Source: a virus | IMG/VR virus record: IMGVR_UViG_3300042869_000676 | Location: 1 to 64,000 of that record | Reading direction: 5' to 3' (one strand) | Length of the DNA: 64,000 nt | Shown: positions 1 to 64,000 of the stretch, one piece after another | Layout: the number at the start of each line of letters is the position of its first letter | How positions within the stretch are numbered: the first letter of the stretch is position 1 | Made by a program: the position numbers and the translations under genes | Notes under the pieces: model-generated | Databases searched by the model: none | The model's input: only the letters and a program-made list of their open reading frames with translations | Told to the model about the DNA's origin: nothing

Positions 1-930
1 ATTAGCATTTCCGACAAGAGAAGTCTTAGTCCTTCACTGTTTTATTCTAACAGCAATTATTGTATTCTCATCGCGGACAAAAAAAAGAGTCTTTTCGCCA
101 AAGCTCGCTGGATTCAAAAAAATTCAACCTTTGGAGACAAAAAAGGTTTTTCCGTCGTTGTTCTTACTCCAGAAGAAGCTAAAGCATTTTTAACTTCTTA
201 CACTACTTGCAATCGCATTTTCCTTTCTTCTACTACCAAAGAATTGAAATCTGACGAAGCGAAGGCTTCTGAGGCTCGCATTGTATTTGCCAAAGACACT
301 TACGGTTACAAACCTTTTGTTACTCAAGCTAATCTTCCAGAAGGTAAGTTTTATTACGTTAAACTGCAAAACAAAGATCGCCGCTTTTATTGTGAGATTG
401 CTGGTCAAGAATTTACCAGACATCACTCTTTCGAGTTCTTTCACAAGTTGCATGAATTGAAAATCATTGACCAAACTCATGTTTATGGTGTTCAAGATGA
501 TTCAAATTTGGGCGACGAAGCAATCAACCTTGTAACTCTAGTTGAGGATTACATTAAAAAACAATTAAAAATGCACGGCAGCGTGATCTCTCAAAATCAC
601 GAAAACAACTATCGCGCATCTAAATTTAGAAGTTCCGTAAAAAATGTTGCTGATAGGCTTGACAAGAAGCATCCTTTGAATATGTTCTACGGAACTGAAC
701 CTGTAACTGATAAACAATTCTCTCTTGAACAAGAGAGTTTCATGGAGTTACTTCGCATGACCAACAAATCTTCCTCAGAAACTATTGACAAAACCAAAAT
801 TGATGCTGAGTATGATGCTCTCGTTAAGAAGTATCCAATAGTAATGATGTTCTCAAACTACTATGGTTACCATAACGAAGAGCACTGCAAAAACATGGTC
901 GATTACATTTCCCTGATTGATAAACAATAA
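1..930 (+). CDS. rIIA-like protein, C-terminal part (5' truncated by window)
   Basis: Frame 1 is open from base 1 to TAA at 930; it lies directly upstream of a clear rIIB homologue, the usual rIIA-rIIB order. Confidence 0.55.
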   Translation: MSISDKRSLSPSLFYSNSNYCILIADKKKSLFAKARWIQKNSTFGDKKGFSVVVLTPEEAKAFLTSYTTCNRIFLSSTTKELKSDEAKASEARIVFAKDTYGYKPFVTQANLPEGKFYYVKLQNKDRRFYCEIAGQEFTRHHSFEFFHKLHELKIIDQTHVYGVQDDSNLGDEAINLVTLVEDYIKKQLKMHGSVISQNHENNYRASKFRSSVKNVADRLDKKHPLNMFYGTEPVTDKQFSLEQESFMELLRMTNKSSSETIDKTKIDAEYDALVKKYPIVMMFSNYYGYHNEEHCKNMVDYISLIDKQ

Positions 931-956
931 CAACAAAACTAAACTAAGTTATCTAT

Positions 957-2078
957 ATGAATAAGCCAGCCTACATTATGCGCGATGATTCCATTACCGT
1001 TTTCGTTAATGGTCGTCCTTATACCGTCGAGAAGTCTAATCCAAACTTCTTTGCTCTACGCAAAGCCTTGATCGACGCGAACTATGCCGATATTCCTAGT
1101 CTTGTGAGCGTTGAGCACAAGATCGTCAACTTCTCTCATGGCAAACTTCGCGTTGCTGATGGCGAAGTGTTCTATGGCACTGAAAAGCTACATGGCGTTG
1201 TTGTAACGAAGTTGCTTGAGCTGTTGAAGGCTGGAGCTAAAGATGCTGAGCCTTTGCTAAACTTCATTAGCAATCTCATGTCTAACGTTTCGGCCAACTC
1301 AGTCAACGAACTCTATTCGTTCTTGTCTTACAAGTCGCTTCCAATCACGCCAGAAGGAAATTTCCTCGCTTACAAAGGAGTTAAAAATGATTTTTATTCC
1401 AGCAGCGGCAACACTTCAACCGTTGTTGTTCAAGGCAAAGTGAACGAATCAGGTCACATCTTGAACGCTATTGGCTCTACTATCGAAGTTGCTCGTCGCT
1501 CTGTTGACGACAACAAAGACAATCACTGCTCGTTTGGCTTGCACGTTGGTAGCTTTGATTACGCTCAGAACTGGGCTGGGCCAACTGGACGTTTGCTCGT
1601 TGTGGAGGTTAATCCAGCCGATGCTGTGAGCGTTCCAACTGACTGCTCTTTCCAAAAACTGCGCGTGAGCAAGTACAAAGTTATCTCTGACATTACTCCA
1701 GAGCGCAAAGAGATCAGCGAGCCTATCTATAACGAAGGTGATTGCGATGATTGCGACGAGTGCGGCTGCGATAGCGTCGATGATAGTGGCCTCGATAGAG
1801 CTGAACGGGTGGACGATAACAACGATTCTCGTGACATTGATTGGCGTCACGAAGCTATCAAACTTAAAGTTGGCAATTACATCGAAAATGCTATCAACAA
1901 TGAAATTTATCCATCGTTGTCTAGTATTATGAACGATGCTATTAATGGATATGATGTTGAGTACGATGAGCTTGCTGACATCATCTTTGAGTTGGGCTAC
2001 GACACCAACGAAAACACTCTTCGTGCCGATGGCTCTCGCGTCAGCACGGATGACGCGGTGATCGTTGAGTCATTCTGA
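957..2078 (+). CDS. rIIB: rIIB-like protein
   Basis: Motifs FLAYKGV, VDDNKDNHCSFGLHVGSFDYA and VEVNPADAVSVPTD...KLRVSKYKV are typical of phage rIIB. Confidence 0.85.
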   Translation: MNKPAYIMRDDSITVFVNGRPYTVEKSNPNFFALRKALIDANYADIPSLVSVEHKIVNFSHGKLRVADGEVFYGTEKLHGVVVTKLLELLKAGAKDAEPLLNFISNLMSNVSANSVNELYSFLSYKSLPITPEGNFLAYKGVKNDFYSSSGNTSTVVVQGKVNESGHILNAIGSTIEVARRSVDDNKDNHCSFGLHVGSFDYAQNWAGPTGRLLVVEVNPADAVSVPTDCSFQKLRVSKYKVISDITPERKEISEPIYNEGDCDDCDECGCDSVDDSGLDRAERVDDNNDSRDIDWRHEAIKLKVGNYIENAINNEIYPSLSSIMNDAINGYDVEYDELADIIFELGYDTNENTLRADGSRVSTDDAVIVESF

Positions 2079-2079
2079 T

Positions 2080-2388
2080 ATGAAACTTAATCCACTTGTT
2101 CAAAAACTAGAAAATGCGAATACGACTGAACTCGATATTGCCTTTGCTCTCTTAAAGTATAAAGAGATCGGCATTTATCGTAAGATTCAAGCCTTGTGCT
2201 TGAGCTTCAACCTGAATCTTGATGAAGTCCTTCAAGGGCTTCCTCAAGAGGAAGGGCGAGTATTAGATTGGGACACTCGCCATTTTATTCATCACTACAT
2301 GATTATCAGAGCAAATGAGCTTCAATCTATTGATAGAACGCAATATCCTCACGATATTGTTAAGCAATCTTTTCACGAACAAAACTAA
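2080..2388 (+). CDS. hypothetical protein
   Basis: ATG at 2080, tightly packed in operon. Confidence 0.7.
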   Translation: MKLNPLVQKLENANTTELDIAFALLKYKEIGIYRKIQALCLSFNLNLDEVLQGLPQEEGRVLDWDTRHFIHHYMIIRANELQSIDRTQYPHDIVKQSFHEQN

Positions 2389-2699
2389 TGGACACACTAC
2401 AACTCACAACTAATGGAGTAGCAGCTAACAAGAACTGGTTTGAGATTTGGAATCTTGAACGAGACGGTACGCTTCGCAACTGCATTAACTTCTATGATTT
2501 CGCTTTGGACAATGCCGCAGCATGGGCGGCGCATTGCTTCACCTCAGAAACGGCGCGAACAGAGGAGCCTTATCAAATCGTTCACGCCTTTAAAGACGAC
2601 TCTGGCAAGATTCAGCGCAACGTTCCTGTTGTGGTGGATTCTAAAGACGTTGCTTCTTTACTATCTAGGGTGAGATCAAAAGTTATCAAGGGCGAATAA
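2388..2699 (+). CDS. hypothetical protein
   Basis: TAATG coupling with upstream gene. Confidence 0.7.
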   Translation: MDTLQLTTNGVAANKNWFEIWNLERDGTLRNCINFYDFALDNAAAWAAHCFTSETARTEEPYQIVHAFKDDSGKIQRNVPVVVDSKDVASLLSRVRSKVIKGE

Positions 2700-2721
2700 T
2701 TTAAATTAATTTTTATTCACC

Positions 2722-3066
2722 ATGAATAGACAAGACCTGTTTGAGCATCACCAAACGCTCTGCAAGCGAGCGTTTGAGATCATGCAAGCCAAAAACAACG
2801 ACTATGCTGGGAGCAAAGGCGACGTTCCGTTTGCCAACTTTCAGCGGTGCGAAGCTATGGGAGTCTGCACTACTGAACAAGGTTTTCTTGTTCGTATCAT
2901 TGACAAGGTATCTCGTCTTAGCACGTTTGCCCAAGATGGAAAGCTCTTGGTTAAAAACGAAAGCTATGAAGATGCTATCTTGGACATCTTAAACTACTGC
3001 GTCTTAATGTCCGCTTACATCAAAGGTAAGCAAGAAAGCAAATCAACTGATAGCGATGCCAGTTAA
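2722..3066 (+). CDS. DUF1599 / nucleotide-modification-associated (MazG-like fold) protein
   Basis: KNNDYAG...PFANF...VRIIDKVSRL...ESYEDAILDILNY pattern. Confidence 0.65.
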   Translation: MNRQDLFEHHQTLCKRAFEIMQAKNNDYAGSKGDVPFANFQRCEAMGVCTTEQGFLVRIIDKVSRLSTFAQDGKLLVKNESYEDAILDILNYCVLMSAYIKGKQESKSTDSDAS

Positions 3067-3306
3067 TCTATAACCAGCATCAAAAGGTCGAATAAATAAG
3101 CCTGTTGGCATTCCCAACACATCAATCTTATGATTGTATTCTCTAACTAAATGATCGGAGAAGTCCCCGAAAGTTCCATTGCCAGAAGCAGCGTAACCAG
3201 TAGCAGAGTAAAGTCCAGTGATTTGTGTCTTGTAGCTAGACCAATCTCCAGACACAATGCTATAATTATTATGTATATCTGCTTGTAATAATCGGGGACT
3301 ATCCAT
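3043..3306 (-). CDS. hypothetical late protein (antisense to surrounding operon)
   Basis: ATG at 3306 preceded by the GTGTAA late motif (3320-3315). Confidence 0.6.
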   Translation of the reverse strand: MDSPRLLQADIHNNYSIVSGDWSSYKTQITGLYSATGYAASGNGTFGDFSDHLVREYNHKIDVLGMPTGLFIRPFDAGYRLTGIAIS

Positions 3307-3415
3307 ATTATATATTACACTTAATGTTATCAATCTTGATTTTCATAATAGTGCTATGCCACTTATGGAATCGCCCAAACTATTTTACTAGACGAGATCG
3401 TTGGTAAAACAATTA

Positions 3416-3490
3416 GCTTCAGTAGCTCAGTGGTAGAGCACTCGCCTTGTAAGCGAGCGGTCATCGGTTCGACTCCGATTTGAAGCTCCA
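3416..3490 (+). tRNA. tRNA-Thr(UGU)
   Basis: GCTTCAG/TTGAAGC acceptor stem, D-arm AGCTCAGTGGTAGAGC, anticodon loop CTTGTAA, GGTTCGACTCC, encoded CCA. Confidence 0.95.
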
Positions 3491-3497
3491 TTTTTAT

Positions 3498-3854
3498 ATG
3501 CAAAAAATACTCATAAACCCAGAAGTTGGCGGATTCTATATGTCTCTGGAAGCTAAGGAAATGTATCTCAAAGCGAAAGGTATTCCTTACACAATAGAAG
3601 ACGGTTACGCTGGCGACGGTTACGCTGGCGGTAAATATGTTCGTAGCGAAGTTGTTTTTTATAATTTAAAACGCGACGATGAAACTTTGTTAAAGATTTA
3701 CGAAGAGATTGGTTGCGAAAGGTTTTCTGTTCTTCATGTTTGTATTCGTATCGTAGAAGTGCCAGATGATGTTGAATGGATAATTTGCACAACTGATTAT
3801 GGTCACGAATGGGTCGCCGAAAAACATCGCACTTGGTTTTACAAAGAACAATGA
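3498..3854 (+). CDS. conserved phage hypothetical protein
   Basis: ATG after tRNA; C-terminal IVEVPDDVEW...YGHEWVAEKHRTW is common in large phages; carries a DGYAG tandem duplication. Confidence 0.7.
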   Translation: MQKILINPEVGGFYMSLEAKEMYLKAKGIPYTIEDGYAGDGYAGGKYVRSEVVFYNLKRDDETLLKIYEEIGCERFSVLHVCIRIVEVPDDVEWIICTTDYGHEWVAEKHRTWFYKEQ

Positions 3855-4084
3855 ACTCCGAATGGACAAAACAAAATCCTGATAGTGCAGCGCAGTTGAT
3901 TCACGAACTGCTCTTAACTCAAGATGATTGGCGAACAATGGCAGAAGATATGTTTGAGCACGTCTGCGAACTTCGCGCTATAAATTCATGGATGGAAGAT
4001 ACCACCGAAGGAAACGCAAAAGAATTAAAAATTCTTGACGATGTGATTAAAAGATTTCAGGAACTAAAATCAAAATCTCCTTAA
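3851..4084 (+). CDS. hypothetical protein
   Basis: ATGA overlap with upstream stop. Confidence 0.65.
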   Translation: MNSEWTKQNPDSAAQLIHELLLTQDDWRTMAEDMFEHVCELRAINSWMEDTTEGNAKELKILDDVIKRFQELKSKSP

Positions 4085-4096
4085 AAAGTGTTGACT

Positions 4097-4519
4097 TTAA
4101 TTCTTTTTCCTCCATCCATCAGTAATGGAGTGACAATTTGGGCAAAGCAATTTTAAATTTAAAGGATCATTATTTGTTCTATTTTTATCAACATGATGAA
4201 TTTCAAGTTTTATTAGTTGCCCTAACCATTCAGTATTTTCGCAAGATTCACAAGCATGACCTCTTTCTTTTATTAAATGCGGTTTTACATAAGACGCTCT
4301 AGAATAATTAGACCAACCTTTTAATCTCTTACCTTTATTCCATTTAGAACCAGTCCAATGAGAAGTATCTATTTCCAATTTCTCTATTAAAGAATGAATT
4401 GTGTAGTAATTTCCCCCGACGCATTTTAAATTTAAATTTCTAAGAAGTTCAGCAATACTCTTGACTTTCTTCGCCAAATCAATAACTTGCTCATCAGTGT
4501 AGTTTCTGTATTTTCTCAT
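4097..4519 (-). CDS. HNH homing endonuclease
   Basis: CESC...LEIHHVDKNRTNNDPLNLKLLCPNCHS; free-standing beside tRNA-Leu. Confidence 0.9.
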   Translation of the reverse strand: MRKYRNYTDEQVIDLAKKVKSIAELLRNLNLKCVGGNYYTIHSLIEKLEIDTSHWTGSKWNKGKRLKGWSNYSRASYVKPHLIKERGHACESCENTEWLGQLIKLEIHHVDKNRTNNDPLNLKLLCPNCHSITDGWRKKN

Positions 4520-4582
4520 ACTGTATATTACACCAATAGGCAATCGTTTCTACTAAAAACTTATCGCATTACAAATCTTTTT

Positions 4583-4670
4583 GGCCGAGTGATGGAACTG
4601 GCTATACATAAGCGACTTAAAATCGCTTGCCCTTTAGGGATTATGGGTTCGACTCCCATCTCGGCTACCA
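4583..4670 (+). tRNA. tRNA-Leu(UAA)
   Basis: GGCCGAG/CTCGGCT acceptor, anticodon loop CTTAAAA, long variable arm, GGTTCGACTCC, encoded CCA. Confidence 0.93.
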
Positions 4671-4677
4671 TTTTACA

Positions 4678-5259
4678 ATGAAAACATTCTTTACTAGCGA
4701 TACCCATTTTGGGCACGCGAACATTATCAAATACTGCAAACGCCCTTTCTCTTCGACAGAAGAGATGGACAATGCCCTTATTCATAACTGGAACAGTGTT
4801 GTTGGTCCAGAAGATACAGTGTATCATCTTGGCGACTTTGCTGTGGGTGGCGGTCCTGCCGCTCCTTATCTTCGTCGCTTAAATGGCAAAATTCATTTCT
4901 GCTTAGGCAACCATGATAAACGTCTTGTTAAGATGTATCTTGATATTGAATTGGAGCTTCAAAGCTATCTAAATGAAGCGGTTCAGTTCGGGACACCATA
5001 CCTCCGAGAAGTAACAGTTGAGAAACAAAAGATTATCTTGTGTCACTATGCTATGAAAGTATGGAACGGCAGTCACAAAGGTAGCTGGCAACTTTACGGA
5101 CACTCGCACGGCACTCTCCCTGACGACCCAAATGCTCTTGGCTGCGATGTTGGCGTAGATTGCTGGAACTACTTTCCAGTATCTATGGAACAACTTCGCG
5201 CCAAGATGAAAACTAAGAATTACAAATCTATTGATCACCACGGTTCACAAACTTCATAA
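4678..5259 (+). CDS. calcineurin-like metallophosphoesterase
   Basis: FTSDTHFGH, HLGDF, GNHD, LCHY, GHSHG motifs. Confidence 0.9.
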   Translation: MKTFFTSDTHFGHANIIKYCKRPFSSTEEMDNALIHNWNSVVGPEDTVYHLGDFAVGGGPAAPYLRRLNGKIHFCLGNHDKRLVKMYLDIELELQSYLNEAVQFGTPYLREVTVEKQKIILCHYAMKVWNGSHKGSWQLYGHSHGTLPDDPNALGCDVGVDCWNYFPVSMEQLRAKMKTKNYKSIDHHGSQTS

Positions 5260-5263
5260 CTAT

Positions 5264-5539
5264 ATGAAAATCAAATTTAAACCAAAATTTTCTCCTGAGT
5301 TTGAGGCGGAGCATCTTGATACATTGGACTTTCAATGGTCTGGAGTGGACGAAGATGGATATCAGCATATGTACTGTAACATAGCACAGGTTATTGAAGA
5401 AAACGGAGAAATGTTTATTGAGTGGAACGGAAGAAAATATCCGGCATATCATTTTTTACATTGCGATCATTTGGATGATTATTTTTCTATGGACTCTGTA
5501 AGAGTTGTTAAAGGCGGAAAATACATAACACATGAATAA
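5264..5539 (+). CDS. hypothetical protein
   Basis: Operon packing, ATG 5264. Confidence 0.6.
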   Translation: MKIKFKPKFSPEFEAEHLDTLDFQWSGVDEDGYQHMYCNIAQVIEENGEMFIEWNGRKYPAYHFLHCDHLDDYFSMDSVRVVKGGKYITHE

Positions 5540-5861
5540 CAAACAAAAAGAAATTGTGCAGTTCCCAAAAGGACTTCATATTTACCACTACAATCGAAAA
5601 AATCAGAAAGTTGGCGTGTTTGCCGCTACTGAAACAAAATCTCTTGAAGGCTATTACAGCATTGGTTGGTCTTTATGTAACGTTAATACCGGCGACGTTT
5701 TCGATAAGAACTTGGCCAAGAAGATTGCGTATGATCGCGCCATTGCGTTGTCTAGTGCTGCGCTTCCAATCTCTATGCTAGACTCCTATTTTAAATTCAA
5801 TTTAATTGCCGCCAAGTATTTCAAAGACAAAAAATTCATTGGTAACGTTTTTTGTGGATAA
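5532..5861 (+). CDS. hypothetical protein
   Basis: Operon packing; IGWSLC...D.FDK..AKKIA..RA motif seen in phage proteins. Confidence 0.65.
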   Translation: MNNKQKEIVQFPKGLHIYHYNRKNQKVGVFAATETKSLEGYYSIGWSLCNVNTGDVFDKNLAKKIAYDRAIALSSAALPISMLDSYFKFNLIAAKYFKDKKFIGNVFCG

Positions 5862-5867
5862 AAACTA

Positions 5868-5895
5868 TTGACATTCTCAAAAACTCTGCTACTTT
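5868..5895 (+). promoter_or_regulatory. sigma70-type promoter, leaderless arrangement
   Basis: TTGACA-16-TACTTT, then 7 nt to ATG 5903. Confidence 0.7.
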
Positions 5896-5902
5896 TCTAA
5901 GT

Positions 5903-6082
5903 ATGAAACTTAACCCTGACAATCGTTACATTCAAAAGTTCTTCAATTACGATTATGAAAAATGGGATGATGAGATTATCAAGAACAATCCATCTTGCAT
6001 CTTTCATCTGATCGAGGTTGTGAAGAATAACCCAGATGACGAAAACAACTTGTTACGAAAATTTAATCTTGACTTTCTGTAA
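5903..6082 (+). CDS. hypothetical protein
   Basis: ATG directly after promoter. Confidence 0.6.
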   Translation: MKLNPDNRYIQKFFNYDYEKWDDEIIKNNPSCIFHLIEVVKNNPDDENNLLRKFNLDFL

Positions 6083-6097
6083 AAACCGCTCTACTCT
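6069..6097 (+). promoter_or_regulatory. sigma70-type promoter, leaderless arrangement
   Basis: TTGACT-17-TACTCT, then 7 nt to ATG 6105. Confidence 0.7.
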
Positions 6098-6104
6098 TCT
6101 GCTC

Positions 6105-6413
6105 ATGGAAACTTATAAAGTAATTGTTGACGAAGATAAAAACATTTATTGGTCTAACGATAAAGACCAACTCCATCGCCTTGATGGACCCGCTGTTGAA
6201 TATGCTGATGGCTCTAAAGAATGGTATGTTGATGGTAAACTCCATCGCCTTGATGGTCCAGCTATTGAATATACTGATGGTCATAAAGCATGGTATGTTA
6301 ATGGTGAAGATATGACCGAAAAAGAATTCAATGAATACATCAAACCCAAGCCATCTTGTGAAGGTAAGGTTGTTGAAGTGGATGGGGTCAAGTATAGGTT
6401 AGTTAAAGTTTGA
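6105..6413 (+). CDS. LHRLDGPA-repeat protein
   Basis: Two LHRLDGPA(V/I)EY.DG.K.WYV repeats, a known phage/giant-virus repeat family of unknown function. Confidence 0.75.
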   Translation: METYKVIVDEDKNIYWSNDKDQLHRLDGPAVEYADGSKEWYVDGKLHRLDGPAIEYTDGHKAWYVNGEDMTEKEFNEYIKPKPSCEGKVVEVDGVKYRLVKV

Positions 6414-6437
6414 CTTTCGCAAAAACTTTGACACTGT
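6410..6437 (+). promoter_or_regulatory. sigma70-type promoter, leaderless arrangement
   Basis: TTGACT-16-CACTGT, then 7 nt to ATG 6445. Confidence 0.55.
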
Positions 6438-6444
6438 ATATTCA

Positions 6445-6630
6445 ATGAAAAATATATATATGCTTTATAGTAACAACGACGGTGAATCAGTTGCGTTTGG
6501 TGATATCCAATACATTTCCGAACATATATCAACAGCTAAACCGAATCTCAAATCGGTATTGAAAATACTTAACGCACAAGACGATCTTATGCTTATGCAA
6601 GTTGTATCCAAACATGGACAAGAAAGCTGA
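6445..6630 (+). CDS. hypothetical protein
   Basis: ORF track, follows promoter. Confidence 0.55.
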   Translation: MKNIYMLYSNNDGESVAFGDIQYISEHISTAKPNLKSVLKILNAQDDLMLMQVVSKHGQES

Positions 6631-6772
6631 AACACATTTATTTTGGACAACATCCTCAAGTTCAGTTGGCGCATCGCGGTGGCGTAGCTTTGTGCGTAAA
6701 GCCGATTACGATCTCGCCATCAAAAAAATTCAACAACTCGAAAAACAATTAAAAAGAATTAAAAATACATGA
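6614..6772 (+). CDS. small hypothetical protein (52 aa, not in ORF track)
   Basis: MDKKAETHLFW...KRIKNT*, ATGA coupling to next gene. Confidence 0.55.
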   Translation: MDKKAETHLFWTTSSSSVGASRWRSFVRKADYDLAIKKIQQLEKQLKRIKNT

Positions 6773-7395
6773 AAACAACCGCAGAAGTTCGTTATGAGTT
6801 CAAAACCAGCGTTTCACTTGGTTATTCCAGTATGGACGCACCATCAGGTATTACTGAGATCGAAGGCAAAGTTTATGCTGATATTTTCGATAAATCTTTG
6901 GACGATACTCTTTCAAAGCTGATAGGAAACTTCAAAGTCATAAAAGCAGATCCAAATTTTGAATTTTATTCAACTATGGACCACGATCAAAATATAAATG
7001 ATATTGCTAATCATATCTTTGAGGAAAACCAAACCTCAAAACTTGAAGACCATTTTGGTTCAATTTATTTCGTAGAATCGTTCTTTATTGAAAAACAATG
7101 GCGTGGACGAGACATTTCTTTGATGGTTATGCAAGACTTCATGGAAAAACGCTCCGAAAATTGCTCTGTTTTTGTTCTTTGTCCTTATCCTCTTGACGAG
7201 CACGTTGCAAAAAATACAACAGAATCAGAAACAAAAGCTATTTCAAAGAAGTTAATCAAGCATTGGAAAAAGCTGGGCTTCGAAAAATTATTTGATGGTT
7301 ATTACTATTTGAATAATGCTTACGAGATGAAAAAAACAAATTTTAATTTTCAATTTGAAATCGAACCAATCACTCAAATCGCGCCTTCCGTTTAA
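6769..7395 (+). CDS. GNAT-fold acetyltransferase-like protein
   Basis: FIEKQWRGRDIS (motif A-like) and LIKHWKKLGF (motif B-like). Confidence 0.55.
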   Translation: MKTTAEVRYEFKTSVSLGYSSMDAPSGITEIEGKVYADIFDKSLDDTLSKLIGNFKVIKADPNFEFYSTMDHDQNINDIANHIFEENQTSKLEDHFGSIYFVESFFIEKQWRGRDISLMVMQDFMEKRSENCSVFVLCPYPLDEHVAKNTTESETKAISKKLIKHWKKLGFEKLFDGYYYLNNAYEMKKTNFNFQFEIEPITQIAPSV

Positions 7396-7410
7396 AACAA
7401 TTAAAAATAC

Positions 7411-7605
7411 ATGAAAGACGATACTCCAGCTATAATTGCTCTCCTCTTTGTTCTCGCTGCTCTTTGTTTTATGTTTGGTACTTTTATAGGCTCTAAGCTA
7501 GAAAGAGATCAAAAAAATATCGAAGCTGTAAAACGCGGCCATGCAACTTGGGTTGTCTCGACAGATGGGAGCACCACTTTTCAATGGAAAGAGAGCTGCA
7601 AATGA
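7411..7605 (+). CDS. small membrane protein
   Basis: N-terminal hydrophobic helix. Confidence 0.6.
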   Translation: MKDDTPAIIALLFVLAALCFMFGTFIGSKLERDQKNIEAVKRGHATWVVSTDGSTTFQWKESCK

Positions 7606-7823
7606 AACCGCAAATCAACGACGGAGGACCAGCTTTCCCCATGACTGGCGAAGGATGCCATAATCCGCTTTACTCTCAACCCGGAATGACGTTACGAGAT
7701 TATTTCGCAGGTCAGGCTTTGGCGGGTATGCCGTGGTCTTATGAAATTTCGCGCAAAGACCAAGCCCAAAAATGTTTTCAAATTGCCGACGCTATGCTCG
7801 CAGAACGGGAGACCAAAAAATGA
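7602..7823 (+). CDS. conserved phage small protein (DGGPAFP...GMTLRDYFAGQAL family)
   Basis: Recognisable motif; ATGA coupling. Confidence 0.75.
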   Translation: MKPQINDGGPAFPMTGEGCHNPLYSQPGMTLRDYFAGQALAGMPWSYEISRKDQAQKCFQIADAMLAERETKK

Positions 7824-8026
7824 AACATCATACTTTCGATGAAATCCAAGCTAAAGCCTATAAGCTAAACAACTTATGGAAAGAGTTTATAGCTTTGCTT
7901 GAGACCACAGAAGAAAGCGACTCTGGTAACGAGTTTCGCCCAAATTATATTGGTTCTTGCCGCACATTAGATGCCGACAGAATGAATCAAATCATCAAAG
8001 AAGCTAAAAAAGAGATTAGCAAATGA
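7820..8026 (+). CDS. hypothetical protein
   Basis: ATGA coupling. Confidence 0.65.
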   Translation: MKHHTFDEIQAKAYKLNNLWKEFIALLETTEESDSGNEFRPNYIGSCRTLDADRMNQIIKEAKKEISK

Positions 8027-8208
8027 AGACTTTAAAAGAATTAAAAATCGAAATGGAATTGGCTAGGGAAACTTACAACGAACACCTTAAAACCCTTGAG
8101 CCGTACAAACGAACCTATATTAAAGCTCTTGAAGCCTACGATAAAGCTCTGGACGATGCTCTTGAAGATGCTCATACCAATCAAGAAAAGAAGGCTAAAA
8201 ACAAATGA
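8023..8208 (+). CDS. hypothetical coiled-coil protein
   Basis: ATGA coupling. Confidence 0.6.
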   Translation: MKTLKELKIEMELARETYNEHLKTLEPYKRTYIKALEAYDKALDDALEDAHTNQEKKAKNK

Positions 8209-8756
8209 ACTCACCTGATCAACCATGCCAAACCACGCCCGCTGGCGATCTACGACAGCAAATACTGGATAGTCGCGTGCCAAAAAACGAACGCGAGTGG
8301 TGGGCTGCTAGGGAAATTGAAAAACTCGAACGCGAACTCACCGCCGCGAATGCGGAGTTGGCCATTGCCGAAAACTGGGTGGAGCACCACTCCAAACACG
8401 CCGACGATTTGATCTCCGAAAACGTCCGCCTCCGCGCCGAGGTGGAGCGGTTTAAGGAATGGCTCGCAGACCCGCACAACCTGCACGCTCACTGCCTCCG
8501 CACGCTTACCGAGGGTCAGATCGCGCACTTGTTCGGCGAGCGTATGACCGCAATCGTCAACCGCGCCGATAAAGCCGAGGCTGAATGTGTGAGGCTAAAA
8601 TCTCTCGGCAGTTGGGCGCATACTTGCGTTCACCACAACGATGCTGAAAGAAAAGCGGCGATGTGTTGCCCCGTTTGCGACTATTTTGGAAACGACAAAT
8701 TAATTACAGCAGAAAGAATTGAAGCGTGGCAAGCTGCGCTAAAGGATAACAAATGA
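8205..8756 (+). CDS. hypothetical mosaic coiled-coil protein
   Basis: ATGA coupling; GC-rich central part. Confidence 0.65.
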   Translation: MNSPDQPCQTTPAGDLRQQILDSRVPKNEREWWAAREIEKLERELTAANAELAIAENWVEHHSKHADDLISENVRLRAEVERFKEWLADPHNLHAHCLRTLTEGQIAHLFGERMTAIVNRADKAEAECVRLKSLGSWAHTCVHHNDAERKAAMCCPVCDYFGNDKLITAERIEAWQAALKDNK

Positions 8757-8956
8757 ACAAAACACCTACATCCCCAACTGACACAGAAATGCTCAACTGG
8801 CTCGACCAACAAGGAGACCATTACGAATGGAAAGTGCAGCTTCCAACTGACTACCCTAAAGTAGCCGATGCCGTTTTTATATGCCGCAACACAACAAGCG
8901 GTTACAAAACCATACGCGAAGCAATAAATTCAGCTATGAAAAATAGCAAACGATGA
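8753..8956 (+). CDS. hypothetical protein
   Basis: ATGA coupling; TDTEMLNWL...TIREAINSAM. Confidence 0.65.
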   Translation: MNKTPTSPTDTEMLNWLDQQGDHYEWKVQLPTDYPKVADAVFICRNTTSGYKTIREAINSAMKNSKR

Positions 8957-9138
8957 ATACTCCTCGCACCTATGATATTTTAAGTGCTAAAGCCTCTCTG
9001 CTCTCTAGTATGGGGCTTCGCTTAAAGTTATGGCAAGACGGCGAGTTGTGGAGATGGCAGTGGAACAACGGTTTAGCTGGCTGCACTGACGCCCAAACCA
9101 AAGCTGTTGCTTTAGTTTTCGCCTTAGAGAACATCTAA
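8953..9138 (+). CDS. hypothetical protein
   Basis: ATGA coupling. Confidence 0.6.
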   Translation: MNTPRTYDILSAKASLLSSMGLRLKLWQDGELWRWQWNNGLAGCTDAQTKAVALVFALENI

Positions 9139-9175
9139 CTAAACATCTAAAGACTCTAAGTGTAAACTAGAGTCT

Positions 9176-9763
9176 ATGAGTTCTGAAAAAAAAGACACAA
9201 ACTACAAATCATTCGTTAAAGAGAAAAACCTTTTAATTGACGCATGGGAAAATCCACTTAATCCTGCTGACTGGGATGATGTTATGAAGTTCTCGCAGTG
9301 CGAGAACGTTCAAGTAAATGGAGTAAAGATAGATGGCGGCAAAGAAGATTGTATCGACGCTGTTCGCGGTTTAGATTACTCGTTCACTAACATAGTTTTA
9401 AATCCACTTAACAACGGTATTACCATAAAAGGCAGCATTGATGGATGGAATTTAAAAGATATTTTATTCACTCGCAAAGGCAAAACCTACACAGTTCAAG
9501 TAGGCCAGTACGACAACTACTGGACACCTTGGACAAAACCCACAAGAAATGGCACCATTGATAATGTATCTATTGAAGACGATTCTACTGTTGTTATTGA
9601 AATTTGGGACGCTGAACTTCCAAAGCAAGTTATCAACTGTAAGAACTTGAAGGTCGTGAAGATACCAAAGATCATCTGGTTCCCATACTTCTTCTTTCGC
9701 GCTATGCAAAAAGACAAAACTTTTATCAAGAAATGTATAGACAAAATGCGTGGCAAACTTTAA
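9176..9763 (+). CDS. hypothetical late protein, possible short parallel beta-helix
   Basis: GTGTAAA motif upstream; DGGKEDCID and NNGITIKG resemble pectin-lyase-like coils. Confidence 0.5.
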   Translation: MSSEKKDTNYKSFVKEKNLLIDAWENPLNPADWDDVMKFSQCENVQVNGVKIDGGKEDCIDAVRGLDYSFTNIVLNPLNNGITIKGSIDGWNLKDILFTRKGKTYTVQVGQYDNYWTPWTKPTRNGTIDNVSIEDDSTVVIEIWDAELPKQVINCKNLKVVKIPKIIWFPYFFFRAMQKDKTFIKKCIDKMRGKL

Positions 9764-9788
9764 TATAAATTAGTAACTGTACACTACT

Positions 9789-9983
9789 ATGGAAAATCAA
9801 ACACAAAATCAACCGCAACTCACACTAGATGTTGCTTTCAATAATGTCGCGGCTCTTTATGAGCAAGCTCGTTTAACGCCAAAGGAACACAAAGTCATGG
9901 AAGCGAGCCTTCAAATGATCTTGGAGGTCGTTAAAGACAAGCTGGCGGCGTCTCAAGGTGGTTTGTCGGGCCTTGTAAAGTAA
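9789..9983 (+). CDS. hypothetical protein
   Basis: ORF track, followed by terminator. Confidence 0.6.
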   Translation: MENQTQNQPQLTLDVAFNNVAALYEQARLTPKEHKVMEASLQMILEVVKDKLAASQGGLSGLVK

Positions 9984-10011
9984 TTTACAAACGTTCAACT
10001 ACATCCCTTGT

Positions 10012-10053
10012 GCCCCCAAATATGCCAACTAGGTAATTTGGGGGTATTTTTTT
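10012..10053 (+). terminator. intrinsic terminator
   Basis: CCCCCAAAT...ATTTGGGGG stem followed by T run. Confidence 0.65.
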
Positions 10054-10119
10054 GTGTAATTAAACAATAACGAACCCTATATAACCAGAAGGTCCAAATT
10101 ATTAGCTTCTTAGATTTTT

Positions 10120-10476
10120 ATGGAAGAAATTTTACTTATGAACGTCTCAACAAATCCATCAGAAATAGCGTTTTTTGCGTTGATTTTTGTCCCTATTTTA
10201 CTGGTATTATTAGCTGAATTATTTTACATCAAAAAAGCTAAGAAAAATGATGACTTTTTCATTGAAAATCTCACAGAATATAGCGACTTTCCGATTGATA
10301 GCAAAGAAGCCGAAAAAGTGAGCCAAAAATTGAAGGAAAATAGCGTTGTTTTAGGAGTGAAAAAGCCCAAATCTTTCAAGACAAAAAGAAAGCCTCAAAA
10401 CACTAAGGTTTTAGCCCCAAAATCCATCAAAAAACCACGCAACGATTACCTAGCCGATCTGGTCGAAAAAAAATAA
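10120..10476 (+). CDS. membrane-anchored basic protein
   Basis: N-terminal TM helix, Lys-rich tail. Confidence 0.6.
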   Translation: MEEILLMNVSTNPSEIAFFALIFVPILLVLLAELFYIKKAKKNDDFFIENLTEYSDFPIDSKEAEKVSQKLKENSVVLGVKKPKSFKTKRKPQNTKVLAPKSIKKPRNDYLADLVEKK

Positions 10477-10693
10477 CCTTTTTCTCCCAAAAAACCCTTG
10501 ACAAATCATACAGCTAATATAAGGTAAGATATAGTATAGATAATAAGAGAAGAATAAGATAGATAATAGATAGATAGTAATTGATTTGTGTTTTTAAGGT
10601 TCTACCTCGACTCTCATTTTTAAATAATTAAAATTCACCTAAAATTTTTTCTTCTCACTATTATCTCTCCTATATAATATACCTATATTTTTT

Positions 10694-10933
10694 ATGTTTT
10701 TCCCATATTTAATCACATACACAGCAATAGTTATCTTCTTGTTATTCATCGTGTTACCAATCGCGCTGTGCGCGAGCGTGGTAATCGGAATTTATACAAC
10801 AATATCAAAATTTTATAGCCTATTACATGAAGCAACCACAGACCTTTTCAAGTCAGCAAAAGCTGGTCTTGAGAAACTTAAAGCGAAAAAGCTATTAAAG
10901 AAAGTAATCAAAGATAACACAATAGATATATAA
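10694..10933 (+). CDS. small membrane protein
   Basis: Hydrophobic N-terminal half. Confidence 0.55.
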   Translation: MFFPYLITYTAIVIFLLFIVLPIALCASVVIGIYTTISKFYSLLHEATTDLFKSAKAGLEKLKAKKLLKKVIKDNTIDI

Positions 10934-10998
10934 TGTGGTATAATACCCTGACCCGGATAACACTTTAGTAATTTCACAAAACGACGTAACCCTTTAAT

Positions 10999-11415
10999 AT
11001 GTATCAATATAAAGCAGAAATCATAGCAGTCATTGACGGAGACACAATTGAGGTCGATTTTGACCTTGGCTTTGGCGTTTGGCTGCGCAAACAGCGCATC
11101 AGACTAGAAGGCATTGACACTCCAGAGAGCCGCACAACAGATAAAGAAGAAAAGATTAGAGGCATTTTATCTAAAGAGAAACTAAAAGAAGTATTACTCA
11201 AGGATAAGTATATATATGTGCAAACTAAACTTGATCCTAATGAAAAGTTTGGCCGCATCTTAGCTAAGATATCAACACCTTCTGGTATAGAAGTGAATCA
11301 ATGGATGATATCTAACTACTATGCTGTTGCATATCAAGGAGAAAACAAAGAAAAGGTAAAAGAATTACATTTAGCTAATGCTAAAATACTAAAAGCAAAA
11401 GGTGAAATACAGTAG
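10999..11415 (+). CDS. thermonuclease (SNase-like)
   Basis: VIDGDTIEVDFDLGF, RIRLEGIDTPE, KFGRILA. Confidence 0.9.
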   Translation: MYQYKAEIIAVIDGDTIEVDFDLGFGVWLRKQRIRLEGIDTPESRTTDKEEKIRGILSKEKLKEVLLKDKYIYVQTKLDPNEKFGRILAKISTPSGIEVNQWMISNYYAVAYQGENKEKVKELHLANAKILKAKGEIQ

Positions 11416-11472
11416 TGTAAATATACACATCTAAACACGAATTGAAATAAGCTAAATATAAGAGGACTAAAC

Positions 11473-12015
11473 ATGAACCAAAAAAGTGTAAATATAGTGT
11501 TATTATCTTTATTGTTAAGTGGTTGCAGTTCTTTTATGAAGATGCCAGATGGTACTGTATCTAATAAAAATGCGCCGATATTCGTTAAGCCAAACACGAA
11601 CAGCCCGGCCGTAAATAAGCAGGAGGTTGAAGCGGCACCTTCTGTCCGGCGCCCGGCAGTGGTGAGCTTCAATGCCGAAAAGTACATTATGGTAAAGGAA
11701 AGTGATTTGAATAAGCTAGTAGAAGAGAAGACTAAAGAAGCTATTTTAAATTCATATAAAATAAAGCCAAACACGAATACTATTTCTGTTAATAATGAGA
11801 ACACGAATGGTAATGTTGTAAATAATGAGCCTACTGATATTGTTCCAGTTGGGAAAGTGCCAACCGTTGAGACCTTGGTGGTTAAACCACAGGAAACTTC
11901 GTCTATTGGCAGGTACTTGGCGACGGTAGTGGTGGTGCTAGGGTTCATCTTAGGAGTGGGCTGGCTGTTCTGGAAGAACAAACTCGCCGCAGCTAAAGAA
12001 AAGAAAACCGAGTAA
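11473..12015 (+). CDS. lipoprotein with C-terminal TM helix (unimolecular spanin-like)
   Basis: Lipobox LLLSGC, C-terminal hydrophobic helix plus basic tail, late motif upstream. Confidence 0.55.
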   Translation: MNQKSVNIVLLSLLLSGCSSFMKMPDGTVSNKNAPIFVKPNTNSPAVNKQEVEAAPSVRRPAVVSFNAEKYIMVKESDLNKLVEEKTKEAILNSYKIKPNTNTISVNNENTNGNVVNNEPTDIVPVGKVPTVETLVVKPQETSSIGRYLATVVVVLGFILGVGWLFWKNKLAAAKEKKTE

Positions 12016-12017
12016 AG

Positions 12018-12064
12018 TGGCGCATTCTTAGGGTTGTGGCGCATTGTTTCGGTTATGGCGCATT
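12018..12064 (+). repeat. TGGCGCATT x3 at 19-bp spacing
   Basis: Copies start at 12018, 12037, 12056. Confidence 0.85.
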
Positions 12065-12068
12065 TTTC

Positions 12069-12127
12069 GTGGAACATCTTTGCGTTGTGGAACATTTTTG
12101 TGGAACATCTTTAGCTTCGTGGAACAT
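12069..12127 (+). repeat. GTGGAACAT x4 (parS half-site quartet 1)
   Basis: Copies at 12069, 12087, 12100, 12119. Confidence 0.9.
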
Positions 12128-12159
12128 TTGATTTTTTAATCTTTTTTTAAGAAAAGGTA

Positions 12160-12188
12160 TTGACCAGAGGTTAAAAATCATTTTTAAT
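12160..12188 (+). promoter_or_regulatory. sigma70-type promoter
   Basis: TTGACC-17-TTTAAT, ATG 8 nt downstream. Confidence 0.6.
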
Positions 12189-12196
12189 TCTGGGGT

Positions 12197-12424
12197 ATGA
12201 ATGAAACACCAATTAAAAAAGGCAGAGGTCGCCCCGCTGGTGGCACCTCTTTTGTAAACGTGTCTATCGCTGACTTGAAACGGTTCGGAGAAATTCCTGT
12301 TCCTGTTTCTCGCGTGTGGCTTGAAAAAATGGGCTTGACGGTCGCAACAATCTCACCCATTGTTAGCGAAGTTAAACAAGAAATTGCTCCCGCTATTGAA
12401 TTCAAATTGACCCAACTAAACTAA
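12197..12424 (+). CDS. small AT-hook DNA-binding protein
   Basis: KKGRGRPAG motif. Confidence 0.6.
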   Translation: MNETPIKKGRGRPAGGTSFVNVSIADLKRFGEIPVPVSRVWLEKMGLTVATISPIVSEVKQEIAPAIEFKLTQLN

Positions 12425-13362
12425 TGAAAGCTCGTTTCTCCAACCTAATCGGCCAAACTGATGTCAAGAAGAAGTTCGATTTCTATCTCGACTCTCAGAA
12501 TCAATCACAACGTTTTCCTTTTGTTTTGCTCACGGGCGCAAAGGGAATGGGCAAGACCGAGTTCGCCAAAGAAGCGGCTCGATCTATCGTTGGGAAAAGT
12601 GGCGAAGCTCGCCCATTTCTTGAGATCAACTGCGGCACAATCAAAAACGCGCAAATGTTCTTTGAGCAAGTGTTCGCACCTGTGATTCAAAACAATGAAG
12701 TTACTGTTCTGCTGGATGAGTGTCATGCTCTGCCCAAAGACTTAATGACTGTGCTTCTCTCTGCTTTTAACACTGAGAAAACTGAGCGCAAACAAATCTC
12801 TTGGAAGGACGGACTCTACGAGTTCAATTTCAAGATGCAGAGTTTCATGTTGGCAACGACTGAACAAGATCGTTTGTTTGGCCCATTGAAAGATCGTTTG
12901 CTGTCGATTGATTTTCAAGCCTACTCTGTGGCGGAAACTGCTGAGATTATCAAACGCGCATTCCCTGACATTAGTTTTGAAGGTGATGTGCTTAGTCTCG
13001 TTGCCAAAACTGTTCGTGGAAATGCTCGCTCTGCTATCCAACGCGCAAAACAGATTGAGATGTATTGCCAGACGAAACACAAGAAAACGTTTGACGTTGC
13101 TGACTGGACTTCACTCTGCGACAAGATCGGCATCAACTCATCTGGTCTTTCTAATTCTGAGATTCAAGTGTTGACAACTCTTAAACAGCGCGGCGACTGC
13201 TCGCTTTCAATGTTGAGCGCAGTCACAGGTATGTCTCGCTCTGCGCTTCAACGCGACGTGGAAATCTTCCTCTTGCAGCGCGGTTACATGAAGATCGAAG
13301 GTTCCAGAAAGATTACCGCAGAAGGTGTCAAGGCTTTGTCTGCTATCGAGGAGAAAAAATAA
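12424..13362 (+). CDS. ruvB: RuvB-like Holliday junction branch-migration ATPase
   Basis: FSNLIGQ, Walker A GAKGMGKT, Walker B LLDECH, PLKDRL, RGNAR, C-terminal VEIFLLQRGY...SRKITAEG winged helix. Confidence 0.8.
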   Translation: MKARFSNLIGQTDVKKKFDFYLDSQNQSQRFPFVLLTGAKGMGKTEFAKEAARSIVGKSGEARPFLEINCGTIKNAQMFFEQVFAPVIQNNEVTVLLDECHALPKDLMTVLLSAFNTEKTERKQISWKDGLYEFNFKMQSFMLATTEQDRLFGPLKDRLLSIDFQAYSVAETAEIIKRAFPDISFEGDVLSLVAKTVRGNARSAIQRAKQIEMYCQTKHKKTFDVADWTSLCDKIGINSSGLSNSEIQVLTTLKQRGDCSLSMLSAVTGMSRSALQRDVEIFLLQRGYMKIEGSRKITAEGVKALSAIEEKK

Positions 13363-13386
13363 AAAGAAAAAAGATAGGAAAAGGTA

Positions 13387-13416
13387 TTGACGAGTGCAGA
13401 AAAATCCTCACACTCA
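13387..13416 (+). promoter_or_regulatory. putative sigma70-type promoter for ncRNA cluster
   Basis: A-rich UP element, TTGACG, CACACT at 16-nt spacing. Confidence 0.5.
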
Positions 13417-13430
13417 TTTTCGTTGAGGTC

Positions 13431-13823
13431 ATCTGACTCCCGCCCCCCACGCCTGACAATACTAGGTGGGGCGGGAAATCAGGTTGTTCTTTCTAATTTT
13501 GGTTGAGAAAAAGAGTATCGAGCGCGGCGAAGAGCCAAGCGACGCCTAATCGACCAAAATTTTGTAACGCTAAAAATCCCAAGCAAGAGTGCTTCTATGT
13601 GAAAACGGTAAAAGTCCGTCACGGGAGGTAAAGCCACGAATAGAGGCTTACTCGTTACAATCTAATTTTTGTGGTGAAGCAAAGTATGGAGCAGCCCTTC
13701 CTAGTGCTGGGTATTAGCGGTTGAAAACTACCGCCGCCACATTAAAACTTTCCTCAATCCGCCGATCCACATTGGCTGGTGAGGAACCCTGGAAGTGGGT
13801 CGCGCATACTTTAATCACGCGAA
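13431..13823 (+). ncRNA. cluster of at least five structured non-coding RNA elements
   Basis: ORF-free 500 bp with successive elements each closed by a terminal stem and separated by AATTTT linkers. Confidence 0.65.
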
Positions 13824-13875
13824 TAATTTTGCTAGCTAAACTAAACAATAACTGATTGCTTAACTAAATACTAAA

Positions 13876-14331
13876 ATGCCTAACTGGTGCCAAAACAACA
13901 TCGCCATCTCTGGTGATTTAAATAAATTTAAAACGTGGCTTAACGGTGAACCGTTCAGCCTGAATAAGATTGTGCCAATGGATCAAATCTTATTGGAAGA
14001 TGAAGGCTGGCATAATTGGCGCATCGAGAATTGGGGAACTAAATGGGACGTGGACGTAGAGGCTGAAATCACTTTCAGCGGAGACAGTGCGATACTTATC
14101 CACTTCAACAGTGCGTGGGGACCGCCTAACTTAGCTATCGCTAAGCTCTCAGAATCTTTTCCAGAGATTACAATTGAACACTCTTATCTTGAAGAAGGTA
14201 TGTGCTTTGTTGGCAAAGATGTCTATTCTAATGGCGCTCTTCGTAACGCAGTATGCTACGAAGACCCTAGCAAAGAAGAGTGGAAAGAACTTGCCACTGC
14301 TGAATTTAACTGGGAACCTTACGAGGAATAA
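13876..14331 (+). CDS. YubB/DUF1281 ferredoxin-like domain protein
   Basis: MPNWCQN, WRIENWGTKWD, FNSAWGPP, YLEEGMCFVG. Confidence 0.8.
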   Translation: MPNWCQNNIAISGDLNKFKTWLNGEPFSLNKIVPMDQILLEDEGWHNWRIENWGTKWDVDVEAEITFSGDSAILIHFNSAWGPPNLAIAKLSESFPEITIEHSYLEEGMCFVGKDVYSNGALRNAVCYEDPSKEEWKELATAEFNWEPYEE

Positions 14332-14336
14332 AACTT

Positions 14337-14522
14337 ATGGCTAAAACTAAAACCAAAACAACTTATGCTTTCTCTGTTAATTTTTATAATTTGCTTGAAG
14401 CTGCTTCTCAGGAAGAAGCCGAAAAGCAGGTATTAGAAATTCTCCGCCAAGCTGTAGAAAAGAAAGACCTCTCAGACTTTGAGATTTACTCCCATAGCAA
14501 AGATTACTTTTTAATTCACTAA
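14337..14522 (+). CDS. hypothetical protein
   Basis: ORF track, operon packing. Confidence 0.6.
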   Translation: MAKTKTKTTYAFSVNFYNLLEAASQEEAEKQVLEILRQAVEKKDLSDFEIYSHSKDYFLIH

Positions 14523-14523
14523 A

Positions 14524-14694
14524 ATGCCCCTACCAGAAGAAGCAACTTCCACAATGAATACACTGCGATTCATTTACAGTAAGTATAAAGCTGAATTCGA
14601 TAAAGCTCTCAAGTATGATGAGAAGAAAGATCGCAAGTATCAGAACGAAATGAGGAAATTGCAACGAGAAAAGCTTAAACAACAAATAGCTTAA
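14524..14694 (+). CDS. small hypothetical protein (56 aa, not in ORF track)
   Basis: MPLPEEATST...KLKQQIA*, 1 nt after previous stop. Confidence 0.5.
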   Translation: MPLPEEATSTMNTLRFIYSKYKAEFDKALKYDEKKDRKYQNEMRKLQREKLKQQIA

Positions 14695-14701
14695 TAGTTT
14701 A

Positions 14702-14776
14702 GTCCTTATCGTATAACGGATAATACAAGGCTCTTCTAAAGCCTCAATGAAAGTTCGATTCTTTCTGGGGACACCA
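14702..14776 (+). tRNA. tRNA-Arg(UCU)
   Basis: GTCCTTA/TGGGGAC acceptor, anticodon loop CTTCTAA, GTTCGATT, encoded CCA. Confidence 0.9.
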
Positions 14777-14778
14777 TC

Positions 14779-14851
14779 GGGCAGATAGCTTAGTGGTTAA
14801 AGCAAAGAACTCATAATTCTGTGATCGGGGGTTCAAGTCCCTCTCTGCCCA
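14779..14851 (+). tRNA. tRNA with CAU anticodon (Ile2 or elongator Met)
   Basis: GGGCAGA/TCTGCCC acceptor, loop CTCATAA, GGTTCAAGTCC; CCA not encoded. Confidence 0.9.
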
Positions 14852-14865
14852 TTTCTTTAGAGACA

Positions 14866-14985
14866 AAAGGTGAACCACTTATCTCTTAATACTAAAAGAC
14901 GAAAGCTGAACTAGATAATACTTAATAACGAAAGGTGAACTACTTAATACGTAATAACGAAAGGTGAATGCGTTAATAAGTAATA
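14866..14985 (+). repeat. 29-bp tandem repeat ACGAAAGSTGAA-N5-TAATAMNTAATA (3 copies plus one degenerate)
   Basis: Units at 14899, 14928, 14957; AAAGGTGAA also at 14866. Confidence 0.85.
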
Positions 14986-14994
14986 ATAAAAACA

Positions 14995-15093
14995 GGGGTA
15001 GGTAGGGGTAGGTAGGGGTAGGTAGGGGTAGGTAGGGGTAGGTAGGGGTAGGTAGGGGTAGGTAGGGGTAGGTAGGGGTAGGTAGGGGTAGGT
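14995..15093 (+). repeat. (GGGGTAGGTA) x ~10 tandem array
   Basis: Direct reading. Confidence 0.95.
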
Positions 15094-15129
15094 GAATTGA
15101 GATTGGTTCTCAGTCTCAACGGTGGAGCA

Positions 15130-15159
15130 GAAAAAACCCGCCCTTTTCGGGGCGGGTCG
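15130..15159 (-). terminator. intrinsic terminator (identical to 19124-19153)
   Basis: ACCCGCCC-TTTTCG-GGGCGGGT hairpin with A6 on + strand. Confidence 0.85.
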
Positions 15160-15177
15160 CTTTGGCGATCTCTGCGA

Positions 15178-15975
15178 TTAGTTAGCGCCGATCTCGGCAG
15201 GCAAAACAACGTTGATTCCTGCGAATGGGTCGAGGACGCTGTGAAGGATCGAGGACCGAATCGGGAGAGCGTTCAAATTCCCCTTGTAGATTTCGGTGAA
15301 GGCATTGTGAAGGCTCCAGAGGTTGCGCGGTGCAAACTCTTCGTGCAAGGGCTTGTCCCACTGGTCGAGCACATCGGCGATCATATTTTTGCCGATTGCG
15401 CCAGACCGATAAGAGCGCAAGATGAGGTTTCCAGCGGTCTCGTCGTCGAGATTCGTGTTCGTGTATTTTTTGACGCGGGTCTCGTGGTTCGTCCACATCT
15501 CGCCAAGCTTACCAAGCGCTTCGCCCATTTTCTTGGGTAGGTCGAGCATGATGTTGGTGGTGTGGCGGCGACCGATCACAATTTCGTTGTGGAAAACAAG
15601 ATTGTCGCAGACGAAAGGTGCGTTGCCAGCGCAAATGCCAGCGCGAAAATCTTTGCAGTGCGAGTTACGCAAGCCGACAACGGTGCCAGAGGTAGCGCCG
15701 TCTTTTTTCATGTCGATCTGAAACAAGCCAAAGTAATTTTGACCATATTTTGCAAGGGTGTGGTGTTCTTTGATTACGCTCAGGCCTTTTTCTGCGAGCT
15801 GGTCGCGGAAAATTTCGACCATGCGATTGTGGCTCACTGGCACGAAGCTGCGGGTAGTTTCGGGCAAGGGGACGTTGCCGATATCGGCAAATTCTACGGC
15901 GACGTTTCTGCCTCCTGCAACGTGCAGGTTCAACTCGCGCTTCTGATTAACTTGGGGGACATTTACAGTTTCCAT
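15178..15975 (-). CDS. DUF932-like protein
   Basis: PVSHN, GLRNSH, FVCDNLVF, RRHT, NLWSLHNAFTE motifs. Confidence 0.75.
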   Translation of the reverse strand: METVNVPQVNQKRELNLHVAGGRNVAVEFADIGNVPLPETTRSFVPVSHNRMVEIFRDQLAEKGLSVIKEHHTLAKYGQNYFGLFQIDMKKDGATSGTVVGLRNSHCKDFRAGICAGNAPFVCDNLVFHNEIVIGRRHTTNIMLDLPKKMGEALGKLGEMWTNHETRVKKYTNTNLDDETAGNLILRSYRSGAIGKNMIADVLDQWDKPLHEEFAPRNLWSLHNAFTEIYKGNLNALPIRSSILHSVLDPFAGINVVLPAEIGAN

Positions 15976-16211
15976 TTTTTTGTGTGTTTTATTGGTTGCG
16001 ACTAGGTGATCTAGTCGATGAGGAAAAACTGAAGTATCTGTTTAGACCGTGCAAGCCTTTTTGACGAATTAGTTGAAAAGAATCTTTGGGTATTTTTGCG
16101 GAAGGTGTTGACAAGTGCTTTGATTTTTTGTTGGGAAAATTGCGCGGCGCGCTTATATCAGAAAATGGCGCAAAGTCAACCCGGTATTTTTCTTTTTAGA
16201 AATTATTTATT

Positions 16212-16240
16212 TTGACAACGGTGTTTTATTCTGGTAAAAT
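16212..16240 (+). promoter_or_regulatory. near-consensus sigma70 promoter with no downstream ORF
   Basis: TTGACA-17-TAAAAT with TG extension and AT-rich UP element. Confidence 0.75.
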
Positions 16241-16246
16241 AAAACA

Positions 16247-16297
16247 GGGGTAGGAAAATTTTGATTAGGGGTAGGTAGGGGTAGGGGTAGGAAAATT
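16247..16297 (+). repeat. short GGGGTA/GGAAAATTT array
   Basis: Four GGGGTA units with AAAATTT linkers. Confidence 0.9.
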
Positions 16298-16313
16298 TGT
16301 TCCACGTGGAACA
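16298..16313. promoter_or_regulatory. parS: parS-type centromere site
   Basis: Perfect palindrome TGTTCCACGTGGAACA (extends to 20 bp, 16296-16315), a well-known chromosomal parS variant. Confidence 0.75.
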
Positions 16314-16339
16314 AAAAAAGCGAGGCAGTTACGCCTCGC
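16313..16339 (-). terminator. intrinsic terminator
   Basis: GCGAGGC-6-GCCTCGC with A7 on + strand. Confidence 0.75.
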
Positions 16340-16368
16340 AAATTTTGGATGAATTATTTATTTAAAGA

Positions 16369-16560
16369 TTAACTTTTTTGAATTGGAATGAATAGTTTAG
16401 TTACTCGTTGATTTCTAGGGTGGTTCATATAATTTAAAGATATAGAATGTCCTTTGATTTTATCAATCTTCGCCTCCATACGAGTAAGGAGCCTTCGATC
16501 TTTTTCGTTTTGAGCGATCATGCAGATGCTCATTGTATCTTCTTTAACGGATGTTTTCAT
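16369..16560 (-). CDS. hypothetical protein
   Basis: Last gene of - strand mini-operon. Confidence 0.6.
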   Translation of the reverse strand: MKTSVKEDTMSICMIAQNEKDRRLLTRMEAKIDKIKGHSISLNYMNHPRNQRVTKLFIPIQKS

Positions 16561-16567
16561 GTTTCGT

Positions 16568-16846
16568 TTAGTTTTTTTGTTTTATGTATTTCTCCATCTC
16601 GTCCCGAATTTCGTCGGGCATGAAGCAAGAAAAGTATTTTTCAGAACTAGATCCTTTCCAGTCCCAGATTGAGCAGTCGTGGTTTTGACCATCTAATTCC
16701 GCTGTGAAATACCAGACGGCGCAACATTTTCCATCTATGCTCGCAGTAGGTTGAAAGCCGAGAGCATTTGAAATTTCGTCGATGGTGAAGCCAAAGATAG
16801 TTCCGGTTTTGTAATTGTTTCCGATTTCTGCGGGTGTGATTCTCAT
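16568..16846 (-). CDS. hypothetical protein
   Basis: DGKC...W...CSIWDWK motif; coupled to hydrolase gene. Confidence 0.65.
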   Translation of the reverse strand: MRITPAEIGNNYKTGTIFGFTIDEISNALGFQPTASIDGKCCAVWYFTAELDGQNHDCSIWDWKGSSSEKYFSCFMPDEIRDEMEKYIKQKN

Positions 16847-17280
16847 TTGTAAAAAATATGATTTTCGATTGTAACTGTTGCAAGCATTTTTTTATTCCAA
16901 GATGGATTTATTTTTGTCGTGTGATAAAACTGTGCGTTTTTCGTGTAATTAGTGGAGCCAAGATTTTGAGCAATTTTGAGAGCGTTTGACCATTTCTTGT
17001 GTTTCTTTGCTTTGTTGATCTCAGCTTCAACATCTTTGCCGTTCCAACAAGAGAACTGTTTGCGCTGCAAACAAACTTGCATTGGCGAAAGTTTGCGCGA
17101 GATTGAACGGTTGTAAATCACTTCGGCAACAGCAGACATTGCGCGAAAATCGCGCTCGCCGCCAGCCTCGGCAATCAAAGTTGCGGCGACAATCTCAGTT
17201 GCGCTGACTGTTACAACCGATTTGCTGTGCAATGAGTTCAGCCCAGAAAAAAACGCGAGGAGAAGGCAAAGGGATTTCAT
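16843..17280 (-). CDS. cell wall hydrolase, SleB/Hydrolase_2 family
   Basis: Signal peptide, TLIAEAGGE, AVAEVIYNR, QFSCWN, FYH...PSW...IENHIFYK. Confidence 0.88.
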   Translation of the reverse strand: MKSLCLLLAFFSGLNSLHSKSVVTVSATEIVAATLIAEAGGERDFRAMSAVAEVIYNRSISRKLSPMQVCLQRKQFSCWNGKDVEAEINKAKKHKKWSNALKIAQNLGSTNYTKNAQFYHTTKINPSWNKKMLATVTIENHIFYK

Positions 17281-17368
17281 TTTTGTTGAGGTGTTGAATG
17301 GTTTGGTAACGGGAAAAGTTGTTTGCGATAAAGATTTCAGCGAGTTCGTATTCGTTCATTTTTTTTGA

Positions 17369-17389
17369 GGGGTAGGGGTAGGAAAATTT
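17369..17389 (+). repeat. GGGGTAGGGGTAGGAAAATTT mini-element
   Basis: Same unit as the 17790 array. Confidence 0.85.
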
Positions 17390-17621
17390 AACCAGACGAG
17401 TCAGCCCAGAAAGCTAATTTCTTAGATGGCGAAATGTAAAGGGATTCGTGCATAGAAAGCCGAATTTCTTTCAAGTCGGTTACGTCGGACAAAACGGCGG
17501 GGCGAGTTTTCCAGCCGTTTGCTGCGCCAAGATTAGTATAGCCAAGTACGTCGTTGAAAAAATTAACTTCAATTTTTTCGCCGTTTAACAAGAGGGTTTT
17601 TTTTCCGTGAATGTTGGTCAT
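17388..17621 (-). CDS. hypothetical protein, leaderless
   Basis: TTGCAA-17-TAGTTT (17656-17628), 6 nt before ATG. Confidence 0.65.
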   Translation of the reverse strand: MTNIHGKKTLLLNGEKIEVNFFNDVLGYTNLGAANGWKTRPAVLSDVTDLKEIRLSMHESLYISPSKKLAFWADSSG

Positions 17622-17789
17622 GGCTAAAAACTATTTTTTTTTCGTGGTGGTTGCAAGTTTTTTTTTAGATTTATTTTTTATTTTTTGAGAAAAAAGCTTG
17701 ACAAGAGTTTCGGCAAATAGTAAAGGTGAATGAGTTCTGTTCTAATAACAAACATGAAAGGTGAACGTGTTAATACCTAATAACAAATC

Positions 17790-17954
17790 TAGGGGTAGGA
17801 AAATTTTTAGGGGTAGGGGTAGGAAAATTTTTAGGGGTAGGGGTAGGGGTAGGAAAATTTTTAGGGGTAGGGGTAGGAAAATTTTTAGGGGTAGGGGTAG
17901 GAAAATTTTTAGGGGTAGGGGTAGGGGTAGGAAATTTTTAGGGGTAGGGGTAGG
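17790..17954 (+). repeat. compound array [(GGGGTA)n GG AAAATTTTTA], n=1,2,3,2,2,3,2
   Basis: Direct reading, 15 GGGGTA units. Confidence 0.95.
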
Positions 17955-17988
17955 CGTTTTGAGATTAGGTCTCAACTTCAATAAACGG

Positions 17989-18050
17989 CGTGGAACATTT
18001 CGGCACCGTGGAACATTTTCGTGGAACATTTCGCGCAGCGTGGAACATTT
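17989..18050 (+). repeat. CGTGGAACATTT x4 (parS half-site quartet 2)
   Basis: Copies at 17989, 18007, 18020, 18039. Confidence 0.92.
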
Positions 18051-18135
18051 TGGCGTGCCAACCTCGTTTTTTTAGCAAAGATTTTTTTTTATTTTTTAGT
18101 CGTTTTTTTTCGTTGGGTGTGGTTTATTTCCTGCG

Positions 18136-18852
18136 ATGAAAAAAACACTTCCCTTGCTTGCTTTCGGCGCGGACGCGAAAACGTCAAAAGGCGCTTTGCT
18201 TAATTACTTGACGGGCATTTTATACTTGGCTCCGGCCAATGAAGGAGGATTTGGAAATCTTTGCGTGAATGCTTCGGCGGGTTGTCTCTTGTCCTGCCTT
18301 TTCACGGCGGGGCGGGGTCGGATGTCAAACGTTCGCCTCGGTCGAATTCGGAAGACACGTTTATTTTTTACGGATAAAAAAGCATTTTTTGAACAGTTAG
18401 AAAAGGACATCGCGCGCGGCATGAAACGGGCGGCGAAATTGGGGCTAGGGTATTGCGTGCGGCTGAACGGGACGAGCGACGTTCCCTGGGAACGTTTGGG
18501 GATTTTCGAAAAATTTCCGTCCGTGCAATTTTATGATTACACGAAAAGCGTTTCGCGTGCGCTCGCGCACGCTCGCGGGGAAATGCCGTCGAATTATTAT
18601 TTGACGTTTTCGCGCTCTGAATCAAACGAAACGGACGCGCTCGCAGTGTTGGCTGCGGGCGGCAACGTTGCGGCGGTGTTTTCCTCGCCGAATTACCCGC
18701 AAACGTGGAAAGGGTTTGAAGTGGTGGACGGTGACAAGTCGGATCTGCGTTTTTTAGACAAGCGGGGCGGCGCTGTGGTTGCGTTGTATGCGAAGGGAAA
18801 AGCGAAAAAGGACGCAAGCGGCTTCGTCATTCAAACGGGGGGCGGCGCGTGA
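18136..18852 (+). CDS. GP88-like protein (Cys motif, radical-SAM-like)
   Basis: ILYLAPA, LCVNASAGCLLSCLFTAGRG, VRLNGTSD, QFYDYTK, NYYLTFS.SE, DGDKSDLRFLD, KGKAKKD. Confidence 0.7.
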   Translation: MKKTLPLLAFGADAKTSKGALLNYLTGILYLAPANEGGFGNLCVNASAGCLLSCLFTAGRGRMSNVRLGRIRKTRLFFTDKKAFFEQLEKDIARGMKRAAKLGLGYCVRLNGTSDVPWERLGIFEKFPSVQFYDYTKSVSRALAHARGEMPSNYYLTFSRSESNETDALAVLAAGGNVAAVFSSPNYPQTWKGFEVVDGDKSDLRFLDKRGGAVVALYAKGKAKKDASGFVIQTGGGA

Positions 18853-18920
18853 TTTCTTTTATCGTCTTTTTGGTGGTGCTCTGGTTTATGCTATCAAAGC
18901 AAAGGGCCAAGCGATAAAAC

Positions 18921-18952
18921 GGGGCGGGCCTAGCGGCTCGCCTCTTTTTTTT
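18921..18952 (+). terminator. intrinsic terminator
   Basis: GGGGCGGGCC-TAGC-GGCTCGCCTC then T8. Confidence 0.8.
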
Positions 18953-19001
18953 GTGCGCGTGTGCGCGTGTGCGCGTGTGCGCGTGTGCGCGTGTGCGCGT
19001 G
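18952..19001. repeat. (TGTGCGCG) x6 alternating purine-pyrimidine tract
   Basis: Direct reading. Confidence 0.95.
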
Positions 19002-19006
19002 ATGCG

Positions 19007-19120
19007 TAGGGGTAGGGGTAGGGGTAGGGGTAGGGGTAGGGGTAGGGGTAGGGGTAGGGGTAGGGGTAGGGGTAGGGGTAGGGGTAGGGGTAGGGGTAGG
19101 GGTAGGGGTAGGGGTAGGGG
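19007..19120 (+). repeat. (TAGGGG) x19 perfect array
   Basis: Direct reading. Confidence 0.95.
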
Positions 19121-19123
19121 CAC

Positions 19124-19153
19124 GAAAAAACCCGCCCTTTTCGGGGCGGGTCG
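19124..19153 (-). terminator. intrinsic terminator (identical to 15130-15159)
   Basis: GAAAAAACCCGCCCTTTTCGGGGCGGGTCG. Confidence 0.85.
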
Positions 19154-19177
19154 TTGGTTGCGTTGCGTTGCTTTGCG

Positions 19178-19708
19178 TTAGCTTACGCGGCGCACGCTCC
19201 GCACCGCAATCAAATTTTTTTCCCCTAGCGTATAACAAGCAAATTCCTTTTTCTCGGCAAATTCAGACGCGAGGCAAAGGGACTCGATCACGGCACGGGA
19301 GACGCTTTTCCCGTTGAGACGGAAAACGGTTTTGCAAGCGCGGGGCGTGCCGTCGCTGTTGTTCACGGGGTAAAGGCGGAGATAGAAAGCTCCCTTGTGC
19401 TCTATCAAACGATTCTCCATGCCGTCAACCCATTTGCCCCACGGTAAACCCTGATTCTCTGCGGGCGCGTCGCCATTGGCGCGGGCCTCGATGACCGATT
19501 GGCGGTTGTCGTGCTTTGCGCCGACTTGAACCGTTGAGCGGACTGATTTTGTGATGATGTCGGAAACTCCTTTGCGGGTTTTCATCGGGCGGCTCCATGA
19601 GACGCCAACAAATTGACCGGCGGGCACGCTCAAAAGTGCGGCGGCGATTGGTGACAAGGTGGCGGTTGCGGTTGCGGTTGCGGTGGCGGTGGCGGTGGCT
19701 GTTTTCAT
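19178..19708 (-). CDS. conserved phage hypothetical protein with N-terminal Thr-Ala repeat
   Basis: LPWGKWV...LIEHKGAFYLRLYP motif; own promoter region and terminator. Confidence 0.7.
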   Translation of the reverse strand: MKTATATATATATATATLSPIAAALLSVPAGQFVGVSWSRPMKTRKGVSDIITKSVRSTVQVGAKHDNRQSVIEARANGDAPAENQGLPWGKWVDGMENRLIEHKGAFYLRLYPVNNSDGTPRACKTVFRLNGKSVSRAVIESLCLASEFAEKKEFACYTLGEKNLIAVRSVRRVS

Positions 19709-19816
19709 ATGTGTTTTTTTTGTGTTGTTGTTGGTAACGAAAAACAGCGTGCATTTTTATTTGCCGAATTCAAGAAAAAAATCGCACGAACTATTTTTTT
19801 ATTTTTAGAAATTCGC

Positions 19817-19846
19817 TTGACACGTTTTTTGTTTTTTTGGTAGGAT
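19817..19846 (+). promoter_or_regulatory. sigma70-type promoter pointing into palindrome array
   Basis: TTGACA-18-TAGGAT with TG extension; no ORF downstream. Confidence 0.55.
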
Positions 19847-19854
19847 GCGAAAAA

Positions 19855-20005
19855 CACTATAGCGAATTCTATAGTGGCGCGAGGAAATGATATAGCGTTG
19901 TATCAAAAATGATATAGCACTATATCAAAAAGTATATAGCGCTATATACACCCCCCGCCCTTATATAAAAAAGTATATAGCGAATTGTATAGGGCGCGGG
20001 GGGGG
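19855..20005. repeat. array of five TATAGC-core palindromes plus C/G-rich inverted repeat
   Basis: 19855-19876, 19888-19905, 19910-19927, 19932-19949, 19973-19991; CCCCCCGCCC at 19951 vs GGGCGCGGGGGGGG at 19992. Confidence 0.88.
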
Positions 20006-20241
20006 ATGGTAATTCCTCACTCTACCATCAATTTAAACCATCTTAATTTAATTACCCCCAAGGCTATCTTTACTTATCTCACTTACATTTACTTGCTTTA
20101 CTTACCCTTGATTAGCTTATATATCTTACCTGTATATAAACATACCTAAAAGAAACACTATCCCCCCACCCTTTTCTGAGAAAATGAGAAAATATCTAAA
20201 AGAATAGGAACAAAAACTCACTTTCCGGGCGGGGGAGAATT

Positions 20242-20838
20242 TTACCTAGCCTTTGGCTTAATTCCTTCTTCTTCTAGCTGTTTATCATAGGCTAAAGAAA
20301 CGAGCATAGCTTCTTCATGTGTTTCAAAATAACCTAAATGTTTGCCGCATCTTTTAACACGGTATTTTTTAGATCCATCTTTAAACGTTAATATGAATAT
20401 TCCGTACTTATAATTTTTTAGTTTTTTATTGTTATTATTTTGCTTCATAGTAACTTCATATAAATTAGATATAGAGTTATTTAAGGGATTTTTATCTCTA
20501 TGATCTACAAGCATATTTATTTCAGGCCAACGCTTGTGATACATAGTATATAGCAAAGTATGAACATGGTGATTTTTTCTTTTAAACGAGGTCCTTTTGT
20601 ATCCGTTCCATATACTAGTAATCTCTTTGCCTGAATTTCTGTTAGTTAATGTGCCTTTTTCAAAATCAGCGATAAATGACTCCGACAAATCTTCTGGAGT
20701 TGGTCTATTTTTGTATTCAAAATAAAGCTTTACAAACTCGTCTATATCCATATGCTGGCTTCTTTTATAACGAAAAATCGCATCTTTTTCTTGAAAAGAC
20801 ATAGATAGCTCTTCTGGCTGTTGATTTTCTTGATTCAT
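20242..20838 (-). CDS. HNH homing endonuclease
   Basis: VDHRDKNPLNNSISNL and C-terminal HLGYFETHEEA (AP2-like). Confidence 0.85.
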   Translation of the reverse strand: MNQENQQPEELSMSFQEKDAIFRYKRSQHMDIDEFVKLYFEYKNRPTPEDLSESFIADFEKGTLTNRNSGKEITSIWNGYKRTSFKRKNHHVHTLLYTMYHKRWPEINMLVDHRDKNPLNNSISNLYEVTMKQNNNNKKLKNYKYGIFILTFKDGSKKYRVKRCGKHLGYFETHEEAMLVSLAYDKQLEEEGIKPKAR

Positions 20839-20841
20839 AAA

Positions 20842-21546
20842 TTAACCTTCGTTGAAAAATTCTCCGTGTAATTTTCGACCTATTTCATCTCGCCAAGCTT
20901 TAAGTATTTGAATTGTAGCTTCAACAAATTCTTTTTTAACAGTCATCGACTTGAAATATTTCTTCCCATTACAAGAAACACAAGCATCAACACGCACGCG
21001 ATCATCAGAAATAGAACGCACAAAAACACCTTTTACCCCTGATTTGTTACTTTCGTACAATGATTTGTTACTGGCGTTTTGAGAATTAGTACTTTCTCTT
21101 AGATTGCAAGGTCTATTATCTGTTTTATCTTCATTTATATGATCTACCTTATAGCCTTTTTTGGCCCAACGACCATTATGTAAACAAAAAATAATTTTAT
21201 TAAGAAAAACCGTAAAATAATAACCCTCAAATTTTATACTGGCTACTATATATCCCTGACGTTTTAAAAAGCCAACTTTATCACCAGCCTTTTTATTACC
21301 ACTGTTGTTTTTTAAAAACAAATTTCCATCTTCGTCATGATAATACATCTTAGCTAATTGTTCTGGAGAAATAACATCTTCAATCCTTTTTTTTGGCCCC
21401 TTATACTCCCAAACATCCATTGCATAGTTGAAGTTTTCTATTCCGCCGATTCTTTTTACTAAGAGTCTAATTTCAGCAAGCATTTCTGCCGTCACAATTA
21501 ACTCTTTTTTTTGATTTGTTTGTTTTGCTTTTTTAGTTAGCGCCAT
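20842..21546 (-). CDS. HNH homing endonuclease
   Basis: VDHINEDKTDNRPCNLRE...NKSGVKGV. Confidence 0.88.
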   Translation of the reverse strand: MALTKKAKQTNQKKELIVTAEMLAEIRLLVKRIGGIENFNYAMDVWEYKGPKKRIEDVISPEQLAKMYYHDEDGNLFLKNNSGNKKAGDKVGFLKRQGYIVASIKFEGYYFTVFLNKIIFCLHNGRWAKKGYKVDHINEDKTDNRPCNLRESTNSQNASNKSLYESNKSGVKGVFVRSISDDRVRVDACVSCNGKKYFKSMTVKKEFVEATIQILKAWRDEIGRKLHGEFFNEG

Positions 21547-21555
21547 ATAAATACT

Positions 21556-22077
21556 TTACTTAACCTTTTCCGCTAAAAGCGCCAACAACTCATTAGAGAT
21601 ATCTTCTTTATCTACCGTATAATCAGGAAGAGTAGTAGAAGAGCCTGAATAATGGTCAAATTCGGAAACTTGAACGTAATTCAACGGCCCCAAATGCGCC
21701 AAATAGCGACATTTTTCTTCGTTATAGTCTTCTGGAAGGTTATCGAACAACCAAACAGCGCCCGGTTCAATTTGAGGAATTTTGCCAGTGCGCCCGCGAA
21801 TATCCTCACGAGAGTATATATCTTCGGCCTCAAATCCAAAGGAAAAGGCTTTGTTCATGGCAAGAGCATAGTCTCTTGTAGCTACTGTGAGCATAAAAAC
21901 CTTAGCCTTCTTACGAGCTTGCTCAAGAAACGCGACAGAACATTCTCTAACCTTCGTATTATAATGCTCTTTTGAGCTTAAAGTTATCTTTTGATAACCG
22001 GGCATAACTGATTTGGAGAATAATCCATAAGTATGGATTAATGTTTCATCTAAGTCAACGAATATGTATTTGTTCAT
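21556..22077 (-). CDS. HAD-superfamily (NIF/FCP1-like) phosphatase
   Basis: FVDLDETLIHT, LT.A..DYA, LFDN. Confidence 0.8.
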   Translation of the reverse strand: MNKYIFVDLDETLIHTYGLFSKSVMPGYQKITLSSKEHYNTKVRECSVAFLEQARKKAKVFMLTVATRDYALAMNKAFSFGFEAEDIYSREDIRGRTGKIPQIEPGAVWLFDNLPEDYNEEKCRYLAHLGPLNYVQVSEFDHYSGSSTTLPDYTVDKEDISNELLALLAEKVK

Positions 22078-22109
22078 GTTATGCCTTAATTAAAAATATT
22101 AAAAATAGC

Positions 22110-22646
22110 TCAATCAAAGTTGCTAATTTGAATCCCAAGTACAAGGTCATCCCCAGTACTATCCTGTTTTTCAGTGTTTTCATTAAATTTTGGTATTTTG
22201 TGTAGGTATGGTTCTAAATCAAATCTTCCAGCGTGAAATTCGGCGTGGCAGTTCTTGCATAATGGGGCGCATTTCTGTAGTTCTTTTATAAGTTCTTCAT
22301 CATCTAATTTTCTTCTACACTCTCCTATCTCAAACTTTTTCTCTGACGGGACAATGTGATGAAAGTCTATTGCTTCCGGAACAGAATGTCCGCATCTGAT
22401 ACATGCGCCGCCTAAATGGTTAATATAACTAATTTTTAAACATCTTGCTACATCTCTCCTCGTTTTTAAATTTCTATGTGGAGTTTTATCATGGCATTCT
22501 TTACAACTTCCCCTAAGACCAAATCGACCTGCCTTATTCACATAGAAATCAGAGAAAAGCTTAAGCAATTTACAAGCACGACAAGTTTTATGTGTTACAG
22601 TTTGATGCGTCACTAAAGTATCAACTATTGTATCAGTTTGCGTCAT
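22110..22646 (-). CDS. HNH endonuclease with Zn fingers
   Basis: CRAC...CKEC, GGACIRCG...IDFHH...LCKNCHAEFH. Confidence 0.85.
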   Translation of the reverse strand: MTQTDTIVDTLVTHQTVTHKTCRACKLLKLFSDFYVNKAGRFGLRGSCKECHDKTPHRNLKTRRDVARCLKISYINHLGGACIRCGHSVPEAIDFHHIVPSEKKFEIGECRRKLDDEELIKELQKCAPLCKNCHAEFHAGRFDLEPYLHKIPKFNENTEKQDSTGDDLVLGIQISNFD

Positions 22647-22839
22647 TCAAATCCTCTTCATAAGGTGGCTGAGAACCATTTTTAATATAAAAAAACAATT
22701 CTTTTAAGCCTTTAACAAAGTCACGCCCGGCTTCTTTAGAGTTAAAGGTCATTTGAATCAAGAATGTTAAGCCTCCCAGCACAATAAAGGCTGGGATAGC
22801 TAATAGCGCCCAAATTAATCTAAAAACTAAGCTTTTCAT
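22633..22839 (-). CDS. small membrane protein
   Basis: MKSLVFRLIWALL... hydrophobic; likely start downstream of the ORF-track start. Confidence 0.5.
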   Translation of the reverse strand: MKSLVFRLIWALLAIPAFIVLGGLTFLIQMTFNSKEAGRDFVKGLKELFFYIKNGSQPPYEEDLNDAN

Positions 22840-22840
22840 T

Positions 22841-23440
22841 TTAGGTCCAAAACTTTTCGCGGTTTTTAACCACAAAGTCGCACAAAACTGTGTCGCATTC
22901 GTTAAGGTGTTTGTCCATTTCAATGTAAGCTGTGAAATTATCATTCTCTAAACTCAAAGCGTGATTGTGAATATCGTCTAAAAGCTTTTGCCGTCCACCT
23001 TTAGCGTAATCGTAAGCTTCTTTAAGTTGTTTAACGAATTGAATTTCCTTTTCAGTCTCTGAACAAATATGTTCAAGATATTTTTCTCTTTCAACTAGCT
23101 CAACAACGCAAGCAAGATGAAACAAAACAATAATTTCGACCATATCCATTTCTCCGCTCTTATCAAACACAGCGTTACGAAACTCTTTGCGTGGATGACG
23201 CAAGAAATTCTTGATTTTGCGCTTAATAAATCGGTAATTGGAACCAACTGAATAATAGCAATCATCATAAGTTTCTCTTAGGAAACGCTGAACAGGATAC
23301 TGAACGGACAAGTAAGCGTAATACTTGTCCCACTCTCTAAAACCTAGAGCGTATGGCGCAACGTACCACCCAGTAGGCCAAAACCATACTTTCTTTTCTG
23401 TTTTTTCTTTACCTTGTGAAATGTATTCTTCTGCTGTCAT
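22841..23440 (-). CDS. hypothetical protein
   Basis: Operon packing. Confidence 0.7.
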   Translation of the reverse strand: MTAEEYISQGKEKTEKKVWFWPTGWYVAPYALGFREWDKYYAYLSVQYPVQRFLRETYDDCYYSVGSNYRFIKRKIKNFLRHPRKEFRNAVFDKSGEMDMVEIIVLFHLACVVELVEREKYLEHICSETEKEIQFVKQLKEAYDYAKGGRQKLLDDIHNHALSLENDNFTAYIEMDKHLNECDTVLCDFVVKNREKFWT

Positions 23441-23445
23441 ATTAT

Positions 23446-24081
23446 TTAGAGTTCGATTGTTCTAGCAGTGTTAATTGGTTTGTATTGTTCAGTGCAGATA
23501 GCTGCATTAACAAACATAGTGTTGTTTTTAACTTCAATGCCGTAGCCATTGTGGATATGGCCAAAAACATGAAGCTTAAGTTTAAGGTTTTCAGTGATTG
23601 TAGTGAATAAGTTGGCGCATCCAACGTGAACATTGCCCGGAGCTTTGTCAAGAATACTCATAGGTGGACCATGAGTAATCAAAACATCAGTATTTTTTGG
23701 AATCAAGTTCCAATGTTCTTGAATAGCCAATCCGCGTTTGCGATTAAACGCCCAATCAAAGAATTCTGGTTGAACTGGCGATCCCCAAAAGTTTAAACCT
23801 TCAATTGTGACGCCTTCATCTTGAAGATAGTGAATGCCCGGCGGTATGATCGCGTTGATTTCAGAACGGCTTGCTTTTTCCATCCATTTATCATGATTAC
23901 CAGCGATAACAAGCTTGTATTTGTGCGGCAAAGAGCCGAACCATGCGAAAAACTCGACGCAATCAAAGTAATCGCCGCCATTACAAAAGTCTCCAGAGTG
24001 GATAATCATATCTCCATCTGGAATCTTACCTTTTAAATGACCGTGAAGTCCATGAGTGTCTGAAATACAAATAATTTTCAT
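23446..24081 (-). CDS. metallophosphoesterase
   Basis: CISDTHG, HSGDF, IAGNHD, LITHGPP, HVFGHIH. Confidence 0.9.
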   Translation of the reverse strand: MKIICISDTHGLHGHLKGKIPDGDMIIHSGDFCNGGDYFDCVEFFAWFGSLPHKYKLVIAGNHDKWMEKASRSEINAIIPPGIHYLQDEGVTIEGLNFWGSPVQPEFFDWAFNRKRGLAIQEHWNLIPKNTDVLITHGPPMSILDKAPGNVHVGCANLFTTITENLKLKLHVFGHIHNGYGIEVKNNTMFVNAAICTEQYKPINTARTIEL

Positions 24082-24314
24082 ACGAATTCAACCATTTCTT
24101 TGTCGCCATCTACGATATACTTTAAAAATGTTTTATATTCTTCGCTAACGGTAGATTCAATACCGATTACATAAGCAGTCATTAAAATATCGGACAAGAG
24201 CTTCTCTTGCGTTTCCGTAGAGTAAGCTTTTAGCGCGTTAATGTGGCCTTCAAACTTTTTTGGAAGCTTTAACTTTGCTGGTTTTTTGTTTTTTAGATTT
24301 TTCTTTGGTTTCAT
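24078..24314 (-). CDS. hypothetical protein
   Basis: ATGA coupling. Confidence 0.6.
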   Translation of the reverse strand: MKPKKNLKNKKPAKLKLPKKFEGHINALKAYSTETQEKLLSDILMTAYVIGIESTVSEEYKTFLKYIVDGDKEMVEFV

Positions 24315-24537
24315 TAGTTTCTACTCCATAATAATCACAAACTATGCGAAGAGCACCCGCGAGAGTGAGGTTGTATTCCAAATCCTCTGTTTCCCAACTT
24401 TCTAATTTCTTTTTAGACTGCAAAATTTTAACATTTTGCATTGTATTCTCATAATGCCATTTGAGGCTAGTTGATGTGAGACTATCGGCCAAATCTGCGC
24501 TAAAGAGAGGAATCTCTGAGAGAGTTTTTGAGTTCAT
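24250..24537 (-). CDS. hypothetical protein
   Basis: Likely start MNSKTLSE. Confidence 0.5.
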   Translation of the reverse strand: MNSKTLSEIPLFSADLADSLTSTSLKWHYENTMQNVKILQSKKKLESWETEDLEYNLTLAGALRIVCDYYGVETNETKEKSKKQKTSKVKASKKV

Positions 24538-24718
24538 AATTTTTAGAGTGGTCGGTTTTAAACCAAATGTCAAGACTTTGTGATAAGAAATCGTAAAATT
24601 CATCATCTTCTCGCACAGAATTAAAACGAATGTCTCGATTTGCGAGTTCTTGATACACCGCAGCAGTCATTGCAACGATGTCTCCTTTGTAGATTTCTTT
24701 GTTAGTTGTTAAGGTCAT
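24500..24718 (-). CDS. hypothetical protein
   Basis: ATGA coupling. Confidence 0.55.
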   Translation of the reverse strand: MTLTTNKEIYKGDIVAMTAAVYQELANRDIRFNSVREDDEFYDFLSQSLDIWFKTDHSKNYELKNSLRDSSL

Positions 24719-25275
24719 GCGATTTTGTGAAAAAAGTTAGCGATTGCTGTAAAAAACTTATATTTGTAGCGAGAGAAATTGCGGTAAGTGAGAGTATAAA
24801 AAATATACTTATTGTACCAAAGATTATGGTTTTTAGCGATCTGCTCTTTCCATCTCTTCTCATTTTCTAGTCTCTCTTTGTTTGATTCTTTAGTGAATTT
24901 CGCCAAAACAATGCTATCGCAAACGCCGTGAGTGAAAGTAGCTTCGTAATCTACGGAGCAGTCCCAAAGATCAAGAACGTCTCGGTAATAAGTGTAGAAA
25001 ACGATCTTGCCGTGATGGTTAACTTGTTCAAGATACTCTCCGCTTCTTTCCATATGGCCGAAATCCCAAGGGCCAGATGGCTTTTCTGGCTCGACAAATT
25101 TATTCACTTCGTATTTTCGTACAAAGAGTTTTTTGCCTTGGATAATATAAGTTTCTAAGCAATTGATCAAATCTTTAGTTTGAAAATCGCCGTTATTAGA
25201 GTTTAGGCCAAGGCAAATCATTTCCTCTGAGTAAGGAAGAGTGTCGCTAACGATAATTGTGTCGAACATTCCCAT
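24715..25275 (-). CDS. conserved phage hypothetical protein
   Basis: MGMFDTI...FQTKDL...Y.ATF..G motif. Confidence 0.7.
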   Translation of the reverse strand: MGMFDTIIVSDTLPYSEEMICLGLNSNNGDFQTKDLINCLETYIIQGKKLFVRKYEVNKFVEPEKPSGPWDFGHMERSGEYLEQVNHHGKIVFYTYYRDVLDLWDCSVDYEATFTHGVCDSIVLAKFTKESNKERLENEKRWKEQIAKNHNLWYNKYIFYTLTYRNFSRYKYKFFTAIANFFHKIA

Positions 25276-25279
25276 AAAA

Positions 25280-25528
25280 TTATTTATTTGGTTTTAAAGT
25301 TTTGGAAACGAGGTATCCGTCTCCTGATGGAGTGAAATCAACACTATCTCCTTCATTAAGTCCAGCCTTTTTGAGCATTTTTTTTGGAATTACAATGAAG
25401 TAGCCGTCTTTGTCTTGAAGAACAGGCACTTGCACCTTATTTTTCTTTTTAAAAATATCATCAATTCTGTTTGCGAATTCGTCAGAAGAGATAGAAGATG
25501 GGCGACGTTTTGATCCTTTTCCGTTCAT
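25280..25528 (-). CDS. small protein with AbrB/SpoVT-like C-terminal domain
   Basis: IVIPKKMLKKAGLNEGDSVDF. Confidence 0.6.
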   Translation of the reverse strand: MNGKGSKRRPSSISSDEFANRIDDIFKKKNKVQVPVLQDKDGYFIVIPKKMLKKAGLNEGDSVDFTPSGDGYLVSKTLKPNK

Positions 25529-25580
25529 AAGTTATAGTAGTTCAAGAGGTGGTTTTTCCAGTTAAAGTGTAAAAAATAGC

Positions 25581-25946
25581 ATGGAAGATCAGATGAATTC
25601 TTTTATTTCTCAAAATTCGGTACTTTTGGTAGCGGGCGTTGCTTCGTTGCTGTTTAAAGAATTTATCATCAACATTGTCAAGAGCATTATCTTTAAAATG
25701 ACATCTGGATTAAAAGAAGATGACGTTTTAATGTTTTGGGACGGCACAAAAAGCCCAGCGAGAATTGTGAGAATCGGCTTAATGTCAACAACTTTGTTTA
25801 TCTACGACGTAAACGAAGAAGGAATCATTACTGGCGGCAGTCGTCTTGTTATGCAGAACGTGAAACTGGAAAATGTCAAGTTCTTGAAACGGCTAGCAAT
25901 GATTGACGACGCTGATCTTAAACAGTTCAAAAAAAGTGTAAAATAA
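25581..25946 (+). CDS. membrane protein (MscS beta-domain-like)
   Basis: TM then FKEFIINIV...ARIVRIGLMSTTL; late motif upstream. Confidence 0.45.
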   Translation: MEDQMNSFISQNSVLLVAGVASLLFKEFIINIVKSIIFKMTSGLKEDDVLMFWDGTKSPARIVRIGLMSTTLFIYDVNEEGIITGGSRLVMQNVKLENVKFLKRLAMIDDADLKQFKKSVK

Positions 25947-25950
25947 TCAG

Positions 25951-26739
25951 ATGCCTTACGTTACTTACGATAAAATCAGGGCGTATTTTACGAACGCTGA
26001 TAGCGCTACCGACAACATCTTGTACGCAACTAGTTTAAGCGCATCAAACACAACTAGTTTAAAAAGAGTTAGAAGAATTGGTCAGGAGATGGATTACTAC
26101 ATTCAAACTGGCCCAAAAAGTTCAAGTATTTCCGCAAATGTTCTTTTAGTTTCTGGAGAAATCAACAAAATCATCAATTTAACTGGAGATTCTGTTGGCG
26201 GATCAGCAATCAAAGTTCCAGATTACCAATTTAGTAAATGTTATTTAAAAAGTTTTTCCGCATCGTTTGAACCTTGGAAAGTTGCGTCTGCCGCTTTACA
26301 ATTCGACTCTTACGGATTAGCTAATGGCACAGGAGTTTACGCTTATACTGAACAGCAAGCTTCTTCTGAGGTTTTGCTCTCGCCTTTAAGAGCAACAACA
26401 ATTCAATTCTCTGCTCCAAGCTTTTCCACTACTCCAATCTCACAGTACGAGAATATTTCTTTCGATATTCAAGTTGATAGAGTTCCAAATTTTGTTATTG
26501 GCTCGGAATATCCCGAAAAAGTTAGCGTTTCTAAAGTTACAAAATCTTTGCAAGTAAACGGACTGTCCAATGCAGATTGGCTATCTGATTATCAACCAAA
26601 CACAACAGTAACCTGCACAATTACAATGTCGGACGCTACTGTTTTTTCGGTAGCTGGCGTTTTATCTAATCAAAGTCTCTCTGTTGATTCCAACGGAGTA
26701 GCTAAAGGAGGATTGCAGATTATTGAAGAGATGGTTTAA
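25951..26739 (+). CDS. virion structural protein (tail tube-like fold possible)
   Basis: Ser/Thr-rich beta protein, late motif upstream. Confidence 0.5.
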   Translation: MPYVTYDKIRAYFTNADSATDNILYATSLSASNTTSLKRVRRIGQEMDYYIQTGPKSSSISANVLLVSGEINKIINLTGDSVGGSAIKVPDYQFSKCYLKSFSASFEPWKVASAALQFDSYGLANGTGVYAYTEQQASSEVLLSPLRATTIQFSAPSFSTTPISQYENISFDIQVDRVPNFVIGSEYPEKVSVSKVTKSLQVNGLSNADWLSDYQPNTTVTCTITMSDATVFSVAGVLSNQSLSVDSNGVAKGGLQIIEEMV

Positions 26740-26745
26740 CACTTT

Positions 26746-27525
26746 ATGGCAAAAAAAGCCCCTAAGAACAAGAAAACTAAACCTGCGGGAATCACAATTC
26801 CGCAACTAAAACAAGAAATCAAATTTAAAGAAAGAAAATTTAAGTTTTCAGATAAGCAACAAGACTTATTAAAAATACTTTTAAACGAGCAGACCAAAAT
26901 CTCTTTCATCGCTGGACCAGCGGGAACATCAAAGACATTTATGGCTGTTTACGCAGCGTTAAACCTCATTAGCAACAATGACAAAGAAATCATTTACATT
27001 AGAACAATCGCAGAGAGCGGAGAGAAATCTCTAGGAGCACTGCCCGGAACAGTTGGCGACAAATTTGCGCCTTACTTGATTCCTCTTGAGGATAAAGTTC
27101 ACGAAATGATCGAAGCTACTGATGCTTACCGTCTTAAAGACGATGGTAGGCTTACCGCAATACCAGTTAACTTCCTAAGAGGCAGCACATTCACTGATAA
27201 AATCATTATTGCTGATGAAGTGCAAAACTTTACAGCTAAAGAGATTACAACTCTCTTAACTAGAATCGGAGAAGGTACAAAAATCTTTTTATGCGGAGAT
27301 TTTATGCAGTCCGACATTAAAGTTAAGAATGGTTTCCTTGATTTCTTTGAACTTTTCACTGGAGAAGACTGCATGGAAAAAGGAATCTATACTTTTGAGT
27401 TCTCTGAAGAAGATATTAAAAGAAGCGAAATCTTAAAATTTGTTGTAAAGAAGATTAACAATATTAATCTCCGTTATAGAATAAAAGATGAGCAGCGCAA
27501 CGTCAAAAACGTCTCAGTTGAATAG
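26746..27525 (+). CDS. phoH: PhoH-family ATPase
   Basis: GPAGTSKT, LGALPG, FLRGSTF, ADEVQN, LLTRIG, CGDFMQSD. Confidence 0.92.
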   Translation: MAKKAPKNKKTKPAGITIPQLKQEIKFKERKFKFSDKQQDLLKILLNEQTKISFIAGPAGTSKTFMAVYAALNLISNNDKEIIYIRTIAESGEKSLGALPGTVGDKFAPYLIPLEDKVHEMIEATDAYRLKDDGRLTAIPVNFLRGSTFTDKIIIADEVQNFTAKEITTLLTRIGEGTKIFLCGDFMQSDIKVKNGFLDFFELFTGEDCMEKGIYTFEFSEEDIKRSEILKFVVKKINNINLRYRIKDEQRNVKNVSVE

Positions 27526-27829
27526 TTGGGCAAATATTATTAAGGTATTTGGCGGAATTTTGATCGCCTGTACGTTGTACTACCTAAATACAACGTATGT
27601 AAAGAAGGATGATTTTAATCCTGTTGCTTTAGAGATGAAAGTTCAGGCAGAGCAAATGTCTTACGTTAATACAGAGGTAAAAAATATTTCTCGACGCCTT
27701 TCAAAGATAGTAGATGACGAAGGAAAGCCAGTTAATACAGACAAAATGGTTGAAATACAGAAAGATATTACTAAGATATTAGTAAAGCTGGAAAACCTTA
27801 ACGATAAGGTTGACCGCATATCTAAATAA
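27488..27829 (+). CDS. single-TM coiled-coil protein (holin/chaperone-like)
   Basis: N-terminal TM, C-terminal coiled coil. Confidence 0.45.
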   Translation: MSSATSKTSQLNSWANIIKVFGGILIACTLYYLNTTYVKKDDFNPVALEMKVQAEQMSYVNTEVKNISRRLSKIVDDEGKPVNTDKMVEIQKDITKILVKLENLNDKVDRISK

Positions 27830-27833
27830 TAAT

Positions 27834-28211
27834 ATGGCTATCACTTTCTGTTCATCGTGCGGCGCAAAACATGAGTATGTTGGATTTGCGCCAAACTTTT
27901 GCTCAAAATGCGGTTCTTCTTTTGGCTCGAAAGCTGTTCAACAGTCAACGGCAAAAGTTCAGCAGAAACCAACTGCTATTCGCAGTTCACAAGTAGAAGA
28001 CGATGACGAAGATTCTTCCGATATTGAGGAGCTTCCACACATAGAGTCGTTAGACGTTGAAATCGCAATGGAAGGAGGCTTTAAAGCCTTCAGCCTTGAA
28101 GATCTACAACGGAATCCCATGCAAGCGCAAGCTAAGAAATTCAAAGCAAAGCGCTCTGATGGTATTGATGGCCTATCTCCCGAAAAATATGGAAGCTCAA
28201 AAGCTCGGTAA
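27834..28211 (+). CDS. zinc-ribbon protein
   Basis: FCSSCG...NFCSKCG. Confidence 0.65.
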   Translation: MAITFCSSCGAKHEYVGFAPNFCSKCGSSFGSKAVQQSTAKVQQKPTAIRSSQVEDDDEDSSDIEELPHIESLDVEIAMEGGFKAFSLEDLQRNPMQAQAKKFKAKRSDGIDGLSPEKYGSSKAR

Positions 28212-28896
28212 GATAACCTACGAAGATAAAAAAGACATTATAGACAAAATCATTGAGAAGCACAGATATATCTGGCAGCTCAAAGCTATTTGTTGGATGG
28301 ATTACGAAGATGTCGCACAGATTGTGCGATTCCATATCTCAAAGAAGTGGCATATGTGGAAGCAAGATCGCGCACTTGAACCTTGGATAGCTAGAATCAC
28401 TTCTAATCAGATCAAGAACTTGCTTCGCAACAACTACTCTAACTATACTCGCCCATGTTTAGGTTGCAAGTATAATCAAGGCAACGAACCACCAGCGTGC
28501 TCGATCACACCAAGCGGAAGACAGTGTTCTGAATGTCCTTTATACAGGAAATGGGAGAAAACAAAAAAGAGTGCATACGATGTTAAGCTTTGTGTATCTA
28601 TCGAAGGCCACACAGATGCTGTTCACTCAATGCGAGATCAGAATTTTGACATTTTATCTAGCGCAGCTCGCCTTCATGAAGAAATGCGCTTATACCTTGC
28701 TCCTAAGCAATACAGGGTCTATACAAGGCTTTTCGTTGACGGTGTGGACGAGGAGAAGGTAGCGGCGGAAATGGGCTACAAGACGAACGAAAAGGGTAAA
28801 AAGGCTGGATATAAACAAATCAAAAATCTTAAGAAGCTATTTAGACAAGTAGCTCTAAAAATTTTACAATCGGAGGATATTTTAAGTGGAAGCTAA
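28189..28896 (+). CDS. phage sigma70-family RNA polymerase sigma factor with Cys-rich insert
   Basis: Region 2-like MDYEDVAQ...LEPWIARITSNQIKNLLR; region 4-like LAPKQYRVY...EEKVAAEMGY; insert CLGC..C..CSEC. Confidence 0.7.
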   Translation: MEAQKLGKITYEDKKDIIDKIIEKHRYIWQLKAICWMDYEDVAQIVRFHISKKWHMWKQDRALEPWIARITSNQIKNLLRNNYSNYTRPCLGCKYNQGNEPPACSITPSGRQCSECPLYRKWEKTKKSAYDVKLCVSIEGHTDAVHSMRDQNFDILSSAARLHEEMRLYLAPKQYRVYTRLFVDGVDEEKVAAEMGYKTNEKGKKAGYKQIKNLKKLFRQVALKILQSEDILSGS

Positions 28897-29962
28897 ACAA
28901 GAAACAACAGACATCTCTTTCACAAACGAAGAGGCAACACAAATTAGAGACTTAGCCAAACAATTTCCTGATTTAAATACTATCACGCGCAAATTCTTTG
29001 CTAATGAGAAGCTTGATGGGCGGTCTAAGCAGGGAATTGCTATTAGATCGTTCTTAGCAAGCAACAAAATCAATTATAAAACATCTAAGTATGAAAGAGC
29101 AGCGGACATTGAGTTCTCAGAGTCTCAAAAAGAGTTTATTATTGATCAAACAGCTATTGGATTGTCTGCTGTAAGAATTGCCGAACTCATTTTTCCTGAT
29201 CGCAGAATTGTTAACCTTGGAGTTGAGCAAAGAGCTGTGGCAAACTTCATTAGAACGGTAAACGCAGAAGGTCAACCTGAATCCGAAAGCGCTATTGGCG
29301 TAAAGTATTTAGTTCCGCGTTCTGTTGAGCGCGTAGTTAACAAAATCAATCAAGCTACTGGCGAAAAGATCAATAAAGAAAAATTAAACCGCCAACATAA
29401 ATTCTGTATTGAGAAGCTTACTATCAATTTAGCCAACTCGCGGTTTCAAAAGATCATTAACTGCTATACATCACAAGAAGATCGTAATATTTTCGAGGAA
29501 GAGTTCATTAGAATGACTTGGGACAAGCCTGACCTTACTGCTGATGAAGTTAATTTGTACATGAACGTGTGCAAAGAAATTATCAACTTGGAAACAACTT
29601 CAAGACACTTGGATAAGCTGAATAAAATGTTTGAAGATACTCAAGAGCAGAACGAAATGAGTATTCGTCTTGCCGAAATCATCAAAGCGAAGAGCGGCGA
29701 GTATCATCAATGCGAAGGCCGCGTAGAAAGCTTGATTAAAAAGCTTCAAGGTGATAGATCAGGGCGCATCAACGCTAGACAAAAGGAGAATGCTTCTATC
29801 TTAGCTATTGTTCAGCTGTTTCAAGACGAAGAAGAGCGCGCTAACATGATCAAGATCGCTGAAATGCAAAAGACTCTTGTTAGAGAGGAAGCTGGCAAGC
29901 TTGAAAGTATGGTTGAGTGGAAAGCTCGTATCTTGGGCATATCATTAGATGATGCCGTTTAA
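28886..29962 (+). CDS. hypothetical helical protein (terminase small subunit candidate)
   Basis: HTH-like N-terminus, coiled-coil C-terminus, position before terminase. Confidence 0.4.
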   Translation: MEAKQETTDISFTNEEATQIRDLAKQFPDLNTITRKFFANEKLDGRSKQGIAIRSFLASNKINYKTSKYERAADIEFSESQKEFIIDQTAIGLSAVRIAELIFPDRRIVNLGVEQRAVANFIRTVNAEGQPESESAIGVKYLVPRSVERVVNKINQATGEKINKEKLNRQHKFCIEKLTINLANSRFQKIINCYTSQEDRNIFEEEFIRMTWDKPDLTADEVNLYMNVCKEIINLETTSRHLDKLNKMFEDTQEQNEMSIRLAEIIKAKSGEYHQCEGRVESLIKKLQGDRSGRINARQKENASILAIVQLFQDEEERANMIKIAEMQKTLVREEAGKLESMVEWKARILGISLDDAV

Positions 29963-30923
29963 GTGCAAAGAATGTAATCAAGATTTTCCAAGCGAAAGAA
30001 GTCTTCATACTCATTTGAAGAAGCATAAGATGTCGCTTGCAGACTACTACTGCGCCCATTACCCGAAGAAAAACCTCTTAACTGGTACAAAGCTAAGCTT
30101 CAAGGATAAAGAGTCTTATTTTGAAAAGGATTTCGAGAACAGAGAGCAGTTATTAAAGTGGTGCAACTTTGAAAAAGCAGAAGTTGTTAAACCGTATATC
30201 AAACAACTGCTTGAAAGGCGAGTAGCTAACAAAGAATTAGTTGTTGCGCCTAGTCATATCGAAATTGAGACAAGCGAACTGCCAAGTATCGACTGTTTCA
30301 AGAAGCATTACGGTTCTTACTCGGCGGCTTGTTCTGAGATTGGCATAAAGCCAATGTTCACAAAGAATATCCACAAAGATTTTTACTCTGACTACTCTAA
30401 CGTTAATATATTCATTGATACAAGAGAGCAGCAGCCATTGCAGTTTCAGAATCAGAGAGAAGTTAAGCTAGATTTTGGAGACTATACTGCTGGTGGGCAA
30501 AATTATTCTAAAACATTTGTTGATAGAAAATCAGAAGGTGATTTTAAGAGCACTTTAGTTGGAGAAAACTTTGACAGATTTAAAAGAGAGATCGAGAGAT
30601 GCAAATCTATGGATTGTTTCTTGTTTATTGTAGTGGAATCTAGTTTTGATCAGATCAAGAACAATAACGACTTCACCTCACATAAATCCAACTTAAAATT
30701 CGTATATCACAATATGCGTTTGTTGCAACAAGAGTTCCACAAGAACTGTCAATTCGTTTTTTCTGGTAGCAGAAAAAATAGCGTAGCGTTAATACCTAAA
30801 CTTCTCGTTTGCGGCCCAAAACTTTGGGAAACAGACATTCAATACTTCATAGAAAAGGATCAATCATGGCTTGGATCGTTGGCGACCAAAAAAGAAAAAG
30901 CATTTACAATAGCAATAAAGTAA
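29949..30923 (+). CDS. C2H2 zinc finger plus ERCC4-type nuclease
   Basis: CKEC...H...H; IFIDTREQ, GDY, VDRKS..DF. Confidence 0.8.
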   Translation: MMPFKCKECNQDFPSERSLHTHLKKHKMSLADYYCAHYPKKNLLTGTKLSFKDKESYFEKDFENREQLLKWCNFEKAEVVKPYIKQLLERRVANKELVVAPSHIEIETSELPSIDCFKKHYGSYSAACSEIGIKPMFTKNIHKDFYSDYSNVNIFIDTREQQPLQFQNQREVKLDFGDYTAGGQNYSKTFVDRKSEGDFKSTLVGENFDRFKREIERCKSMDCFLFIVVESSFDQIKNNNDFTSHKSNLKFVYHNMRLLQQEFHKNCQFVFSGSRKNSVALIPKLLVCGPKLWETDIQYFIEKDQSWLGSLATKKEKAFTIAIK

Positions 30924-32737
30924 ACGAAGAGATTTTAAAGAAAGAAGGTTATCTAGAAGAGCGCGAAGCTAAGATTCTTCTATATAAATTTCTGCGCAGC
31001 AACATTTCGTTCGCTTCTGAGATTATTTGTGGTGTAAAACCGTTTCCGTTTCAGCATCTCGCAATTAAAACGATGTTTGAAACAGATTACTCCATGATGG
31101 TATGGAGTCGCGGTCTCTCCAAGAGCTTCACCTGTGCTGTTTTCGCTGCATTAGACGCGATTTTGAATCAAGGTGTTCACATTGGCATTGTAAGTAAAAC
31201 ATTTCGTCAAGCAAAGATGATTTTCCGCAAGATTGAGGAAATCGCGGACAAGCCAAATGCTATTTTCTTAAAGCAAGCTATCACAAAGGTATCTAAGAGT
31301 TCGGACGAATGGACAATGGAGTTTGGCCGCAGCAAAATTACCTGCTTACCACTTGGTGACGGTGAAAAGCTTCGTGGTTTTCGCTTTCACCGTATGATGA
31401 TTGACGAGTTCTTGTTGATGCCCGAAAGAATCTTTAACGAAGTTATTATTCCGTTCCTTTCTGTTGTGCAAAATCCAACAGAGAGAAAAGAAGTATATGA
31501 TTTGGAGACTCAGTTGATCGCTAGAGGAGATATGACTGAAGAAGAGCGTTTTAGATGGCCGAATAATAAAATTATTGTACTGTCTTCTGCGTCTTATCAG
31601 TTTGAGTATATGTATAAGTTGTATAAGCAATATGAATCGCTTATCAAGTTTCCGGAAAAGGATGGAAAAGGTAATTCGACTAGAGCTATCTTGCATTTCG
31701 CTTATGATGTAGCTCCTCATGGTCTTTACGATGAAAGTTTGCTGACTCAAGCCAAGTCAACTATGTCTGAATCACAGTTCCAAAGAGAATTCGGTTCTAG
31801 ATTCATGGACGATTCTTCTGGTTACTTTAAACTAAGCAAGATGCACGAATGCACAATCAAGCCGCTTGAAGGACAGGCTATTGAAGTGGCTGGTCAGAAA
31901 GGTTCTGATTATATTTTAAGCTTCGATCCTTCGTGGGCAGAGAATGAATCGTCTGACGACTTTGCCATGAACCTTATTAAGCTCGATGTTCCTAATCGCA
32001 AAGGAATTCTCGTTCATAATTACGCTGTATCAGGAACTAATCTTAAAAAGCACATCGACTATTTAGCTTACTTGATGAATAACTTCAACATCGTTGGAAT
32101 GTGCGGAGACTATAACGGCGGCGTGCAGTTTATTAATGCCGCAAACGAAAGCGAAGTATTTAAAAACGCTAAAATCGAAATTAAAATGTTTGAAGCTGAT
32201 TTTGATTCGCCTGAAAAGTATCAAGACGAAATTCGTAGAGCAAGAAGAGCGTATAATTTAAAAGACACTCGCATTTGTTACCTTAGAGTTCCAACAAGCT
32301 CTTGGATTCGCTACGCTAACGAGTTATTGCAATCTAACTTCGATCATAGAAAGATGTTGTTCGCCGCAGAAGCTGTTGATAACGATTTCACAGCTCAAAA
32401 GAACAAGACCATTCCAATTAAAACGATTAAATTCTTCCGTGATCAAGAAGATAATCAAACGAACGATGCAAAGATGGTCGATTTCGTTGATCATCAATCT
32501 GATTTGATCGAATTGGTTAAAGCGCAATGTTCCTTAATCATTCCAACAACAACAGCTAATGGACATCAGAGTTTTGACTTGCCGCCAGAACTAAAAAGAC
32601 AAAGTGGAGCAGAAAAAACCCGTAAAGACTCATACTCTTGCTTAGTATTAGGCAACTGGATGATGAAAATCTATTTTGATATGATGGATTGTCCAGAACA
32701 ACAGCCGCAAACTTTTACTCCGTTCTTCGTGAGGTAA
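30866..32737 (+). CDS. terL: terminase large subunit
   Basis: PFPFQ, SRGLSKS, KLRGFRF...IDEF, LSSAS, FQREF, SFDP, KDSYSCL. Confidence 0.9.
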   Translation: MAWIVGDQKRKSIYNSNKVNEEILKKEGYLEEREAKILLYKFLRSNISFASEIICGVKPFPFQHLAIKTMFETDYSMMVWSRGLSKSFTCAVFAALDAILNQGVHIGIVSKTFRQAKMIFRKIEEIADKPNAIFLKQAITKVSKSSDEWTMEFGRSKITCLPLGDGEKLRGFRFHRMMIDEFLLMPERIFNEVIIPFLSVVQNPTERKEVYDLETQLIARGDMTEEERFRWPNNKIIVLSSASYQFEYMYKLYKQYESLIKFPEKDGKGNSTRAILHFAYDVAPHGLYDESLLTQAKSTMSESQFQREFGSRFMDDSSGYFKLSKMHECTIKPLEGQAIEVAGQKGSDYILSFDPSWAENESSDDFAMNLIKLDVPNRKGILVHNYAVSGTNLKKHIDYLAYLMNNFNIVGMCGDYNGGVQFINAANESEVFKNAKIEIKMFEADFDSPEKYQDEIRRARRAYNLKDTRICYLRVPTSSWIRYANELLQSNFDHRKMLFAAEAVDNDFTAQKNKTIPIKTIKFFRDQEDNQTNDAKMVDFVDHQSDLIELVKAQCSLIIPTTTANGHQSFDLPPELKRQSGAEKTRKDSYSCLVLGNWMMKIYFDMMDCPEQQPQTFTPFFVR

Positions 32738-32795
32738 AACGAAAGTCATAAAAGTACTTTTGATACTTTTAGTGTAACTTTTAATATATAATCAT

Positions 32796-34787
32796 ATGTC
32801 GCGTTCATATAACAAGAAGTCGGACTATTGGAGCAAGTTCAACAAGCCAGAAAGCAGCTCGCTTCCTGTTCATAACAACTACGAACCAAAGCTTTTAGGA
32901 GAATCTTACTTCACAGAAGTTGCCAAAGCTTCTTATAGCCGTCCAGTTCAAGGAGCTACAGACACAGCACAGAGCACAAAGATTCCAAGAAACGGAACTG
33001 ACCACAACATTCGCCGCTATGCTCTTTTGAGTCAAGGAATGCTTCCTTATCAGTTCTCTAAAGACGGTGTTGACATTCGTGATGCTATTTTGCTTTGCCA
33101 AAAGGCTTACGCAAACGTCGCTTTAGTTAGAAACACAATCGACATTGCCACAGAGTTCGCTAATACAGAGATTTATCTTGAAGGCGGCACTGCGCGTAGT
33201 AGAGAATTCTTTACTAAGTGGTTTGAGAAGATCAAACTATGGAAATTGAAAGACCAATACTTCCGCGAATACTATCGCAGCGGAAACATCTTCTATTACC
33301 GTATCGACGGAAAATTTAAAGCAGAAGATTTTAAACTTTTGTCTGGTTTAAGCGAAAACGGAGTCGTCAATAACAAGATTCCTCTTCGCTACATCTTAAT
33401 TAATCCTTACGAAATCGTTGCTAAAGTTTCCGCTTCATTTTCAGAAGCGATTTACGAAAAACTTCTTTCTGAATACGAGTTAGAAAGACTCAGAAATCCA
33501 AAAGACGACGCAGATAGAGAATTGTTTAAAGCTCTTCCTGCTGATATGCAGAAGAAGGTTAAAGATAAGGCTTATTTTAGAGATGGATTAAAGATTAAAC
33601 TTGATCCATCATTTTTGCTATACTCTTTCTATAAGAAACAAGACTACGAGCCATTTGCAATTCCGTTTACCTTTCCGATCATGGAAGATGTTAATGCGAA
33701 ACTGGAATTAAAGCATATTGACCAAGCTATTTCTCGCACAGTAGAGAATGTATTGTTGCTTATCACTATGGGCGCGCCTCCTGACGAGGGCGGCATCAAT
33801 CCAGCAAATATGGCGGCAATGCAATCGTTGTTTATGAACGAAAGCGTTGGCAGAGTTCTCGTTTCTGACCATACAACAAAAGCTGAATTCATTATTCCTG
33901 ACTTAAAGAAGGTTGTTGGCGAAGAAAAATACAAGATTCTTAATCAAGATATTAAAGAAGGCTTAATGAACGTTCTTGTTGGCGACGACAAGTACAACGG
34001 TCAGACCGCGAAGATTGGCTTCTTCATGGAGCGCCTTAAAGAATCGCGCAACTGTTTCTTGAACGACATTCTTCAACCAGAAATCATTCGCATCTCAAAA
34101 GATTTAGGATTTAAAGCTTATCCTACTGCTAAATTTAAACAAATTGATCTTAAAGACGAGATTCAATATATGCGCACAGTTAGCCGTTTGATGGAGCTGT
34201 CGATTATCACTCCAGAACAAGGTATTGAAGCTATGGCTAACGGCAAATTGCCTTCTTCGGAAGAATTAAGTCCAGCTCAAGACAAACTCGTAGAAGAAAG
34301 AAAGAAAGGATACTACAATCCTCTTGTTGGCGGCGTTCCAATGACTGAAGATCCAAACGCACCAGAGCCAGCTGCTCCTGTTGCCGCTGGAAAGCCAGTT
34401 AATAAACTTTCTAGAACTCCAACGGCGAAACCAAAGAACTCTATACCTGGCAGACCGCTAGGAACAAAGTCAAAAGCTTCTACTTCTGATATTCAATCTA
34501 CTGTTTATGCAGTTGACGCTTTCATGAAAGCTTCTGAGACGTTCACTGCTGAAAAGTTTGGCGTATCTAAGCTTAACGATCAGCAAAAATCGAGCGTAAT
34601 CGAGCTATGTAAGAAAGTTGTTGCTGCTTCTAGCAAAGAAGAATGGACAACTAGACTACAAGCTTGTGTACAAGATTTAGGCAATATCGAAAAGCTTCAA
34701 CCAATGAAAGAAATCACTGATACTGCTGATGAATTTCTATTGGACGAATATTCTGCGGCTATTTTGTATCATTCTGCTGTAAAGTAA
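32796..34787 (+). CDS. portal protein
   Basis: Follows terL; VRNTID...YFREYYRSGN.F.Y; size and position. Confidence 0.8.
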   Translation: MSRSYNKKSDYWSKFNKPESSSLPVHNNYEPKLLGESYFTEVAKASYSRPVQGATDTAQSTKIPRNGTDHNIRRYALLSQGMLPYQFSKDGVDIRDAILLCQKAYANVALVRNTIDIATEFANTEIYLEGGTARSREFFTKWFEKIKLWKLKDQYFREYYRSGNIFYYRIDGKFKAEDFKLLSGLSENGVVNNKIPLRYILINPYEIVAKVSASFSEAIYEKLLSEYELERLRNPKDDADRELFKALPADMQKKVKDKAYFRDGLKIKLDPSFLLYSFYKKQDYEPFAIPFTFPIMEDVNAKLELKHIDQAISRTVENVLLLITMGAPPDEGGINPANMAAMQSLFMNESVGRVLVSDHTTKAEFIIPDLKKVVGEEKYKILNQDIKEGLMNVLVGDDKYNGQTAKIGFFMERLKESRNCFLNDILQPEIIRISKDLGFKAYPTAKFKQIDLKDEIQYMRTVSRLMELSIITPEQGIEAMANGKLPSSEELSPAQDKLVEERKKGYYNPLVGGVPMTEDPNAPEPAAPVAAGKPVNKLSRTPTAKPKNSIPGRPLGTKSKASTSDIQSTVYAVDAFMKASETFTAEKFGVSKLNDQQKSSVIELCKKVVAASSKEEWTTRLQACVQDLGNIEKLQPMKEITDTADEFLLDEYSAAILYHSAVK

Positions 34788-34790
34788 TTC

Positions 34791-36404
34791 ATGGCGTTTA
34801 AGTATAAGACGAAATTAGATAACATTTCTGTCGCTTGTCACAAAGTGGGCAGCAAAGATTTTCAAATTTCCAAAGCTTCTCTTGATGAGCTGAAAAAGCT
34901 CTCTCCAAATATTAACTTTGAAGATAATCCTGATTTATTAGGAGTGTCTTTTAACTTAGCTGTGCCAAATATGGTAAACCATAATGGCGACGGTATTTCA
35001 GGAGCTACTGCTGCTAAAATCGCTAAAAGATTTGTTAACAAGTATCTAAATATCGAGCATAACAAGAAACGTGTTATCGGTCATATCACTAACTACGGAT
35101 TTAATAGATTAAGCGACAATGTCTCCATGACAGAAGAAGAAGCGAGCAAAACATTAGATCCATTTTATTTATCAGTTGCAGGAGTTGTTTATAAAACAGT
35201 AGATTCGTCTTTTACTTCTTTGATGATTCGCAATTCTGATCCTGCTGATTCGTTCAGAAACTCAATTTCGGCAAGTTGGGAAATTGGTTTTAGCAGTTAT
35301 TATTTAGCTGTTGGAAGCGACAATTTAAAAGAAGCGGACATCATTACTGATCCAGAAACTGTTGCAGAATACTCAAAATTTTTAAAAAGTAGAGGCGGCA
35401 ACGGAAGAATGCAAGATGGCACAGCGATTAACAGAGTTATCGTTGGAGAAATCTATCCGCTAGGAGGAGGATTCACTACAAATCCAGCTGCGCAAGTTAA
35501 TGGCGTAGTGGCATTTGATTCTAAGGTTTCAGTTTCTCTCCGAGACTCCGAAGATGAAGCTTCAGAGGAGGAGCCGCAAGATTTAGAGATGCAAGATTCA
35601 TCAAAAGATTACCGTCACGAGGTGATGGCGTTTTTAATGAATAAAAAATCAAATTCCATTTTAGAGATAAAAAATGTAAAAAATATAAACCATATGGACT
35701 TAGAAAAACTTATCGCAGAACTCAAGGGTGCTCTTCTTGAGAAAAAGTTCGGTGAAGAAGCTGTTGCTTCAATGACCAGCCAATTCACAGAAGCTATCAA
35801 ACAAAAAGACACAGAATACCGCGATTCAATCGCTGCCGAAAAAAATGCTAAAGAACAAGCTCAGAAGCTTTACAACGAAACTGTTGCTTCTGTTGAACAA
35901 ATGAAAGCTTCTTTGGCCGCAACTCAAGAAGAGTTGAATAAAATTAAAGAACAGAAAACTCAAGAAGAAGCCGTTGCTCGCCTCAATGCTCGCGTTAGCG
36001 AACTTGATGCTGCTTACGAACTCTCTGACGAAGACCGCAAGGTTATCATTGGCGAAGTTCAAACTCTTGATTCTGTTGAAGAAGCTTTCGCTTCTTACAA
36101 AGAAAAATTTGGTGTTGTATGGAAACACAAGAGCAAGGACTTCATCAAGGCGCAAGCCGCTGAAATCGAAAAGAAGATTTCAGAACAAGTTGAAGCTCGC
36201 CTCAAAGAAGTTAGCAAAGCTTCTGTTGCTACCGTTGTTGAAACAAAGGTAGAAGACAAGAAACCTGACATTACAGCTGCTCTCGAAAGCGCTGTTGCTA
36301 CAAACACCGCGCCAGATAGTCAAACATCTGTCGAAATCAACTTCCGCGATAAGTTTGCACAAGCTTTTTCGCGTGAAAACATTAGCGTAAGCTATTCTAA
36401 ATAA
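34791..36404 (+). CDS. prohead protease fused to scaffold
   Basis: NHNGDG, NIEH...IGHI, SASWEIGF, GFTTNPAA; Glu/Ala-rich coiled-coil C-terminal half. Confidence 0.8.
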   Translation: MAFKYKTKLDNISVACHKVGSKDFQISKASLDELKKLSPNINFEDNPDLLGVSFNLAVPNMVNHNGDGISGATAAKIAKRFVNKYLNIEHNKKRVIGHITNYGFNRLSDNVSMTEEEASKTLDPFYLSVAGVVYKTVDSSFTSLMIRNSDPADSFRNSISASWEIGFSSYYLAVGSDNLKEADIITDPETVAEYSKFLKSRGGNGRMQDGTAINRVIVGEIYPLGGGFTTNPAAQVNGVVAFDSKVSVSLRDSEDEASEEEPQDLEMQDSSKDYRHEVMAFLMNKKSNSILEIKNVKNINHMDLEKLIAELKGALLEKKFGEEAVASMTSQFTEAIKQKDTEYRDSIAAEKNAKEQAQKLYNETVASVEQMKASLAATQEELNKIKEQKTQEEAVARLNARVSELDAAYELSDEDRKVIIGEVQTLDSVEEAFASYKEKFGVVWKHKSKDFIKAQAAEIEKKISEQVEARLKEVSKASVATVVETKVEDKKPDITAALESAVATNTAPDSQTSVEINFRDKFAQAFSRENISVSYSK

Positions 36405-36439
36405 TAACAATCAAGTAAATATATAATAAGGAAAACAAT

Positions 36440-37060
36440 ATGGCTATTCGTCTCTTACCATTCCGTCAACTCAATGAGTTTGACGTGGTCAATATGTACG
36501 CCCTTGTTGACGCTGCCGTTAACGAGAGCACAACAGGCGTTGGCAGCGGTGACGCAGGTGTTTTCGTTAAAGTTTCCGCAGGTAACTTTGACTTAGATCC
36601 TGTTTCATACGCTTCCGACTCATACCTCGGCAAAACCGATTATCCGCATATCGGTGCTGCCCAATATCCAAAGGTTAACCTCAAGGTTACACCTGCCGCC
36701 TCTGGCGACCTCACAAACTGCCTCGGCATCACTCTCCGTCAAACTGCTAAAACAGATGAAAACGGCGAAAAACTTCTCTACTACCGCCAAAAAGCGGAAG
36801 AGCTGATGTGTGTTCTGCCTGGTCAAGCTGTTCCAGTTGCTACTCGTGGTATCTTCTCGCTTGGCGCTGGCGCTATCGACGGTACCCTCACAGTTGGCTC
36901 TGGCTTCAAACTTTCCGCCAATGGTGGTAAAGTTACAGGCTGCGCTCACAGTGACGCTGGCAAACTCGGCCTTGTTCTTGGAACAGGCTCACGCACAACT
37001 CTTAACGGTGTTGCTGATCAATTCAACGGCGGTTTCGCTGTTGTAGGTCTGCGTATGTAA
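36440..37060 (+). CDS. capsid decoration/cement protein
   Basis: Between protease and capsid, strong codon bias, GQAVPVATRG motif. Confidence 0.65.
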   Translation: MAIRLLPFRQLNEFDVVNMYALVDAAVNESTTGVGSGDAGVFVKVSAGNFDLDPVSYASDSYLGKTDYPHIGAAQYPKVNLKVTPAASGDLTNCLGITLRQTAKTDENGEKLLYYRQKAEELMCVLPGQAVPVATRGIFSLGAGAIDGTLTVGSGFKLSANGGKVTGCAHSDAGKLGLVLGTGSRTTLNGVADQFNGGFAVVGLRM

Positions 37061-37094
37061 TTGAACAATAAAATATAAAAGGAAAAAATTTATA

Positions 37095-38234
37095 ATGAAA
37101 ATCACATTAAAGCGCACACCAGAACAGATTGAGCTTATCAAAGCTATGGCTAGCCGCAACCGCACCATCGCTTACGATGCGCAAGTTGCTCTCGCCTCTT
37201 TCATCGGACCTGTACTTGCAGAAGTTATCAACAACGCTCCTACACTGAGCAACTTGTTCACAACTCTGCCATTCAATGCCGACGACAATCCCAGCATTCC
37301 GCTCGACCTCTACTTCGACATCAATGACGAAGACTATATCACAGTATATTCTCAGTCAGTCGCTGGTGGTCTTCCAACCAATCAAGTTCTCCCAACCACA
37401 TCCGAATTGAAAGTCGCTACTTACAGCCTCGACAGCGCTCTGTCGTTTGATCGTAAGTACGCTGCCAAACATCGTATGGACGTTGTAGCGAAAACCTTCA
37501 CCCGCATGGCCCAAGAAGTTCTCTTGAAACAAGAACGCACTTCCGCCTCGCTGGTAATGGCCGCTCTCGCAGCCGCCACCACAAACAGCAAGCAGCACGT
37601 TCAAAAAGCTAACCAAGCTGGTCGTTTCCTCTTGGCTGACTTGAACGAACTGCTCACCCTCGCAAAGCGTATCTCCACATCGTGGGCTAACGGTACTCCT
37701 GCTGGTGGCGCTCGCGCTGGTTTGACCGACATTCTGGTTTCCCCAGAAATCGTTGAGCAAATTCGTGCAATGGCTTATAACCCAATCAACACCGTTTCTG
37801 GTATCACCGCTGCTGGCGGCACAGCTTCTTCAGTTGGCATTCCTGCCACTGACGAAATGCGCTCCGCTATCTACGGTGCAGCTGGCATTCCAAGCTTCTA
37901 CGGCGTTTCGATCTTGGAATTCGTTGAAATGGGCAAAGGCCAAAAGTTCAACACCATTTTCGACACCGCTGCTGACGCCACCACCTTCACAAAGGCTGAT
38001 GGTACAAGCTCTGGTGACTTCACTGGTTCCACACAAGAAATCATCGTTGGTATTGACCGCAGCCGCGAGTCACTCCTTCGTGTTGTCGCTACCGATCCAG
38101 ATTCCAACTCGGAATTCACGCTCGTTGCCGACGACCAATTCAGCATCCGCCAAAATAAGATCGGTTATTTCGGCTCGATGGAAGAAGGCCGCATGATTCT
38201 CGACAATCGTGCGCTTGTTGGCAAGATCGTCTAA
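37095..38234 (+). CDS. major capsid protein
   Basis: Position, 379 aa, very strong codon bias, followed by strong terminator. Confidence 0.82.
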   Translation: MKITLKRTPEQIELIKAMASRNRTIAYDAQVALASFIGPVLAEVINNAPTLSNLFTTLPFNADDNPSIPLDLYFDINDEDYITVYSQSVAGGLPTNQVLPTTSELKVATYSLDSALSFDRKYAAKHRMDVVAKTFTRMAQEVLLKQERTSASLVMAALAAATTNSKQHVQKANQAGRFLLADLNELLTLAKRISTSWANGTPAGGARAGLTDILVSPEIVEQIRAMAYNPINTVSGITAAGGTASSVGIPATDEMRSAIYGAAGIPSFYGVSILEFVEMGKGQKFNTIFDTAADATTFTKADGTSSGDFTGSTQEIIVGIDRSRESLLRVVATDPDSNSEFTLVADDQFSIRQNKIGYFGSMEEGRMILDNRALVGKIV

Positions 38235-38251
38235 TAGAATAGTTCTTACGA

Positions 38252-38279
38252 AGCCCGCCTCGAAAGAGGCGGGTTTTTT
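38252..38279 (+). terminator. intrinsic terminator
   Basis: GCCCGCCTC-GAAA-GAGGCGGGT then T run. Confidence 0.9.
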
Positions 38280-38325
38280 ATTCTCTATACTCTAGAAAAG
38301 TGTAAACTGTAAGGTATCATCTAGT

Positions 38326-38721
38326 ATGGAAACATCAACTGGACAGTCTAAAGTTAAAGAAAATCCGAGTCTTATGAGTGCTTTAAACAGCATTCAAGAT
38401 AAGAACTCTAAGGAGTATCGTGATAAAGTTCGTGAACTAGAAACCGCTTTAGGCGTTAAAGAAGTAAATATTTTTGGCACAGCAAATCGCTCTATCTTTG
38501 AAGAAAATTTAGATGAGATGAACGAGATGCAAATGCAAGCGTTGGCGCGTCGTCTTTACATTGATCAATCTGGCAGCAAGCCTATGTTAAAGAAGCGTTT
38601 GATGAGGCAGTTTGACACTCAGAACGTTCAGAGTCGTGGTTATTTTTCTCCTCAACCAAAACAAAAAGAGCTATTTTCTGAAAAACAGAAGATTGCTATG
38701 AACAAAATCTTAAATGGCTAA
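38326..38721 (+). CDS. hypothetical late protein
   Basis: Late motif upstream. Confidence 0.65.
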   Translation: METSTGQSKVKENPSLMSALNSIQDKNSKEYRDKVRELETALGVKEVNIFGTANRSIFEENLDEMNEMQMQALARRLYIDQSGSKPMLKKRLMRQFDTQNVQSRGYFSPQPKQKELFSEKQKIAMNKILNG

Positions 38722-39202
38722 TATCGAACAAGTAGCAAGCGGTATATTCTTCTACGAATTTGACGCTGATGTAGCAGAAGCTAATATCAGTGTCATTTCT
38801 GGTTGGATTACCGCAAACTTAGGCGAAATCAACAACTTGATTTTTACTAATTTCACAGGCGAAGATGCTAGTCTTGGAAAAGAAGAACAAGATATTCTCA
38901 AGCATCTTTATATGGCGAGCTACTACAAAAAGAAGTCGAGAAACGTCATCAAATCTATTGGTTCTTCCTCTGGAAACGGAATCTTGTCTTTAAAAGACGA
39001 AGACAATACAATTGTGTTTGTTAATACAAACGAAGTGAGCAAACAGTTTCATTCTTTATCGAAAAGTCATATGGAAGAAGTTAACAAACTTGTTTATGCT
39101 TATAATTATTATCAAGCAAGACCAACTCAAGTTGTAAACAAGAGTATGTTTAATGATGTTATGGGTTTGGTTGCTACTGGTACAGGTTTCATCATCTACT
39201 AA
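38714..39202 (+). CDS. head-tail adaptor-like protein
   Basis: Position after capsid, helical ~160 aa. Confidence 0.45.
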   Translation: MANIEQVASGIFFYEFDADVAEANISVISGWITANLGEINNLIFTNFTGEDASLGKEEQDILKHLYMASYYKKKSRNVIKSIGSSSGNGILSLKDEDNTIVFVNTNEVSKQFHSLSKSHMEEVNKLVYAYNYYQARPTQVVNKSMFNDVMGLVATGTGFIIY

Positions 39203-39281
39203 AGTCTAGTTTTAATTAAAATTCAAAAGCGCACCCTTAAAAGTGCGCTTTTTGTGTAAATTTAAATGAACGCTTCTAACA

Positions 39282-39623
39282 ATGTCTGCTTCTACTTACA
39301 ACATTTCCATAGAAACAAATACAGATTATTCTGTTAGTCTTATACTTAAAGATGCTGGAGGCGTAGCAATCAATCTTACTTCTGCAACAATTGATGCAGA
39401 AATAAAACAGAATTATTATTCGCCAACACTTGTTGCTTTTACAGTAACGAAAACAAATCCTAGTATTGGATCAATCAAACTTGCTTTAACTGCTGCGCAA
39501 ACTGCGGCATTACATCCGGGCGATTTGCAGTATGATGTTTTAGTAAAATTTGATAATGGTACATTTCAAAAAATATTAAAAGGAGTTATTTCGGTAACAT
39601 CAGGCATAACATCACTCTCATAA
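39282..39623 (+). CDS. Ig-like virion protein (BppU N-terminal-like)
   Basis: YNISIE..D...INLT...G.I.L.LTAAQT....YDV...ILKG. Confidence 0.6.
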   Translation: MSASTYNISIETNTDYSVSLILKDAGGVAINLTSATIDAEIKQNYYSPTLVAFTVTKTNPSIGSIKLALTAAQTAALHPGDLQYDVLVKFDNGTFQKILKGVISVTSGITSLS

Positions 39624-39624
39624 A

Positions 39625-40314
39625 ATGCCCGAAGTAGTTGAAATTATTATATCTGGTAATGATGATGGGCCGATTCAAATTATTGAAGCGGATCAGTTCA
39701 ATCATAACTCGCTTCCTGACTTACAAGGAGGAACTGGTGGTCAATATTATCACTTAACAAGTGGTCAATACAATTTCGTTACTGGTATTTTCGCAGATCA
39801 GATTGATCCTACTCACGACGTATTCTTTGAAAAGAATGTCTCTGTCTCAGGCACACTTCTTCTTGGTAGTGGAACAGACAATACTTTAAGTGGTATTCGT
39901 ACAGCTGCTGATGGCAGTTTTTCTCAAGCTGGTGATGCTCAATATTCCGAATTTATTTTAAAAAGAGAAACAACAACAACTGGAACTTATGAGTTGGCGT
40001 TTCCAAATCAAATCAAGAAGTTAACTTTGCCTAATAACACTTCATGGTTCTTTAAAGTGAGAGTTATTGGAAGATCAACTGCTGGTTTAACATCAACGTT
40101 TAACGCAGAAGGCACAATTAAGAAAGGTATAAGCGCAGGATTCACAGAAATTGTTGGAGGAACAATTGTGAACGGAATAACTGATGAGTTGGCAGTTGGC
40201 GGAATCTTAATCGACGCTGACACAACTTATGGTTACTTGAAGATCAGCGCTTTAGGTTTGGCGGCGACTACAATTCACTGGGTTGCATTTCTAGATTTAA
40301 TACAAGTAAAATAA
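39625..40314 (+). CDS. virion fibre-associated protein
   Basis: HNSLPDLQGG...YHLT motif; C-terminal domain paralogous to the next gene. Confidence 0.6.
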   Translation: MPEVVEIIISGNDDGPIQIIEADQFNHNSLPDLQGGTGGQYYHLTSGQYNFVTGIFADQIDPTHDVFFEKNVSVSGTLLLGSGTDNTLSGIRTAADGSFSQAGDAQYSEFILKRETTTTGTYELAFPNQIKKLTLPNNTSWFFKVRVIGRSTAGLTSTFNAEGTIKKGISAGFTEIVGGTIVNGITDELAVGGILIDADTTYGYLKISALGLAATTIHWVAFLDLIQVK

Positions 40315-40357
40315 CAACAAAATCGTGTAAATAATTTAATAACGGAGAATTTAAAAA

Positions 40358-42388
40358 ATGGCTATCTACTATACAGGCTCACTGGTCGGCAATCAAATCA
40401 ACTTTACAACAGGCTCTGCGTCGATTGTTGCCGCTGACCTTAAACAGTACGTTATCGACCAGACAGTTTCTGGTGGACAAACTGGTTTAACCCCAAGCAC
40501 AAAGGCTACATTCGACTTTACCACTGGTATCTCTGGTTACCTTAGTGGTCAAGCTTATGACTTGAGAGTTGCCACAGGAATTATCTCCAATTTCACTGGT
40601 ACTCTTGGCTCTGCTGCTTTCCGCGATATCTCTGAAACTGTCGCGGAAAACGGCACAGGCGTTTCAACGTCTGATTCTGTATGGGATTTCGGCACAGGCT
40701 TGTCTGGCTACCTCTCTATCAACGCTGGTAATCTTTACCAAGTTAATGCTTCTAGCCCAACTGCTAATACAGCTAATATCAATTTAACTGGTCGTGTTAG
40801 CGGTCAAGTTTTCAATGATTTTGTTCAAGTAGTTGCTGGAACTGGTCTTGAACTTTCTGTTGCTACTGATGCAATTACAATTTCTCACAAAGATACTTCT
40901 AGCGTAGCTGATGTTACTGTTGCCGCAGCTGCTGGTTCTGCTATCACTGGTGTTGTATTCACTTTTGACCCATTTGGTCACGTTCTCTCTGCTACTGGTC
41001 AAACCGCAGTTATTGTTCGTGATCAAATTGCTAGCGGCGTAACCACAACTGCTCCAAGTGAAGGTTCTGTTCATACTTTGTCTGGTTTGCTGAGAACTTT
41101 AATCAATGAATCGTATGCTAGAGATTTAGAAAGCGTAACAAACAGCGGAAATTCTACCACAAACGGAATTACAGTTGGCGATCTTACTGCAAATGGTAAT
41201 GTGATTCTTGGTAGTGATGCTTCTGATACATTAACAGTTAAAGCTGGTCCAGTTGTTTTCTTAAACTCTGTTCAAAGCTCTGACGCTGTTGTTTTCGGTC
41301 CAAACGACGCGACAAAAGTTTCGGCTTACAAATCCGACGCAAATCTTTTAAGACTTGATGGTAGTTTAGTCATTACTGGTAACTTAACTGTTAGCGGTAC
41401 TACAACCTACATTAACACAACCGAAACAAACATCGGTGATGCGCTAATTACTCTTAACGCTGACTTTACTGGAGCAGTACCAACTGAAAACGGTGGTATT
41501 GAAATTGAACGCGGCACAGAAGCAAACACAGCTCTCCGCTGGAACGAAGGTCTTGATCGCTGGCAGTTCACAAACGATGGAACGACATACTACAATATGC
41601 CGATCACATCGGAATTCACCATGTACGACCTTGCTGTCGCTGCTGGTGGAACTAATGATGCGATTATCCGCATCACAGGCTCTAATGGCGACGTAAATGA
41701 CATTACTATTAGCGGCTCTAGCGGAATTCTTGTTACTGACAATGGTTCTAATCTGATTGTTGTTTCTCACGAAGATACATCTGCTGCCGTTAGCACAGTT
41801 AGCACAAATACTCAAGGCGTTGTAATCCAGAATTTCACTGGTCTAGTTGATATTTACGGTCACATCACTGGTCTTGGCGTTCAAACAACTGACCTTGACG
41901 TTCTTTATCCTCGCACTGGTCAAGTAACACTTGATTACATCACCACAAACGGTTCTGGCACAGCTAACGATCTTGTTATCGGTGGCATTACAGTTTCAGG
42001 TTCTGCTCAAGCTAAGTCTGATCACTTTGCAGTTTACTGCACAACTACAGACGACGCAACCACAGAAATGTTCTTAAACGGAACATCTGGACGAGTCACT
42101 ATCGCAAATAATTCTGCCGCTTCTTTCAAAGGAACAATCACAGCGTTCGATACAACAAACGCCAAAGCCGCTTCTTGGTCTTATGATTGCTTGGTTGCTA
42201 ACAAAGCTGGTAATACAGCTCTTGTCGCTAACGCTATCGTCACAAAGTTCGCTTCTGAAAGCAACGCTCCTTGGGAAGTGTTCGTTGATGGCGACAATAC
42301 AACAGATTCTCTAAAGCTCCAAGTTAAAGGCGAAGCCGCCGCTACAATCAAATGGACTGCTAGCGTAATTAGCGCTGTCGTTTCATAA
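40358..42388 (+). CDS. virion fibre/structural protein
   Basis: GNLTVSGTTTYINT...DALITLN...GGIEIERG...LRWNE...W motif. Confidence 0.7.
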   Translation: MAIYYTGSLVGNQINFTTGSASIVAADLKQYVIDQTVSGGQTGLTPSTKATFDFTTGISGYLSGQAYDLRVATGIISNFTGTLGSAAFRDISETVAENGTGVSTSDSVWDFGTGLSGYLSINAGNLYQVNASSPTANTANINLTGRVSGQVFNDFVQVVAGTGLELSVATDAITISHKDTSSVADVTVAAAAGSAITGVVFTFDPFGHVLSATGQTAVIVRDQIASGVTTTAPSEGSVHTLSGLLRTLINESYARDLESVTNSGNSTTNGITVGDLTANGNVILGSDASDTLTVKAGPVVFLNSVQSSDAVVFGPNDATKVSAYKSDANLLRLDGSLVITGNLTVSGTTTYINTTETNIGDALITLNADFTGAVPTENGGIEIERGTEANTALRWNEGLDRWQFTNDGTTYYNMPITSEFTMYDLAVAAGGTNDAIIRITGSNGDVNDITISGSSGILVTDNGSNLIVVSHEDTSAAVSTVSTNTQGVVIQNFTGLVDIYGHITGLGVQTTDLDVLYPRTGQVTLDYITTNGSGTANDLVIGGITVSGSAQAKSDHFAVYCTTTDDATTEMFLNGTSGRVTIANNSAASFKGTITAFDTTNAKAASWSYDCLVANKAGNTALVANAIVTKFASESNAPWEVFVDGDNTTDSLKLQVKGEAAATIKWTASVISAVVS

Positions 42389-42423
42389 GTGGGCGATGAA
42401 TTTTGAAATTAACATAAAGCAAT

Positions 42424-44400
42424 ATGGGAGTTTACTATCTAGGAGCAAGTCCTCAACAAGTTGATTTTCAAATCGTTGATGTTGATACTGGCGTTTTCTT
42501 AAACGCGCAGAGTGGCATAGCTTATAGTTCAACTCGCTTAAGCGGGCAGCTTTCATCTTATTACGCAGACGCATCTAATCTAACTGGAACTGCAAATTTA
42601 CCTTCTGGTGTTTTTGGTACATTAGATGTTGATTCGTTTATTAGAAATGTATCAACCAAGTTCGTTGATTATACAGTTTCTACTGCTGACGATGTTATTA
42701 TCTCAAGTTCAGCTGATCCAAAGACAATTAGTTTAATCTACGCTTCTGGCAACGCTGGAAGACAGTTTGTAATCAAAAATAAAGGAGCTGGAACTGTTAC
42801 AGTTAACGCTTCTGGAGTTGGTCAGATTGATGGCGCAGATACTTATTCTTTGCCGCAATATCAATCTATATCTGTGTTTAGCGATGGATCAACTTGGAAC
42901 GCTGATGCTGGTAAGCAAGGCATTCAAGGTATTCAAGGCTTGCAGGGCGTACAAGGAACTCAGGGTCCACAGGGAACTCAAGGCGTTCAGGGTACGCAAG
43001 GCGTTCAAGGAACTCAAGGCGTTCAGGGTACGCAAGGTTTACAAGGCCCACAAGGAACGCAGGGTGTTCAAGGTACTCAAGGTTTGCAAGGCCCACAAGG
43101 AACTCAAGGAGTTCAAGGTACACAAGGCGTTACTGGTTCGCAAGGCTCAACAGGCGCAACTGGAGCACAAGGAACTACTGGAGCTACAGGCGCGCAGGGA
43201 ACTACTGGTACTAACGGCGCTACAGGTTCACAAGGCTCAACAGGAGCTACTGGCTCGCAAGGCGCTCAAGGAACGCAAGGAAGAACAGGCGCGCAGGGGA
43301 CGACAGGCGCAACAGGTAATACTGGTAATACCGGTTCGCAAGGTGCAACAGGTTCAACTGGATCTACAGGCGGTACAGGCGCTACAGGCGCGCAGGGGGC
43401 GACAGGCGCAACAGGTAATACTGGTAATACTGGTTCACAAGGCGCGACTGGCTCAACTGGATCTACAGGATCAACTGGCGCAACAGGAGCGCAGGGAATT
43501 TCTGGCGCAACAATAGACAATACAGAAAGAACTTTATCCCGTTTATCTTTCACGGGTGTTGGTGGAAATTCTAATGTAACTTTTGGAGCAAATCACTATT
43601 CAATTGGTCAAGCTGGAGGAGGTTGGGATTATCCATATCCAGATTTAATTATTGGTTACCATACAGGTATTCGCATTGGTGGGTACTGGAATTACGGCGG
43701 TACAAGATTCTATAATGATTCACCAACTTCTAATGGTGGTGCCGAAGCTGAATTAATGTCGATAGGTAATGGAGATAATAACGTAAGAGTTCAAAATACA
43801 ATTTATGCCGCAGTTTTTTCCGATATTAACAATACTGCATATTATTTAGATCCAAATTCAAACTCCAATTTTGCTGGATCTATAAGCGTTAGCCAAAATA
43901 ACGCTTCGGGTGGAGGCATCATTCTCGCTGATGATGGCGACATTGTTGATTTGAATGACGCTTACTGTTCAATGCGATTTACCTCTGGAGTTCGTATTTT
44001 TAGCGCAAATAGAAGTGGTAGCGCGGTTATTAGTCTAGGAAGTAACGGAGCAATCGTAGCGAATTCTAATATTACCGCTTATGGAAGCGCTTCTGATATT
44101 AGATTAAAAGAAAATATTGTTCGTATTGATAACGCATTAAATAAGGTAATGCAGATAAATGGTTATTATTTTAACTATACTGGTAAAACTGAACGTATGG
44201 TTGGCGTTGTCGCGCAGGAAATTGAACCAGTTTTAAAAGAAGTCGTATATGAATACGAAAATATCGAAACAAAAGAAAAGAACAAAGCTGTTTACTACGG
44301 AAATATCACAGCTCTTCTTATCGAAGCGATGAAAGAGCAGCAAGCTACCATCGAATCACTAAAAGACCGCATTTTAGTGCTGGAAAACATTAAAAACTAA
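42424..44400 (+). CDS. collagen-like fibre with C-terminal intramolecular chaperone (Peptidase S74)
   Basis: G-X-Y repeats; SDIRLKENI...GVVAQE...LLIEAMKE. Confidence 0.85.
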
Positions 44401-44418
44401 TTTAAAATATATAAATTT

Positions 44419-44778
44419 ATGGCTATCACATATACATGGAAAGTAACAGGTATCAAGGTAAAAGACGAAGGCGCAAATAAGAACGCTATCGTTCAAACCT
44501 ACTGGAAAAAAATCGGTACAGACGAAAACGGCAACGTTGGAGAATTCTCTGGCGCTACTCCTTTCACAAGCGCGAACGTTCCTGACGGACAGTTCGTTGC
44601 ATTTGAAACTCTTACTGAAGCTAATGTTATCGCGTGGGTTCAAAGTGTCGTAACTGGCAGCTACGAAGAGCACGTTAACGAGCAAATCGCCAAGCAACTC
44701 GCTAAGAGCGATCCAGTAGAAATCAAAATGCCTTGGGATACTGGTGTTGCCCCTTCTGGCTCTGCTCCAACCCCATAA
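44419..44778 (+). CDS. fibre-associated small protein
   Basis: MAITYTW...F..LTEANVIAWV...MPW family common next to phage fibres. Confidence 0.6.
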   Translation: MAITYTWKVTGIKVKDEGANKNAIVQTYWKKIGTDENGNVGEFSGATPFTSANVPDGQFVAFETLTEANVIAWVQSVVTGSYEEHVNEQIAKQLAKSDPVEIKMPWDTGVAPSGSAPTP

Positions 44779-44893
44779 GTTAGGTTGAGTTTATATAGCA
44801 GCTATGTTTTAGCCTTAAATGGTTAAAATATAGTTCGTTTTATGCTCAATTTAACTGTAAATCTAGTTATCGGATTAAGGTAACTATAATAAC

Positions 44894-47800
44894 ATGGGTA
44901 AATACTACTTAGGTTCTCAATCAGGCGCGCAGGTAAACTTCTCAGTAGCAGATGCTACTGGAGTTATTAGCGACTTGAACTTAAGCGGTCTTTATCTTAG
45001 CGTAACTGGTAAAGCCGCCGATTCTGCGAAACTTAACGGAACTGGCGCTGACTATTATCGAAATGCTGGTAACTTAACTGGCTATATATTTGTTGATACA
45101 ACAGGAATCACAAATGATATTACTGGTTTATTAGATCTTCCTAATAACTACCTTTCAATTACTGGTAAAGCTGCCGATTCTAATCTCTTAGATGGATATG
45201 ATAGCTCTTATTTTAGAGATGGAAGTAATATTACAGGAAATGTAGTATTAAGCGGCGTTTTTACTGGTCTATTTAGCGGCGCAATATCTCATACTGATTA
45301 TGTTGATTTCCATACTGGAACAACGTTTGGTTCACTTCCAGCTCGTTTAAAATGGAACGAAGAAGATGGAACAATTGACCTTGGATTAAAAGGCGGAAAC
45401 GTAGTTCTTCAAGTTGGTCAAGATGCTGTTTCTTATGTATCAAATGCAGAAGCGACAACTCTTAATAAAGGTGAAGTTGTTTACTTATTCGGCGCTCATG
45501 GAGATCGCGCTTCTGTAAAAAGAGCTTCTAATTCTACTGAAGCTACATCAAGCAAAACATTAGGTGTTGTATTAGAATCTATTGCTCCAAACGGTGTTGG
45601 ATTTGTAATGTCTAACGGTGTTGTTGAAGGGCTTTCTCTTGGAAGTTTTCAAGCTGGTGATTCTGTTTGGCTAGGCTCAACACCCGGCACTTTTACTGCA
45701 ACTAGAGCGCTCGCTCCAAGTCATCTTGTTTTCATTGGTGTTATAGCTAGAGCAAATAACGGTAACGGTCAATTATACGTTAAAGTTCAAAACGGTTTTG
45801 AACTAAACGAAATTCATGACGTAAAAATTACTGGTTTAGCTAACAACGATTTCTTAATTTATAATAGCGGCTCTGGTCTTTGGGGAAATAAACAAGCTGA
45901 TGCTTCAATTATTGTTAACACTCCGTACAGCGGAATTTCTTCAACTAATGTTCAAGATGCAATCAACGAATTAGAAGATGAAAAACTTTCAATCACAGGA
46001 AAAGCTGTTGATTCAGATTCTTTAGACGGAAATGATTCAACGTATTATAGAAACGCCGCAAACTTAAGTGGTGTTGCTACTTTACCTTCTGGCGTTTTCA
46101 ATTATCTTAATGTTACTGGAACTCTTGACGCCGATTCTTTTGTTAGAAACGTAAATGTAAAAACTGGTCACTATACTTTAACAACTAGTGATGATAATAT
46201 TGTTTTTGATTCCGCTACTCCATATACTGCCACTTTAATCTCAGCTTCTTCTAATGTTGGTCGCCAATTTGTTATCACAAACAAAGGATCTGCGCAAATT
46301 ACTGTTGACGCTACTTACAATGGGCAAATTGATGGAGCTAATGCTTATTACTTAGAACAGTATAAGACTCTTGTTTTAATTAGTGATGGCGCAACTTGGA
46401 ATTCTGTTGGTGGTAGCCAAGGCGTTCAAGGCTCTCAAGGATTACAAGGCGTTCAAGGAACTCAAGGCGTTCAAGGAACGCAAGGAGTTCAAGGAACGCA
46501 AGGTGTTCAGGGCACACAAGGTATTCAAGGCACTCAAGGAGTTCAAGGTACGCAAGGAATTCAAGGATTGCTTGGTATTCAAGGAGCCGAAGGCGCGCAA
46601 GGCATTCAAGGAATTCAAGGTGTTCAAGGAACAACTGGTATTCAAGGATCTGCTGGTTATATCGGCGCAGACGGTTCTCAAGGCACTTTTGGTTCGCAAG
46701 GCACACAAGGAACTCAAGGAATTCAAGGTCTTCAAGGACTTGAAGGCTCACAAGGAACTCAAGGAGTTCAAGGCGTTCAAGGCGTTCAGGGAACTCAAGG
46801 CGTTCAAGGCGTTCAAGGATTGCAGGGCGTTCAAGGAACACAAGGAATTCAAGGCACTCAAGGCTTAGAAGGCTTACAAGGCGTTCAAGGCACACAAGGA
46901 GTTCAAGGAATTACTGGCGCTCAAGGAGCAACAGGCTCACAAGGAGCGCAGGGAACTCAAGGTATTCAAGGCTTAGAAGGTGCGCAAGGTACACAAGGAG
47001 TTCAAGGAACACAAGGAATTCAAGGATTAGAAGGACTGCAAGGCGTTCAAGGCACACAAGGAATTCAGGGCGTTCAAGGCACTCAAGGCGTTACTGGTTC
47101 TCAAGGTGCAACAGGCTCACAAGGCACTCAAGGCACTCAAGGAGTTCAAGGAATTACTGGATCACAAGGCGCACAAGGTACTCAAGGCGTTCAAGGCACT
47201 CAAGGTGTTCAAGGCGACAGAGGTATTGAAATTTCTACTTCTGCAACTGCTCCAGTTTCTGCTGAAGCTAATGATCTTTGGTGGAATTCTTCTGACGGTA
47301 ATTTAAATATTTATTATAGCAGCAATTGGGTAGAAGCTTTCTCTGCTATCGCTGGTCCACAAGGAACAACTGGTGGACAAGGTGTAACAGGCGCACAAGG
47401 AACTGCTGGAACATTCGGCGGCGCTGCTTTCGATTATACTTTCAGCGACTCAACAACTGACGCTGACCCAACATCTGGTAAACTTCGTTTAAATAACGCT
47501 CTATTCTCTTCTGCTACTGAATTATACATTAGCCAAACAGACGATTTAAGCGTTTCTATATACAATTTCTTACAGACCATTGATGATTCTACTTCTGCAA
47601 TCAAAGGTCACTTCTCGATCACTAGCAAAACAACTCCAGCTAATTCTGTTTTATTTAGTATCACTGGAAGTCATACTCATGCGACAAATTACTTTAAAGT
47701 TCCAGTAAGTAAATTATCTGGCGTAAATTCTTTCTCAAACAACGAAGACATTGTAATTACTTTTGCTAGAACTGGTGACGTTGGTGACGCTGGCGCTCAA

Positions 47801-50800
47801 GGTACACAAGGGTTGCAAGGCGTTCAAGGGTTGCAAGGCGTTCAAGGGTTGCAAGGCGTTCAAGGGTTGCAGGGCGTTCAAGGAATCCAAGGAGAAACTG
47901 GTTCGCAAGGAGCAACTGGTTCTCAAGGCGTTCAAGGGTTGCAGGGCGTTCAAGGATTGCAGGGATTAGAAGGTGCTCAAGGCGTTCAAGGCGTTCAAGG
48001 AACGCAAGGAATCCAAGGAGAAACTGGTCTACAAGGAGCAACTGGTAGCCAAGGAACACAAGGAGTTCAAGGAATCACTGGTCTGCAAGGCACGACGGGA
48101 TCACAAGGAACTCAAGGCGTTCAAGGAACTATTGGTTCTCAAGGAACTGCTGGTTACATTGGCGCTGATGGCGCACAAGGAGCAACTGGAACAACTGGCG
48201 CTCAAGGATCGCAAGGAATTCAAGGCGTTCAGGGTGTTCAGGGAGTTCAAGGCACTCAAGGTGTTCAGGGCACGCAAGGACTTCAAGGCGTTCAAGGATT
48301 GCAAGGCGTTCAAGGCGTTCAAGGCGTCACTGGCTCGCAAGGCGCTAGCGGCTACGTTGGTTCTGATGGCGCGCAAGGCTCCACAGGCGCGCAAGGCATT
48401 CAAGGCTTGCAAGGTGTTCAAGGTCTTAAAGGAACACAAATAACAACATCTGACTCTGCGCCCGGCTCTCCAACCGTTAATGATCTTTGGTGGAACTCCA
48501 CATCTGGTACATTGATGATTTATTACTATGATGGCGATACTTTTCAATGGGTAGATGCTGCTGCTGGCGCAGTTGGTTCGCAAGGTGCAACAGGTGCTCA
48601 AGGTGCAGTTGGTGCGCAAGGCGCAACTGGTTCACAAGGCGCTCAAGGAACTCAAGGAGTTCAGGGAGCTAACGGCTCGCAAGGAACAACTGGAGATACT
48701 GGTGCTCAAGGCTCAACTGGCGCTCAAGGCGTTCAAGGCATCACTGGTACGCAAGGTATCACTGGTCAAACAGGCGCTCAAGGAGCAACTGGCGCACAAG
48801 GAACTTCTGGAACAAACGGTTCACAAGGAACAACTGGTAGCCAAGGAGCTACTGGTACACAAGGAACAGTAGGAGCACAAGGAACAACTGGTGCTCAGGG
48901 CGTTCAAGGAACTTCGGGAGCTTCGATTCTTGGTACAGCGAATACTTGGGCAAATACAAATGCGTTTACGACGTTGAGCGCGAGCAGTTCAATCAGCGGT
49001 GCAGTTGGAGCATATTTTCCTTCTATTTCGCCCGCGCCATCTGGCTCTAATCTAGAAGTAGGTTATGACTCCGGCAGCAACATTGGTGTGTTACAGGCTT
49101 ACAATCGCACAGGCTCTGCTTGGCGCGATGTCGGAATGTATGGGTTGACTTCAAAACACTTTGCCAGCGGTTCCTTGATTGGCACATTCTCCTCCACCGG
49201 CCTCGCCGTGACCGGGGCGTTGTCGTCTACCACAGGAGCCAACTTTGCGACGAGCAGCGGCAACGTCGGCATTGGGACGAGTTCGCCTTCTGGATATTTG
49301 GCAAACAAACTTGTCATAAATACAGGCACTGATTACAACAATGGCATAACTATCGCTAGTGCATCAAATAGAAATGGCTCAATCTGGTTTGGTGATGGAA
49401 CAACGGGCAATGAGTCGTATCGTGGCGGCATTGATTATCAACACACCACAGACACATTGTATTTATACGCAGGTGCTTTAGGTAATTTCACACTCACCTC
49501 CACTGGCGTCGCCGTGACTGGAACAATTAGCGGTACTGGAGCAAATACATTTGTTTCAACCACAGCAAGTGGTAACTGGGGATTTGTTCACAGTAATTTT
49601 TATGCGGGTCAGGGTGGAAATGTATATAGCAAAGGTTTCAGCAGCGGAGCCATAGGCATCTTTAATGGAAGTGTCACTGCCCAAGATATTTATTTGTACA
49701 ATCAGAACGACCCAGGCGCCGGTATTCTTGTATTAAAAGCCAGCGGTAACGTCGGCATTGGGACGACGAGTCCTACGTCTAAACTGACAACATATTATAC
49801 AGGAATTTACGACAGTAATACTACTCGGTTTGTTGACATTGCTGGTGAGTTTTTTGGAACTGATCCATCTTCAGCCACTAACGCGGGAGCTTTTACTGGC
49901 ATAAGAATGGGTAACATTACGGCTGGAAAATACGCCATGATGGGCGCGGTTTCTGAAGATAATTTAGGTTTTTCAAGAGCGAATGGTTTATCTTTTTGGA
50001 CATCTCCGCAGGACACTGCGCCAATCGAGAGGTTGCGTATTAGCAACGCTGGTAACGTCGGCATTGGTACTGCGAGTCCTAGCGCAAAACTTGAAGTTAA
50101 TGCCGGAACTGGAACTCCTGCATTTAATAACGGAATTGCAATAGTAACAGGTAATAGTACATTTACTGATGGTCACGGTGGCATACTTCAGTTTCAAAAT
50201 GAAGATGTGATAACGGCAGCAGTTAGAGGAATAAGAGAAGCTGGTTGGGGTTCTGCGATAGCTCTATATACCCATAATACAAGTTCCGGAAATACATTTG
50301 GCACTACTGTCGTAGAGAGAATGCGCATCGACAGCAGCGGCACTCTGCTGGTGGGGACGACAAATACTGATCCAACATTTAACCGTGTTAATGGCACAAA
50401 CATTACGAGCGATGGAAGAATTTATGCGCGAGCTACTGGTTCTTGGGACTTAGGTGCCAATAGCTCTACTCCAATTCATATTGCATTTTATACAGACAAC
50501 GGCTCTGCGCGGGTAAATGCTGGCTCAATTAGTTCGTCTGGCAGCACCACAACCTACGCAACCAGTTCCGACTATCGCCGCAAATCTAACGTCCAAGACC
50601 TTACTGGCAGCGGCGCGTTTATCGACGCTCTAAAACCGCGCACGTTCGATTGGGATACTGGCGACAAGGGCGTTGGTTTCGTTGCTCACGAATTTGCTGA
50701 GGTATCTCCTTCGTCTGTTAGTGGCGAAAAAGACGCCGTAGATTCTGACGGCAAGCCTGTCTATCAAGCCATGCAAGCCTCCTCATCTGAAGTTATCGCC

Positions 50801-50860
50801 AACCTAGTTGCAGAACTTCAATCCCTACGCGCCCGCGTAGCCGCACTCGAAACCAACTAA
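44894..50860 (+). CDS. 1988-aa collagen-like fibre with GNVGIGT repeats and S74 chaperone
   Basis: Several long G-X-Q tracts, two DLWWNS domains, SDYRRKSNV...GFVAHE. Confidence 0.85.
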
Positions 50861-50905
50861 TATACCTATTAGAAACTAACAGAAATTAATGTAAAATAAT
50901 ATAGT

Positions 50906-53629
50906 ATGGCCGTTCCAATTTCATTTCCCGCAAACCCGACTGTAAATCAAGTCTATACTAACGCCCAAAACAAAAATTGGCGCTGGAACGGTACGTCTTG
51001 GAAAGCTTTCAACAGCTCTTTCTTTGATACTACAAATGCGGACAATATTGTAACTGGAACACTTGCTAATGCGCGAATTCATTCAGTATTAACTGGAAAG
51101 ACATATAACGGAATTTCGCCAACAACTCATACCACCGGGTTCTCTGTTGCTGGTGGAAGTGAAACTAGCAAAACTTTAACTGTTCGCAACACTTTAGCTA
51201 TTCAAGGAACTGATAATGGTTATTTGGATATTGGAGCTGGTGGAGTTCTTAAGAGCGCCGCTTTTACTGATGCTTCGCAAGGAACTACAGGCGCGCAGGG
51301 TACGCAGGGCGTGCAAGGCACTCAAGGAGTGCAGGGAACTACTGGTATTCAAGGGTCGCAGGGCGTTCAGGGGTTGCAGGGAGTTCAGGGTACTCAAGGT
51401 ATCACTGGCTCGCAAGGTGCGACAGGATCGCAAGGAACTGGTGGAACAATCGGCGTAAATGGCGCTCAAGGTTCAACTGGAGCTACTGGTTCGCAGGGTA
51501 CTACAGGAACAACAGGAACAACAGGAGCTACAGGCTCGCAAGGTGCTCAAGGAACGCAAGGAAGAACAGGCGCGCAGGGAACAACAGGAACTACTGGTAA
51601 TACTGGTAATACTGGTTCGCAAGGCGCGACAGGCTCAACAGGTAATACTGGTAATACTGGTTCTACTGGCGCAACTGGCGCAACAGGCGCACAAGGAACT
51701 TCGGGTGCAACAATTTTAGGTAACACTCAAGCTTGGAGTGCGGTAAATTCTTATAATTATCTTAGTGCAAGTGGAATTGCAAATAGTTCGTTTAGTATTG
51801 GCACTTCCGTACTTGGTGGCGTTCATATTAATCCAGGCGGTGGGACTGGTGGAGGAAATTCCTACGAAGGCGCAATTACTTTCGGCGTTGGTAACAATGC
51901 AGCTGCTCAAGCTGGTATTTACGTAAGTAATAACGGCAGTGAAGGTACTCATATGGCTTTTGCTACTACGGACAGTTACGCAACTGGCCCGCAGATTGGT
52001 TTGAGAATTATGAATACTGGTTATTCATATTTTCCAAGAAACTATGTTGAATCTGCTGGAAGTTTTCGCGCTCCATTATTTTATGATAGTAATAATACAA
52101 GTTATTATTGTGATCCAGCGAGCGGAACTAATCTTAATGGAACATTTGTAAATAATGGCGGAACAACAATGACTGGTGGTTGGAATCGCAGCATGCTTTT
52201 GTCTGCCACGTTTCCAGTTCTTGTATTTGGTTCTAATGCTACAAAATTTTCGGGAATAGGTGTTGATTACAGTAGTGCCGCAGCAGGAATGTTTTTCTGG
52301 GTTAACGGTTCCAGCAGTGATATTAGCGGAACTGGAAACGTAGCTCTTGGTATTAATACTGGTAATTATGTAACAGCTTATGGTTCATTCCGCGCACCAA
52401 TTTTCTATGACAGTAATGATACAGGATATTATTGCGATCCAGCCAGTACCAGTAGATTAAATGCAATTACCTATACTAATATGTATAGTTCGGCTAGTTC
52501 GGCTTACGGGTTTTTTGGAAATAATGTTTATACAGATACTGTAAATTCTGGCGCTGCTGGTGATCCATTGGAATTATGTTATCATACAGGAGCTTATACT
52601 ACTACATCTGGTAGTATGCGAGCGCCACTTTTTTATGATAGCAGTAATACTTCATATTATTGTGATCCTGCATCTACATCAGTATTGTATAGAACATTAA
52701 CTTCTCATGTTTCTCTAGATTCAACGCGTGTTGTTGCTCCAGGAGGTGGATCATATACAACTCAATCATCCTCTATTACTGGTGCGATTAAAATTAAACT
52801 TCCAACAGCCAAGCTTAATTCAAATACGATGTTGCGTTTTACTGTTAAAATTTACCAGTATAGCACGGGTTTATGTCATGAATTTAATATTGGTGGATAT
52901 AATTACAATGGTGGTCAATGGTATAATGTATTTGCAACTCAAGTTAGCGATGGATCGACTTCTCCATATACCGTAAGATTTGGTTATGATTCGACTGCAA
53001 ATTGTATTTGGATAGGAGAAACTGGCAGTTCTTGGTATTATCCTCAAGTTTTCGTAACCGATTTTCAAGCAGGATATTCAGCAATTAATAGTGATTGGGC
53101 TGACGGTTGGGAAGTCAGTTATGTAACTTCTTTCAATTCAGTAACTGAATCTAGAGTAGCTTCAATGGCGTTCACAACCAATAATGGTTCTGGAACAACA
53201 TTATATGCTACTATTTTTTACGACGCTAACAATACCGCATATTATGTAGATCCAACTGATAGTTCCACTTCTATTCGTTGCGCTGGGAATATCACAGCTT
53301 ATTACTCCGACGAACGCTTAAAAACCCATTTAGGTAAAATTGAAAACGCAGTTGATAAAGTCAAAACATTAGAAGGTTTCTATTACGAAGCTAACTCTAT
53401 CGCTCAATCTTTTGGCTATAAAGTTAAACGTGAAGTTGGCGTAGGCGCACAAGCTGTTCAAAAAGTTCTTCCCGAAATCGTTTCAGAAGCGCCAGCTTCT
53501 GCGAAATACCTTACGATTGATTACTCAAAGCTAGCTCCTCTTCTCATTGAAGCAATTAAAGAACAACAACAACAGATTGAACACCAACAACTCCAAATCG
53601 AAGAACTAAAAGCGTTAATTAAAAAATAA
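50906..53629 (+). CDS. collagen-like fibre with RAPxFYDS repeats and S74 chaperone
   Basis: G-X-Y tract, [15 protein letters not shown]-type repeats, SDERLK...LLIEAIKE. Confidence 0.85.
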
Positions 53630-53635
53630 TTTAAA

Positions 53636-56600
53636 ATGGCCCTTAATTTCCCAACATCACCAGAACTAAATCAAGTTTATACCAGCGGCACCCGGAGTTG
53701 GCGTTGGGATGGCTCGTCTTGGGTCGCAAACAATAGCGTAACGAATATATTAGGCTATATCCCGGTTAATAAGGCGGGCGACACTATGAGTGGCGGCTTA
53801 AATGTGCCAAATGTTAACGCTGTTACTGTTACGGCGAATTCTAGTGGATTTAGCATCGCTGGTGGTAGTTCTTCGTCAAAAACTTTAACTGTTTCAAATG
53901 GAGTAACTATTGCTGGAACAGATGGTTCAACTTTAAATATTGGCGCTGGTGGAACTCTTTTAAGTGGCGCTTTTCAAGCTTCTTCGCAAGGAACAACTGG
54001 CGCGCAAGGCGTGCAAGGAACAACTGGTTCGCAAGGCGCTCAAGGAACAGATGGAGTACAAGGAAACACAGGCGCACAAGGCACACAAGGACTTACTGGA
54101 CCTAATGGCATACAGGGCGCAACTGGAACTCAAGGCTCTACAGGAACTCAAGGAGCAACTGGCGTTCAAGGTTCAACTGGTGCTCAAGGAATTCAAGGAA
54201 TTACTGGTTCGCAAGGTGCAACTGGAACGCAAGGAGCAGTAGGTTCAACAGGCGGAACAGGAGCAACTGGCTCTACTGGCGTTCAAGGTTCAACTGGCGC
54301 TCAAGGAACTTCGGGCGCATCTATTTTAGGAACTAATAACACTTGGACTGGAACAAATGCGTTTACTTATCCGTCAGGCACCGCAATTATTTCATTAGAT
54401 AGTACAGCTTCTTTAGGTACTGGTACTGGACTCAGCCTTGCTTGGAGATCGTATTCAAATTCGGGAAATAGTATTCTAGCAACAACAGCTGCTATGAGAG
54501 GAGCTAGAGAAAACTCTACTTCTGGTAATTATGCTGGTTTATTTTCTATATATACCACAGATTCTGGTGGATCTAATCTTGAGCGTTTTCATATTAATAG
54601 TAGTGGAAATGTTGGTATTGGTACGACGAGTCCTGCTGCAAAACTCCATGTCAATGGTGGTGAAATTTACGTTCAAAGCACCGACTATGGTCGCGTAATG
54701 TTTGTTCGTGGTAGTACTAGCATTTGGGCTGTTGGACCAAGAAACACGGACGATCTTTACATTCGCCGCGAAGGTGGGTCGGCAAATGTGATTTTTGATG
54801 GTGGCAACGTCGGCATTGGCGTAACCGCACCAACAGCTTCCTTACAGGTTGCTTCGTCTTCTGCTCTTGCTGCCGGTAATCCTTCAATTATTTTGCAAGG
54901 CTCAAATAACACAGAGCGGATTAGTATCCGCAGCACATCCGCGTCTGTATTTGTTGCTCAATTTGCCAATGGCACACTTGCAAGCCCAACGGCTGTAACC
55001 ACTGGCAACTTTCTTGGTAGCTACCAATTTGGCGGATATGCTGCAACGCTTTGGACTAGGGGCGCACAAGTCTCTGGTTCTGCCGCTGGCACATGGACAG
55101 ACACAAGCACCCCAGCAAATATAGTATTTGAAACAGTTCCCTCAGGCTCTACAGGATTTTTAGAACGTATGCGTATCGACAGCAGCGGTAACGTCGGTAT
55201 TGGAACGGCAAGTCCTGCAAATAGATTATCGGTCGCTGGTTCAGGTACATCGCTATTTCACTTTTTAGGCGAAGGTAATACATATTATGTATTACGTTCT
55301 AGAAATAGTGCAGATAGCGCGTTTGCTGATTTAGTATTAAGAACTGATGATTTTGTAATAGAAGCAGGAACTTCTGGAGCAGTAACCGAACGTCTTAGAT
55401 TAGGAGATACTGGTAATTTTAATATAGATTCAGGAACATTTTTTGTTGACGCTCTAAATGACAGGGTCGGCATTGGTACGACGAGTCCTGCTTATAAATT
55501 ACATCTCAGTGGAGGTTCTGATACTCGTATTCAAATAGACGCAACCTCTACTCAAGGATTTTATTTTACAAAGGCAGGAACTAATAACGGAACATTTCGC
55601 GTAGATACTGACGGTAATTTTGAGTTTTACACCAAGACGGTTTCCCAAGCAATGGTTCTAACGGCTGCTGGCAAAGTCGGCATTGGGACGACGAGTCCCG
55701 GAGCAACATTAGACGTAAACGGAAACGGACGTTTTATACAAAACGCCGCAGCGACGACAGGAGCAATTATTCTTCGTCAAGCCGCAGCAGATGCGGAAGG
55801 TTCATTCATTCAGTGGGTCAATAATGCGAACACCGTTGAAAAAGGTTGGTTTACTGTAGATACATCTAGCAACATGAAATTTGCTACGGTTTCTACCGAG
55901 CGGATGCGTATAACTTCGACAGGCAACGTAGGTATTGGGACTAGCTCACCTGGTAACTTTAGATTGAATGTCACATATAGTACAGGTAATTATGCGCCTG
56001 TAGAATTTAGCGGACCAGGAGTAGCGGCTTGGGGTATTGGATTAGTTGTGCGAACAACTGGCGGCACTGATGGTGCGGCAATTTTATTAAGAAACCGTGA
56101 CGTAAAAAACTGGCAAATTCGTGGTGAAGCTAGCGGAACAGGATTTCATATTACAGAAGATGGTGGTGATGGAAATTACGGTAGCGGATTCGGTACTGCA
56201 AGATTGACGATTGCTGCTGGCGGCGCTGTCAATATTCCCGGTTCTCTTTCCAAAGGTTCTGGCTCATTCCGCATTGAACATCCACTACCTTCAAAATCCG
56301 AAACCCACGAACTTGTTCACTCTTTCATCGAAGGTCCACAAGCTGATCTTATTTATCGCGGTAAAGCAACACTAGTAAACGGTGCTGCATCCGTGAATAT
56401 TGACACCTCCGCCACTATGACAGAAGGCACATTTGAAGCTCTCTGCCGTGAAGTTCAATGTTTCACTACTAACGAAAGCGGTTGGACTGCTATTCGTGGA
56501 AAAGTTACAGGCAATATTCTCACAATTCAAGCTCAAGATTCTACCTGCACAGACGAAATTTCTTGGATGGTAATTGGCGAACGCCAAGACAAACATATGA

Positions 56601-56704
56601 TGGATACTGAATGGACAGACGAAAATGGTAAAGTAATTGTTGAGCCTTTAAAACCAGTTAAAGAATTAGCAAGCGATAGTGAAACAACAGAAACTAATTC
56701 TTAA
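53636..56704 (+). CDS. collagen-like fibre with GNVGIGT repeats
   Basis: G-X-Y tract, six G.VGIG repeats, C-terminal [11 protein letters not shown]...LVHSFIEGP...YRG domain. Confidence 0.85.
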
Positions 56705-56768
56705 AATACACCAACAACACAACAAAAACTTATTAGATAAAAACGTTGTTTAATTAATAATAAATAAA

Positions 56769-57734
56769 ATGCCACTCCCGGTATCACCAAATCCAATTTC
56801 CCTTAACCTAGTTAATTTAGAACTTGGTCTTGCAGGAACAGCGACGATTTCAATGAACGACGCTGCTGTGCGTACTCTTGCTGGTGTTGGCGGCAGTGGC
56901 ACAACGATTTCTATGAGTAATTTGCATGGAAAGAGTAATTCTATTTCAGCTACTGGTGGCACAGTAACTACAAGCGGCGGATATAAGATACATACATTTA
57001 CTTCTTCTGGAACTTTCTCGGTTTCATCAGTTCCTTCTGGAGCTACAATAAGATATTTAGTAGTTGCTGGAGGTGGCGGTGGCGGTGGAGCTTCTGGCTT
57101 TTTCGGAGCTGGTGGTGGAGCTGGCGGATTAAGATATAGTGGGTCATACTCAATTTCGGCTGGAAGTTACGCTGTAACAGTTGGCGGCGGCGGTGGTGGA
57201 GCTGCGCGTGGTGACGGAGGATCTGGAGCTACTGGATCAGGATCTTCTTTTGCCTCTATTTCTAGCTCAAGCGGTGGTGGCGGCGGAGCTTACGGAAATA
57301 ACGGAGGCGGTAACGGAGGTTCTGGCGGTGGCGCTGCTCAATCTCACGCGTCTATAGGCTATGCTGATGGAGGCGGCAGCGGGAATAACGGAGGAGAAGG
57401 AAGTCCATGGGGACGCGGCGGCGGTGGTGGCGCAGGAGCTGTAGGCGGAAACGCTATTGATGGAAATCTTCAAGGAGGAGCTGGCGGATCTGGTCTTTCT
57501 TACGATATTTCAGGAACTAGTACAGCTTACGCTGGAGGCGGTGGTGGCGCTGGATATTATGTTGGAGGAGGCGCTGGTTCTGGAGGTGGTGGCACTGGTG
57601 GCGTAGGGCAAAGTGACGTTGGCGCAACAGCTGGCCAATCTGGAACTGGCGGTGGTGGCGGTGGCGGAACAAATTCTAACGGCGGACAAAACGGAGGTTC
57701 TGGAGTAGTTATCATTAGTTACTTAGGAGCTTAA
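56769..57734 (+). CDS. glycine-rich fibre tip/adhesin-like protein
   Basis: ISLNLVNLELG N-terminus, ATGG...HTFTSSG, LVVAGGGGGG, GGSGVVII. Confidence 0.75.
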   Translation: MPLPVSPNPISLNLVNLELGLAGTATISMNDAAVRTLAGVGGSGTTISMSNLHGKSNSISATGGTVTTSGGYKIHTFTSSGTFSVSSVPSGATIRYLVVAGGGGGGGASGFFGAGGGAGGLRYSGSYSISAGSYAVTVGGGGGGAARGDGGSGATGSGSSFASISSSSGGGGGAYGNNGGGNGGSGGGAAQSHASIGYADGGGSGNNGGEGSPWGRGGGGGAGAVGGNAIDGNLQGGAGGSGLSYDISGTSTAYAGGGGGAGYYVGGGAGSGGGGTGGVGQSDVGATAGQSGTGGGGGGGTNSNGGQNGGSGVVIISYLGA

Positions 57735-57744
57735 TAAAAATTTT

Positions 57745-58089
57745 ATGGCACACTTCGCAGAAATTAATTCGCAAAATCTAGTATTAAGAGTTCTTGTTGT
57801 TCCTGATGAAGAACAGCATCGCGGACAAGAGTTCTTAGCTAGTGACCTTAAACTTGGAGGAACTTGGATTCAAACAAGTTATAATGGAACTATTAGAAAA
57901 AATTACGCAGGAATAGGAGATACCTATGATTCTTCTAGAGATGCTTTTATTTCTCCTAAACCGTTTCCATCATTCGTTCTAAACGAACAAACTTGCAGAT
58001 GGCAAGCTCCAGTGCCATGCCCAAGCGGAGAACTTCATGAGTGGAACGAAGCTTCTTTAAACTGGATTTTAGTTCAACCTCCTGTTTAA
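57745..58089 (+). CDS. small partner of glycine-rich protein
   Basis: MAHFAEI...WIQTSYN...RKNYAGIG.TYD..RDAFI.PKP. Confidence 0.7.
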   Translation: MAHFAEINSQNLVLRVLVVPDEEQHRGQEFLASDLKLGGTWIQTSYNGTIRKNYAGIGDTYDSSRDAFISPKPFPSFVLNEQTCRWQAPVPCPSGELHEWNEASLNWILVQPPV

Positions 58090-58104
58090 AAAAATCTAAC
58101 CAAT

Positions 58105-58133
58105 AAAAAAGCCCCGAATTTCTTCGGGGCTTT
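58105..58133. terminator. bidirectional terminator between convergent late operons
   Basis: A6-GCCCCGAA-4-TTCGGGGC-TTT. Confidence 0.85.
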
Positions 58134-58154
58134 GTTGTTTATGGGGTATTTAGT

Positions 58155-59276
58155 TTAGGAAGCTGTAGCAACGAAGACGCCGTTTGTGGAGTCTTGTGGC
58201 GCACCGATCTGCGATGTGAACACGAGATCAACTGTCTTGTTGTCACCAAGCGAAGAAGACAAGCTTTCACTAACGAGCTTGGCATTTCTGATTTGGTAAA
58301 CAAGTTTTTCAGCATTAGCTGGATCTCTGAAAGCGAATTTCAAGGTCTTGAAATCGTCGTTGTTAACCAACGAGAAGAGATTACCAGCAGCTTTCAAGTC
58401 AGCAACAATAGCGGAAACGTTAACGGTAACTTCAACTGGGAAGTCGATAACCTTAGCGTAGCCGAAACGATTGCCGAGACGTTGAAGTGTGGTACGGCCA
58501 ATTGGAATATCAATCGAGAAAGATTGAATATGCGCAGCGGAATTACCAGAGTCAACGCCTGTTGGCATATCAACGATAATTGGATCAACCAATTCCATTG
58601 TAATGTCGCCGGGGCGAAGAGCAGAGAGACCTACGCTGCCAGTAGTTGGAGCAGGAAGAACGAACTGATTAGAGCCAGTAGCGCTAGTTTCTACAGTCAA
58701 AGAAGGAAGAGTGCCGCTGTTGCCTTCAACAACATTGATATTCAAACCTTCAATTGTGACTGAAGCGGTAGGAATGCTACCAACAGCTGCTTCGATACCG
58801 TATTGGGTAACGAAACCGTTGCCGATTGTGATGGTGCTAGAAGCGGCACCAGTCAAAGTGGAGCCAGCAGAACCAGCAGCGTCATTGCCTTCTGGAGCGG
58901 TGAAAATGTGGAAGTTACGACCAGAAACTGTTGCAGTGTCGTTTGTCTGTGTAGAGTCAATAAGACCGCTAATAAAAGACAAAGTTGTTCCGACGCCAGT
59001 TCCTACGCTGAAACCAAGAGCGGTTTCGTTGTTACCTGTGGTCAGGTAATACGAGAAGTCAAGGTTAATTGTAGGTGGTTCCAAGATGATAGCGTCAATA
59101 CGAGCAAGATTACCAAATTGGTTAATATCTTGACGAGCGACAGAGAAGCCATAGTTGGCCGATTGTACACGGTGCAACTGCTTGATGTTGTTAGCCGCAT
59201 GAGTAGCTGTTGGTACAAGAGTACCATCGCTAACGAAAAGGGCTTCTGATTGATAAATTACTCTATTACGTGCCAT
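58155..59276 (-). CDS. major tail (tube) protein
   Basis: RVIYQS, HRVQSANY...RQDINQFG; strong codon bias; position. Confidence 0.7.
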   Translation of the reverse strand: MARNRVIYQSEALFVSDGTLVPTATHAANNIKQLHRVQSANYGFSVARQDINQFGNLARIDAIILEPPTINLDFSYYLTTGNNETALGFSVGTGVGTTLSFISGLIDSTQTNDTATVSGRNFHIFTAPEGNDAAGSAGSTLTGAASSTITIGNGFVTQYGIEAAVGSIPTASVTIEGLNINVVEGNSGTLPSLTVETSATGSNQFVLPAPTTGSVGLSALRPGDITMELVDPIIVDMPTGVDSGNSAAHIQSFSIDIPIGRTTLQRLGNRFGYAKVIDFPVEVTVNVSAIVADLKAAGNLFSLVNNDDFKTLKFAFRDPANAEKLVYQIRNAKLVSESLSSSLGDNKTVDLVFTSQIGAPQDSTNGVFVATAS

Positions 59277-59338
59277 AAGTTTTAAAAGTTAAGAGAAGGT
59301 TTAAATACTTTACATTCTTTTGCCTAGAAATGGAATCC

Positions 59339-60184
59339 TTATGCTCTAGGGTATCTATATTGGGTGATTTCAAAATCAATAAAGCCAATATAGGTTTTTA
59401 CATTAGACGATCTTGATCTAGTGTCTTTAAGTTTAGACACAGTAACGTCGTCTATAAACAGCTCAACAGAAGGATTTGGGTTAGCGTAGTAATCGCTGTA
59501 ATTGTACGGATAAGATTTAAGGTCGCCGTATTCAGTTAAAGGATATTCGCCAAAGTCTTTTTCGGTAAATACTTTCTTTTGAGTGTCTGCAAAAAGCGAC
59601 AAGACCCCATCTAAGTGATATGGATTGTCAGTGAAAACAACGCATTTCATAATAGAGCGAGTTTCGTCTTCGCCGCCAAAAGAGAAAGGTTTGTTTTTGA
59701 TAGAATCAGAAACAATGAAAACAGCAGGAATAATCTCGTCGTAAGGCTGAATATAAGTTCCGCTACGAGGAAATTTGAGGTTTTCGTCAAAATTGTTCTC
59801 AATGATAAGATCGTCTTCATCTTCATTGCTCATGTAGATGCTAAAATCTTTAACAGAGTAAGCTCCTGTAACATTAGCTGTGGCGGCAACTCCAGTAGTT
59901 AAAACGCGGCCATTAAGATAATCCATTACCAACCCGCCGCCCCTAGGCTTGAAAACAGAATTGACGAATACACCAGAGGGAACAATTGCTCCAGATACAC
60001 TGGAATCAAAGACGAATTGTTTATGAGAACTTCCAAAAACTTTGTAGGCAGTTGATATTCTTGGATCTTCATAGTTATAAAATTTACCTGTTTGATTTGA
60101 GAAAGCTTCGCCTTCGCTAAGAAGGTGATGGTCAAACCACAAAGCGAATGAAGTGGCTACGTTATGTTGGTATTGTGGTTTCAT
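59339..60184 (-). CDS. tail completion/terminator-like protein
   Basis: Directly upstream of tube; IPAVFI...PFSFGGED. Confidence 0.55.
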   Translation of the reverse strand: MKPQYQHNVATSFALWFDHHLLSEGEAFSNQTGKFYNYEDPRISTAYKVFGSSHKQFVFDSSVSGAIVPSGVFVNSVFKPRGGGLVMDYLNGRVLTTGVAATANVTGAYSVKDFSIYMSNEDEDDLIIENNFDENLKFPRSGTYIQPYDEIIPAVFIVSDSIKNKPFSFGGEDETRSIMKCVVFTDNPYHLDGVLSLFADTQKKVFTEKDFGEYPLTEYGDLKSYPYNYSDYYANPNPSVELFIDDVTVSKLKDTRSRSSNVKTYIGFIDFEITQYRYPRA

Positions 60185-60761
60185 CTAGTTGAGAGAATTT
60201 CTTTTCGTAGCGGTTGAGAATGTCGCTAATATATTTTACATTTTTAAATCGAACTTTCGAGGCAATTTTTGATTTAACTTGAATAGCCGGGCCAGAACGA
60301 GATTGTGGATAGTTTTTCTTTTGATTATAAAGATACCAACCTACGCCAGAAATGCCAGTTTCAATGCCTTTGGCCCAGCTTCTGCCTTCGGCCCAAGGCA
60401 TAGGAGTAACGTCCCAAATGTCTTCTGGAGCTGGCAGGTAAATGTTCCAGATTGGACCATCATCAGTTAATGTGCGAAATCTAATAACTGTTTTATCAAA
60501 TTCTCGCTTAATAGCGTCAATAGGAGAAGTGCCAGCTTCAAATCCAATAAAAGTAAACAAATTGCCATAGCCACCTAAAGTGTTGCTTGAGTTTGACGCT
60601 CCTACGCCAATTGAAATCTCTTTAGTTATTTCATGATTCATTAGCTCTCTAATCATCTCAGCTTTAATATTATTAAAACTTCTTTCGATCTTTTTATCGA
60701 AATCTTCTTTAACTAATTGGGCAACTTGCCTTTTAACTGACTTATCTAATTGAAACGCCAT
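60162..60761 (-). CDS. neck protein-like
   Basis: Position in head-closure to tail-tube series. Confidence 0.45.
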   Translation of the reverse strand: MAFQLDKSVKRQVAQLVKEDFDKKIERSFNNIKAEMIRELMNHEITKEISIGVGASNSSNTLGGYGNLFTFIGFEAGTSPIDAIKREFDKTVIRFRTLTDDGPIWNIYLPAPEDIWDVTPMPWAEGRSWAKGIETGISGVGWYLYNQKKNYPQSRSGPAIQVKSKIASKVRFKNVKYISDILNRYEKKFSQLDETTIPT

Positions 60762-60764
60762 AAA

Positions 60765-61217
60765 TTATTCGTCAACAGGAGACAGTAAGAAAGAATAGTA
60801 TTGTGGGCCAAACATACCATAAGGCTTGTAATCAGAAGCTATAGAATATCTGCGCCCATCAAGATCAACTTTTCTAGCTTCTTTTAGTTTAACATAAGCA
60901 TCATACTGAACTTTGATTTTAACAGAGCCTGTTGGATAAATAACTTTTTGTTGATCTAAGGTACCCGGAAACACGCTTTGTTCATTTGAAACATACTTGA
61001 TTCTAGCTTTAAATGTAAACGACTGAGGAGTTAAGCTACTGTATGCTGTGTTATCTAAATCTCTCTTGTAGAAGCTGTTGTAGGTAGGAGAAGTAGATAT
61101 GATAACAACTGTTGGATTCATGATAACAGTAATTTCACGCGAAAATGTTTCATGGATATCATCCATTGCGGAATTAATAAAAGATTTCTGTGTAGCAGAA
61201 ATGTATGAAGTCGCCAT
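60765..61217 (-). CDS. head closure-like protein
   Basis: FKARIKY...VDLDGRRY; position; late motif upstream. Confidence 0.5.
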   Translation of the reverse strand: MATSYISATQKSFINSAMDDIHETFSREITVIMNPTVVIISTSPTYNSFYKRDLDNTAYSSLTPQSFTFKARIKYVSNEQSVFPGTLDQQKVIYPTGSVKIKVQYDAYVKLKEARKVDLDGRRYSIASDYKPYGMFGPQYYSFLLSPVDE

Positions 61218-61270
61218 ATTTTACTTTACACTTTGGATTTTAAATGTAATATATAATAAGGCAAAAGGAT

Positions 61271-61567
61271 ATGACAGGCAAAGAATATTTAAATGATAAA
61301 GTTAAGGTGAACACCTCTGATCTGTTCAAGAGGATGCTTGGTATTTTAGAAGATATTAAGCATGAACATGATAGGCAATTTGCTCTGCTATACACCTCTG
61401 CCCCAGATTCTTTTAAGCCAGTTGTGCGCCAAGCAAACTATTTAGACGAAGATCAAATGAGTTGGTTACGCAAGCGCGTGCTAGACATGGGCAACGAATC
61501 AATCAGAAAGATGTCTTCCGATTTGGAAGTTATCAGAGTAGAATTTCAACACACATTTAAACAATGA
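61271..61567 (+). CDS. hypothetical protein
   Basis: LRKRVLDMGNE motif; first gene of divergent operon. Confidence 0.65.
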   Translation: MTGKEYLNDKVKVNTSDLFKRMLGILEDIKHEHDRQFALLYTSAPDSFKPVVRQANYLDEDQMSWLRKRVLDMGNESIRKMSSDLEVIRVEFQHTFKQ

Positions 61568-62298
61568 AAGAATTATTCGATTTCACAGTCATGCTTCCAA
61601 AAGAAGTTGATGTCACAGAAACAAAAGAAGAAAATGGTCAGACCATTACTATTACTAAAAAAGTAACAGAAGAAGTTCCGCATCGCGTAGTTTTTAAGCA
61701 GCCGTCGCGCAGAGATATTGAAGACTCTGATCTTCAATTCAGCATTGAGCTTTCTAACTGCGTAAAGAAAGGCATTCTCACAAAAGGTATGTTGCTTAAA
61801 AAGTATTCTGATACTGGAGGTCTTTCTTCACAAGACGACTCACAGCGTTTAAGTAGTCTTTACGCCGCAATTGGTAAATTACAACAAAAGTATATGTTGA
61901 TGAAAACAGAAGATGGCTCTGAATCTTTAGAGAAAAACGACGTTCTTCAACAAATCGCAGTTCTGAGAAAAGAAGCTGTTGATCTTGAAACTGTTTATCT
62001 TTCCTTCTTTAACAATACCGCTGATACTATTGCGCAAAACAGCGTTATTCGCTGGTTCTGTTTGAATATGACTCATAAGCAAGTTGCGAATGGGCCAATC
62101 GAACCAATGTTTAAAGGATCAACGTACGAACAAAAACTAGACTCTCTTTCGGATCTCGATGAAAACGGCGATCCGCTGTTCACAAAGGTTTACACTAAAC
62201 TGATTACGTTCACTTCTTTTTGGTATTTCAGTAAAACAGTTTCTAAAGACGACTTCAAAAAACTAGACGAAGACATTGCAGCGGGAAAATTTGAGTGA
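61564..62298 (+). CDS. tail assembly chaperone-like protein
   Basis: Position upstream of tape measure. Confidence 0.45.
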   Translation: MKELFDFTVMLPKEVDVTETKEENGQTITITKKVTEEVPHRVVFKQPSRRDIEDSDLQFSIELSNCVKKGILTKGMLLKKYSDTGGLSSQDDSQRLSSLYAAIGKLQQKYMLMKTEDGSESLEKNDVLQQIAVLRKEAVDLETVYLSFFNNTADTIAQNSVIRWFCLNMTHKQVANGPIEPMFKGSTYEQKLDSLSDLDENGDPLFTKVYTKLITFTSFWYFSKTVSKDDFKKLDEDIAAGKFE

Positions 62299-63268
62299 AA
62301 TAGACCTATTTATTAGGTTTACAGAAATCATTAAGGGCTACTCAACGGCTGAATACCGTAGTAGCCCTATTTTTGTTAAGCATTTAGGCTGCAATGAAAA
62401 AGCTATTTTTGATTTAAGGTACAAACAGTTTCATAAGATAGCGGTAGATAAGGGGATACCTACAGAAGAACAGTCGTTGGAAACTGCAAAAAAAGAAGGT
62501 TTTTGGAGCGATAACGATGAAGCAGAAATCGCTAAAATTCAATCTTATATTGAACGGTTGAATGTTACTAAAAAAAATCTTTTTAAATCTTTAGAGATTA
62601 AAGAGATTCAGAAAGTAATAGACGAGCAAAAAGAAAAGTTGATAGCTAAATTAACAGAAAGAAGAAGCGTTTTAGGAAAAACTGTAGAAGAGTACGCTTC
62701 AAATAGATCGAGCGACTATATTATTTACGAGTCTTTTTACAAAGACGAAGAATTGAAACAAAAATTTTTTTCGATACAAGACTTTGAGGATATGTCTTAC
62801 GAGGAATTAGTAGAGTTTATCTTGCTTTATAACACATTCATGCACGACTTTATGGATATTAATATCCAGAAAACTGTTCTGATGGACTTCTTTAATCAAT
62901 ATTTTTTGGTACTTGATTATCCGACAGAATTCTTTGGTTTGCCTATGGTAAAACTTACTGATTTTCAAGTAAGAATTATAATGTATGGTAAGATATTTAA
63001 GAGTATATTTGACAATGTAGAGAATATTCCTGACAATATTAGAAAAGACCCTGAAGCTTTACTAGCGTATAAGGACAAATCTACCGCTAAAAAAGACTTT
63101 GATTCTAAACACGCTCCAAAAGGAGATGTTAGCGCATCTATGGTATTCGGCGCAAGTAAAGAAGATATGGACGATAACAACATGAAGGGCACTTCTCTTA
63201 ATAAGTTGATGAAAGAGAAAAAAACTCTTAATATGGAAGAGCTAATGAAATTACATGGCGAAGGTTAA
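62291..63268 (+). CDS. tail assembly chaperone-like protein 2
   Basis: Likely TTG start at 62291; directly before tape measure. Confidence 0.45.
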   Translation: MSEIDLFIRFTEIIKGYSTAEYRSSPIFVKHLGCNEKAIFDLRYKQFHKIAVDKGIPTEEQSLETAKKEGFWSDNDEAEIAKIQSYIERLNVTKKNLFKSLEIKEIQKVIDEQKEKLIAKLTERRSVLGKTVEEYASNRSSDYIIYESFYKDEELKQKFFSIQDFEDMSYEELVEFILLYNTFMHDFMDINIQKTVLMDFFNQYFLVLDYPTEFFGLPMVKLTDFQVRIIMYGKIFKSIFDNVENIPDNIRKDPEALLAYKDKSTAKKDFDSKHAPKGDVSASMVFGASKEDMDDNNMKGTSLNKLMKEKKTLNMEELMKLHGEG

Positions 63269-63301
63269 TCTTTGAGTGTAAAATACTCAAAAGGTTAAAG
63301 G

Positions 63302-64000
63302 ATGGCAAACATACTATCAATTCAAGGAAAAGTTACTGGTATTAATGAGTCTGTTCAAGCGCAAGAAAAGGCGCTTAAGCCGCTTAATATACAAGCTAAT
63401 GTTAAATTAAATGAAGGGTCATTAGGAAAATTATCTCAGCCACTTGGAAGGGTTACTGGGCTTGCTACAGAGTTTGAAAAGTCTATCGCAGCATCTAATG
63501 CTCGTGTTATCGCCTTCGGCGCTTCGGTAGGTATCATAAACGGTATTCAAAACGCCTTTGCAAGCCTTGTAACAACGACAATAGAAGTCCAAAAAAGTTT
63601 AGCTCAAATCGGTGCCGTTAGCGGAAAAAGCGGAGATGAGCTTAATCGTTTCGGTGATAGTCTTTTTGAATTGGCGAAAAATACTGGACAATCATTTAAA
63701 ATAGCAAGCGAAGCCGCCGTTGAATTCTCTCGTCAAGGTTTAAGTTTGCAGGAAACCTTATCTAGAACTAACGATGCTTTAACGCTGGCTAGATTCACTT
63801 CTTTAAGCGCGGCTGATGCTGTTGATGTTTTAACTGCTGCGGTAAATTCTTTCGGCAGTTCAGGATTAACAACCTCAGAGATTTTAAATAAATTAGTCGC
63901 CGTAGATAGCAAATTCGCCGTTTCTGCTGCTGATTTAGCTAACGGTTTATCTCGCGCTGGATCTATCGCTCAAGATGTTGGCGTATCTTTTGACGAATTA
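63302..64000 (+). CDS. tape measure protein, TP901 family (3' truncated)
   Basis: ASNARVIAFGAS, EFSRQGL, LTAAVNSF, NKLVAVDSKFAVS..DLA...SRAGS. Confidence 0.88.
   Translation, partial: MANILSIQGKVTGINESVQAQEKALKPLNIQANVKLNEGSLGKLSQPLGRVTGLATEFEKSIAASNARVIAFGASVGIINGIQNAFASLVTTTIEVQKSLAQIGAVSGKSGDELNRFGDSLFELAKNTGQSFKIASEAAVEFSRQGLSLQETLSRTNDALTLARFTSLSAADAVDVLTAAVNSFGSSGLTTSEILNKLVAVDSKFAVSAADLANGLSRAGSIAQDVGVSFDEL

Follow-up and report, generated by a model that had tools for sequence, protein, structure and literature searches.

Co-oriented arrays of parS half-site boxes in a variable cassette region of lake phages: candidate sites for a phage-encoded protein

Introduction

Iteron origins include the four iterons of the lambda ori and the iteron arrays of P1 and plasmids; FtsK is oriented by KOPS (GGGNAGGG), and RuvAB acts as a branch-migration motor. 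Hyperplastic regions of T4-type phages carry PeSL (promoter-early stem-loop) motifs (PMC2839356, PMC4122927), and cluster A mycobacteriophages have stoperators, single 13-mers whose orientation follows transcription (PMC9283540). The parS site of Pseudomonas aeruginosa is the 16-mer TGTTCCACGTGGAACA (PMC4368675), and ParB of this species also occupies GTTCCAC/GTTTCAC half-sites in vivo without spreading (PMC10419367). Phi29, a virulent phage, has five parS sites, used through host Spo0J (PMC2731898).

The lake-phage locus described here shares features with these systems. Like the PeSL regions, it is a variable block between conserved genes, in which short repeated intergenic motifs flank ORFan cassettes and close relatives differ by cassette indels, swaps and moves at the motifs; however, the sequences are unrelated, and whereas a PeSL is a promoter-terminator composite, the lake phages have 2 to 10 asymmetric boxes at 19/13 spacing, plus a GC palindrome, in an orientation independent of the genes. 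The likeness to iteron origins lies in co-oriented direct-repeat quartets with an adjacent T/A-rich tract and further arrays nearby, directly upstream of an operon for a DNA-handling ATPase and, in the lake phage, near a GC-skew minimum, but the lake phages have up to six arrays over 8 kb and no recognised initiator family. Stoperators, too, are asymmetric, recur in numerous short intergenic spaces and have a phage protein as their reader, as we propose here for the boxes; the lake-phage sites, in contrast, form arrays and ignore the direction of flanking genes. The KOPS likeness comes from (GGGGTA)n, which contains GGGTAGGG with every copy on one strand, although the matches lie only in tandem arrays and only in the strain of our contig. 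A phage RuvB-like ATPase with a small predicted partner recalls RuvB with RuvA, but the partner, p75, has no detectable RuvA similarity and the ATPase falls far under the RuvB family cut-off. Finally, the lake-phage box is an exact parS half-site and one 16-bp site is identical to parS of P. aeruginosa (PMC4368675); unlike in ParB-parS systems, the arrays run head-to-tail at regular intervals, relatives do not keep the full parS, and no ParB was found on the phage contigs.

Results and Discussion

The window is a stretch of 64,000 nucleotides from a 75,627-bp IMG/VR contig (G000), on the whole of which, both strands, motifs were counted; CheckV completeness implies a genome of ~145 kb. The analysis established the anatomy of the region at 12.0-20.0 kb (Table 1), its pattern of conservation, the orientation of its repeats and their linkage to an operon, and comparison with ~20 related lake-phage contigs divides its signals into two classes, family-wide and strain-specific. 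Cassette order and content vary among contigs with flanks 92-98% identical: the DUF932 gene has moved in G006, HNH genes are swapped, and the g176 cassette is present only in G000 and L113. Each spacer of the region in the relatives has boxes and/or the GC palindrome. Early-type genes adjoin the region, with rIIB at 957-2078.

We read 12.0-20.0 kb as a hyperplastic accessory-gene region of a freshwater-phage family, equipped with the family's own boxes and a phage-encoded reader, and hold this reading with doubt and confidence in about equal measure. Within the region, short cassettes that bring their own promoter and terminator would be gained, lost and moved; the spacers between them would hold the phage family's own repeated DNA elements, and the boxes, as dispersed direct repeats, may double as recombination points that shuffle the cassettes.

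Table 1. Features of the region and its right edge, by position in the window
Position	Strand	Feature	Remarks
12017..12064	+	Three variant boxes (GTGGCGCAT, GTGGCGCAT, ATGGCGCAT)	19-nt period, immediately 5' of quartet 1
12068..12128	+	Box quartet 1, four (C/T)GTGGAACAT boxes	Spacing 18/13/19
12197..12424	+	p75, 75 aa	Invariant RGRP AT-hook, SFVNV..IPVSRVWLEKMGL core, IEFKLT tail
12424..13362	+	RuvB-like AAA+ ATPase, C-terminal winged helix	PDB 1j7k match 6e-17, residues 6-301
13363..13875	+	ORF-less stretch	Behind copy of operon promoter (GGTATTGAC)
14702..14851	+	tRNA-Arg(tct) and tRNA-Met(cat)	
14865..14990	+	Module 1: four 29-nt repeats, (G)AAAGGTGAA..TTAATAC..TAATAAC	Conserved in relatives
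14994..15093	+	G-array 1, (GGGGTAGGTA)x10	Replaces ~70 nt, including GC palindrome, of close relatives
15097..15119	.	TTGAGA..TCTCAA palindrome 1	Related palindrome beside GC palindrome in L138/L148
15130..15159	-	30-nt terminator hairpin	Identical copy at 19124-19153; after arrays 1 and 5
15178..15975	-	DUF932-like cassette gene	Weak Pfam match; other place in G006
16212..16240	+	Near-consensus sigma-70-type promoter (TTGACA-17-TAAAAT, TG)	No ORF downstream
16247..16291	+	G-array 2	
16296..16315	.	20-bp perfect palindrome containing TGTTCCACGTGGAACA, two boxes head to head	Equals chromosomal parS variant
16369..17621	-	Five small minus-strand genes	Including Hydrolase_2 cell-wall hydrolase, 16843-17280
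17369..17380	+	G-array 3, two units	
17721..17787	+	Module 2: two AAAGGTGAA/TAATA repeats	Duplicate of module 1
17790..17954	+	G-array 4, six or seven units (GGGGTA)2-3 GGAAAATTTTTA	Period 24/30 nt
17959..17975	.	TTGAGA..TCTCAA palindrome 2	
17989..18049	+	Box quartet 2, spacing 18/13/19	Upstream of GP88-family gene
18136..18852	+	GP88-family gene (PF17338)	
18952..19001	.	(TGTGCGCG)x6 alternating purine/pyrimidine tract	
19007..19120	+	G-array 5, (GGGGTA)x19	Common to independent contig L113
19178..19708	-	176-aa cassette gene, variable GGTGGC repeat	Only G000, L113 lineage
19817..19846	+	Near-consensus promoter, extended TG	No ORF downstream
19817..19992	+	That promoter, then five (T)ATATAGC-NN-GCTATAT(A)-type palindromes	Three in 22-nt phase
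19993..20055	.	Conserved non-coding boundary element (GGGGGGGATGGTAATTCCTC...)	89% identical in L009; right edge of variable region

The box arrays are the family-wide signal. GTGGAACAT occurs eight times on the forward strand of the contig and never on the reverse, at 12069, 12087, 12100 and 12119 and again at 17990, 18008, 18021 and 18040; the spacing is identical in the two sets, in agreement with the first-pass annotation of eight parS half-sites in two homologous quartets. Quartet 1, followed by a T-rich tract and then the promoter of the p75/RuvB-like operon, is kept in G001, G002, L137, L140, L142 and L143, and quartet 2 in every relative reaching that place; the three variant boxes before quartet 1 are specific to G000 and absent at the homologous place in L009. 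Across the family the class consists of arrays of 2-10 GTGGAACA(T/A)TTT boxes, the conserved box being an asymmetric yCGTGGAACAwTTT that pairs into units of 32 bp (19 + 13 bp). With nine related contigs turned to the direction of G000, every one of their 102 clustered boxes is co-oriented, at alternating 19/13 spacing, in clusters of 2, 4, 6, 8 or 10 that are found only in the syntenic ~8 kb. The arrays mostly adjoin a GC palindrome, CCGGGCC-C-GGCCCGG, and their orientation is constant regardless of flanking gene direction.

From 97% nucleotide identity down to ~62% GP88 protein identity, box and spacing are fixed and the spacers between boxes have diverged, a pattern that marks the boxes as under selection. 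One could instead suppose that none of these elements (boxes, GC palindromes or G-arrays) serves as a dedicated binding site and that they are slippage-prone or selfish repeats, or recombination scars, which came to share one orientation by gene conversion and tandem duplication. Clusters with even numbers of boxes and a constant 32-bp unit are in keeping with duplication in tandem, and the G-arrays are perfect, strain-specific minisatellites whose counterparts ((GGGGTA) arrays of at least four units) turn up sporadically in 41 unrelated viral contigs of 29-68% GC. Spacer divergence around fixed boxes argues otherwise, however, as does the single orientation that arrays at separate loci keep across rearranged cassettes, and we regard this explanation as distinctly unlikely. 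A phage-encoded protein is the most likely binder of the boxes.

The first-pass annotation proposed host-protein recruitment by the segment as a whole. What stands of that proposal is that boxes resembling protein sites, and equal to a parS half-site, form a conserved array of strict polarity; the four other signal classes are not conserved. The perfect parS that it listed is indeed present, once in the contig, at 16298, and equals the P. aeruginosa site (PMC4368675). Host ParB binding at this single parS is possible. More broadly, host ParB might be hijacked or titrated, loading at the full parS and dwelling on the half-parS boxes, to position, compact or partition phage DNA or to drain ParB from the host origin. 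The box matches all 8 nt of the parS half-site and the central C as well, and the A following GTGGAAC is invariant (101/101 boxes); an exact 8/8 half-site together with one perfect parS would hardly be expected by chance if the boxes had a phage protein as their sole reader. Half-site binding in P. aeruginosa (PMC10419367) and the use of parS by phi29 (PMC2731898) provide precedents. The 16-mer TGTTCCACGTGGAACA is found in at least 120 IMG/VR contigs and in the phi29-like contigs L029 and L065, unrelated phages carry GTGGAACA arrays too, and 66 viral contigs have GTGGAACAT as direct repeats, compared with 4 for a permuted control, an enrichment softened by a second control motif that gave 83 matches through coding repeats. 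ParB_N and HTH_ParB domains were found neither in G000 nor in the relatives searched; a host ParB would thus be needed.

Nevertheless, among the relatives examined only G000 has the perfect parS. A strict 19/13 head-to-tail rhythm, together with a T-rich flank and clusters of even size, goes beyond what half-site binding requires and does not suit a symmetric ParB dimer. Exact three-box arrays at the family's spacing were found in none of 185,579 bacterial and archaeal species genomes, and one clade has unrelated boxes at the same position. We consider ParB hijack or titration unlikely.

That clade (L190/L192/L201), more distant, carries another co-oriented quartet at the corresponding position 5' of the operon, made of 34-35-nt units (TTTGCCTGTGAAT..GCCAAATAA), which points to a phage-encoded reader rather than a host one. 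Its p75 core also differs, reading VRVN..VVSKKWLEEIGL as against VNVS..PVSRVWLEKMGL in the family of G000; this apparent link of box type to p75 type comes from two clades, and shared ancestry could explain it. In the G003/G004 clade (~70% identity), which has the same p75 core, boxes lie elsewhere in the region and none were found upstream of p75, so the link to an operator or loading site is not universal.

Who binds the boxes, and what the resulting complex does, we infer from this linkage and from modelling, and the p75/RuvB-like pair appears to be the best candidate reader. Of 80 loci, reaching down to 47% identity, ~68 have the p75 gene immediately 5' of the RuvB-like one, and the ATPase is divergent (90 bits against the RuvB equivalog cut-off of 282). 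Modelled alone, p75 is poor (pLDDT 60); in the predicted complex, its residues 65-75 lie on RuvB-like residues 49-93 with a score of 0.73, compared to 0.00 for the best control, and across runs the contacts agree to at least 88%, with partner pLDDT of at least 52. Among solved complexes, 58 of 80 attained the mark set for this score, as did 2 of 110 mismatched pairs; these counts are only rough because the author's own alignments were used.

We imagine the boxes as assembly sites of a phage-encoded DNA-binding machine, in which p75 would bind DNA by its AT-hook and conserved core and dock by its C-terminal tail onto the RuvB-like ATPase. The arrays might load or orient the ATPase for the start of replication or recombination, and may also autoregulate the p75/RuvB-like operon. 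RuvB-type ATPases are not known to act as replication initiators. As weak evidence, the cumulative GC-skew minimum lies within ~1-5 kb of the region in G000, G001 and G002.

The remaining signals are largely peculiar to the strain. GGGGTAGG is present 49 times forward and never in reverse in the whole contig, always within 14995-19118, and the five co-oriented GGGGTA arrays of the first-pass annotation are accordingly confirmed as confined to this segment. Strong plus-strand G4Hunter regions lie in arrays 1, 2, 4 and 5, apart from short ones at 19980-20016 and 66907-66934; array 3 (17369-17380) was not flagged. Two independent contigs, L137 (97% nucleotide identity) and L113 (95-100% amino acid identity), end inside arrays 1 and 5, respectively, which excludes an assembly artefact for those two. 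None of 10 IMG/VR relatives has a G-array, and neither do five metagenome contigs 88-98% identical, which have the GC palindrome exactly where the G-array stands in G000. The two composite modules of like order (AAAGGTGAA/TAATA, G-array, TTGAGA..TCTCAA) were recovered as repeat families D4 and D6, although the second is absent at its place in relatives.

Every match to KOPS (28/28) lies inside the tandem arrays, with none elsewhere and only in the strain of G000, and the G-arrays are absent from relatives 88-98% identical; a KOPS/FtsK signal is not supported. The likeness is a by-product of the hexamer, and the G-arrays are recent strain-specific additions, not borrowed host chromosome signals. 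Together with the (TGTGCGCG)6 tract and the TATAGC palindromes, they may be recent minisatellites or cassette-borne operators. Having taken the place of the GC palindrome, the G-arrays probably do the same local job, or none; that job could be a structure-forming spacer by bidirectional terminators, in G000 a G-quadruplex.

The Z-DNA-type tract is real, being the sole alternating purine/pyrimidine run of at least 16 nt in the contig, as is the phased palindrome array (19855-19992, 22-nt phase); both are absent even from relatives 88-98% identical. Two palindromes annotated as Fur-box-like match the 19-bp Fur consensus at best at 12/19, which is background and is equalled by four unrelated sites in the region, and Fur-box identity was rejected. 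As for strong promoters without ORFs, two are near consensus with an extended TG, but promoter-like sites overall number 11, against 11.3 in shuffles.

In the syntenic interval of the relatives, then, the co-oriented boxes of the annotated motif set are kept, and the G-arrays (except in L137 and L113), Z tract, TATAGC palindromes and perfect parS are lacking. With four of five signal classes missing from relatives 88-98% identical, these signals cannot form the conserved leader system once suggested. A terminal-repeat or first-step-transfer leader, akin to T5 or to the host-takeover module of SPO1, would require that 12-20 kb is a long terminal repeat collapsed by assembly, its repeats serving as injection-stop or end-protection signals. 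Small self-contained cassettes with strong promoters and terminators, adjoining early-type genes (rIIB), would suit such a leader, as would the sharp composition break at 20.0 kb; six of ~10 relatives' contigs terminate inside the 8 kb, but dispersed repeats, and cassettes that vary between strains, are where contigs would be expected to break. G001 and G002 extend 35 and 57 kb past the left edge and G000 extends 55 kb rightward, although contigs would run through a collapsed terminal repeat in just this way. No contig was classed with terminal repeats, a packaging or injection signal would not be expected to lack conservation as most of the repeat classes do, and we consider a leader very improbable.

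The ORF-less stretch behind the p75/RuvB-like operon gave no match in an Rfam search; its RNA fold has a z of -3.2, and a 255-nt segment of it (13494-13748) is missing in L009 and L010.

A variable region punctuated by polar repeats

The region at 12018-20005 had been taken in the first-pass annotation for a leader built of host chromosome-management signals (parS, KOPS, Fur boxes, Z-DNA and strong promoters). After comparison with relatives, we give about even credence to another reading, in which this is a hyperplastic region punctuated by repeats. A phage-encoded machine, probably the 75-aa AT-hook protein p75 together with a RuvB-like ATPase, would act at its conserved boxes, which are asymmetric parS half-sites, and G-quadruplex-type arrays would recently have taken over from a GC palindrome. 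The relatives are about 20 contigs gathered by searches with the RuvB-like protein, the box pattern and the hexamer array, and they span 97% nucleotide identity down to about 62% identity of the GP88 protein.

Features of the region (positions in the window unless a locus is named)
Feature	Position	Strand
p75, 75-aa protein	12197-12424	+
Divergent RuvB-like AAA+ ATPase with winged helix; 1-base overlap with p75	12424-13362	+
DUF1281_C protein	13876-14331	+
Two tRNAs	14702-14851	+
AAAGGTGAA 29-nt repeats	14865-14990; L009 12217-12341; L058 1070-1200	
Weak DUF932 gene	15178-15975	-
Five small genes including a cell-wall hydrolase	16369-17621	-
GP88-family gene	18136-18852	+
176-aa gene	19178-19708	-

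Among contigs whose flanks are 92 to 98% identical, the content and order of the cassettes vary. The DUF932 gene precedes the hydrolase block here and follows it in the relative G006, and in G001 other genes stand in place of the 176-aa cassette. GC content is 52% in the 15- to 20-kb stretch, against about 38% in the surroundings, which fits acquired cassettes. A staphylococcal-type nuclease adjoins the region on the left; on the right are two adjacent HNH_3 endonuclease genes (20242-21546) and a NIF-type phosphatase. In relatives whose neighboring genes and flanks are about 95% identical, identity in the HNH genes falls to only about 40%, a pattern that suggests swapped homing endonucleases at an exchange boundary.

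Each cassette junction is marked by boxes, by the GC palindrome CCGGGCC-C/T-GGCCCGG or by both. In T4-type phages, the repeated intergenic motifs known as PeSL have the same role at cassette junctions (PMC4122927; PMC2839356), and here too an intergenic repeat stands at the edges of the indels and swaps that distinguish close relatives. A PeSL motif combines an early promoter with a stem-loop terminator; the boxes do not resemble promoters and are oriented without regard to the flanking genes.

An Rfam search returned only the tRNAs, with no match in the ORF-less stretches. One of these, 0.5 kb long (13363-13875), lies behind a duplicated operon promoter and has an RNA fold z of -3.2. Within it, 255 nt (13494-13748) are missing in two related loci (L009 and L010) and 97% identical in a third (L142); with TCTAATTTT repeats at both borders, the segment may represent an RNA gene or a small insertion. 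Conserved non-coding DNA (19993-20055 and 20162-20254; 82 to 89% identical in L009) separates the variable region from the HNH genes; a GATGGTA..TACCATC inverted repeat occurs in it, as do runs of C/G.

Conservation of the box arrays

All of the arrays listed in the first-pass annotation were recovered at their positions, far above chance. Among them, all eight copies of GTGGAACAT are in forward orientation and form two quartets (12069-12127 and 17990-18048), both spaced 18/13/19; each quartet (12068-12128 and 17989-18049 by the box coordinates) has T-rich DNA behind it. In nine relatives' contigs, oriented to our contig before counting, 102 of 102 clustered boxes were co-oriented. Intervals of 19 and 13 bp alternate, so that the repeating unit comprises two boxes and 32 bp, and clusters hold 2, 4, 6, 8 or 10 boxes. 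In the contigs counted, the clusters are confined to the syntenic 8 kb or so, where they mostly flank the GC palindrome. The extended consensus is yCGTGGAACAwTTT. Since the spacers between boxes have diverged while boxes and distances stay unchanged, we read the boxes as being under selection; that the repeats have no function seems to us distinctly unlikely. A lake-water phage family, present in runs from 2016 to 2024, marks its variable region by strictly one-directional parS half-site arrays.

Two other identities for the boxes were considered and set aside. An ECF-type promoter is at odds with a distance of 11 or 24 nt to any -10-like CGT, and a DnaA box with the fact that most boxes start with CGTGG, not TGTGG.

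Direct repeats of the box were found in 66 viral contigs. Of the motif controls, the permuted box gave 4 matches and the reversed box 83, a count that collagen-type coding repeats confound. In a distinct set of some 20 viral contigs with a GC content of about 40% (L012, L015-L017, L021, L024, L026, L030, L037, L039, L040, L049, L054, L055, L060, L068 and L073), TGTTCCAC/GTGGAACA boxes, both direct and inverted, are packed into a dense 300-bp cluster at distances of 9 to 10 bp. A T4-type large terminase gene is close to the cluster in L037, the only contig of the set inspected for this. The cluster might serve as an origin, a centromere or a pac region. The relative L153 (74% identity in the RuvB-like protein) has, at 700-1500, a long tandem array of 12-nt units (..ACCAAGTGNGGN..) that looks coding; GTGGAAC in some units is incidental, and the array is a different kind of repeat.

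Elements found only at strain level

The remaining signals fared differently in relatives. When the motif set was sought in related contigs, one of its five signal classes proved to be conserved. What stands of the host-signal leader is the polar box arrays, with the single parS as a possibility; the other signals are not supported in that role. More generally, a pile of host-like signals in a single genome can vanish once close relatives are compared.

All 49 copies of the hexamer GGGGTAGG in the whole contig are on the plus strand and lie within the five arrays (14994-19120), and all but two short ones of the strong plus-strand G-quadruplex-prone regions fall in four of these five. A KOPS reading had been attached to this polarity. 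All 28 forward GGGNAGGG matches (there are none in reverse) lie inside the five tandem arrays, with none elsewhere in the 75.6 kb, and the 41 other viral contigs that carry (GGGGTA) arrays of at least four units belong to unrelated phages of 29 to 68% GC, often with the array at a contig end. These observations argue that the G-arrays are minisatellites, not a borrowed host signal, and the spread of carriers likewise led us to reject a host signal shared among them.

GGGGTA arrays were absent from ten IMG/VR relatives and from five metagenome contigs 88 to 98% identical. One independent contig at 97% nucleotide identity (L137) terminates within array 1 and another (L113, 95 to 100% amino acid identity) within array 5, the latter also having the terminator, the 176-aa gene and the palindrome array in common with ours. 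At least two arrays are therefore confirmed, yet on these comparisons the G-arrays are a strain-level trait. In the junction alignment behind the AAAGGTGAA module, array 1 takes the place of about 70 nt, the GC palindrome among them, and the TTGAGA..TCTCAA palindrome persists beside the replacement site. Such a swap of a GC palindrome for a G-quadruplex-type minisatellite at strain level would be a natural test of whether non-B DNA structures are interchangeable. The 29-nt repeats just after the tRNA genes (AAAGGTGAA..TTAATAC..TAATAAC) are kept across relatives, unlike the G-arrays; their AAAGGTGA core resembles a Shine-Dalgarno sequence.

The two composite modules (TAATA repeat, G-array and TTGAGA..TCTCAA palindrome) and the phased TATAGC palindromes were both retrieved as repeat families, and the Z-type tract, (TGTGCGCG)x6, is the contig's only long alternating purine/pyrimidine run. 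Among the relatives examined, module 2, the Z-type tract and the perfect parS are confined to the lineage of our contig. The supposed likeness of the TTGAGA..TCTCAA palindromes to Fur boxes is at background, with 12 of 19 positions matching the 19-bp GATAATGATAATCATTATC consensus; the best match in the region, 12/19 at 15099, is equalled by four unrelated sites. Of the strong ORF-less promoters, two near-consensus ones do exist, while promoter-like sites as a class showed no enrichment.

A candidate reader of the boxes

Behind the first quartet lies the operon of p75 and the RuvB-like ATPase. The p75 family has an invariant RGRP AT-hook, a conserved core and an IEFKLT-type tail, and p75 matched no known family; its AlphaFold2 model (mean pLDDT 60) was too poor for a fold search. 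The ATPase aligns over its full length with RuvB, the Holliday-junction motor, in the PDB (6e-17), but scores 90 bits against the NCBIfam RuvB model, below the cut-off of 282. Its predicted partner also differs, p75 taking the place that RuvA has beside RuvB. In about 68 of 80 viral loci (L152-L231), down to 47% identity, a p75 gene immediately precedes the RuvB-like gene; the module comes from fresh and marine water and from contigs of up to about 205 kb. We found no annotation of the pair (12197-13362) beyond "RuvB." This is a conserved, widespread and undescribed two-gene module.

In the predicted complex, the tail of p75 (residues 65-75) sits on ATPase residues 49-93; the score was 0.73, against 0.00 for the best control. 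That score was attained by 58 of 80 solved complexes and by 2 of 110 mismatched pairs, counts that are only a rough benchmark because our own alignments were used. Contacts agreed by at least 88% between runs, with a partner pLDDT of at least 52. The model supports docking of the p75 tail on the ATPase.

Two clades bear on whether this pair reads the boxes. In one (L190, L192 and L201), a different co-oriented quartet with 34- to 35-nt units (TTTGCCTGTGAAT..GCCAAATAA) lies upstream of the operon, and the p75 core differs as well. The other, at about 70% identity, has the same p75 core as our contig and GTGGAACA boxes in the region, with none upstream of p75. Together they would fit a reader that the phage encodes and that varies along with its sites. 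In unrelated box-bearing contigs of other phages, neither p75 nor the RuvB-like gene was present in the stretches retrieved.

One can envision the box arrays as polar sites at which a p75 adaptor would load or guide a RuvB-like hexamer, a double-stranded DNA motor moving or processing the phage chromosome one way, in this strain possibly linked to host ParB through the full parS. We regard this detailed scheme as a long shot. It would be a phage counterpart of KOPS/FtsK or RuvA/RuvB, and if the module does read the boxes, phages would have an oriented DNA-motor system of a new kind.

Host ParB, replication origin and genome ends

The alternative is that host ParB uses the boxes and the parS. 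The box is an exact parS half-site. The perfect parS, TGTTCCACGTGGAACA, present as a single copy at 16298 within a 20-bp perfect palindrome (16296-16315), conforms to the 16-bp palindrome tGTTNCACGTGAAACa of chromosomal parS and is identical to the published Pseudomonas aeruginosa site (PMC4368675). P. aeruginosa ParB binds half-sites in vivo (PMC10419367), and phi29 uses host Spo0J via five parS sites (PMC2731898). The same 16-mer occurs in at least 120 viral contigs overall, phi29-like IMG/VR contigs among them. These points make the reading a legitimate one. Nevertheless, we consider it unlikely. The full palindrome is not conserved in the relatives examined, which have only head-to-tail half-site arrays, and a symmetric ParB dimer would be a poor fit to a head-to-tail 19/13 rhythm. 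In 185,579 bacterial and archaeal species genomes, no exact three-box array with the family's box spacing was found. Nor did the phage contigs searched encode a ParB_N or HTH_ParB domain: neither PF02195 (our contig and G001-G005) nor PF17762 (our contig, G001-G003 and G006) had a match at E<=1. If host ParB does read the boxes, the phi29 strategy would extend to large freshwater phages. Two phi29-like podovirus contigs (L029 and L065, with a terminal protein, a type B polymerase and a phi29-type capsid) have a perfect TGTTCCACGTGGAACA directly upstream of ribosome-binding sites, a placement that matches the known parS/Spo0J strategy of phi29.

Clustered co-oriented direct repeats with an adjacent T-rich tract, as in both quartets, also recall an iteron-type origin. 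No Rep- or DnaA-type initiator family was found among the region's proteins. The cumulative GC-skew minimum, within about 1 to 5 kb of the region in three contigs, gives weak support to an origin nearby.

A terminal-repeat or T5-like first-step-transfer leader, as first proposed, would be compatible with the other readings, and we hold it to be very improbable. G001 and G002 reach 35 and 57 kb past the start of our contig, which itself continues for 55 kb beyond the region's right edge, so that the region is internal in every assembly, although a collapsed long terminal repeat would look alike. Many relatives' contigs break inside the region; breaks are to be expected where repeats are dispersed and where DNA varies between strains.

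Relationships of the phage

The 75,627-bp contig, whose first 64 kb form the window, is classed as linear in IMG/VR, with a CheckV completeness of about 52%. Among cultured phages, the nearest matches of its large terminase come from Bacillus and Clostridium phages, at about 25% identity, and the species genomes contained no relative of it; the phage is only distantly related to cultured ones. The region gave no megablast match in 50,697 phage records. A 10-kb stretch around it is found near-verbatim in 24 runs (2016-2024), 12 of which may be the source sample; 23 are labelled lake water metagenome and one freshwater metagenome. A 131-kb JGI contig, a near-complete relative, has a RuvB-like gene 96% identical to ours, and a close homologue of this gene is also present on a 135-kb contig.

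Elsewhere in the contig, several very large genes at 42424-56704 are packed with collagen-like 9-nt (Gly-X-Y) repeats and probably encode fiber or decoration proteins. The whole contig has 12 forward copies and one reverse copy of the E. coli-type Chi octamer, GCTGGTGG (for example, at 12236, 30489, 37362, 41642, 50347, 57108 and 65177), where about one per strand would be expected. Several copies lie inside the Gly-rich collagen-like genes, so coding bias may be the cause of the excess.

Follow-up and report, generated by a model that had tools for sequence, protein, structure and literature searches.

A probable boxA-led array of small structured RNAs in the tRNA region of lake phages

Phage tRNA clusters are increasingly viewed as counter-defence loci, and some of the RNAs that they encode are not tRNAs. 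In phage T4, rnaC (species 1, 139 nt) and rnaD (species 2, 119 nt) adjoin tRNA-Arg (AF158101, 70908-71171). The fold of rnaC has a terminal helix stacked on a canonical T arm, neither RNA matches an Rfam model, and since these two RNAs were described, decades ago, no function has been assigned to the non-tRNA RNAs of such clusters. GOLLD and ROOL, enigmatic structured phage RNAs that tend to adjoin tRNA genes, each form one RNA of some 600-800 nt and are covered by Rfam models. A further point of comparison is provided by the leaders of rrn operons, in which a hairpin is followed by boxA. The boxA consensus for NusB/NusE sites is GYTCTTTAANA (PMC5725501). Thousands of unnamed candidate structured RNAs, some of them tRNA-like, have been reported in a survey of IMG/VR (PMC10690425).

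We analysed a window of 64 kb, the first part of a 75.6-kb record, estimated to be about half complete, of an uncultured virus; the public runs containing this record are lake-water metagenomes. Between a RuvB-like gene and a small DUF1281_C gene lies a gene-free stretch of 513 nt (13363-13875), with six structured elements, E1 to E6 (Table 1). The stretch is likely to encode small stable RNAs in an untranslated, boxA-led operon, the RNAs being cut apart in A/U-rich linkers. The locus adds three covariation-supported, uncatalogued RNA families, including a cloverleaf tRNA look-alike that is unlikely to decode. Unrelated lake phages exchange these RNAs as cassettes, and the RNAs are accompanied by a candidate rRNA-style antitermination signal. 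The E2, E3 and E4 families are uncatalogued in the sense of having no Rfam match.

Table 1. Features of the array and of its surroundings in the 64-kb window, with the segment and z-score of each element folded singly.
Feature	Position	Strand	Basis or remark	Segment folded singly	z
RuvB-like AAA ATPase gene	12424-13362	+	5' neighbour of array
Promoter-like element	13387-13415	+	TTGACG, 17-nt spacer, ACACTC; read from sequence
E1, long GC-rich hairpin, putative boxB-like first leader element	13431-13484	+	Fold and conservation	13431-13484	-4.68 (-29.4 kcal/mol)
boxA-like motif GTTCTTTCTAA, candidate NusB/NusE site	13486-13496	+	Conservation, consensus fit
E2, 57-nt rod-like RNA, 7-bp closing stem	13500-13556	+	Five distinct homologues	13495-13561	-3.54
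E3, 99-nt multi-branched RNA	13562-13660	+	13 distinct homologues, covariation	13562-13660	-2.96
E4, 70-nt cloverleaf and discriminator-like A	13671-13741	+	Conserved unit with flanks 13666-13750	13670-13741	-1.29
E5, conserved hairpin	13750-13786	+	Fold and conservation	13750-13786	-3.71
E6, AGUGGGU motif and 5-bp hairpin with conserved loop	13794-13824	+	Nine variants	13800-13822	-0.27 (weak alone)
DUF1281_C gene, small	13876-14331	+	3' neighbour of array
tRNA-Arg(UCU) and tRNA-Met(CAU)	14702-14851	+	ARAGORN and Rfam; 0.9 kb downstream of array

Setting and leader of the array

The earlier note on this DNA had described an ORF-free stretch, and indeed 13363-13875 holds only short overlapping frames of 27-52 aa, on both strands, none of which is credible. 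The rest of the window has the usual genes of a large tailed phage (PhoH, a sigma-like protein, terminase, HNH endonucleases, collagen-like fibres), and Pfam scans, which covered 47 window ORFs, revealed among these no RNA-handling enzyme that would suggest a partner. Four tRNAs were found in the window by ARAGORN, and relatives carry tRNA-Asp/Arg/Met at the equivalent relative place. An HNH endonuclease gene (4097-4519, minus strand) directly adjoins a solitary tRNA-Leu(UAA) (4583-4670), and further HNH endonuclease genes are located at 20242-21546 and 22110-22646 (minus strand); such nucleases could aid in moving cassettes of the tRNA region. Directly after tRNA-Met, at 14866-15095, AAAGGTGAA is repeated, and a 10-nt unit, GGGGTAGGTA, forms a perfect array.

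Folded as a whole, the plus strand of the stretch reaches -152.1 kcal/mol (z = -3.65, none of 100 shuffles being as good), and the minus strand has a z of -2.42. All six self-closing elements that had been proposed do close when folded singly over the segments given in Table 1; E1, E2, E3 and E5 are each well below their own shuffles, E4 and E6 being unremarkable by energy alone. The two TCTAATTTT linkers that had been pointed out are present, at 13492 and 13661, the former overlapping the boxA-like motif. More generally, the idea that AATTTT-type linkers serve as spacers was upheld: indels between relatives map precisely to the A/T-rich linkers, which are therefore where one module ends and the next begins.

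Hairpins of this kind might act at the level of DNA, as a replication origin, a packaging site or protein-binding palindromes. This is the least probable of the alternatives that we considered: the plus strand folds better than the minus strand, the modules are co-oriented and interleaved with tRNA genes in many phages, and the conserved G-U pairs of E2, E3 and E4, which exist on the plus strand only, would be A-C mismatches on the other strand. The strand-specific G-U pairs therefore favour a plus strand RNA.

A promoter had been placed ahead of the stretch. What stood of this claim is the promoter-like TTGACG-N17-ACACTC, nearly invariant in five to six relatives, but a sigma-70 consensus scan called no promoter at 13387-13415, where the -10 region is poor. 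A TTGAC-N17-(A/T)ACTC-type layout also occurs ahead of tRNAs and modules in related arrays, and we infer promoter activity for the site in the window. A small CCUCA/UGAGG hairpin (13406-13428) overlaps the -10-like region; it is not conserved in relatives and is therefore probably fortuitous.

Downstream of this site, E1 is nearly invariant among six relatives, variation being confined to its loop, and after a variable spacer of 3-4 nt all six keep the sequence G(C/U)UCUUUC(U/A)A. Its 7-nt boxA core is exact in the window and conserved in the six relatives. Positions 8-9 of the motif differ from the consensus in the window, and the relatives match it at 10 of 11 positions, the consensus being gamma-proteobacterial. 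A looser 11-nt boxA pattern is not enriched over the whole window (4 found, 2.0 expected). In the related arrays, GTTCTTT is found on the array strand rather than on the other one in ratios of 11:0 (L093), 13:1 (L125), 6:0 (L118), 5:0 (L107) and 3:0 (L128), its usual place being 35-45 nt past a promoter-like TTGAC and immediately ahead of a tRNA or a module. Both in the window and in its relatives, the boxA-like motif stands behind the promoter-like site and a hairpin, and ahead of untranslated RNA elements.

The conserved order of hairpin and boxA-like motif, the fit of its core to the consensus and the strand bias led us to read E1 and the GYTCTTTC motif as a putative antitermination leader of the boxB/boxA type known from rrn operons, and not as a product RNA. 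E1 had been counted among the stable RNAs of the cluster; its hairpin is real, as its z-score attests, but together with the GYTCTTTC that follows it would belong to the leader.

RNA families and conserved hairpins

Conservation in E2 is limited to the 7-bp closing stem, in which 13500-13506 pair with 13550-13556; the outer AATTTT/AAAATT part that had been included in this element is not conserved in the homologues and was abandoned. Across the five sequences, 97.5% of the cells are paired and two closing-stem pairs are changed on both sides, the stem existing in three versions (GGUUGA/UCGACC, GGCCGA/UCGGCC and GACCGA/UCGGUC). Some relatives are devoid of E2, as a clean 60-70-nt indel. A 20-nt pattern of E2 had no match in IMG/VR, and the covariance model of the element (R3) detected no additional relatives.

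The structure of E3 consists of an 8-bp terminal helix, a 4-bp junction helix, three inner hairpins and an 8-bp 3' hairpin that abuts, and so would be stacked on, the 3' strand of the terminal helix. In the alignment of 13 sequences, 96.4% of the cells are paired, as compared with 33-46% when the partners are slid, and five pairs are changed on both sides. The covariation score, 0.134 versus 0.060 in shuffles, was reached by none of 500 shuffles. The 3' hairpin stays at 8 bp while a bulged A shifts its position, and in one copy the terminal helix is longer by a compensated pair. Seventeen contigs were retrieved by a metagenome scan for E3; a 17-mer scan of IMG/VR gave, besides L093, only chance matches inside genes. 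The element is located five nt past the CCA of tRNA-Glu in five contigs (L093, L113, L114, L125 and L127). At L107:1493-1530 (plus strand), equivalent to L096:2546-2583, only the first ~32 nt of E3 are found (88% identical), followed by divergence; this truncated E3, in a complete 297-kb phage, looks like a recombination scar inside the module.

Exact-pattern scans identified E4 in four other viral contigs, 95-98% identical and in two unrelated flanking contexts; in IMG/VR, 6 of the 10 matches to its 17-mer are chance ones. The contigs L093 and L096, the latter from a complete 297-kb phage, are ~95% identical around the site, where their sole difference is an 84-nt indel corresponding to E4 and one linker. 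As these copies are almost invariant, a covariance model (R1) was built from them, and it brought in four divergent relatives (E from 1e-5 to 3e-3). A divergent E4 relative occupies the slot between tRNA-Lys and tRNA-Thr in L132. In the resulting family of nine sequences, pairing in the acceptor-like and T-like helices amounts to 98.8%, and 6 of their 12 pairs have changes on both sides. This alignment is fitted to the model, and its covariation rests on the four divergent sequences, which were found and aligned with the help of this structure-aware model.

When parsed by hand, all nine sequences fit one cloverleaf of 69-71 nt. In it, a 6-bp acceptor is followed by AA, a D-like stem of 2-3 bp (loop AAAG..GGA), a third stem of 4-5 bp, the spacer AWUA and a T stem of 5 bp (loop UGAAARCU); an A comes after the acceptor. 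Between three subtypes there are compensatory differences in each of the four stems, and the sequences of the D-like and T-like loops are conserved between them. The five polymorphisms of E4 are all compatible with the cloverleaf, two of them converting a G-U into a Watson-Crick pair. The minimum free energy structure of E4, one long central hairpin, was discarded, as it is contradicted by one polymorphism while the cloverleaf fits all five. A micro-ORF was also considered, a 16-codon frame that ends in the T loop and in which synonymous changes account for three of four substitutions (~0.11 by chance); since the divergent homologues preserve the helices but not the peptide, coding was judged unlikely.

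The third-arm loop of this family has 11, 5 or 7 nt, the one 7-nt loop having a U at position 37, and decoding is therefore improbable. The acceptor has 6 bp and an unconserved outer pair, and the T loop 8 nt. One relative encodes ACCA and then U's, like the true tRNAs of these phages. Even with E raised to 10, the tRNA model (RF00005, gathering score 29 bits) matches nothing in 13200-14000, and ARAGORN does not call E4. One might accordingly see in E4, and perhaps in E2 and E3, decaying tRNA pseudogenes or functionless processing spacers, given that E4 has the length and the cloverleaf of a tRNA, lacks a usable anticodon loop and is rejected by the tRNA finders. Such decay is quite improbable, as E4 is near-invariant across unrelated phages and undergoes compensatory changes in all four arms across subtypes, which argues for purifying selection on the fold; the two loop sequences are conserved between subtypes as well.

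E5 and E6 are conserved hairpins of uncertain status. They had been listed as structured RNAs like the others; covariation, which would have backed this, is absent from E5 and amounts to one compensatory pair in E6. E5 is conserved in four relatives, with an outermost A-U pair that is broken in four of five sequences. Among the nine variants of E6, the compensatory change is from C-G to G-C, and the AGUGGGU motif and the loop are invariant. E6 ends a few nt before tRNA-Leu(UAA) in L127 and 35 nt before it in L116, and in one RNA-library contig it is followed by seven U's and an apparent tRNA start. Related arrays also contain larger tRNA-like RNAs (L128:563-668 and L107:1672-1813, both on the plus strand), with a 7-bp terminal helix (GCAGAAU/AUUCUGC, GCAGUGU/ACACUGC) followed by U-CCA and a run of U's. 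In these, a 6-8-bp hairpin with an AAGUGGG motif, common to E6, abuts the 3' strand, and E6 may be a remnant or a relative of their 3' domain. In a variant from an RNA run (contig X17, record 9; compare 13832-13850 of the window), 166 other nt separate E6 from the downstream gene and may represent a further cassette.

Covariation in E2 (two pairs), in E3 (five pairs) and in the E4 family (all four arms) thus bears out the earlier note where it had seen in the stretch a cluster, hitherto unannotated, of RNAs that are each structured and separate, like those of tRNA operons. Its expectation that the elements have no counterpart among described families also held: at gathering scores, Rfam recognises only tRNAs in the window and 11 related loci, and no ribozyme, riboswitch, GOLLD or ROOL, and at E up to 10 the array region gives three chance-level matches (E 2-7), all outside the elements. 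Group I intron, hammerhead and twister were discarded for want of a model match. A BLAST search of the whole stretch against 50,697 cultured-phage records gave no match, and no description of these RNAs was found by literature searches. Exact-pattern scans for E4 and E3 in one genome per prokaryote species were negative as well, so there is no sign of a copied host RNA or of prophage copies.

Exchangeable cassettes in tRNA arrays

The elements are discrete, selected RNA folds that belong to tRNA arrays, and they are independent exchangeable cassettes common to unrelated phages. Two close relatives in IMG/VR (L002 and L003), whose RuvB-like gene is 90% identical, keep 13363-13496 and 13749-13834 but are without the ~250 nt in between (13497-13748, that is E2, E3 and E4), leaving E1-E5-E6, and have a different gene after E6. 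Lake metatranscriptome contigs from four studies have the orders E1-E3-E4-E5-E6, E1-E3-E5 and E3-E5-E6. Metagenome contigs show E2-E3, E1-E3-E5-E6, E1-E3-E4 and, once, the full order of the window, as well as other arrangements (E3, 0.7 kb further on E2, then E6; E4, 0.8 kb further on E3, then E6). One large RNA is thereby ruled out, since relatives carry every subset of modules. All junctions fall in A/T-rich linkers that are similar to each other (AAUUUU, AAACUUU), and each cassette appears to come with its own U-rich trailer. RNA-library contigs cover the neighbouring coding genes too, at similar depth and with DNA carry-over possible, and so give no evidence of specific expression.

Homologues of E2, E3, E4 and E6 are found among same-strand tRNAs in more than 10 contigs, and every copy of a module is on the strand of the neighbouring tRNAs. 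The arrays of L093, L107 and L128 contain many more stem-closed elements that are not tRNAs, Rfam recognising only the tRNAs in them. Examples are found between TTGAC sites, GTTCTTT motifs and tRNAs at 9600-9280 and 6650-6540 of L093 (minus strand) and at 390-760 of L128 (plus strand); some of them have 10-bp closing stems, and they have no Rfam match. At L115:1430-1505 (plus strand), ~0.5 kb downstream of E2-E3, the tRNA reported by ARAGORN has four bases in its anticodon (gcca) and no assigned identity; it could be of the frameshift-suppressor type or aberrant.

A distribution of this sort raises the possibility that the cassettes are selfish, MITE-like DNA elements that insert in the A/T-rich linkers of tRNA clusters and whose hairpins serve transposition. 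Their presence/absence polymorphisms are clean (60-84 nt), E4 is 95-98% identical across phages with unrelated flanks, and the 0-3 nt of ambiguous sequence at the junctions could be a tiny duplication. However, no transposase was found, there are no terminal inverted repeats beyond the covarying closing stems of the RNAs, and all copies are co-oriented with the tRNAs. Moreover, compensatory changes keep the inner helices, loops are invariant, G-U pairs are strand-specific, and the boxA leader fits an RNA product. We thus regard mobile DNA as an unlikely explanation.

Likewise, the stretch lies between two co-oriented genes, E1 is GC-rich with a U-rich tract after it, and the end of E6 is 50 nt before the next start codon, as if it were a cis-acting 5' leader of the 13876-14331 gene, or a set of terminators or attenuators for the RuvB-like gene. 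This reading is very improbable: E6 is followed by a different gene in L002 and L003 and by tRNA-Leu in other phages, E2, E3 and E4 are found far from any such gene, inside tRNA arrays, and a terminator scan was negative on the plus strand of the stretch.

Proposed mode of action and comparison with known systems

The boxA-led untranslated operon that we favour could work as follows. Transcription would start from the conserved promoter-like site, and E1 with the boxA-like leader might load the host NusB/NusE antitermination complex, which would enable RNA polymerase to read through a long, structured and ribosome-free transcript. The modules behind the leader would then be separated by endonuclease cuts in the A/U-rich linkers, at sites of the RNase E type, the enzymes being assumed to be those of the host. 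RNase E has a loose preference for A/U-rich single strands. The acceptor/T-arm stack of the tRNA-like modules would make their 5' edge an expected site of cleavage by RNase P, also assumed to come from the host. Gain, loss and reordering of cassettes would probably occur by recombination in the similar linkers.

As to function, our leading guess, a tentative one, is that the tRNA-shaped and tRNA-stacked modules mimic tRNA and occupy tRNA-directed enzymes or defence nucleases of the host. The grounds for it are the cloverleaf of E4, which would not decode, and the stacked, tRNA-like end of E3. The suggestion of the earlier note that the RNAs are processed and may be decoys for host nucleases or defence sensors is likewise a guess as to the decoy role, to which the tRNA shape of E4 lends some plausibility in the form of mimicry. 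One might speculate further, and with greater doubt, that lake phages possess exchangeable 'RNA accessory islands', boxA-driven cassettes of non-decoding E4-family RNAs and tRNA-stacked E3 and E2 mimics, by which defence nucleases that target tRNA, or other enzymes that handle it, are sequestered or led astray. If so, an arms race would have left its footprint in the rapid acquisition, loss and reshuffling of cassettes, and the islands would be the RNA counterpart of protein anti-defence gene islands. The 57-, 70- and 99-nt RNAs provide concrete molecules for studies of partners, RNase P, CCA addition and tRNA-directed defence, and the layout of the locus (promoter, boxA, stem-closed modules, U-rich linkers) is a genomic signature by which more such arrays could be sought.

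The putative leader resembles the rrn boxB/boxA leader in its hairpin, followed within a few nt by GYTCTTT, behind a promoter-like site and ahead of untranslated structured RNA, and its motif recurs before tRNAs in related phage arrays. It departs from rrn boxA in the 3' half of the motif, CTAA or CAAA versus AANA, and no boxC was identified.

Like tRNAs (RF00005), the RNAs of the E4 family have ~70 nt, a four-arm cloverleaf with covariation, a GG-containing D-like loop and a UGAAA motif of the T-loop type, and they occupy tRNA slots in arrays. They differ by the 6-bp acceptor, the 2-3-bp D stem, the 8-nt T loop, third-arm loops of 5, 7 or 11 nt and, in most copies, the absence of an encoded CCA, whereas a tRNA has a 7-nt anticodon loop with U33 and a purine at 37, a 7-nt T loop and a 7-bp acceptor.

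Unlike GOLLD and ROOL, the locus is a chain of small independent units, with no match to either model. The closest resemblance is to the stable RNAs of T4, an analogy already drawn in the earlier note. It holds insofar as rnaC and rnaD are also small non-coding RNAs inside a phage tRNA cluster and on the strand of the tRNAs, and in rnaC, too, the terminal helix stacks on a hairpin resembling a T arm; the analogy does not extend to homology. With filters off, cmsearch of the T4 tRNA region with models R1 (E4) and R2 (E3) detected nothing at rnaC or rnaD, so that the two sets of RNAs are alike in kind without belonging to one family. The T loop of rnaC is the canonical GUUCGAAUC, as opposed to UGAAARCU in E4, and, in contrast to the two T4 RNAs, the modules of the lake phages are smaller, more numerous, apparently boxA-led and visibly exchanged as cassettes.

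Follow-up and report, generated by a model that had tools for sequence, protein, structure and literature searches.

Clade-specific G-rich intergenic repeats, for example those of Xanthomonas and Nostoc, have been known for decades and, to our knowledge, have no established function; the STRR repeats of cyanobacteria are a related intergenic repeat. In E. coli, KOPS (GGGNAGGG) occur singly, are dispersed over whole replichores and change strand at dif. Quadruplex-forming intergenic repeats with units of 6–9 nt were described by Rehm et al., with the words GGGAATC in Xanthomonas and GGGGA(C/T)T in Nostoc (Rehm et al., 2015; PMC4692102). Their G arm lies behind stop codons on the coding strand and ahead of start codons on the non-coding strand, and their length varies largely among close relatives (Rehm et al., 2015). 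Among viruses, herpesviruses carry host telomere-like TTAGGG arrays (Puig Lombardi et al., 2019; PMC6572409). Arrays of the heptamer TAACTGA are found ahead of starts in Beggiatoaceae, Cyanobacteria and Bacteroidetes (MacGregor, 2015; PMC4679880); this is another word, which is not prone to form G-quadruplexes (G4), and the abstract of that study is silent on phages.

The locus presented here lies in a 64-kb window (the whole stretch of DNA that was analyzed) of a 75.6-kb phage record. It shares with the repeats of Rehm et al. (2015) the G-rich tandem units of 6–7 nt in 2–26 copies, the location in non-coding DNA and a presence that varies among close relatives, as the phage arrays are absent in the related contigs L037–L042. 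The placement rule of these repeats was seen for GGGGTA in Opitutales MAGs, and one phage array (array 3) conforms to it. The differences are the word itself, the hexamer GGGGTA, and its carrier, a phage; the phage arrays also lie within 4 kb on one strand, are unpaired and much longer than typical host copies, and three of the five fall short of four adjacent G runs. The herpesvirus TTAGGG arrays are similar in that a virus carries a tandem G-rich word that is a signature repeat of a host genome. They differ in being eukaryotic and in matching a demonstrated host structure, the telomeres, whereas the host of this phage is a probable one and its elements have no known function.

Structure and setting of the arrays

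The window contains 56 copies of GGGGTA, where 9.5 ± 3.1 copies are expected from shuffles and 0 of 100 shuffles attain that number. Between 14995 and 19116 lie 49 of the 56 copies, every one on the + strand. Five intergenic arrays (14995–19120) can be distinguished, each with its G-rich side on the + strand, as had been described before; direct reading, TRF and a motif scan agree on them. By chance alone, the same-strand orientation of five arrays has a probability of 1/16. Every array lies between open reading frames (ORFs) supported by a family match or by an orthologue in relatives. No additional arrays were found in the remainder of the 75.6-kb record; the arrays are restricted to 4.1 kb, with no genome-wide dispersal in the phage.

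Array 1 (14994–15093, +) consists of ten 100% identical units of AGGGGTAGGT in the convergent spacer between a tRNA-Met gene (+) and a DUF932 gene (−). Directly upstream are four copies of a 29–36-nt repeat, AAAGGTGAA...TAATAAC (14865–14990, +), and a GC hairpin with a T run (15130–15159, −) is the terminator of the DUF932 gene. Array 2 (16247–16297, +) has four GGGGTA units, two of them with a GGAAAATTT ending, and lies in a tandem −/− spacer, where it is C-rich on the sense strand and 272 nt upstream of a DUF932 start. It begins 7 nt downstream of a sigma-70-like promoter (TTGACA-17-TAAAAT, 11/12 with TG; 16212–16240, +) and is adjoined by a 16-bp palindrome, TGTTCCACGTGGAACA (16298–16313), with the same sequence as parS in five candidate host genomes, each of which has one or two copies. 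Transcription from this promoter would yield the G-rich RNA of array 2, followed by the parS palindrome and then a hairpin.

Array 3 (17369–17389, +), (GGGGTA)2 followed by GGAAAATTT with a repeat tract of 2.5 units (17369–17382), occupies the 28-nt spacer of two − strand ORFs. Its sense strand is C-rich, with an ATG (17359) 10 nt further on, and it is the only phage array in the canonical host-type position. Array 4 (17790–17954, +) has 15 GGGGTA units in groups of one to three with GGAAAATTTTTA (A4T5) linkers and a period of 24/30, in the divergent spacer between a − strand operon (start 17621) and the GP88 gene (+, 18136). Two AAAGGTGAA repeats (17721–17787, +) lie directly upstream of it, and a quartet of GTGGAACA boxes (17989–18050, +) stands between it and the GP88 gene; a second such quartet is found at 12068–12129. 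Array 5 (19006–19120, +), with 19.2 copies of the hexamer in 100% identical units, is located in a convergent spacer downstream of the GP88 unit (+) and past the terminator of a − strand gene (19178–19708). It is adjoined by 6.8 copies of TGTGCGCG (18952–19006, +), and 4 nt past it comes the hairpin terminator (19124–19153, −), a 100% identical copy of that at 15130–15159. The succession of 29-nt repeats, G array and small hairpin is present twice.

With the canonical G4 rule (four G3+ runs, loops of ≤7 nt), only array 1 (6-nt loops) and array 5 (2-nt loops) qualify, and the predicted G4 potential of these two is real. The preliminary description had called four-G runs with 2-nt loops classic G4 formers; arrays 2–4 have at most three such adjacent runs each.

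The GGGGTA word in freshwater Opitutales

In a subclade of one family of freshwater Opitutales (Verrucomicrobiota), the 14-mer GGGGTAGGGGTAGG is scattered over the intergenic regions, with 13–44 exact matches at many loci per MAG of ~2 Mb, whereas its reversed control has 0 matches in those MAGs. Of the 61 genomes that represent the family in the sample, 15 contain it; among 61 order-wide genomes only three besides G001 match, with one match apiece. When five such genomes were searched with the window by BLAST, each gave >40 array-like loci, and the genome-wide dispersal of one word is a property of the candidate host clade. In a search with (GGGGTA)5, about 27 of the 80 genome matches listed come from Verrucomicrobiota, including many lake MAGs.

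At 12 of 13 Opitutales loci that were read, the G arm comes after a stop or the C arm before a start, on the sense strand, and these elements thus follow the same placement rule as the repeats of Rehm et al. (2015). They are short (2–6 units) and mostly paired as G/C dyads, in contrast to the long, unpaired arrays of the phage. Both orientations occur inside single spacers, and the word tracks gene direction, not one replichore-wide polarity. The dispersed GGGGTA word in this clade and its placement rule are a new result.

The freshwater Opitutales subclade is the probable host of the phage, a link that rests mainly on the single shared word. The array locus is carried by lake-water metagenome runs, the phage tRNAs (Thr-UGU, Leu-UAA and Arg-UCU) serve A-ending codons, in a phage much poorer in GC than the candidate host, and the 16-bp parS is identical in phage and candidate hosts; these features are compatible with such a host and are no proof of it. 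Starts without Shine-Dalgarno in phage and candidate host alike are also compatible with the link. Against it counts the GC content, 38–40% in the phage versus ~65% in the candidate host, since a difference of 25 points is unusual. In 137 genomes of the family there was no CRISPR-like match for positions 20001–40000 of the window and no terminase relative. TGTGCGCG was not found in the five candidate host genomes, and the decamer variant and the palindrome CCGGGCC-C-GGCCCGG of the relatives are likewise absent as candidate-host words. If the phage does share a private word of its host clade, such words would be a cheap, sequence-only pairing clue for uncultured lake Verrucomicrobia.

Absence of the arrays from related phages

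None of the five related contigs fetched (L037–L042) contains a GGGGTA array; each holds 0–3 scattered copies of the hexamer. The proteins neighboring the arrays are 64–95% identical in these contigs (RuvB-like protein 90–91%, hydrolase 76–95%, GP88 79%, DUF932 65% and a 92-aa protein 64%) and synteny is largely retained. The relatives also keep the flanking 29–36-nt AAAGGTGAA repeats, unlike array 1 itself, and the GTGGAACA boxes, in greater number. In L037 and L038 an AT-rich TATAG stretch takes the place of array 1 behind the same repeats. Other phage records with (GGGGTA)5 have a single cluster each. An array orientation conserved across related phages, whose failure the preliminary description had named beforehand as a refutation of its reading, was looked for in vain, with no arrays in 5 of 5 contigs.

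Origin and possible role of the arrays

The explanation that we favor, with a confidence slightly better than even, is that the arrays are host-type simple-sequence repeats, recently expanded by slippage. They would be of the type reported by Rehm et al. (2015), quadruplex-prone intergenic G-rich simple-sequence repeats, with GGGGTA as the signature intergenic word of the probable Opitutales host subclade. Under this explanation they are recent additions to the non-coding spacers of an early-gene region that is otherwise syntenic, may have grown by replication slippage and may have spread locally by duplication or gene conversion. Recent slippage together with local spread would explain why the copies are perfect, why all arrays share one orientation and why close relatives lack them; the 100% internal identity of arrays 1 and 5 is as expected of recent expansions. 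Any effect would most likely be local, as proposed for the host elements, such as a punctuation of transcription or translation by G4, by unstructured C-rich leaders or by a host factor, and a replicon-wide polarity signal would not be involved.

Besides the points against the host link, several observations count against this explanation. Five independent seeds of one word in 4 kb are hard to obtain by neutral slippage alone, the short, mostly paired host elements are unlike the phage arrays, other phage records with (GGGGTA)5 have one cluster only, and only array 3 lies <50 nt from an ORF as the rule predicts. Array 2 is on the predicted strand but 272 nt off; arrays 1, 4 and 5 are 90–180 nt off, in spacers between convergent or divergent genes, for which orientation carries no information. 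The preliminary description had argued that a core shared by three different higher-order units goes beyond a single slippage event. This part gains from the same word being dispersed in the candidate host clade, whereas its main inference, a KOPS-like function, finds no support.

Another option, which we consider unlikely, is selected mimicry: the phage would have copied a private intergenic word of its Verrucomicrobial host and amplified it into long, unpaired arrays oriented on a single strand. The arrays would then serve to titrate or recruit some host factor recognizing GGGGTA/CCCCTA in the form of DNA, G4 or RNA, to allow recombination with the ~50 dispersed copies of the host, or both. 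The word is common to a narrow host clade, and its density of 49 units per 4 kb of the window can be set against 13–44 exact 14-mer matches per ~2 Mb host genome. One core recurs in three different higher-order units, and, as arrays 2–4 fail the G4 rule, it seems to be the word that matters and not the fold; array 2 would, in addition, be transcribed from the + strand promoter. Co-evolution of G4 motifs between virus and host has been proposed for eukaryotic viruses (PMC6572409). Mimicry has, on the other hand, no known reading factor, close relatives with presumably similar hosts do without the arrays, recent neutral expansion explains perfect arrays equally well, and the host is unproven given the missing CRISPR-like and terminase matches. 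If mimicry were true, it would be a bacterial counterpart of the herpesvirus telomere-repeat mimicry and a first experimental handle on the role of clade-specific G-rich intergenic repeats. Long, unpaired, recently gained arrays next to array-free sister phages would, if the word is shared, form a natural experiment that could tell reading by a host factor from a by-product of host-specific replication slippage.

It is still less probable that the arrays belong to a replication origin or a protein-binding region. Here, G arrays beside iteron-like 29-nt repeats would serve as an element for unwinding or for R-loop/G4 priming, or as iterons, centromere or pac sites for a phage protein. The twofold module of repeats, G array and hairpin, the AT-rich stretch that L037 and L038 have in the place of array 1 behind the same repeats, and the 10-bp period of array 1, equal to the helical repeat, would fit such a region. 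Yet conservation would be expected of a core origin or centromere element, and the arrays are absent in 5 of 5 related contigs; their periods are unequal (6, 10 and 24/30), and the only DNA-binding matches in the ten neighboring ORFs scanned are a RuvB-like AAA protein and an HNH endonuclease, with no partition or initiator family among them. These points, the last for the ten ORFs covered, also speak against iteron or centromere arrays of the parC and tubC type, with a helical period in array 1 only.

The reading of the arrays as polar, KOPS-like sites for loading or orienting an FtsK-type translocase of the host, put forward in the preliminary description, is highly improbable. Its hand count was exact, since the motif scan also gave 28 matches to GGGNAGGG, all of them GGGTAGGG, all on the + strand and all within arrays 2–5 (16279–19119), with none in array 1. 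This 8-mer fits the consensus on a single strand, but it is confined to four tandem-hexamer clusters, with 0 matches in the remaining ~60 kb versus 2.6 expected from shuffles, and it is missing from relatives. KOPS is thereby poorly supported, as the sites are tandem-clustered and not dispersed over the replicon, and neither presence nor orientation is conserved in the five related contigs. Long contigs of one host genome do show a per-contig strand bias of the exact word, following local GC skew; host arms, however, occur in both orientations per spacer and track gene direction. On a 905-kb contig (G081:C1), the exact-word loci are 4 + and 2 − to the left of a parS pair and 3 + to its right, without a strand switch. 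A lytic-type phage is not known to need the resolution of dimers at dif. The match to KOPS comes with the tandem hexamers as a side effect, which is mostly deflationary for the original claim; because the arrays are absent in the closest relatives and the word is widespread in the spacers of one group of freshwater Opitutales, they look like fast-evolving, quadruplex-prone host-type repeats and not KOPS.

Equally remote is an assembly artefact, in which low-complexity sequence was wrongly joined into the contig: many (GGGGTA)n arrays of public contigs lie at contig ends, so assemblers struggle with them, and the copy numbers of the 100–114-bp perfect arrays are as assembled, but the five arrays have distinct structures and unique flanks, and the locus is no one-off chimera because 24 lake-water metagenome runs, each from another study, hold 88–99% of the sampled 31-mers of 14700–19400.

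The arrays and their genomic setting

The GGGGTA arrays were established in three ways, by direct reading, by Tandem Repeats Finder and by a motif scan, and the five arrays of the preliminary description were borne out by each of them. All are G-rich on the + strand. In the assembled sequence, array 1 (14994-15093) is built from ten perfect copies of the decamer AGGGGTAGGT, array 2 (16247-16297) from four GGGGTA units and array 3 (17369-17382) from 2.5 units; array 4 (17790-17954) contains 15 GGGGTA units in groups of one to three with the linker GGAAAATTTTTA, and array 5 (19006-19120) is a perfect run of 19.2 hexamers. The window holds 56 GGGGTA copies where 9.5 are expected, a number that was reached in 0 of 100 shuffles, and 49 of the 56 copies lie within one 4.1-kb stretch, on the + strand throughout. 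The parent record, classed as linear and ~52% complete by CheckV, is 75.6 kb long; the window covers its first 64 kb, and the remainder of that record outside the array stretch has zero copies of the 14-mer GGGGTAGGGGTAGG. The octamer GGGNAGGG, previously counted by hand at 28 matches, gave exactly 28 in the motif count, every one within arrays 2-5. It was also suggested that the arrays can form G-quadruplexes (G4); this stands for arrays 1 and 5, the only ones that satisfy the canonical rule (four runs of at least three G, loops ≤7 nt); in arrays 2-4 direct reading finds at most three adjacent G runs.

All five arrays are intergenic, in a stretch that looks like an early-gene region. It encodes a RuvB-like AAA protein (12424-13362, +), tRNA-Arg and tRNA-Met (14702-14851, +), a DUF932 protein (15178-15975, -), a small operon including a cell-wall hydrolase (16369-17621, -) and a GP88-family protein (18136-18852, +), followed by further genes on the - strand, an HNH endonuclease among them; the large terminase and an rIIB-like gene lie elsewhere in the window. 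A small TTGAGA/TCTCAA hairpin follows array 1 and likewise array 4. Just past each of the perfect G arrays 1 and 5 there is a 30-nt terminator hairpin on the - strand (15130-15159 and 19124-19153), and these two hairpins, 4 kb apart, are 100% identical. Array 2 lies 7 nt past the end of a strong sigma-70-like promoter (16212-16240, +), which matches 11 of 12 positions and has TG; the transcript predicted from this promoter would start with the G-rich array 2 and go on through a parS-like palindrome to a hairpin. An Rfam search returned tRNAs and nothing else. Coding repeats were ruled out, since the ORFs that span the arrays also cross terminators and conserved boxes and are impossible in relatives.

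Related contigs without arrays

No relative of the array-bearing 8-kb region was found among INPHARED phages, and five related contigs were taken from IMG/VR. L037/L041 shares the RuvB-like protein (91% identity), the hydrolase (76%), the GP88 protein (79%), the DUF932 protein (65%) and a 92-aa protein (64%); L038 shares the RuvB-like protein (90%) and L039 the hydrolase (95%), while L040 and L042 are at 81% and 79%. Gene order is largely preserved between these contigs and the window, and the relatives keep the GTGGAACA box quartets as well as the ~29-nt repeats downstream of the tRNAs. The GGGGTA arrays are absent from all five, which hold only 0-3 scattered hexamers; the idea of a conserved polar signal, for which the preliminary description had itself looked to related phages, is thereby contradicted. 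Their equivalent spacers contain AT-rich TATAG-type stretches and a CCGGGCC-C-GGCCCGG palindrome that is not in the window, and at the places equivalent to the two identical terminators they have other hairpins. The composite unit GGGGTAGGAAAATTT gave single, chance-level matches only among the 2.9 million viral contigs of IMG/VR. Together with the absence from the five relatives, this indicates that the arrays were gained recently and are private to this phage lineage.

Import of DUF932 or GP88 in one cassette with the arrays was ruled out, both being orthologous to L037 genes; their order is the same in L037, and DUF932 is relocated in L039. In L039 an extra Cys-rich ORF (11770-12110, read on the - strand) also separates the tRNAs from the 29-nt repeats, and an apparent duplicated tRNA 3' end follows this ORF. 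The arrangement suggests that DNA inserted into a tRNA gene here, an insertion absent from the window and from L037.

GGGGTA words in Opitutales and readings of the arrays

Among phages (GGGGTA)5 is not special: it is present at 20 loci in IMG/VR, of very diverse GC content, as compared with 15 for the reversed word, and each of the five other phage records that were checked has one cluster. It does stand out in one bacterial clade. A search of 185,579 prokaryote species, one genome per species, found 112 stretches, and among the matches listed about 27 of 80 were from Verrucomicrobiota, mostly Opitutales/Opitutae MAGs from lakes. Five such genomes of ~2 Mb have 13-44 copies of GGGGTAGGGGTAGG each, at many separate loci, and none of the reversed control 14-mer. 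The 14-mer matches 15 of 61 genomes sampled from the candidate host family, a freshwater family of Opitutales, with many loci in about 11 of these, and in an order-wide sample of 61 genomes only three besides the genome G001 match, once each; actinobacterial and betaproteobacterial carriers have only 1-3 loci each. By BLAST the first 20 kb of the window finds >40 array-like loci in each of the five array-bearing genomes and, beyond these, tRNA similarity only. In public contigs, viral and MAG alike, (GGGGTA)n arrays often lie at the extreme ends (L010, L011, L014, L020-L022, L025, L027; G196:C22, G197:C120, G197:C141), which suggests that assemblies break there.

Thirteen Opitutales loci, picked by tool, were read for the placement of the word. 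One is coding, in a Pro/Thr linker. The remaining 12 lie between genes and obey a common rule: in gene sense, a G-rich arm lies ≤~15 nt after the stop codon and a C-rich arm 0-100 nt ahead of the start codon. Divergent spacers have the G arm and then the C arm, and tandem spacers have G and C arms that could pair across ~50-130 nt. The same placement has been published for heptamers of Xanthomonas and Nostoc that form quadruplexes; their length varies widely among close relatives, and no function has been established for them (Rehm et al. 2015, PMC4692102). GGGGTA, GGGGCA and GGGGTT arms bracket intergenic spacers of Opitutales MAGs (L133, L105, L160, L223-L231, L240), G after stops and C before starts, and several of the genes downstream begin with signal-peptide-like sequences. 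To our knowledge, this hexamer family has not been described for Verrucomicrobia.

The phage arrays can be compared with this rule only to a limited extent. The spacers of arrays 2 and 3 are tandem (-/-), and in both of them the sense strand leading into the next start codon is the C-rich one. Array 3 is separated from the ATG by 10 nt, exactly the host-type position, and array 2 from its start codon by 272 nt. The spacers of arrays 1 and 5 are convergent and that of array 4 is divergent; in such spacers either orientation would suit one neighbour. Unlike the Opitutales elements, the phage arrays lack a paired C arm on the + strand, and they are far longer.

On balance we favour, with modest confidence, the reading that the arrays are G-rich simple-sequence repeats of host type, recently expanded in dispensable spacers. 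They would have grown there by recent slippage and local duplication, and their effects may be at most local, on transcription or translation. A role under selection, in which the arrays would titrate or recruit a host factor recognizing the GGGGTA word or would offer homology for recombination, seems to us rather unlikely. Even less can be said for a role as an origin or in protein binding, which is improbable and fits poorly with the absence of the arrays in the relatives. That the arrays act as FtsK-orienting polar sequences (KOPS), as was first proposed, is hardly credible: in the MAG G081, which has long contigs, the exact word favours one strand within each contig and its G-rich strand tracks local GC skew, yet GGGNAGGG is present only as a by-product of tandem hexamers and has no match in array 1 or in the relatives, arms of both orientations occur inside single spacers in the candidate host, 11 of 11 genes in the G081 region that was read lie on the strand opposite to the word, as the gene rule predicts, and on the 905-kb G081 contig with the parS pair the word does not change strand across that pair (four + and two - on the left, three + on the right).

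The host question and neighbouring repeats

The Opitutales subclade as host of the phage is compatible with the data but unproven. The array-locus k-mers are contained to 88-99% in lake-water runs (n = 24). The GC content of the phage is 38-40% vs ~65% for the candidate host MAGs, and the phage tRNAs (Thr-UGU, Leu-UAA, Arg-UCU and Met; 3416-3490, 4583-4670 and 14702-14851) would, judging by what phage tRNAs are known to do, decode precisely the codons ending in A for which a high-GC host is poorly equipped, and thus fit a low-GC phage in such a host. Adjoining array 2 is a perfect 16-bp palindrome, TGTTCCACGTGGAACA (16298-16313), identical to parS, which has one or two copies in each of the five array-bearing Opitutales genomes; in four of the five the two copies are ~1.17 kb apart, like chromosomal parS sites. 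This parS variant is common in high-GC bacteria. Neither a CRISPR-like match to 20001-40000 of the window nor a terminase relative was found in 137 genomes of the family; the sole DNA match of the former search is a terminator hairpin look-alike. The prediction that the CCGGGCC-C-GGCCCGG palindrome of the relatives would be a word of some genomes of this family failed (two single matches in 61 genomes). The other repeat words of the phage are absent from the candidate host genomes, which counts against the host link; these include the decamer variant and the TGTGCGCG arrays, the latter searched for in five genomes. (TGTGCGCG) x6.8 lies directly before array 5 (18952-19006) and contains GCGCGTG, the Lactococcus Chi heptamer, six times.

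Arrays 1 and 4 are preceded by the ~29-nt repeats AAAGGTGAA...TTAATAC..TAATAAC (14865-14990 and 17721-17787; L037 12195-12343; L039 11592-11675; L042 13473-13572), which look like iterons. They lie 3' of tRNA genes and are kept across relatives, whereas the adjacent sequence is not. The GTGGAACA quartets (12069-12126 and 17990-18047; L037 12420-12485, 14110-14205 and 16020-16215; L039 7300-8080 and 9770-9840) have 18/13/19 spacing upstream of + strand genes and are probably operator sites for a phage regulator; the boxes are more numerous in the relatives, often as two quartets around a CCGGGCC-C-GGCCCGG palindrome. At 19850-19992 there are three 22-nt repeats and hairpins based on TATAGCGCTATA-type palindromes, and similar CTATATAG words fill spacers of L037 and L039. 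Several large + strand ORFs at 42900-54200, for example the one at 44894-50860 (1988 aa), contain CAAGGN nonamer repeats that are collagen-like and very long.
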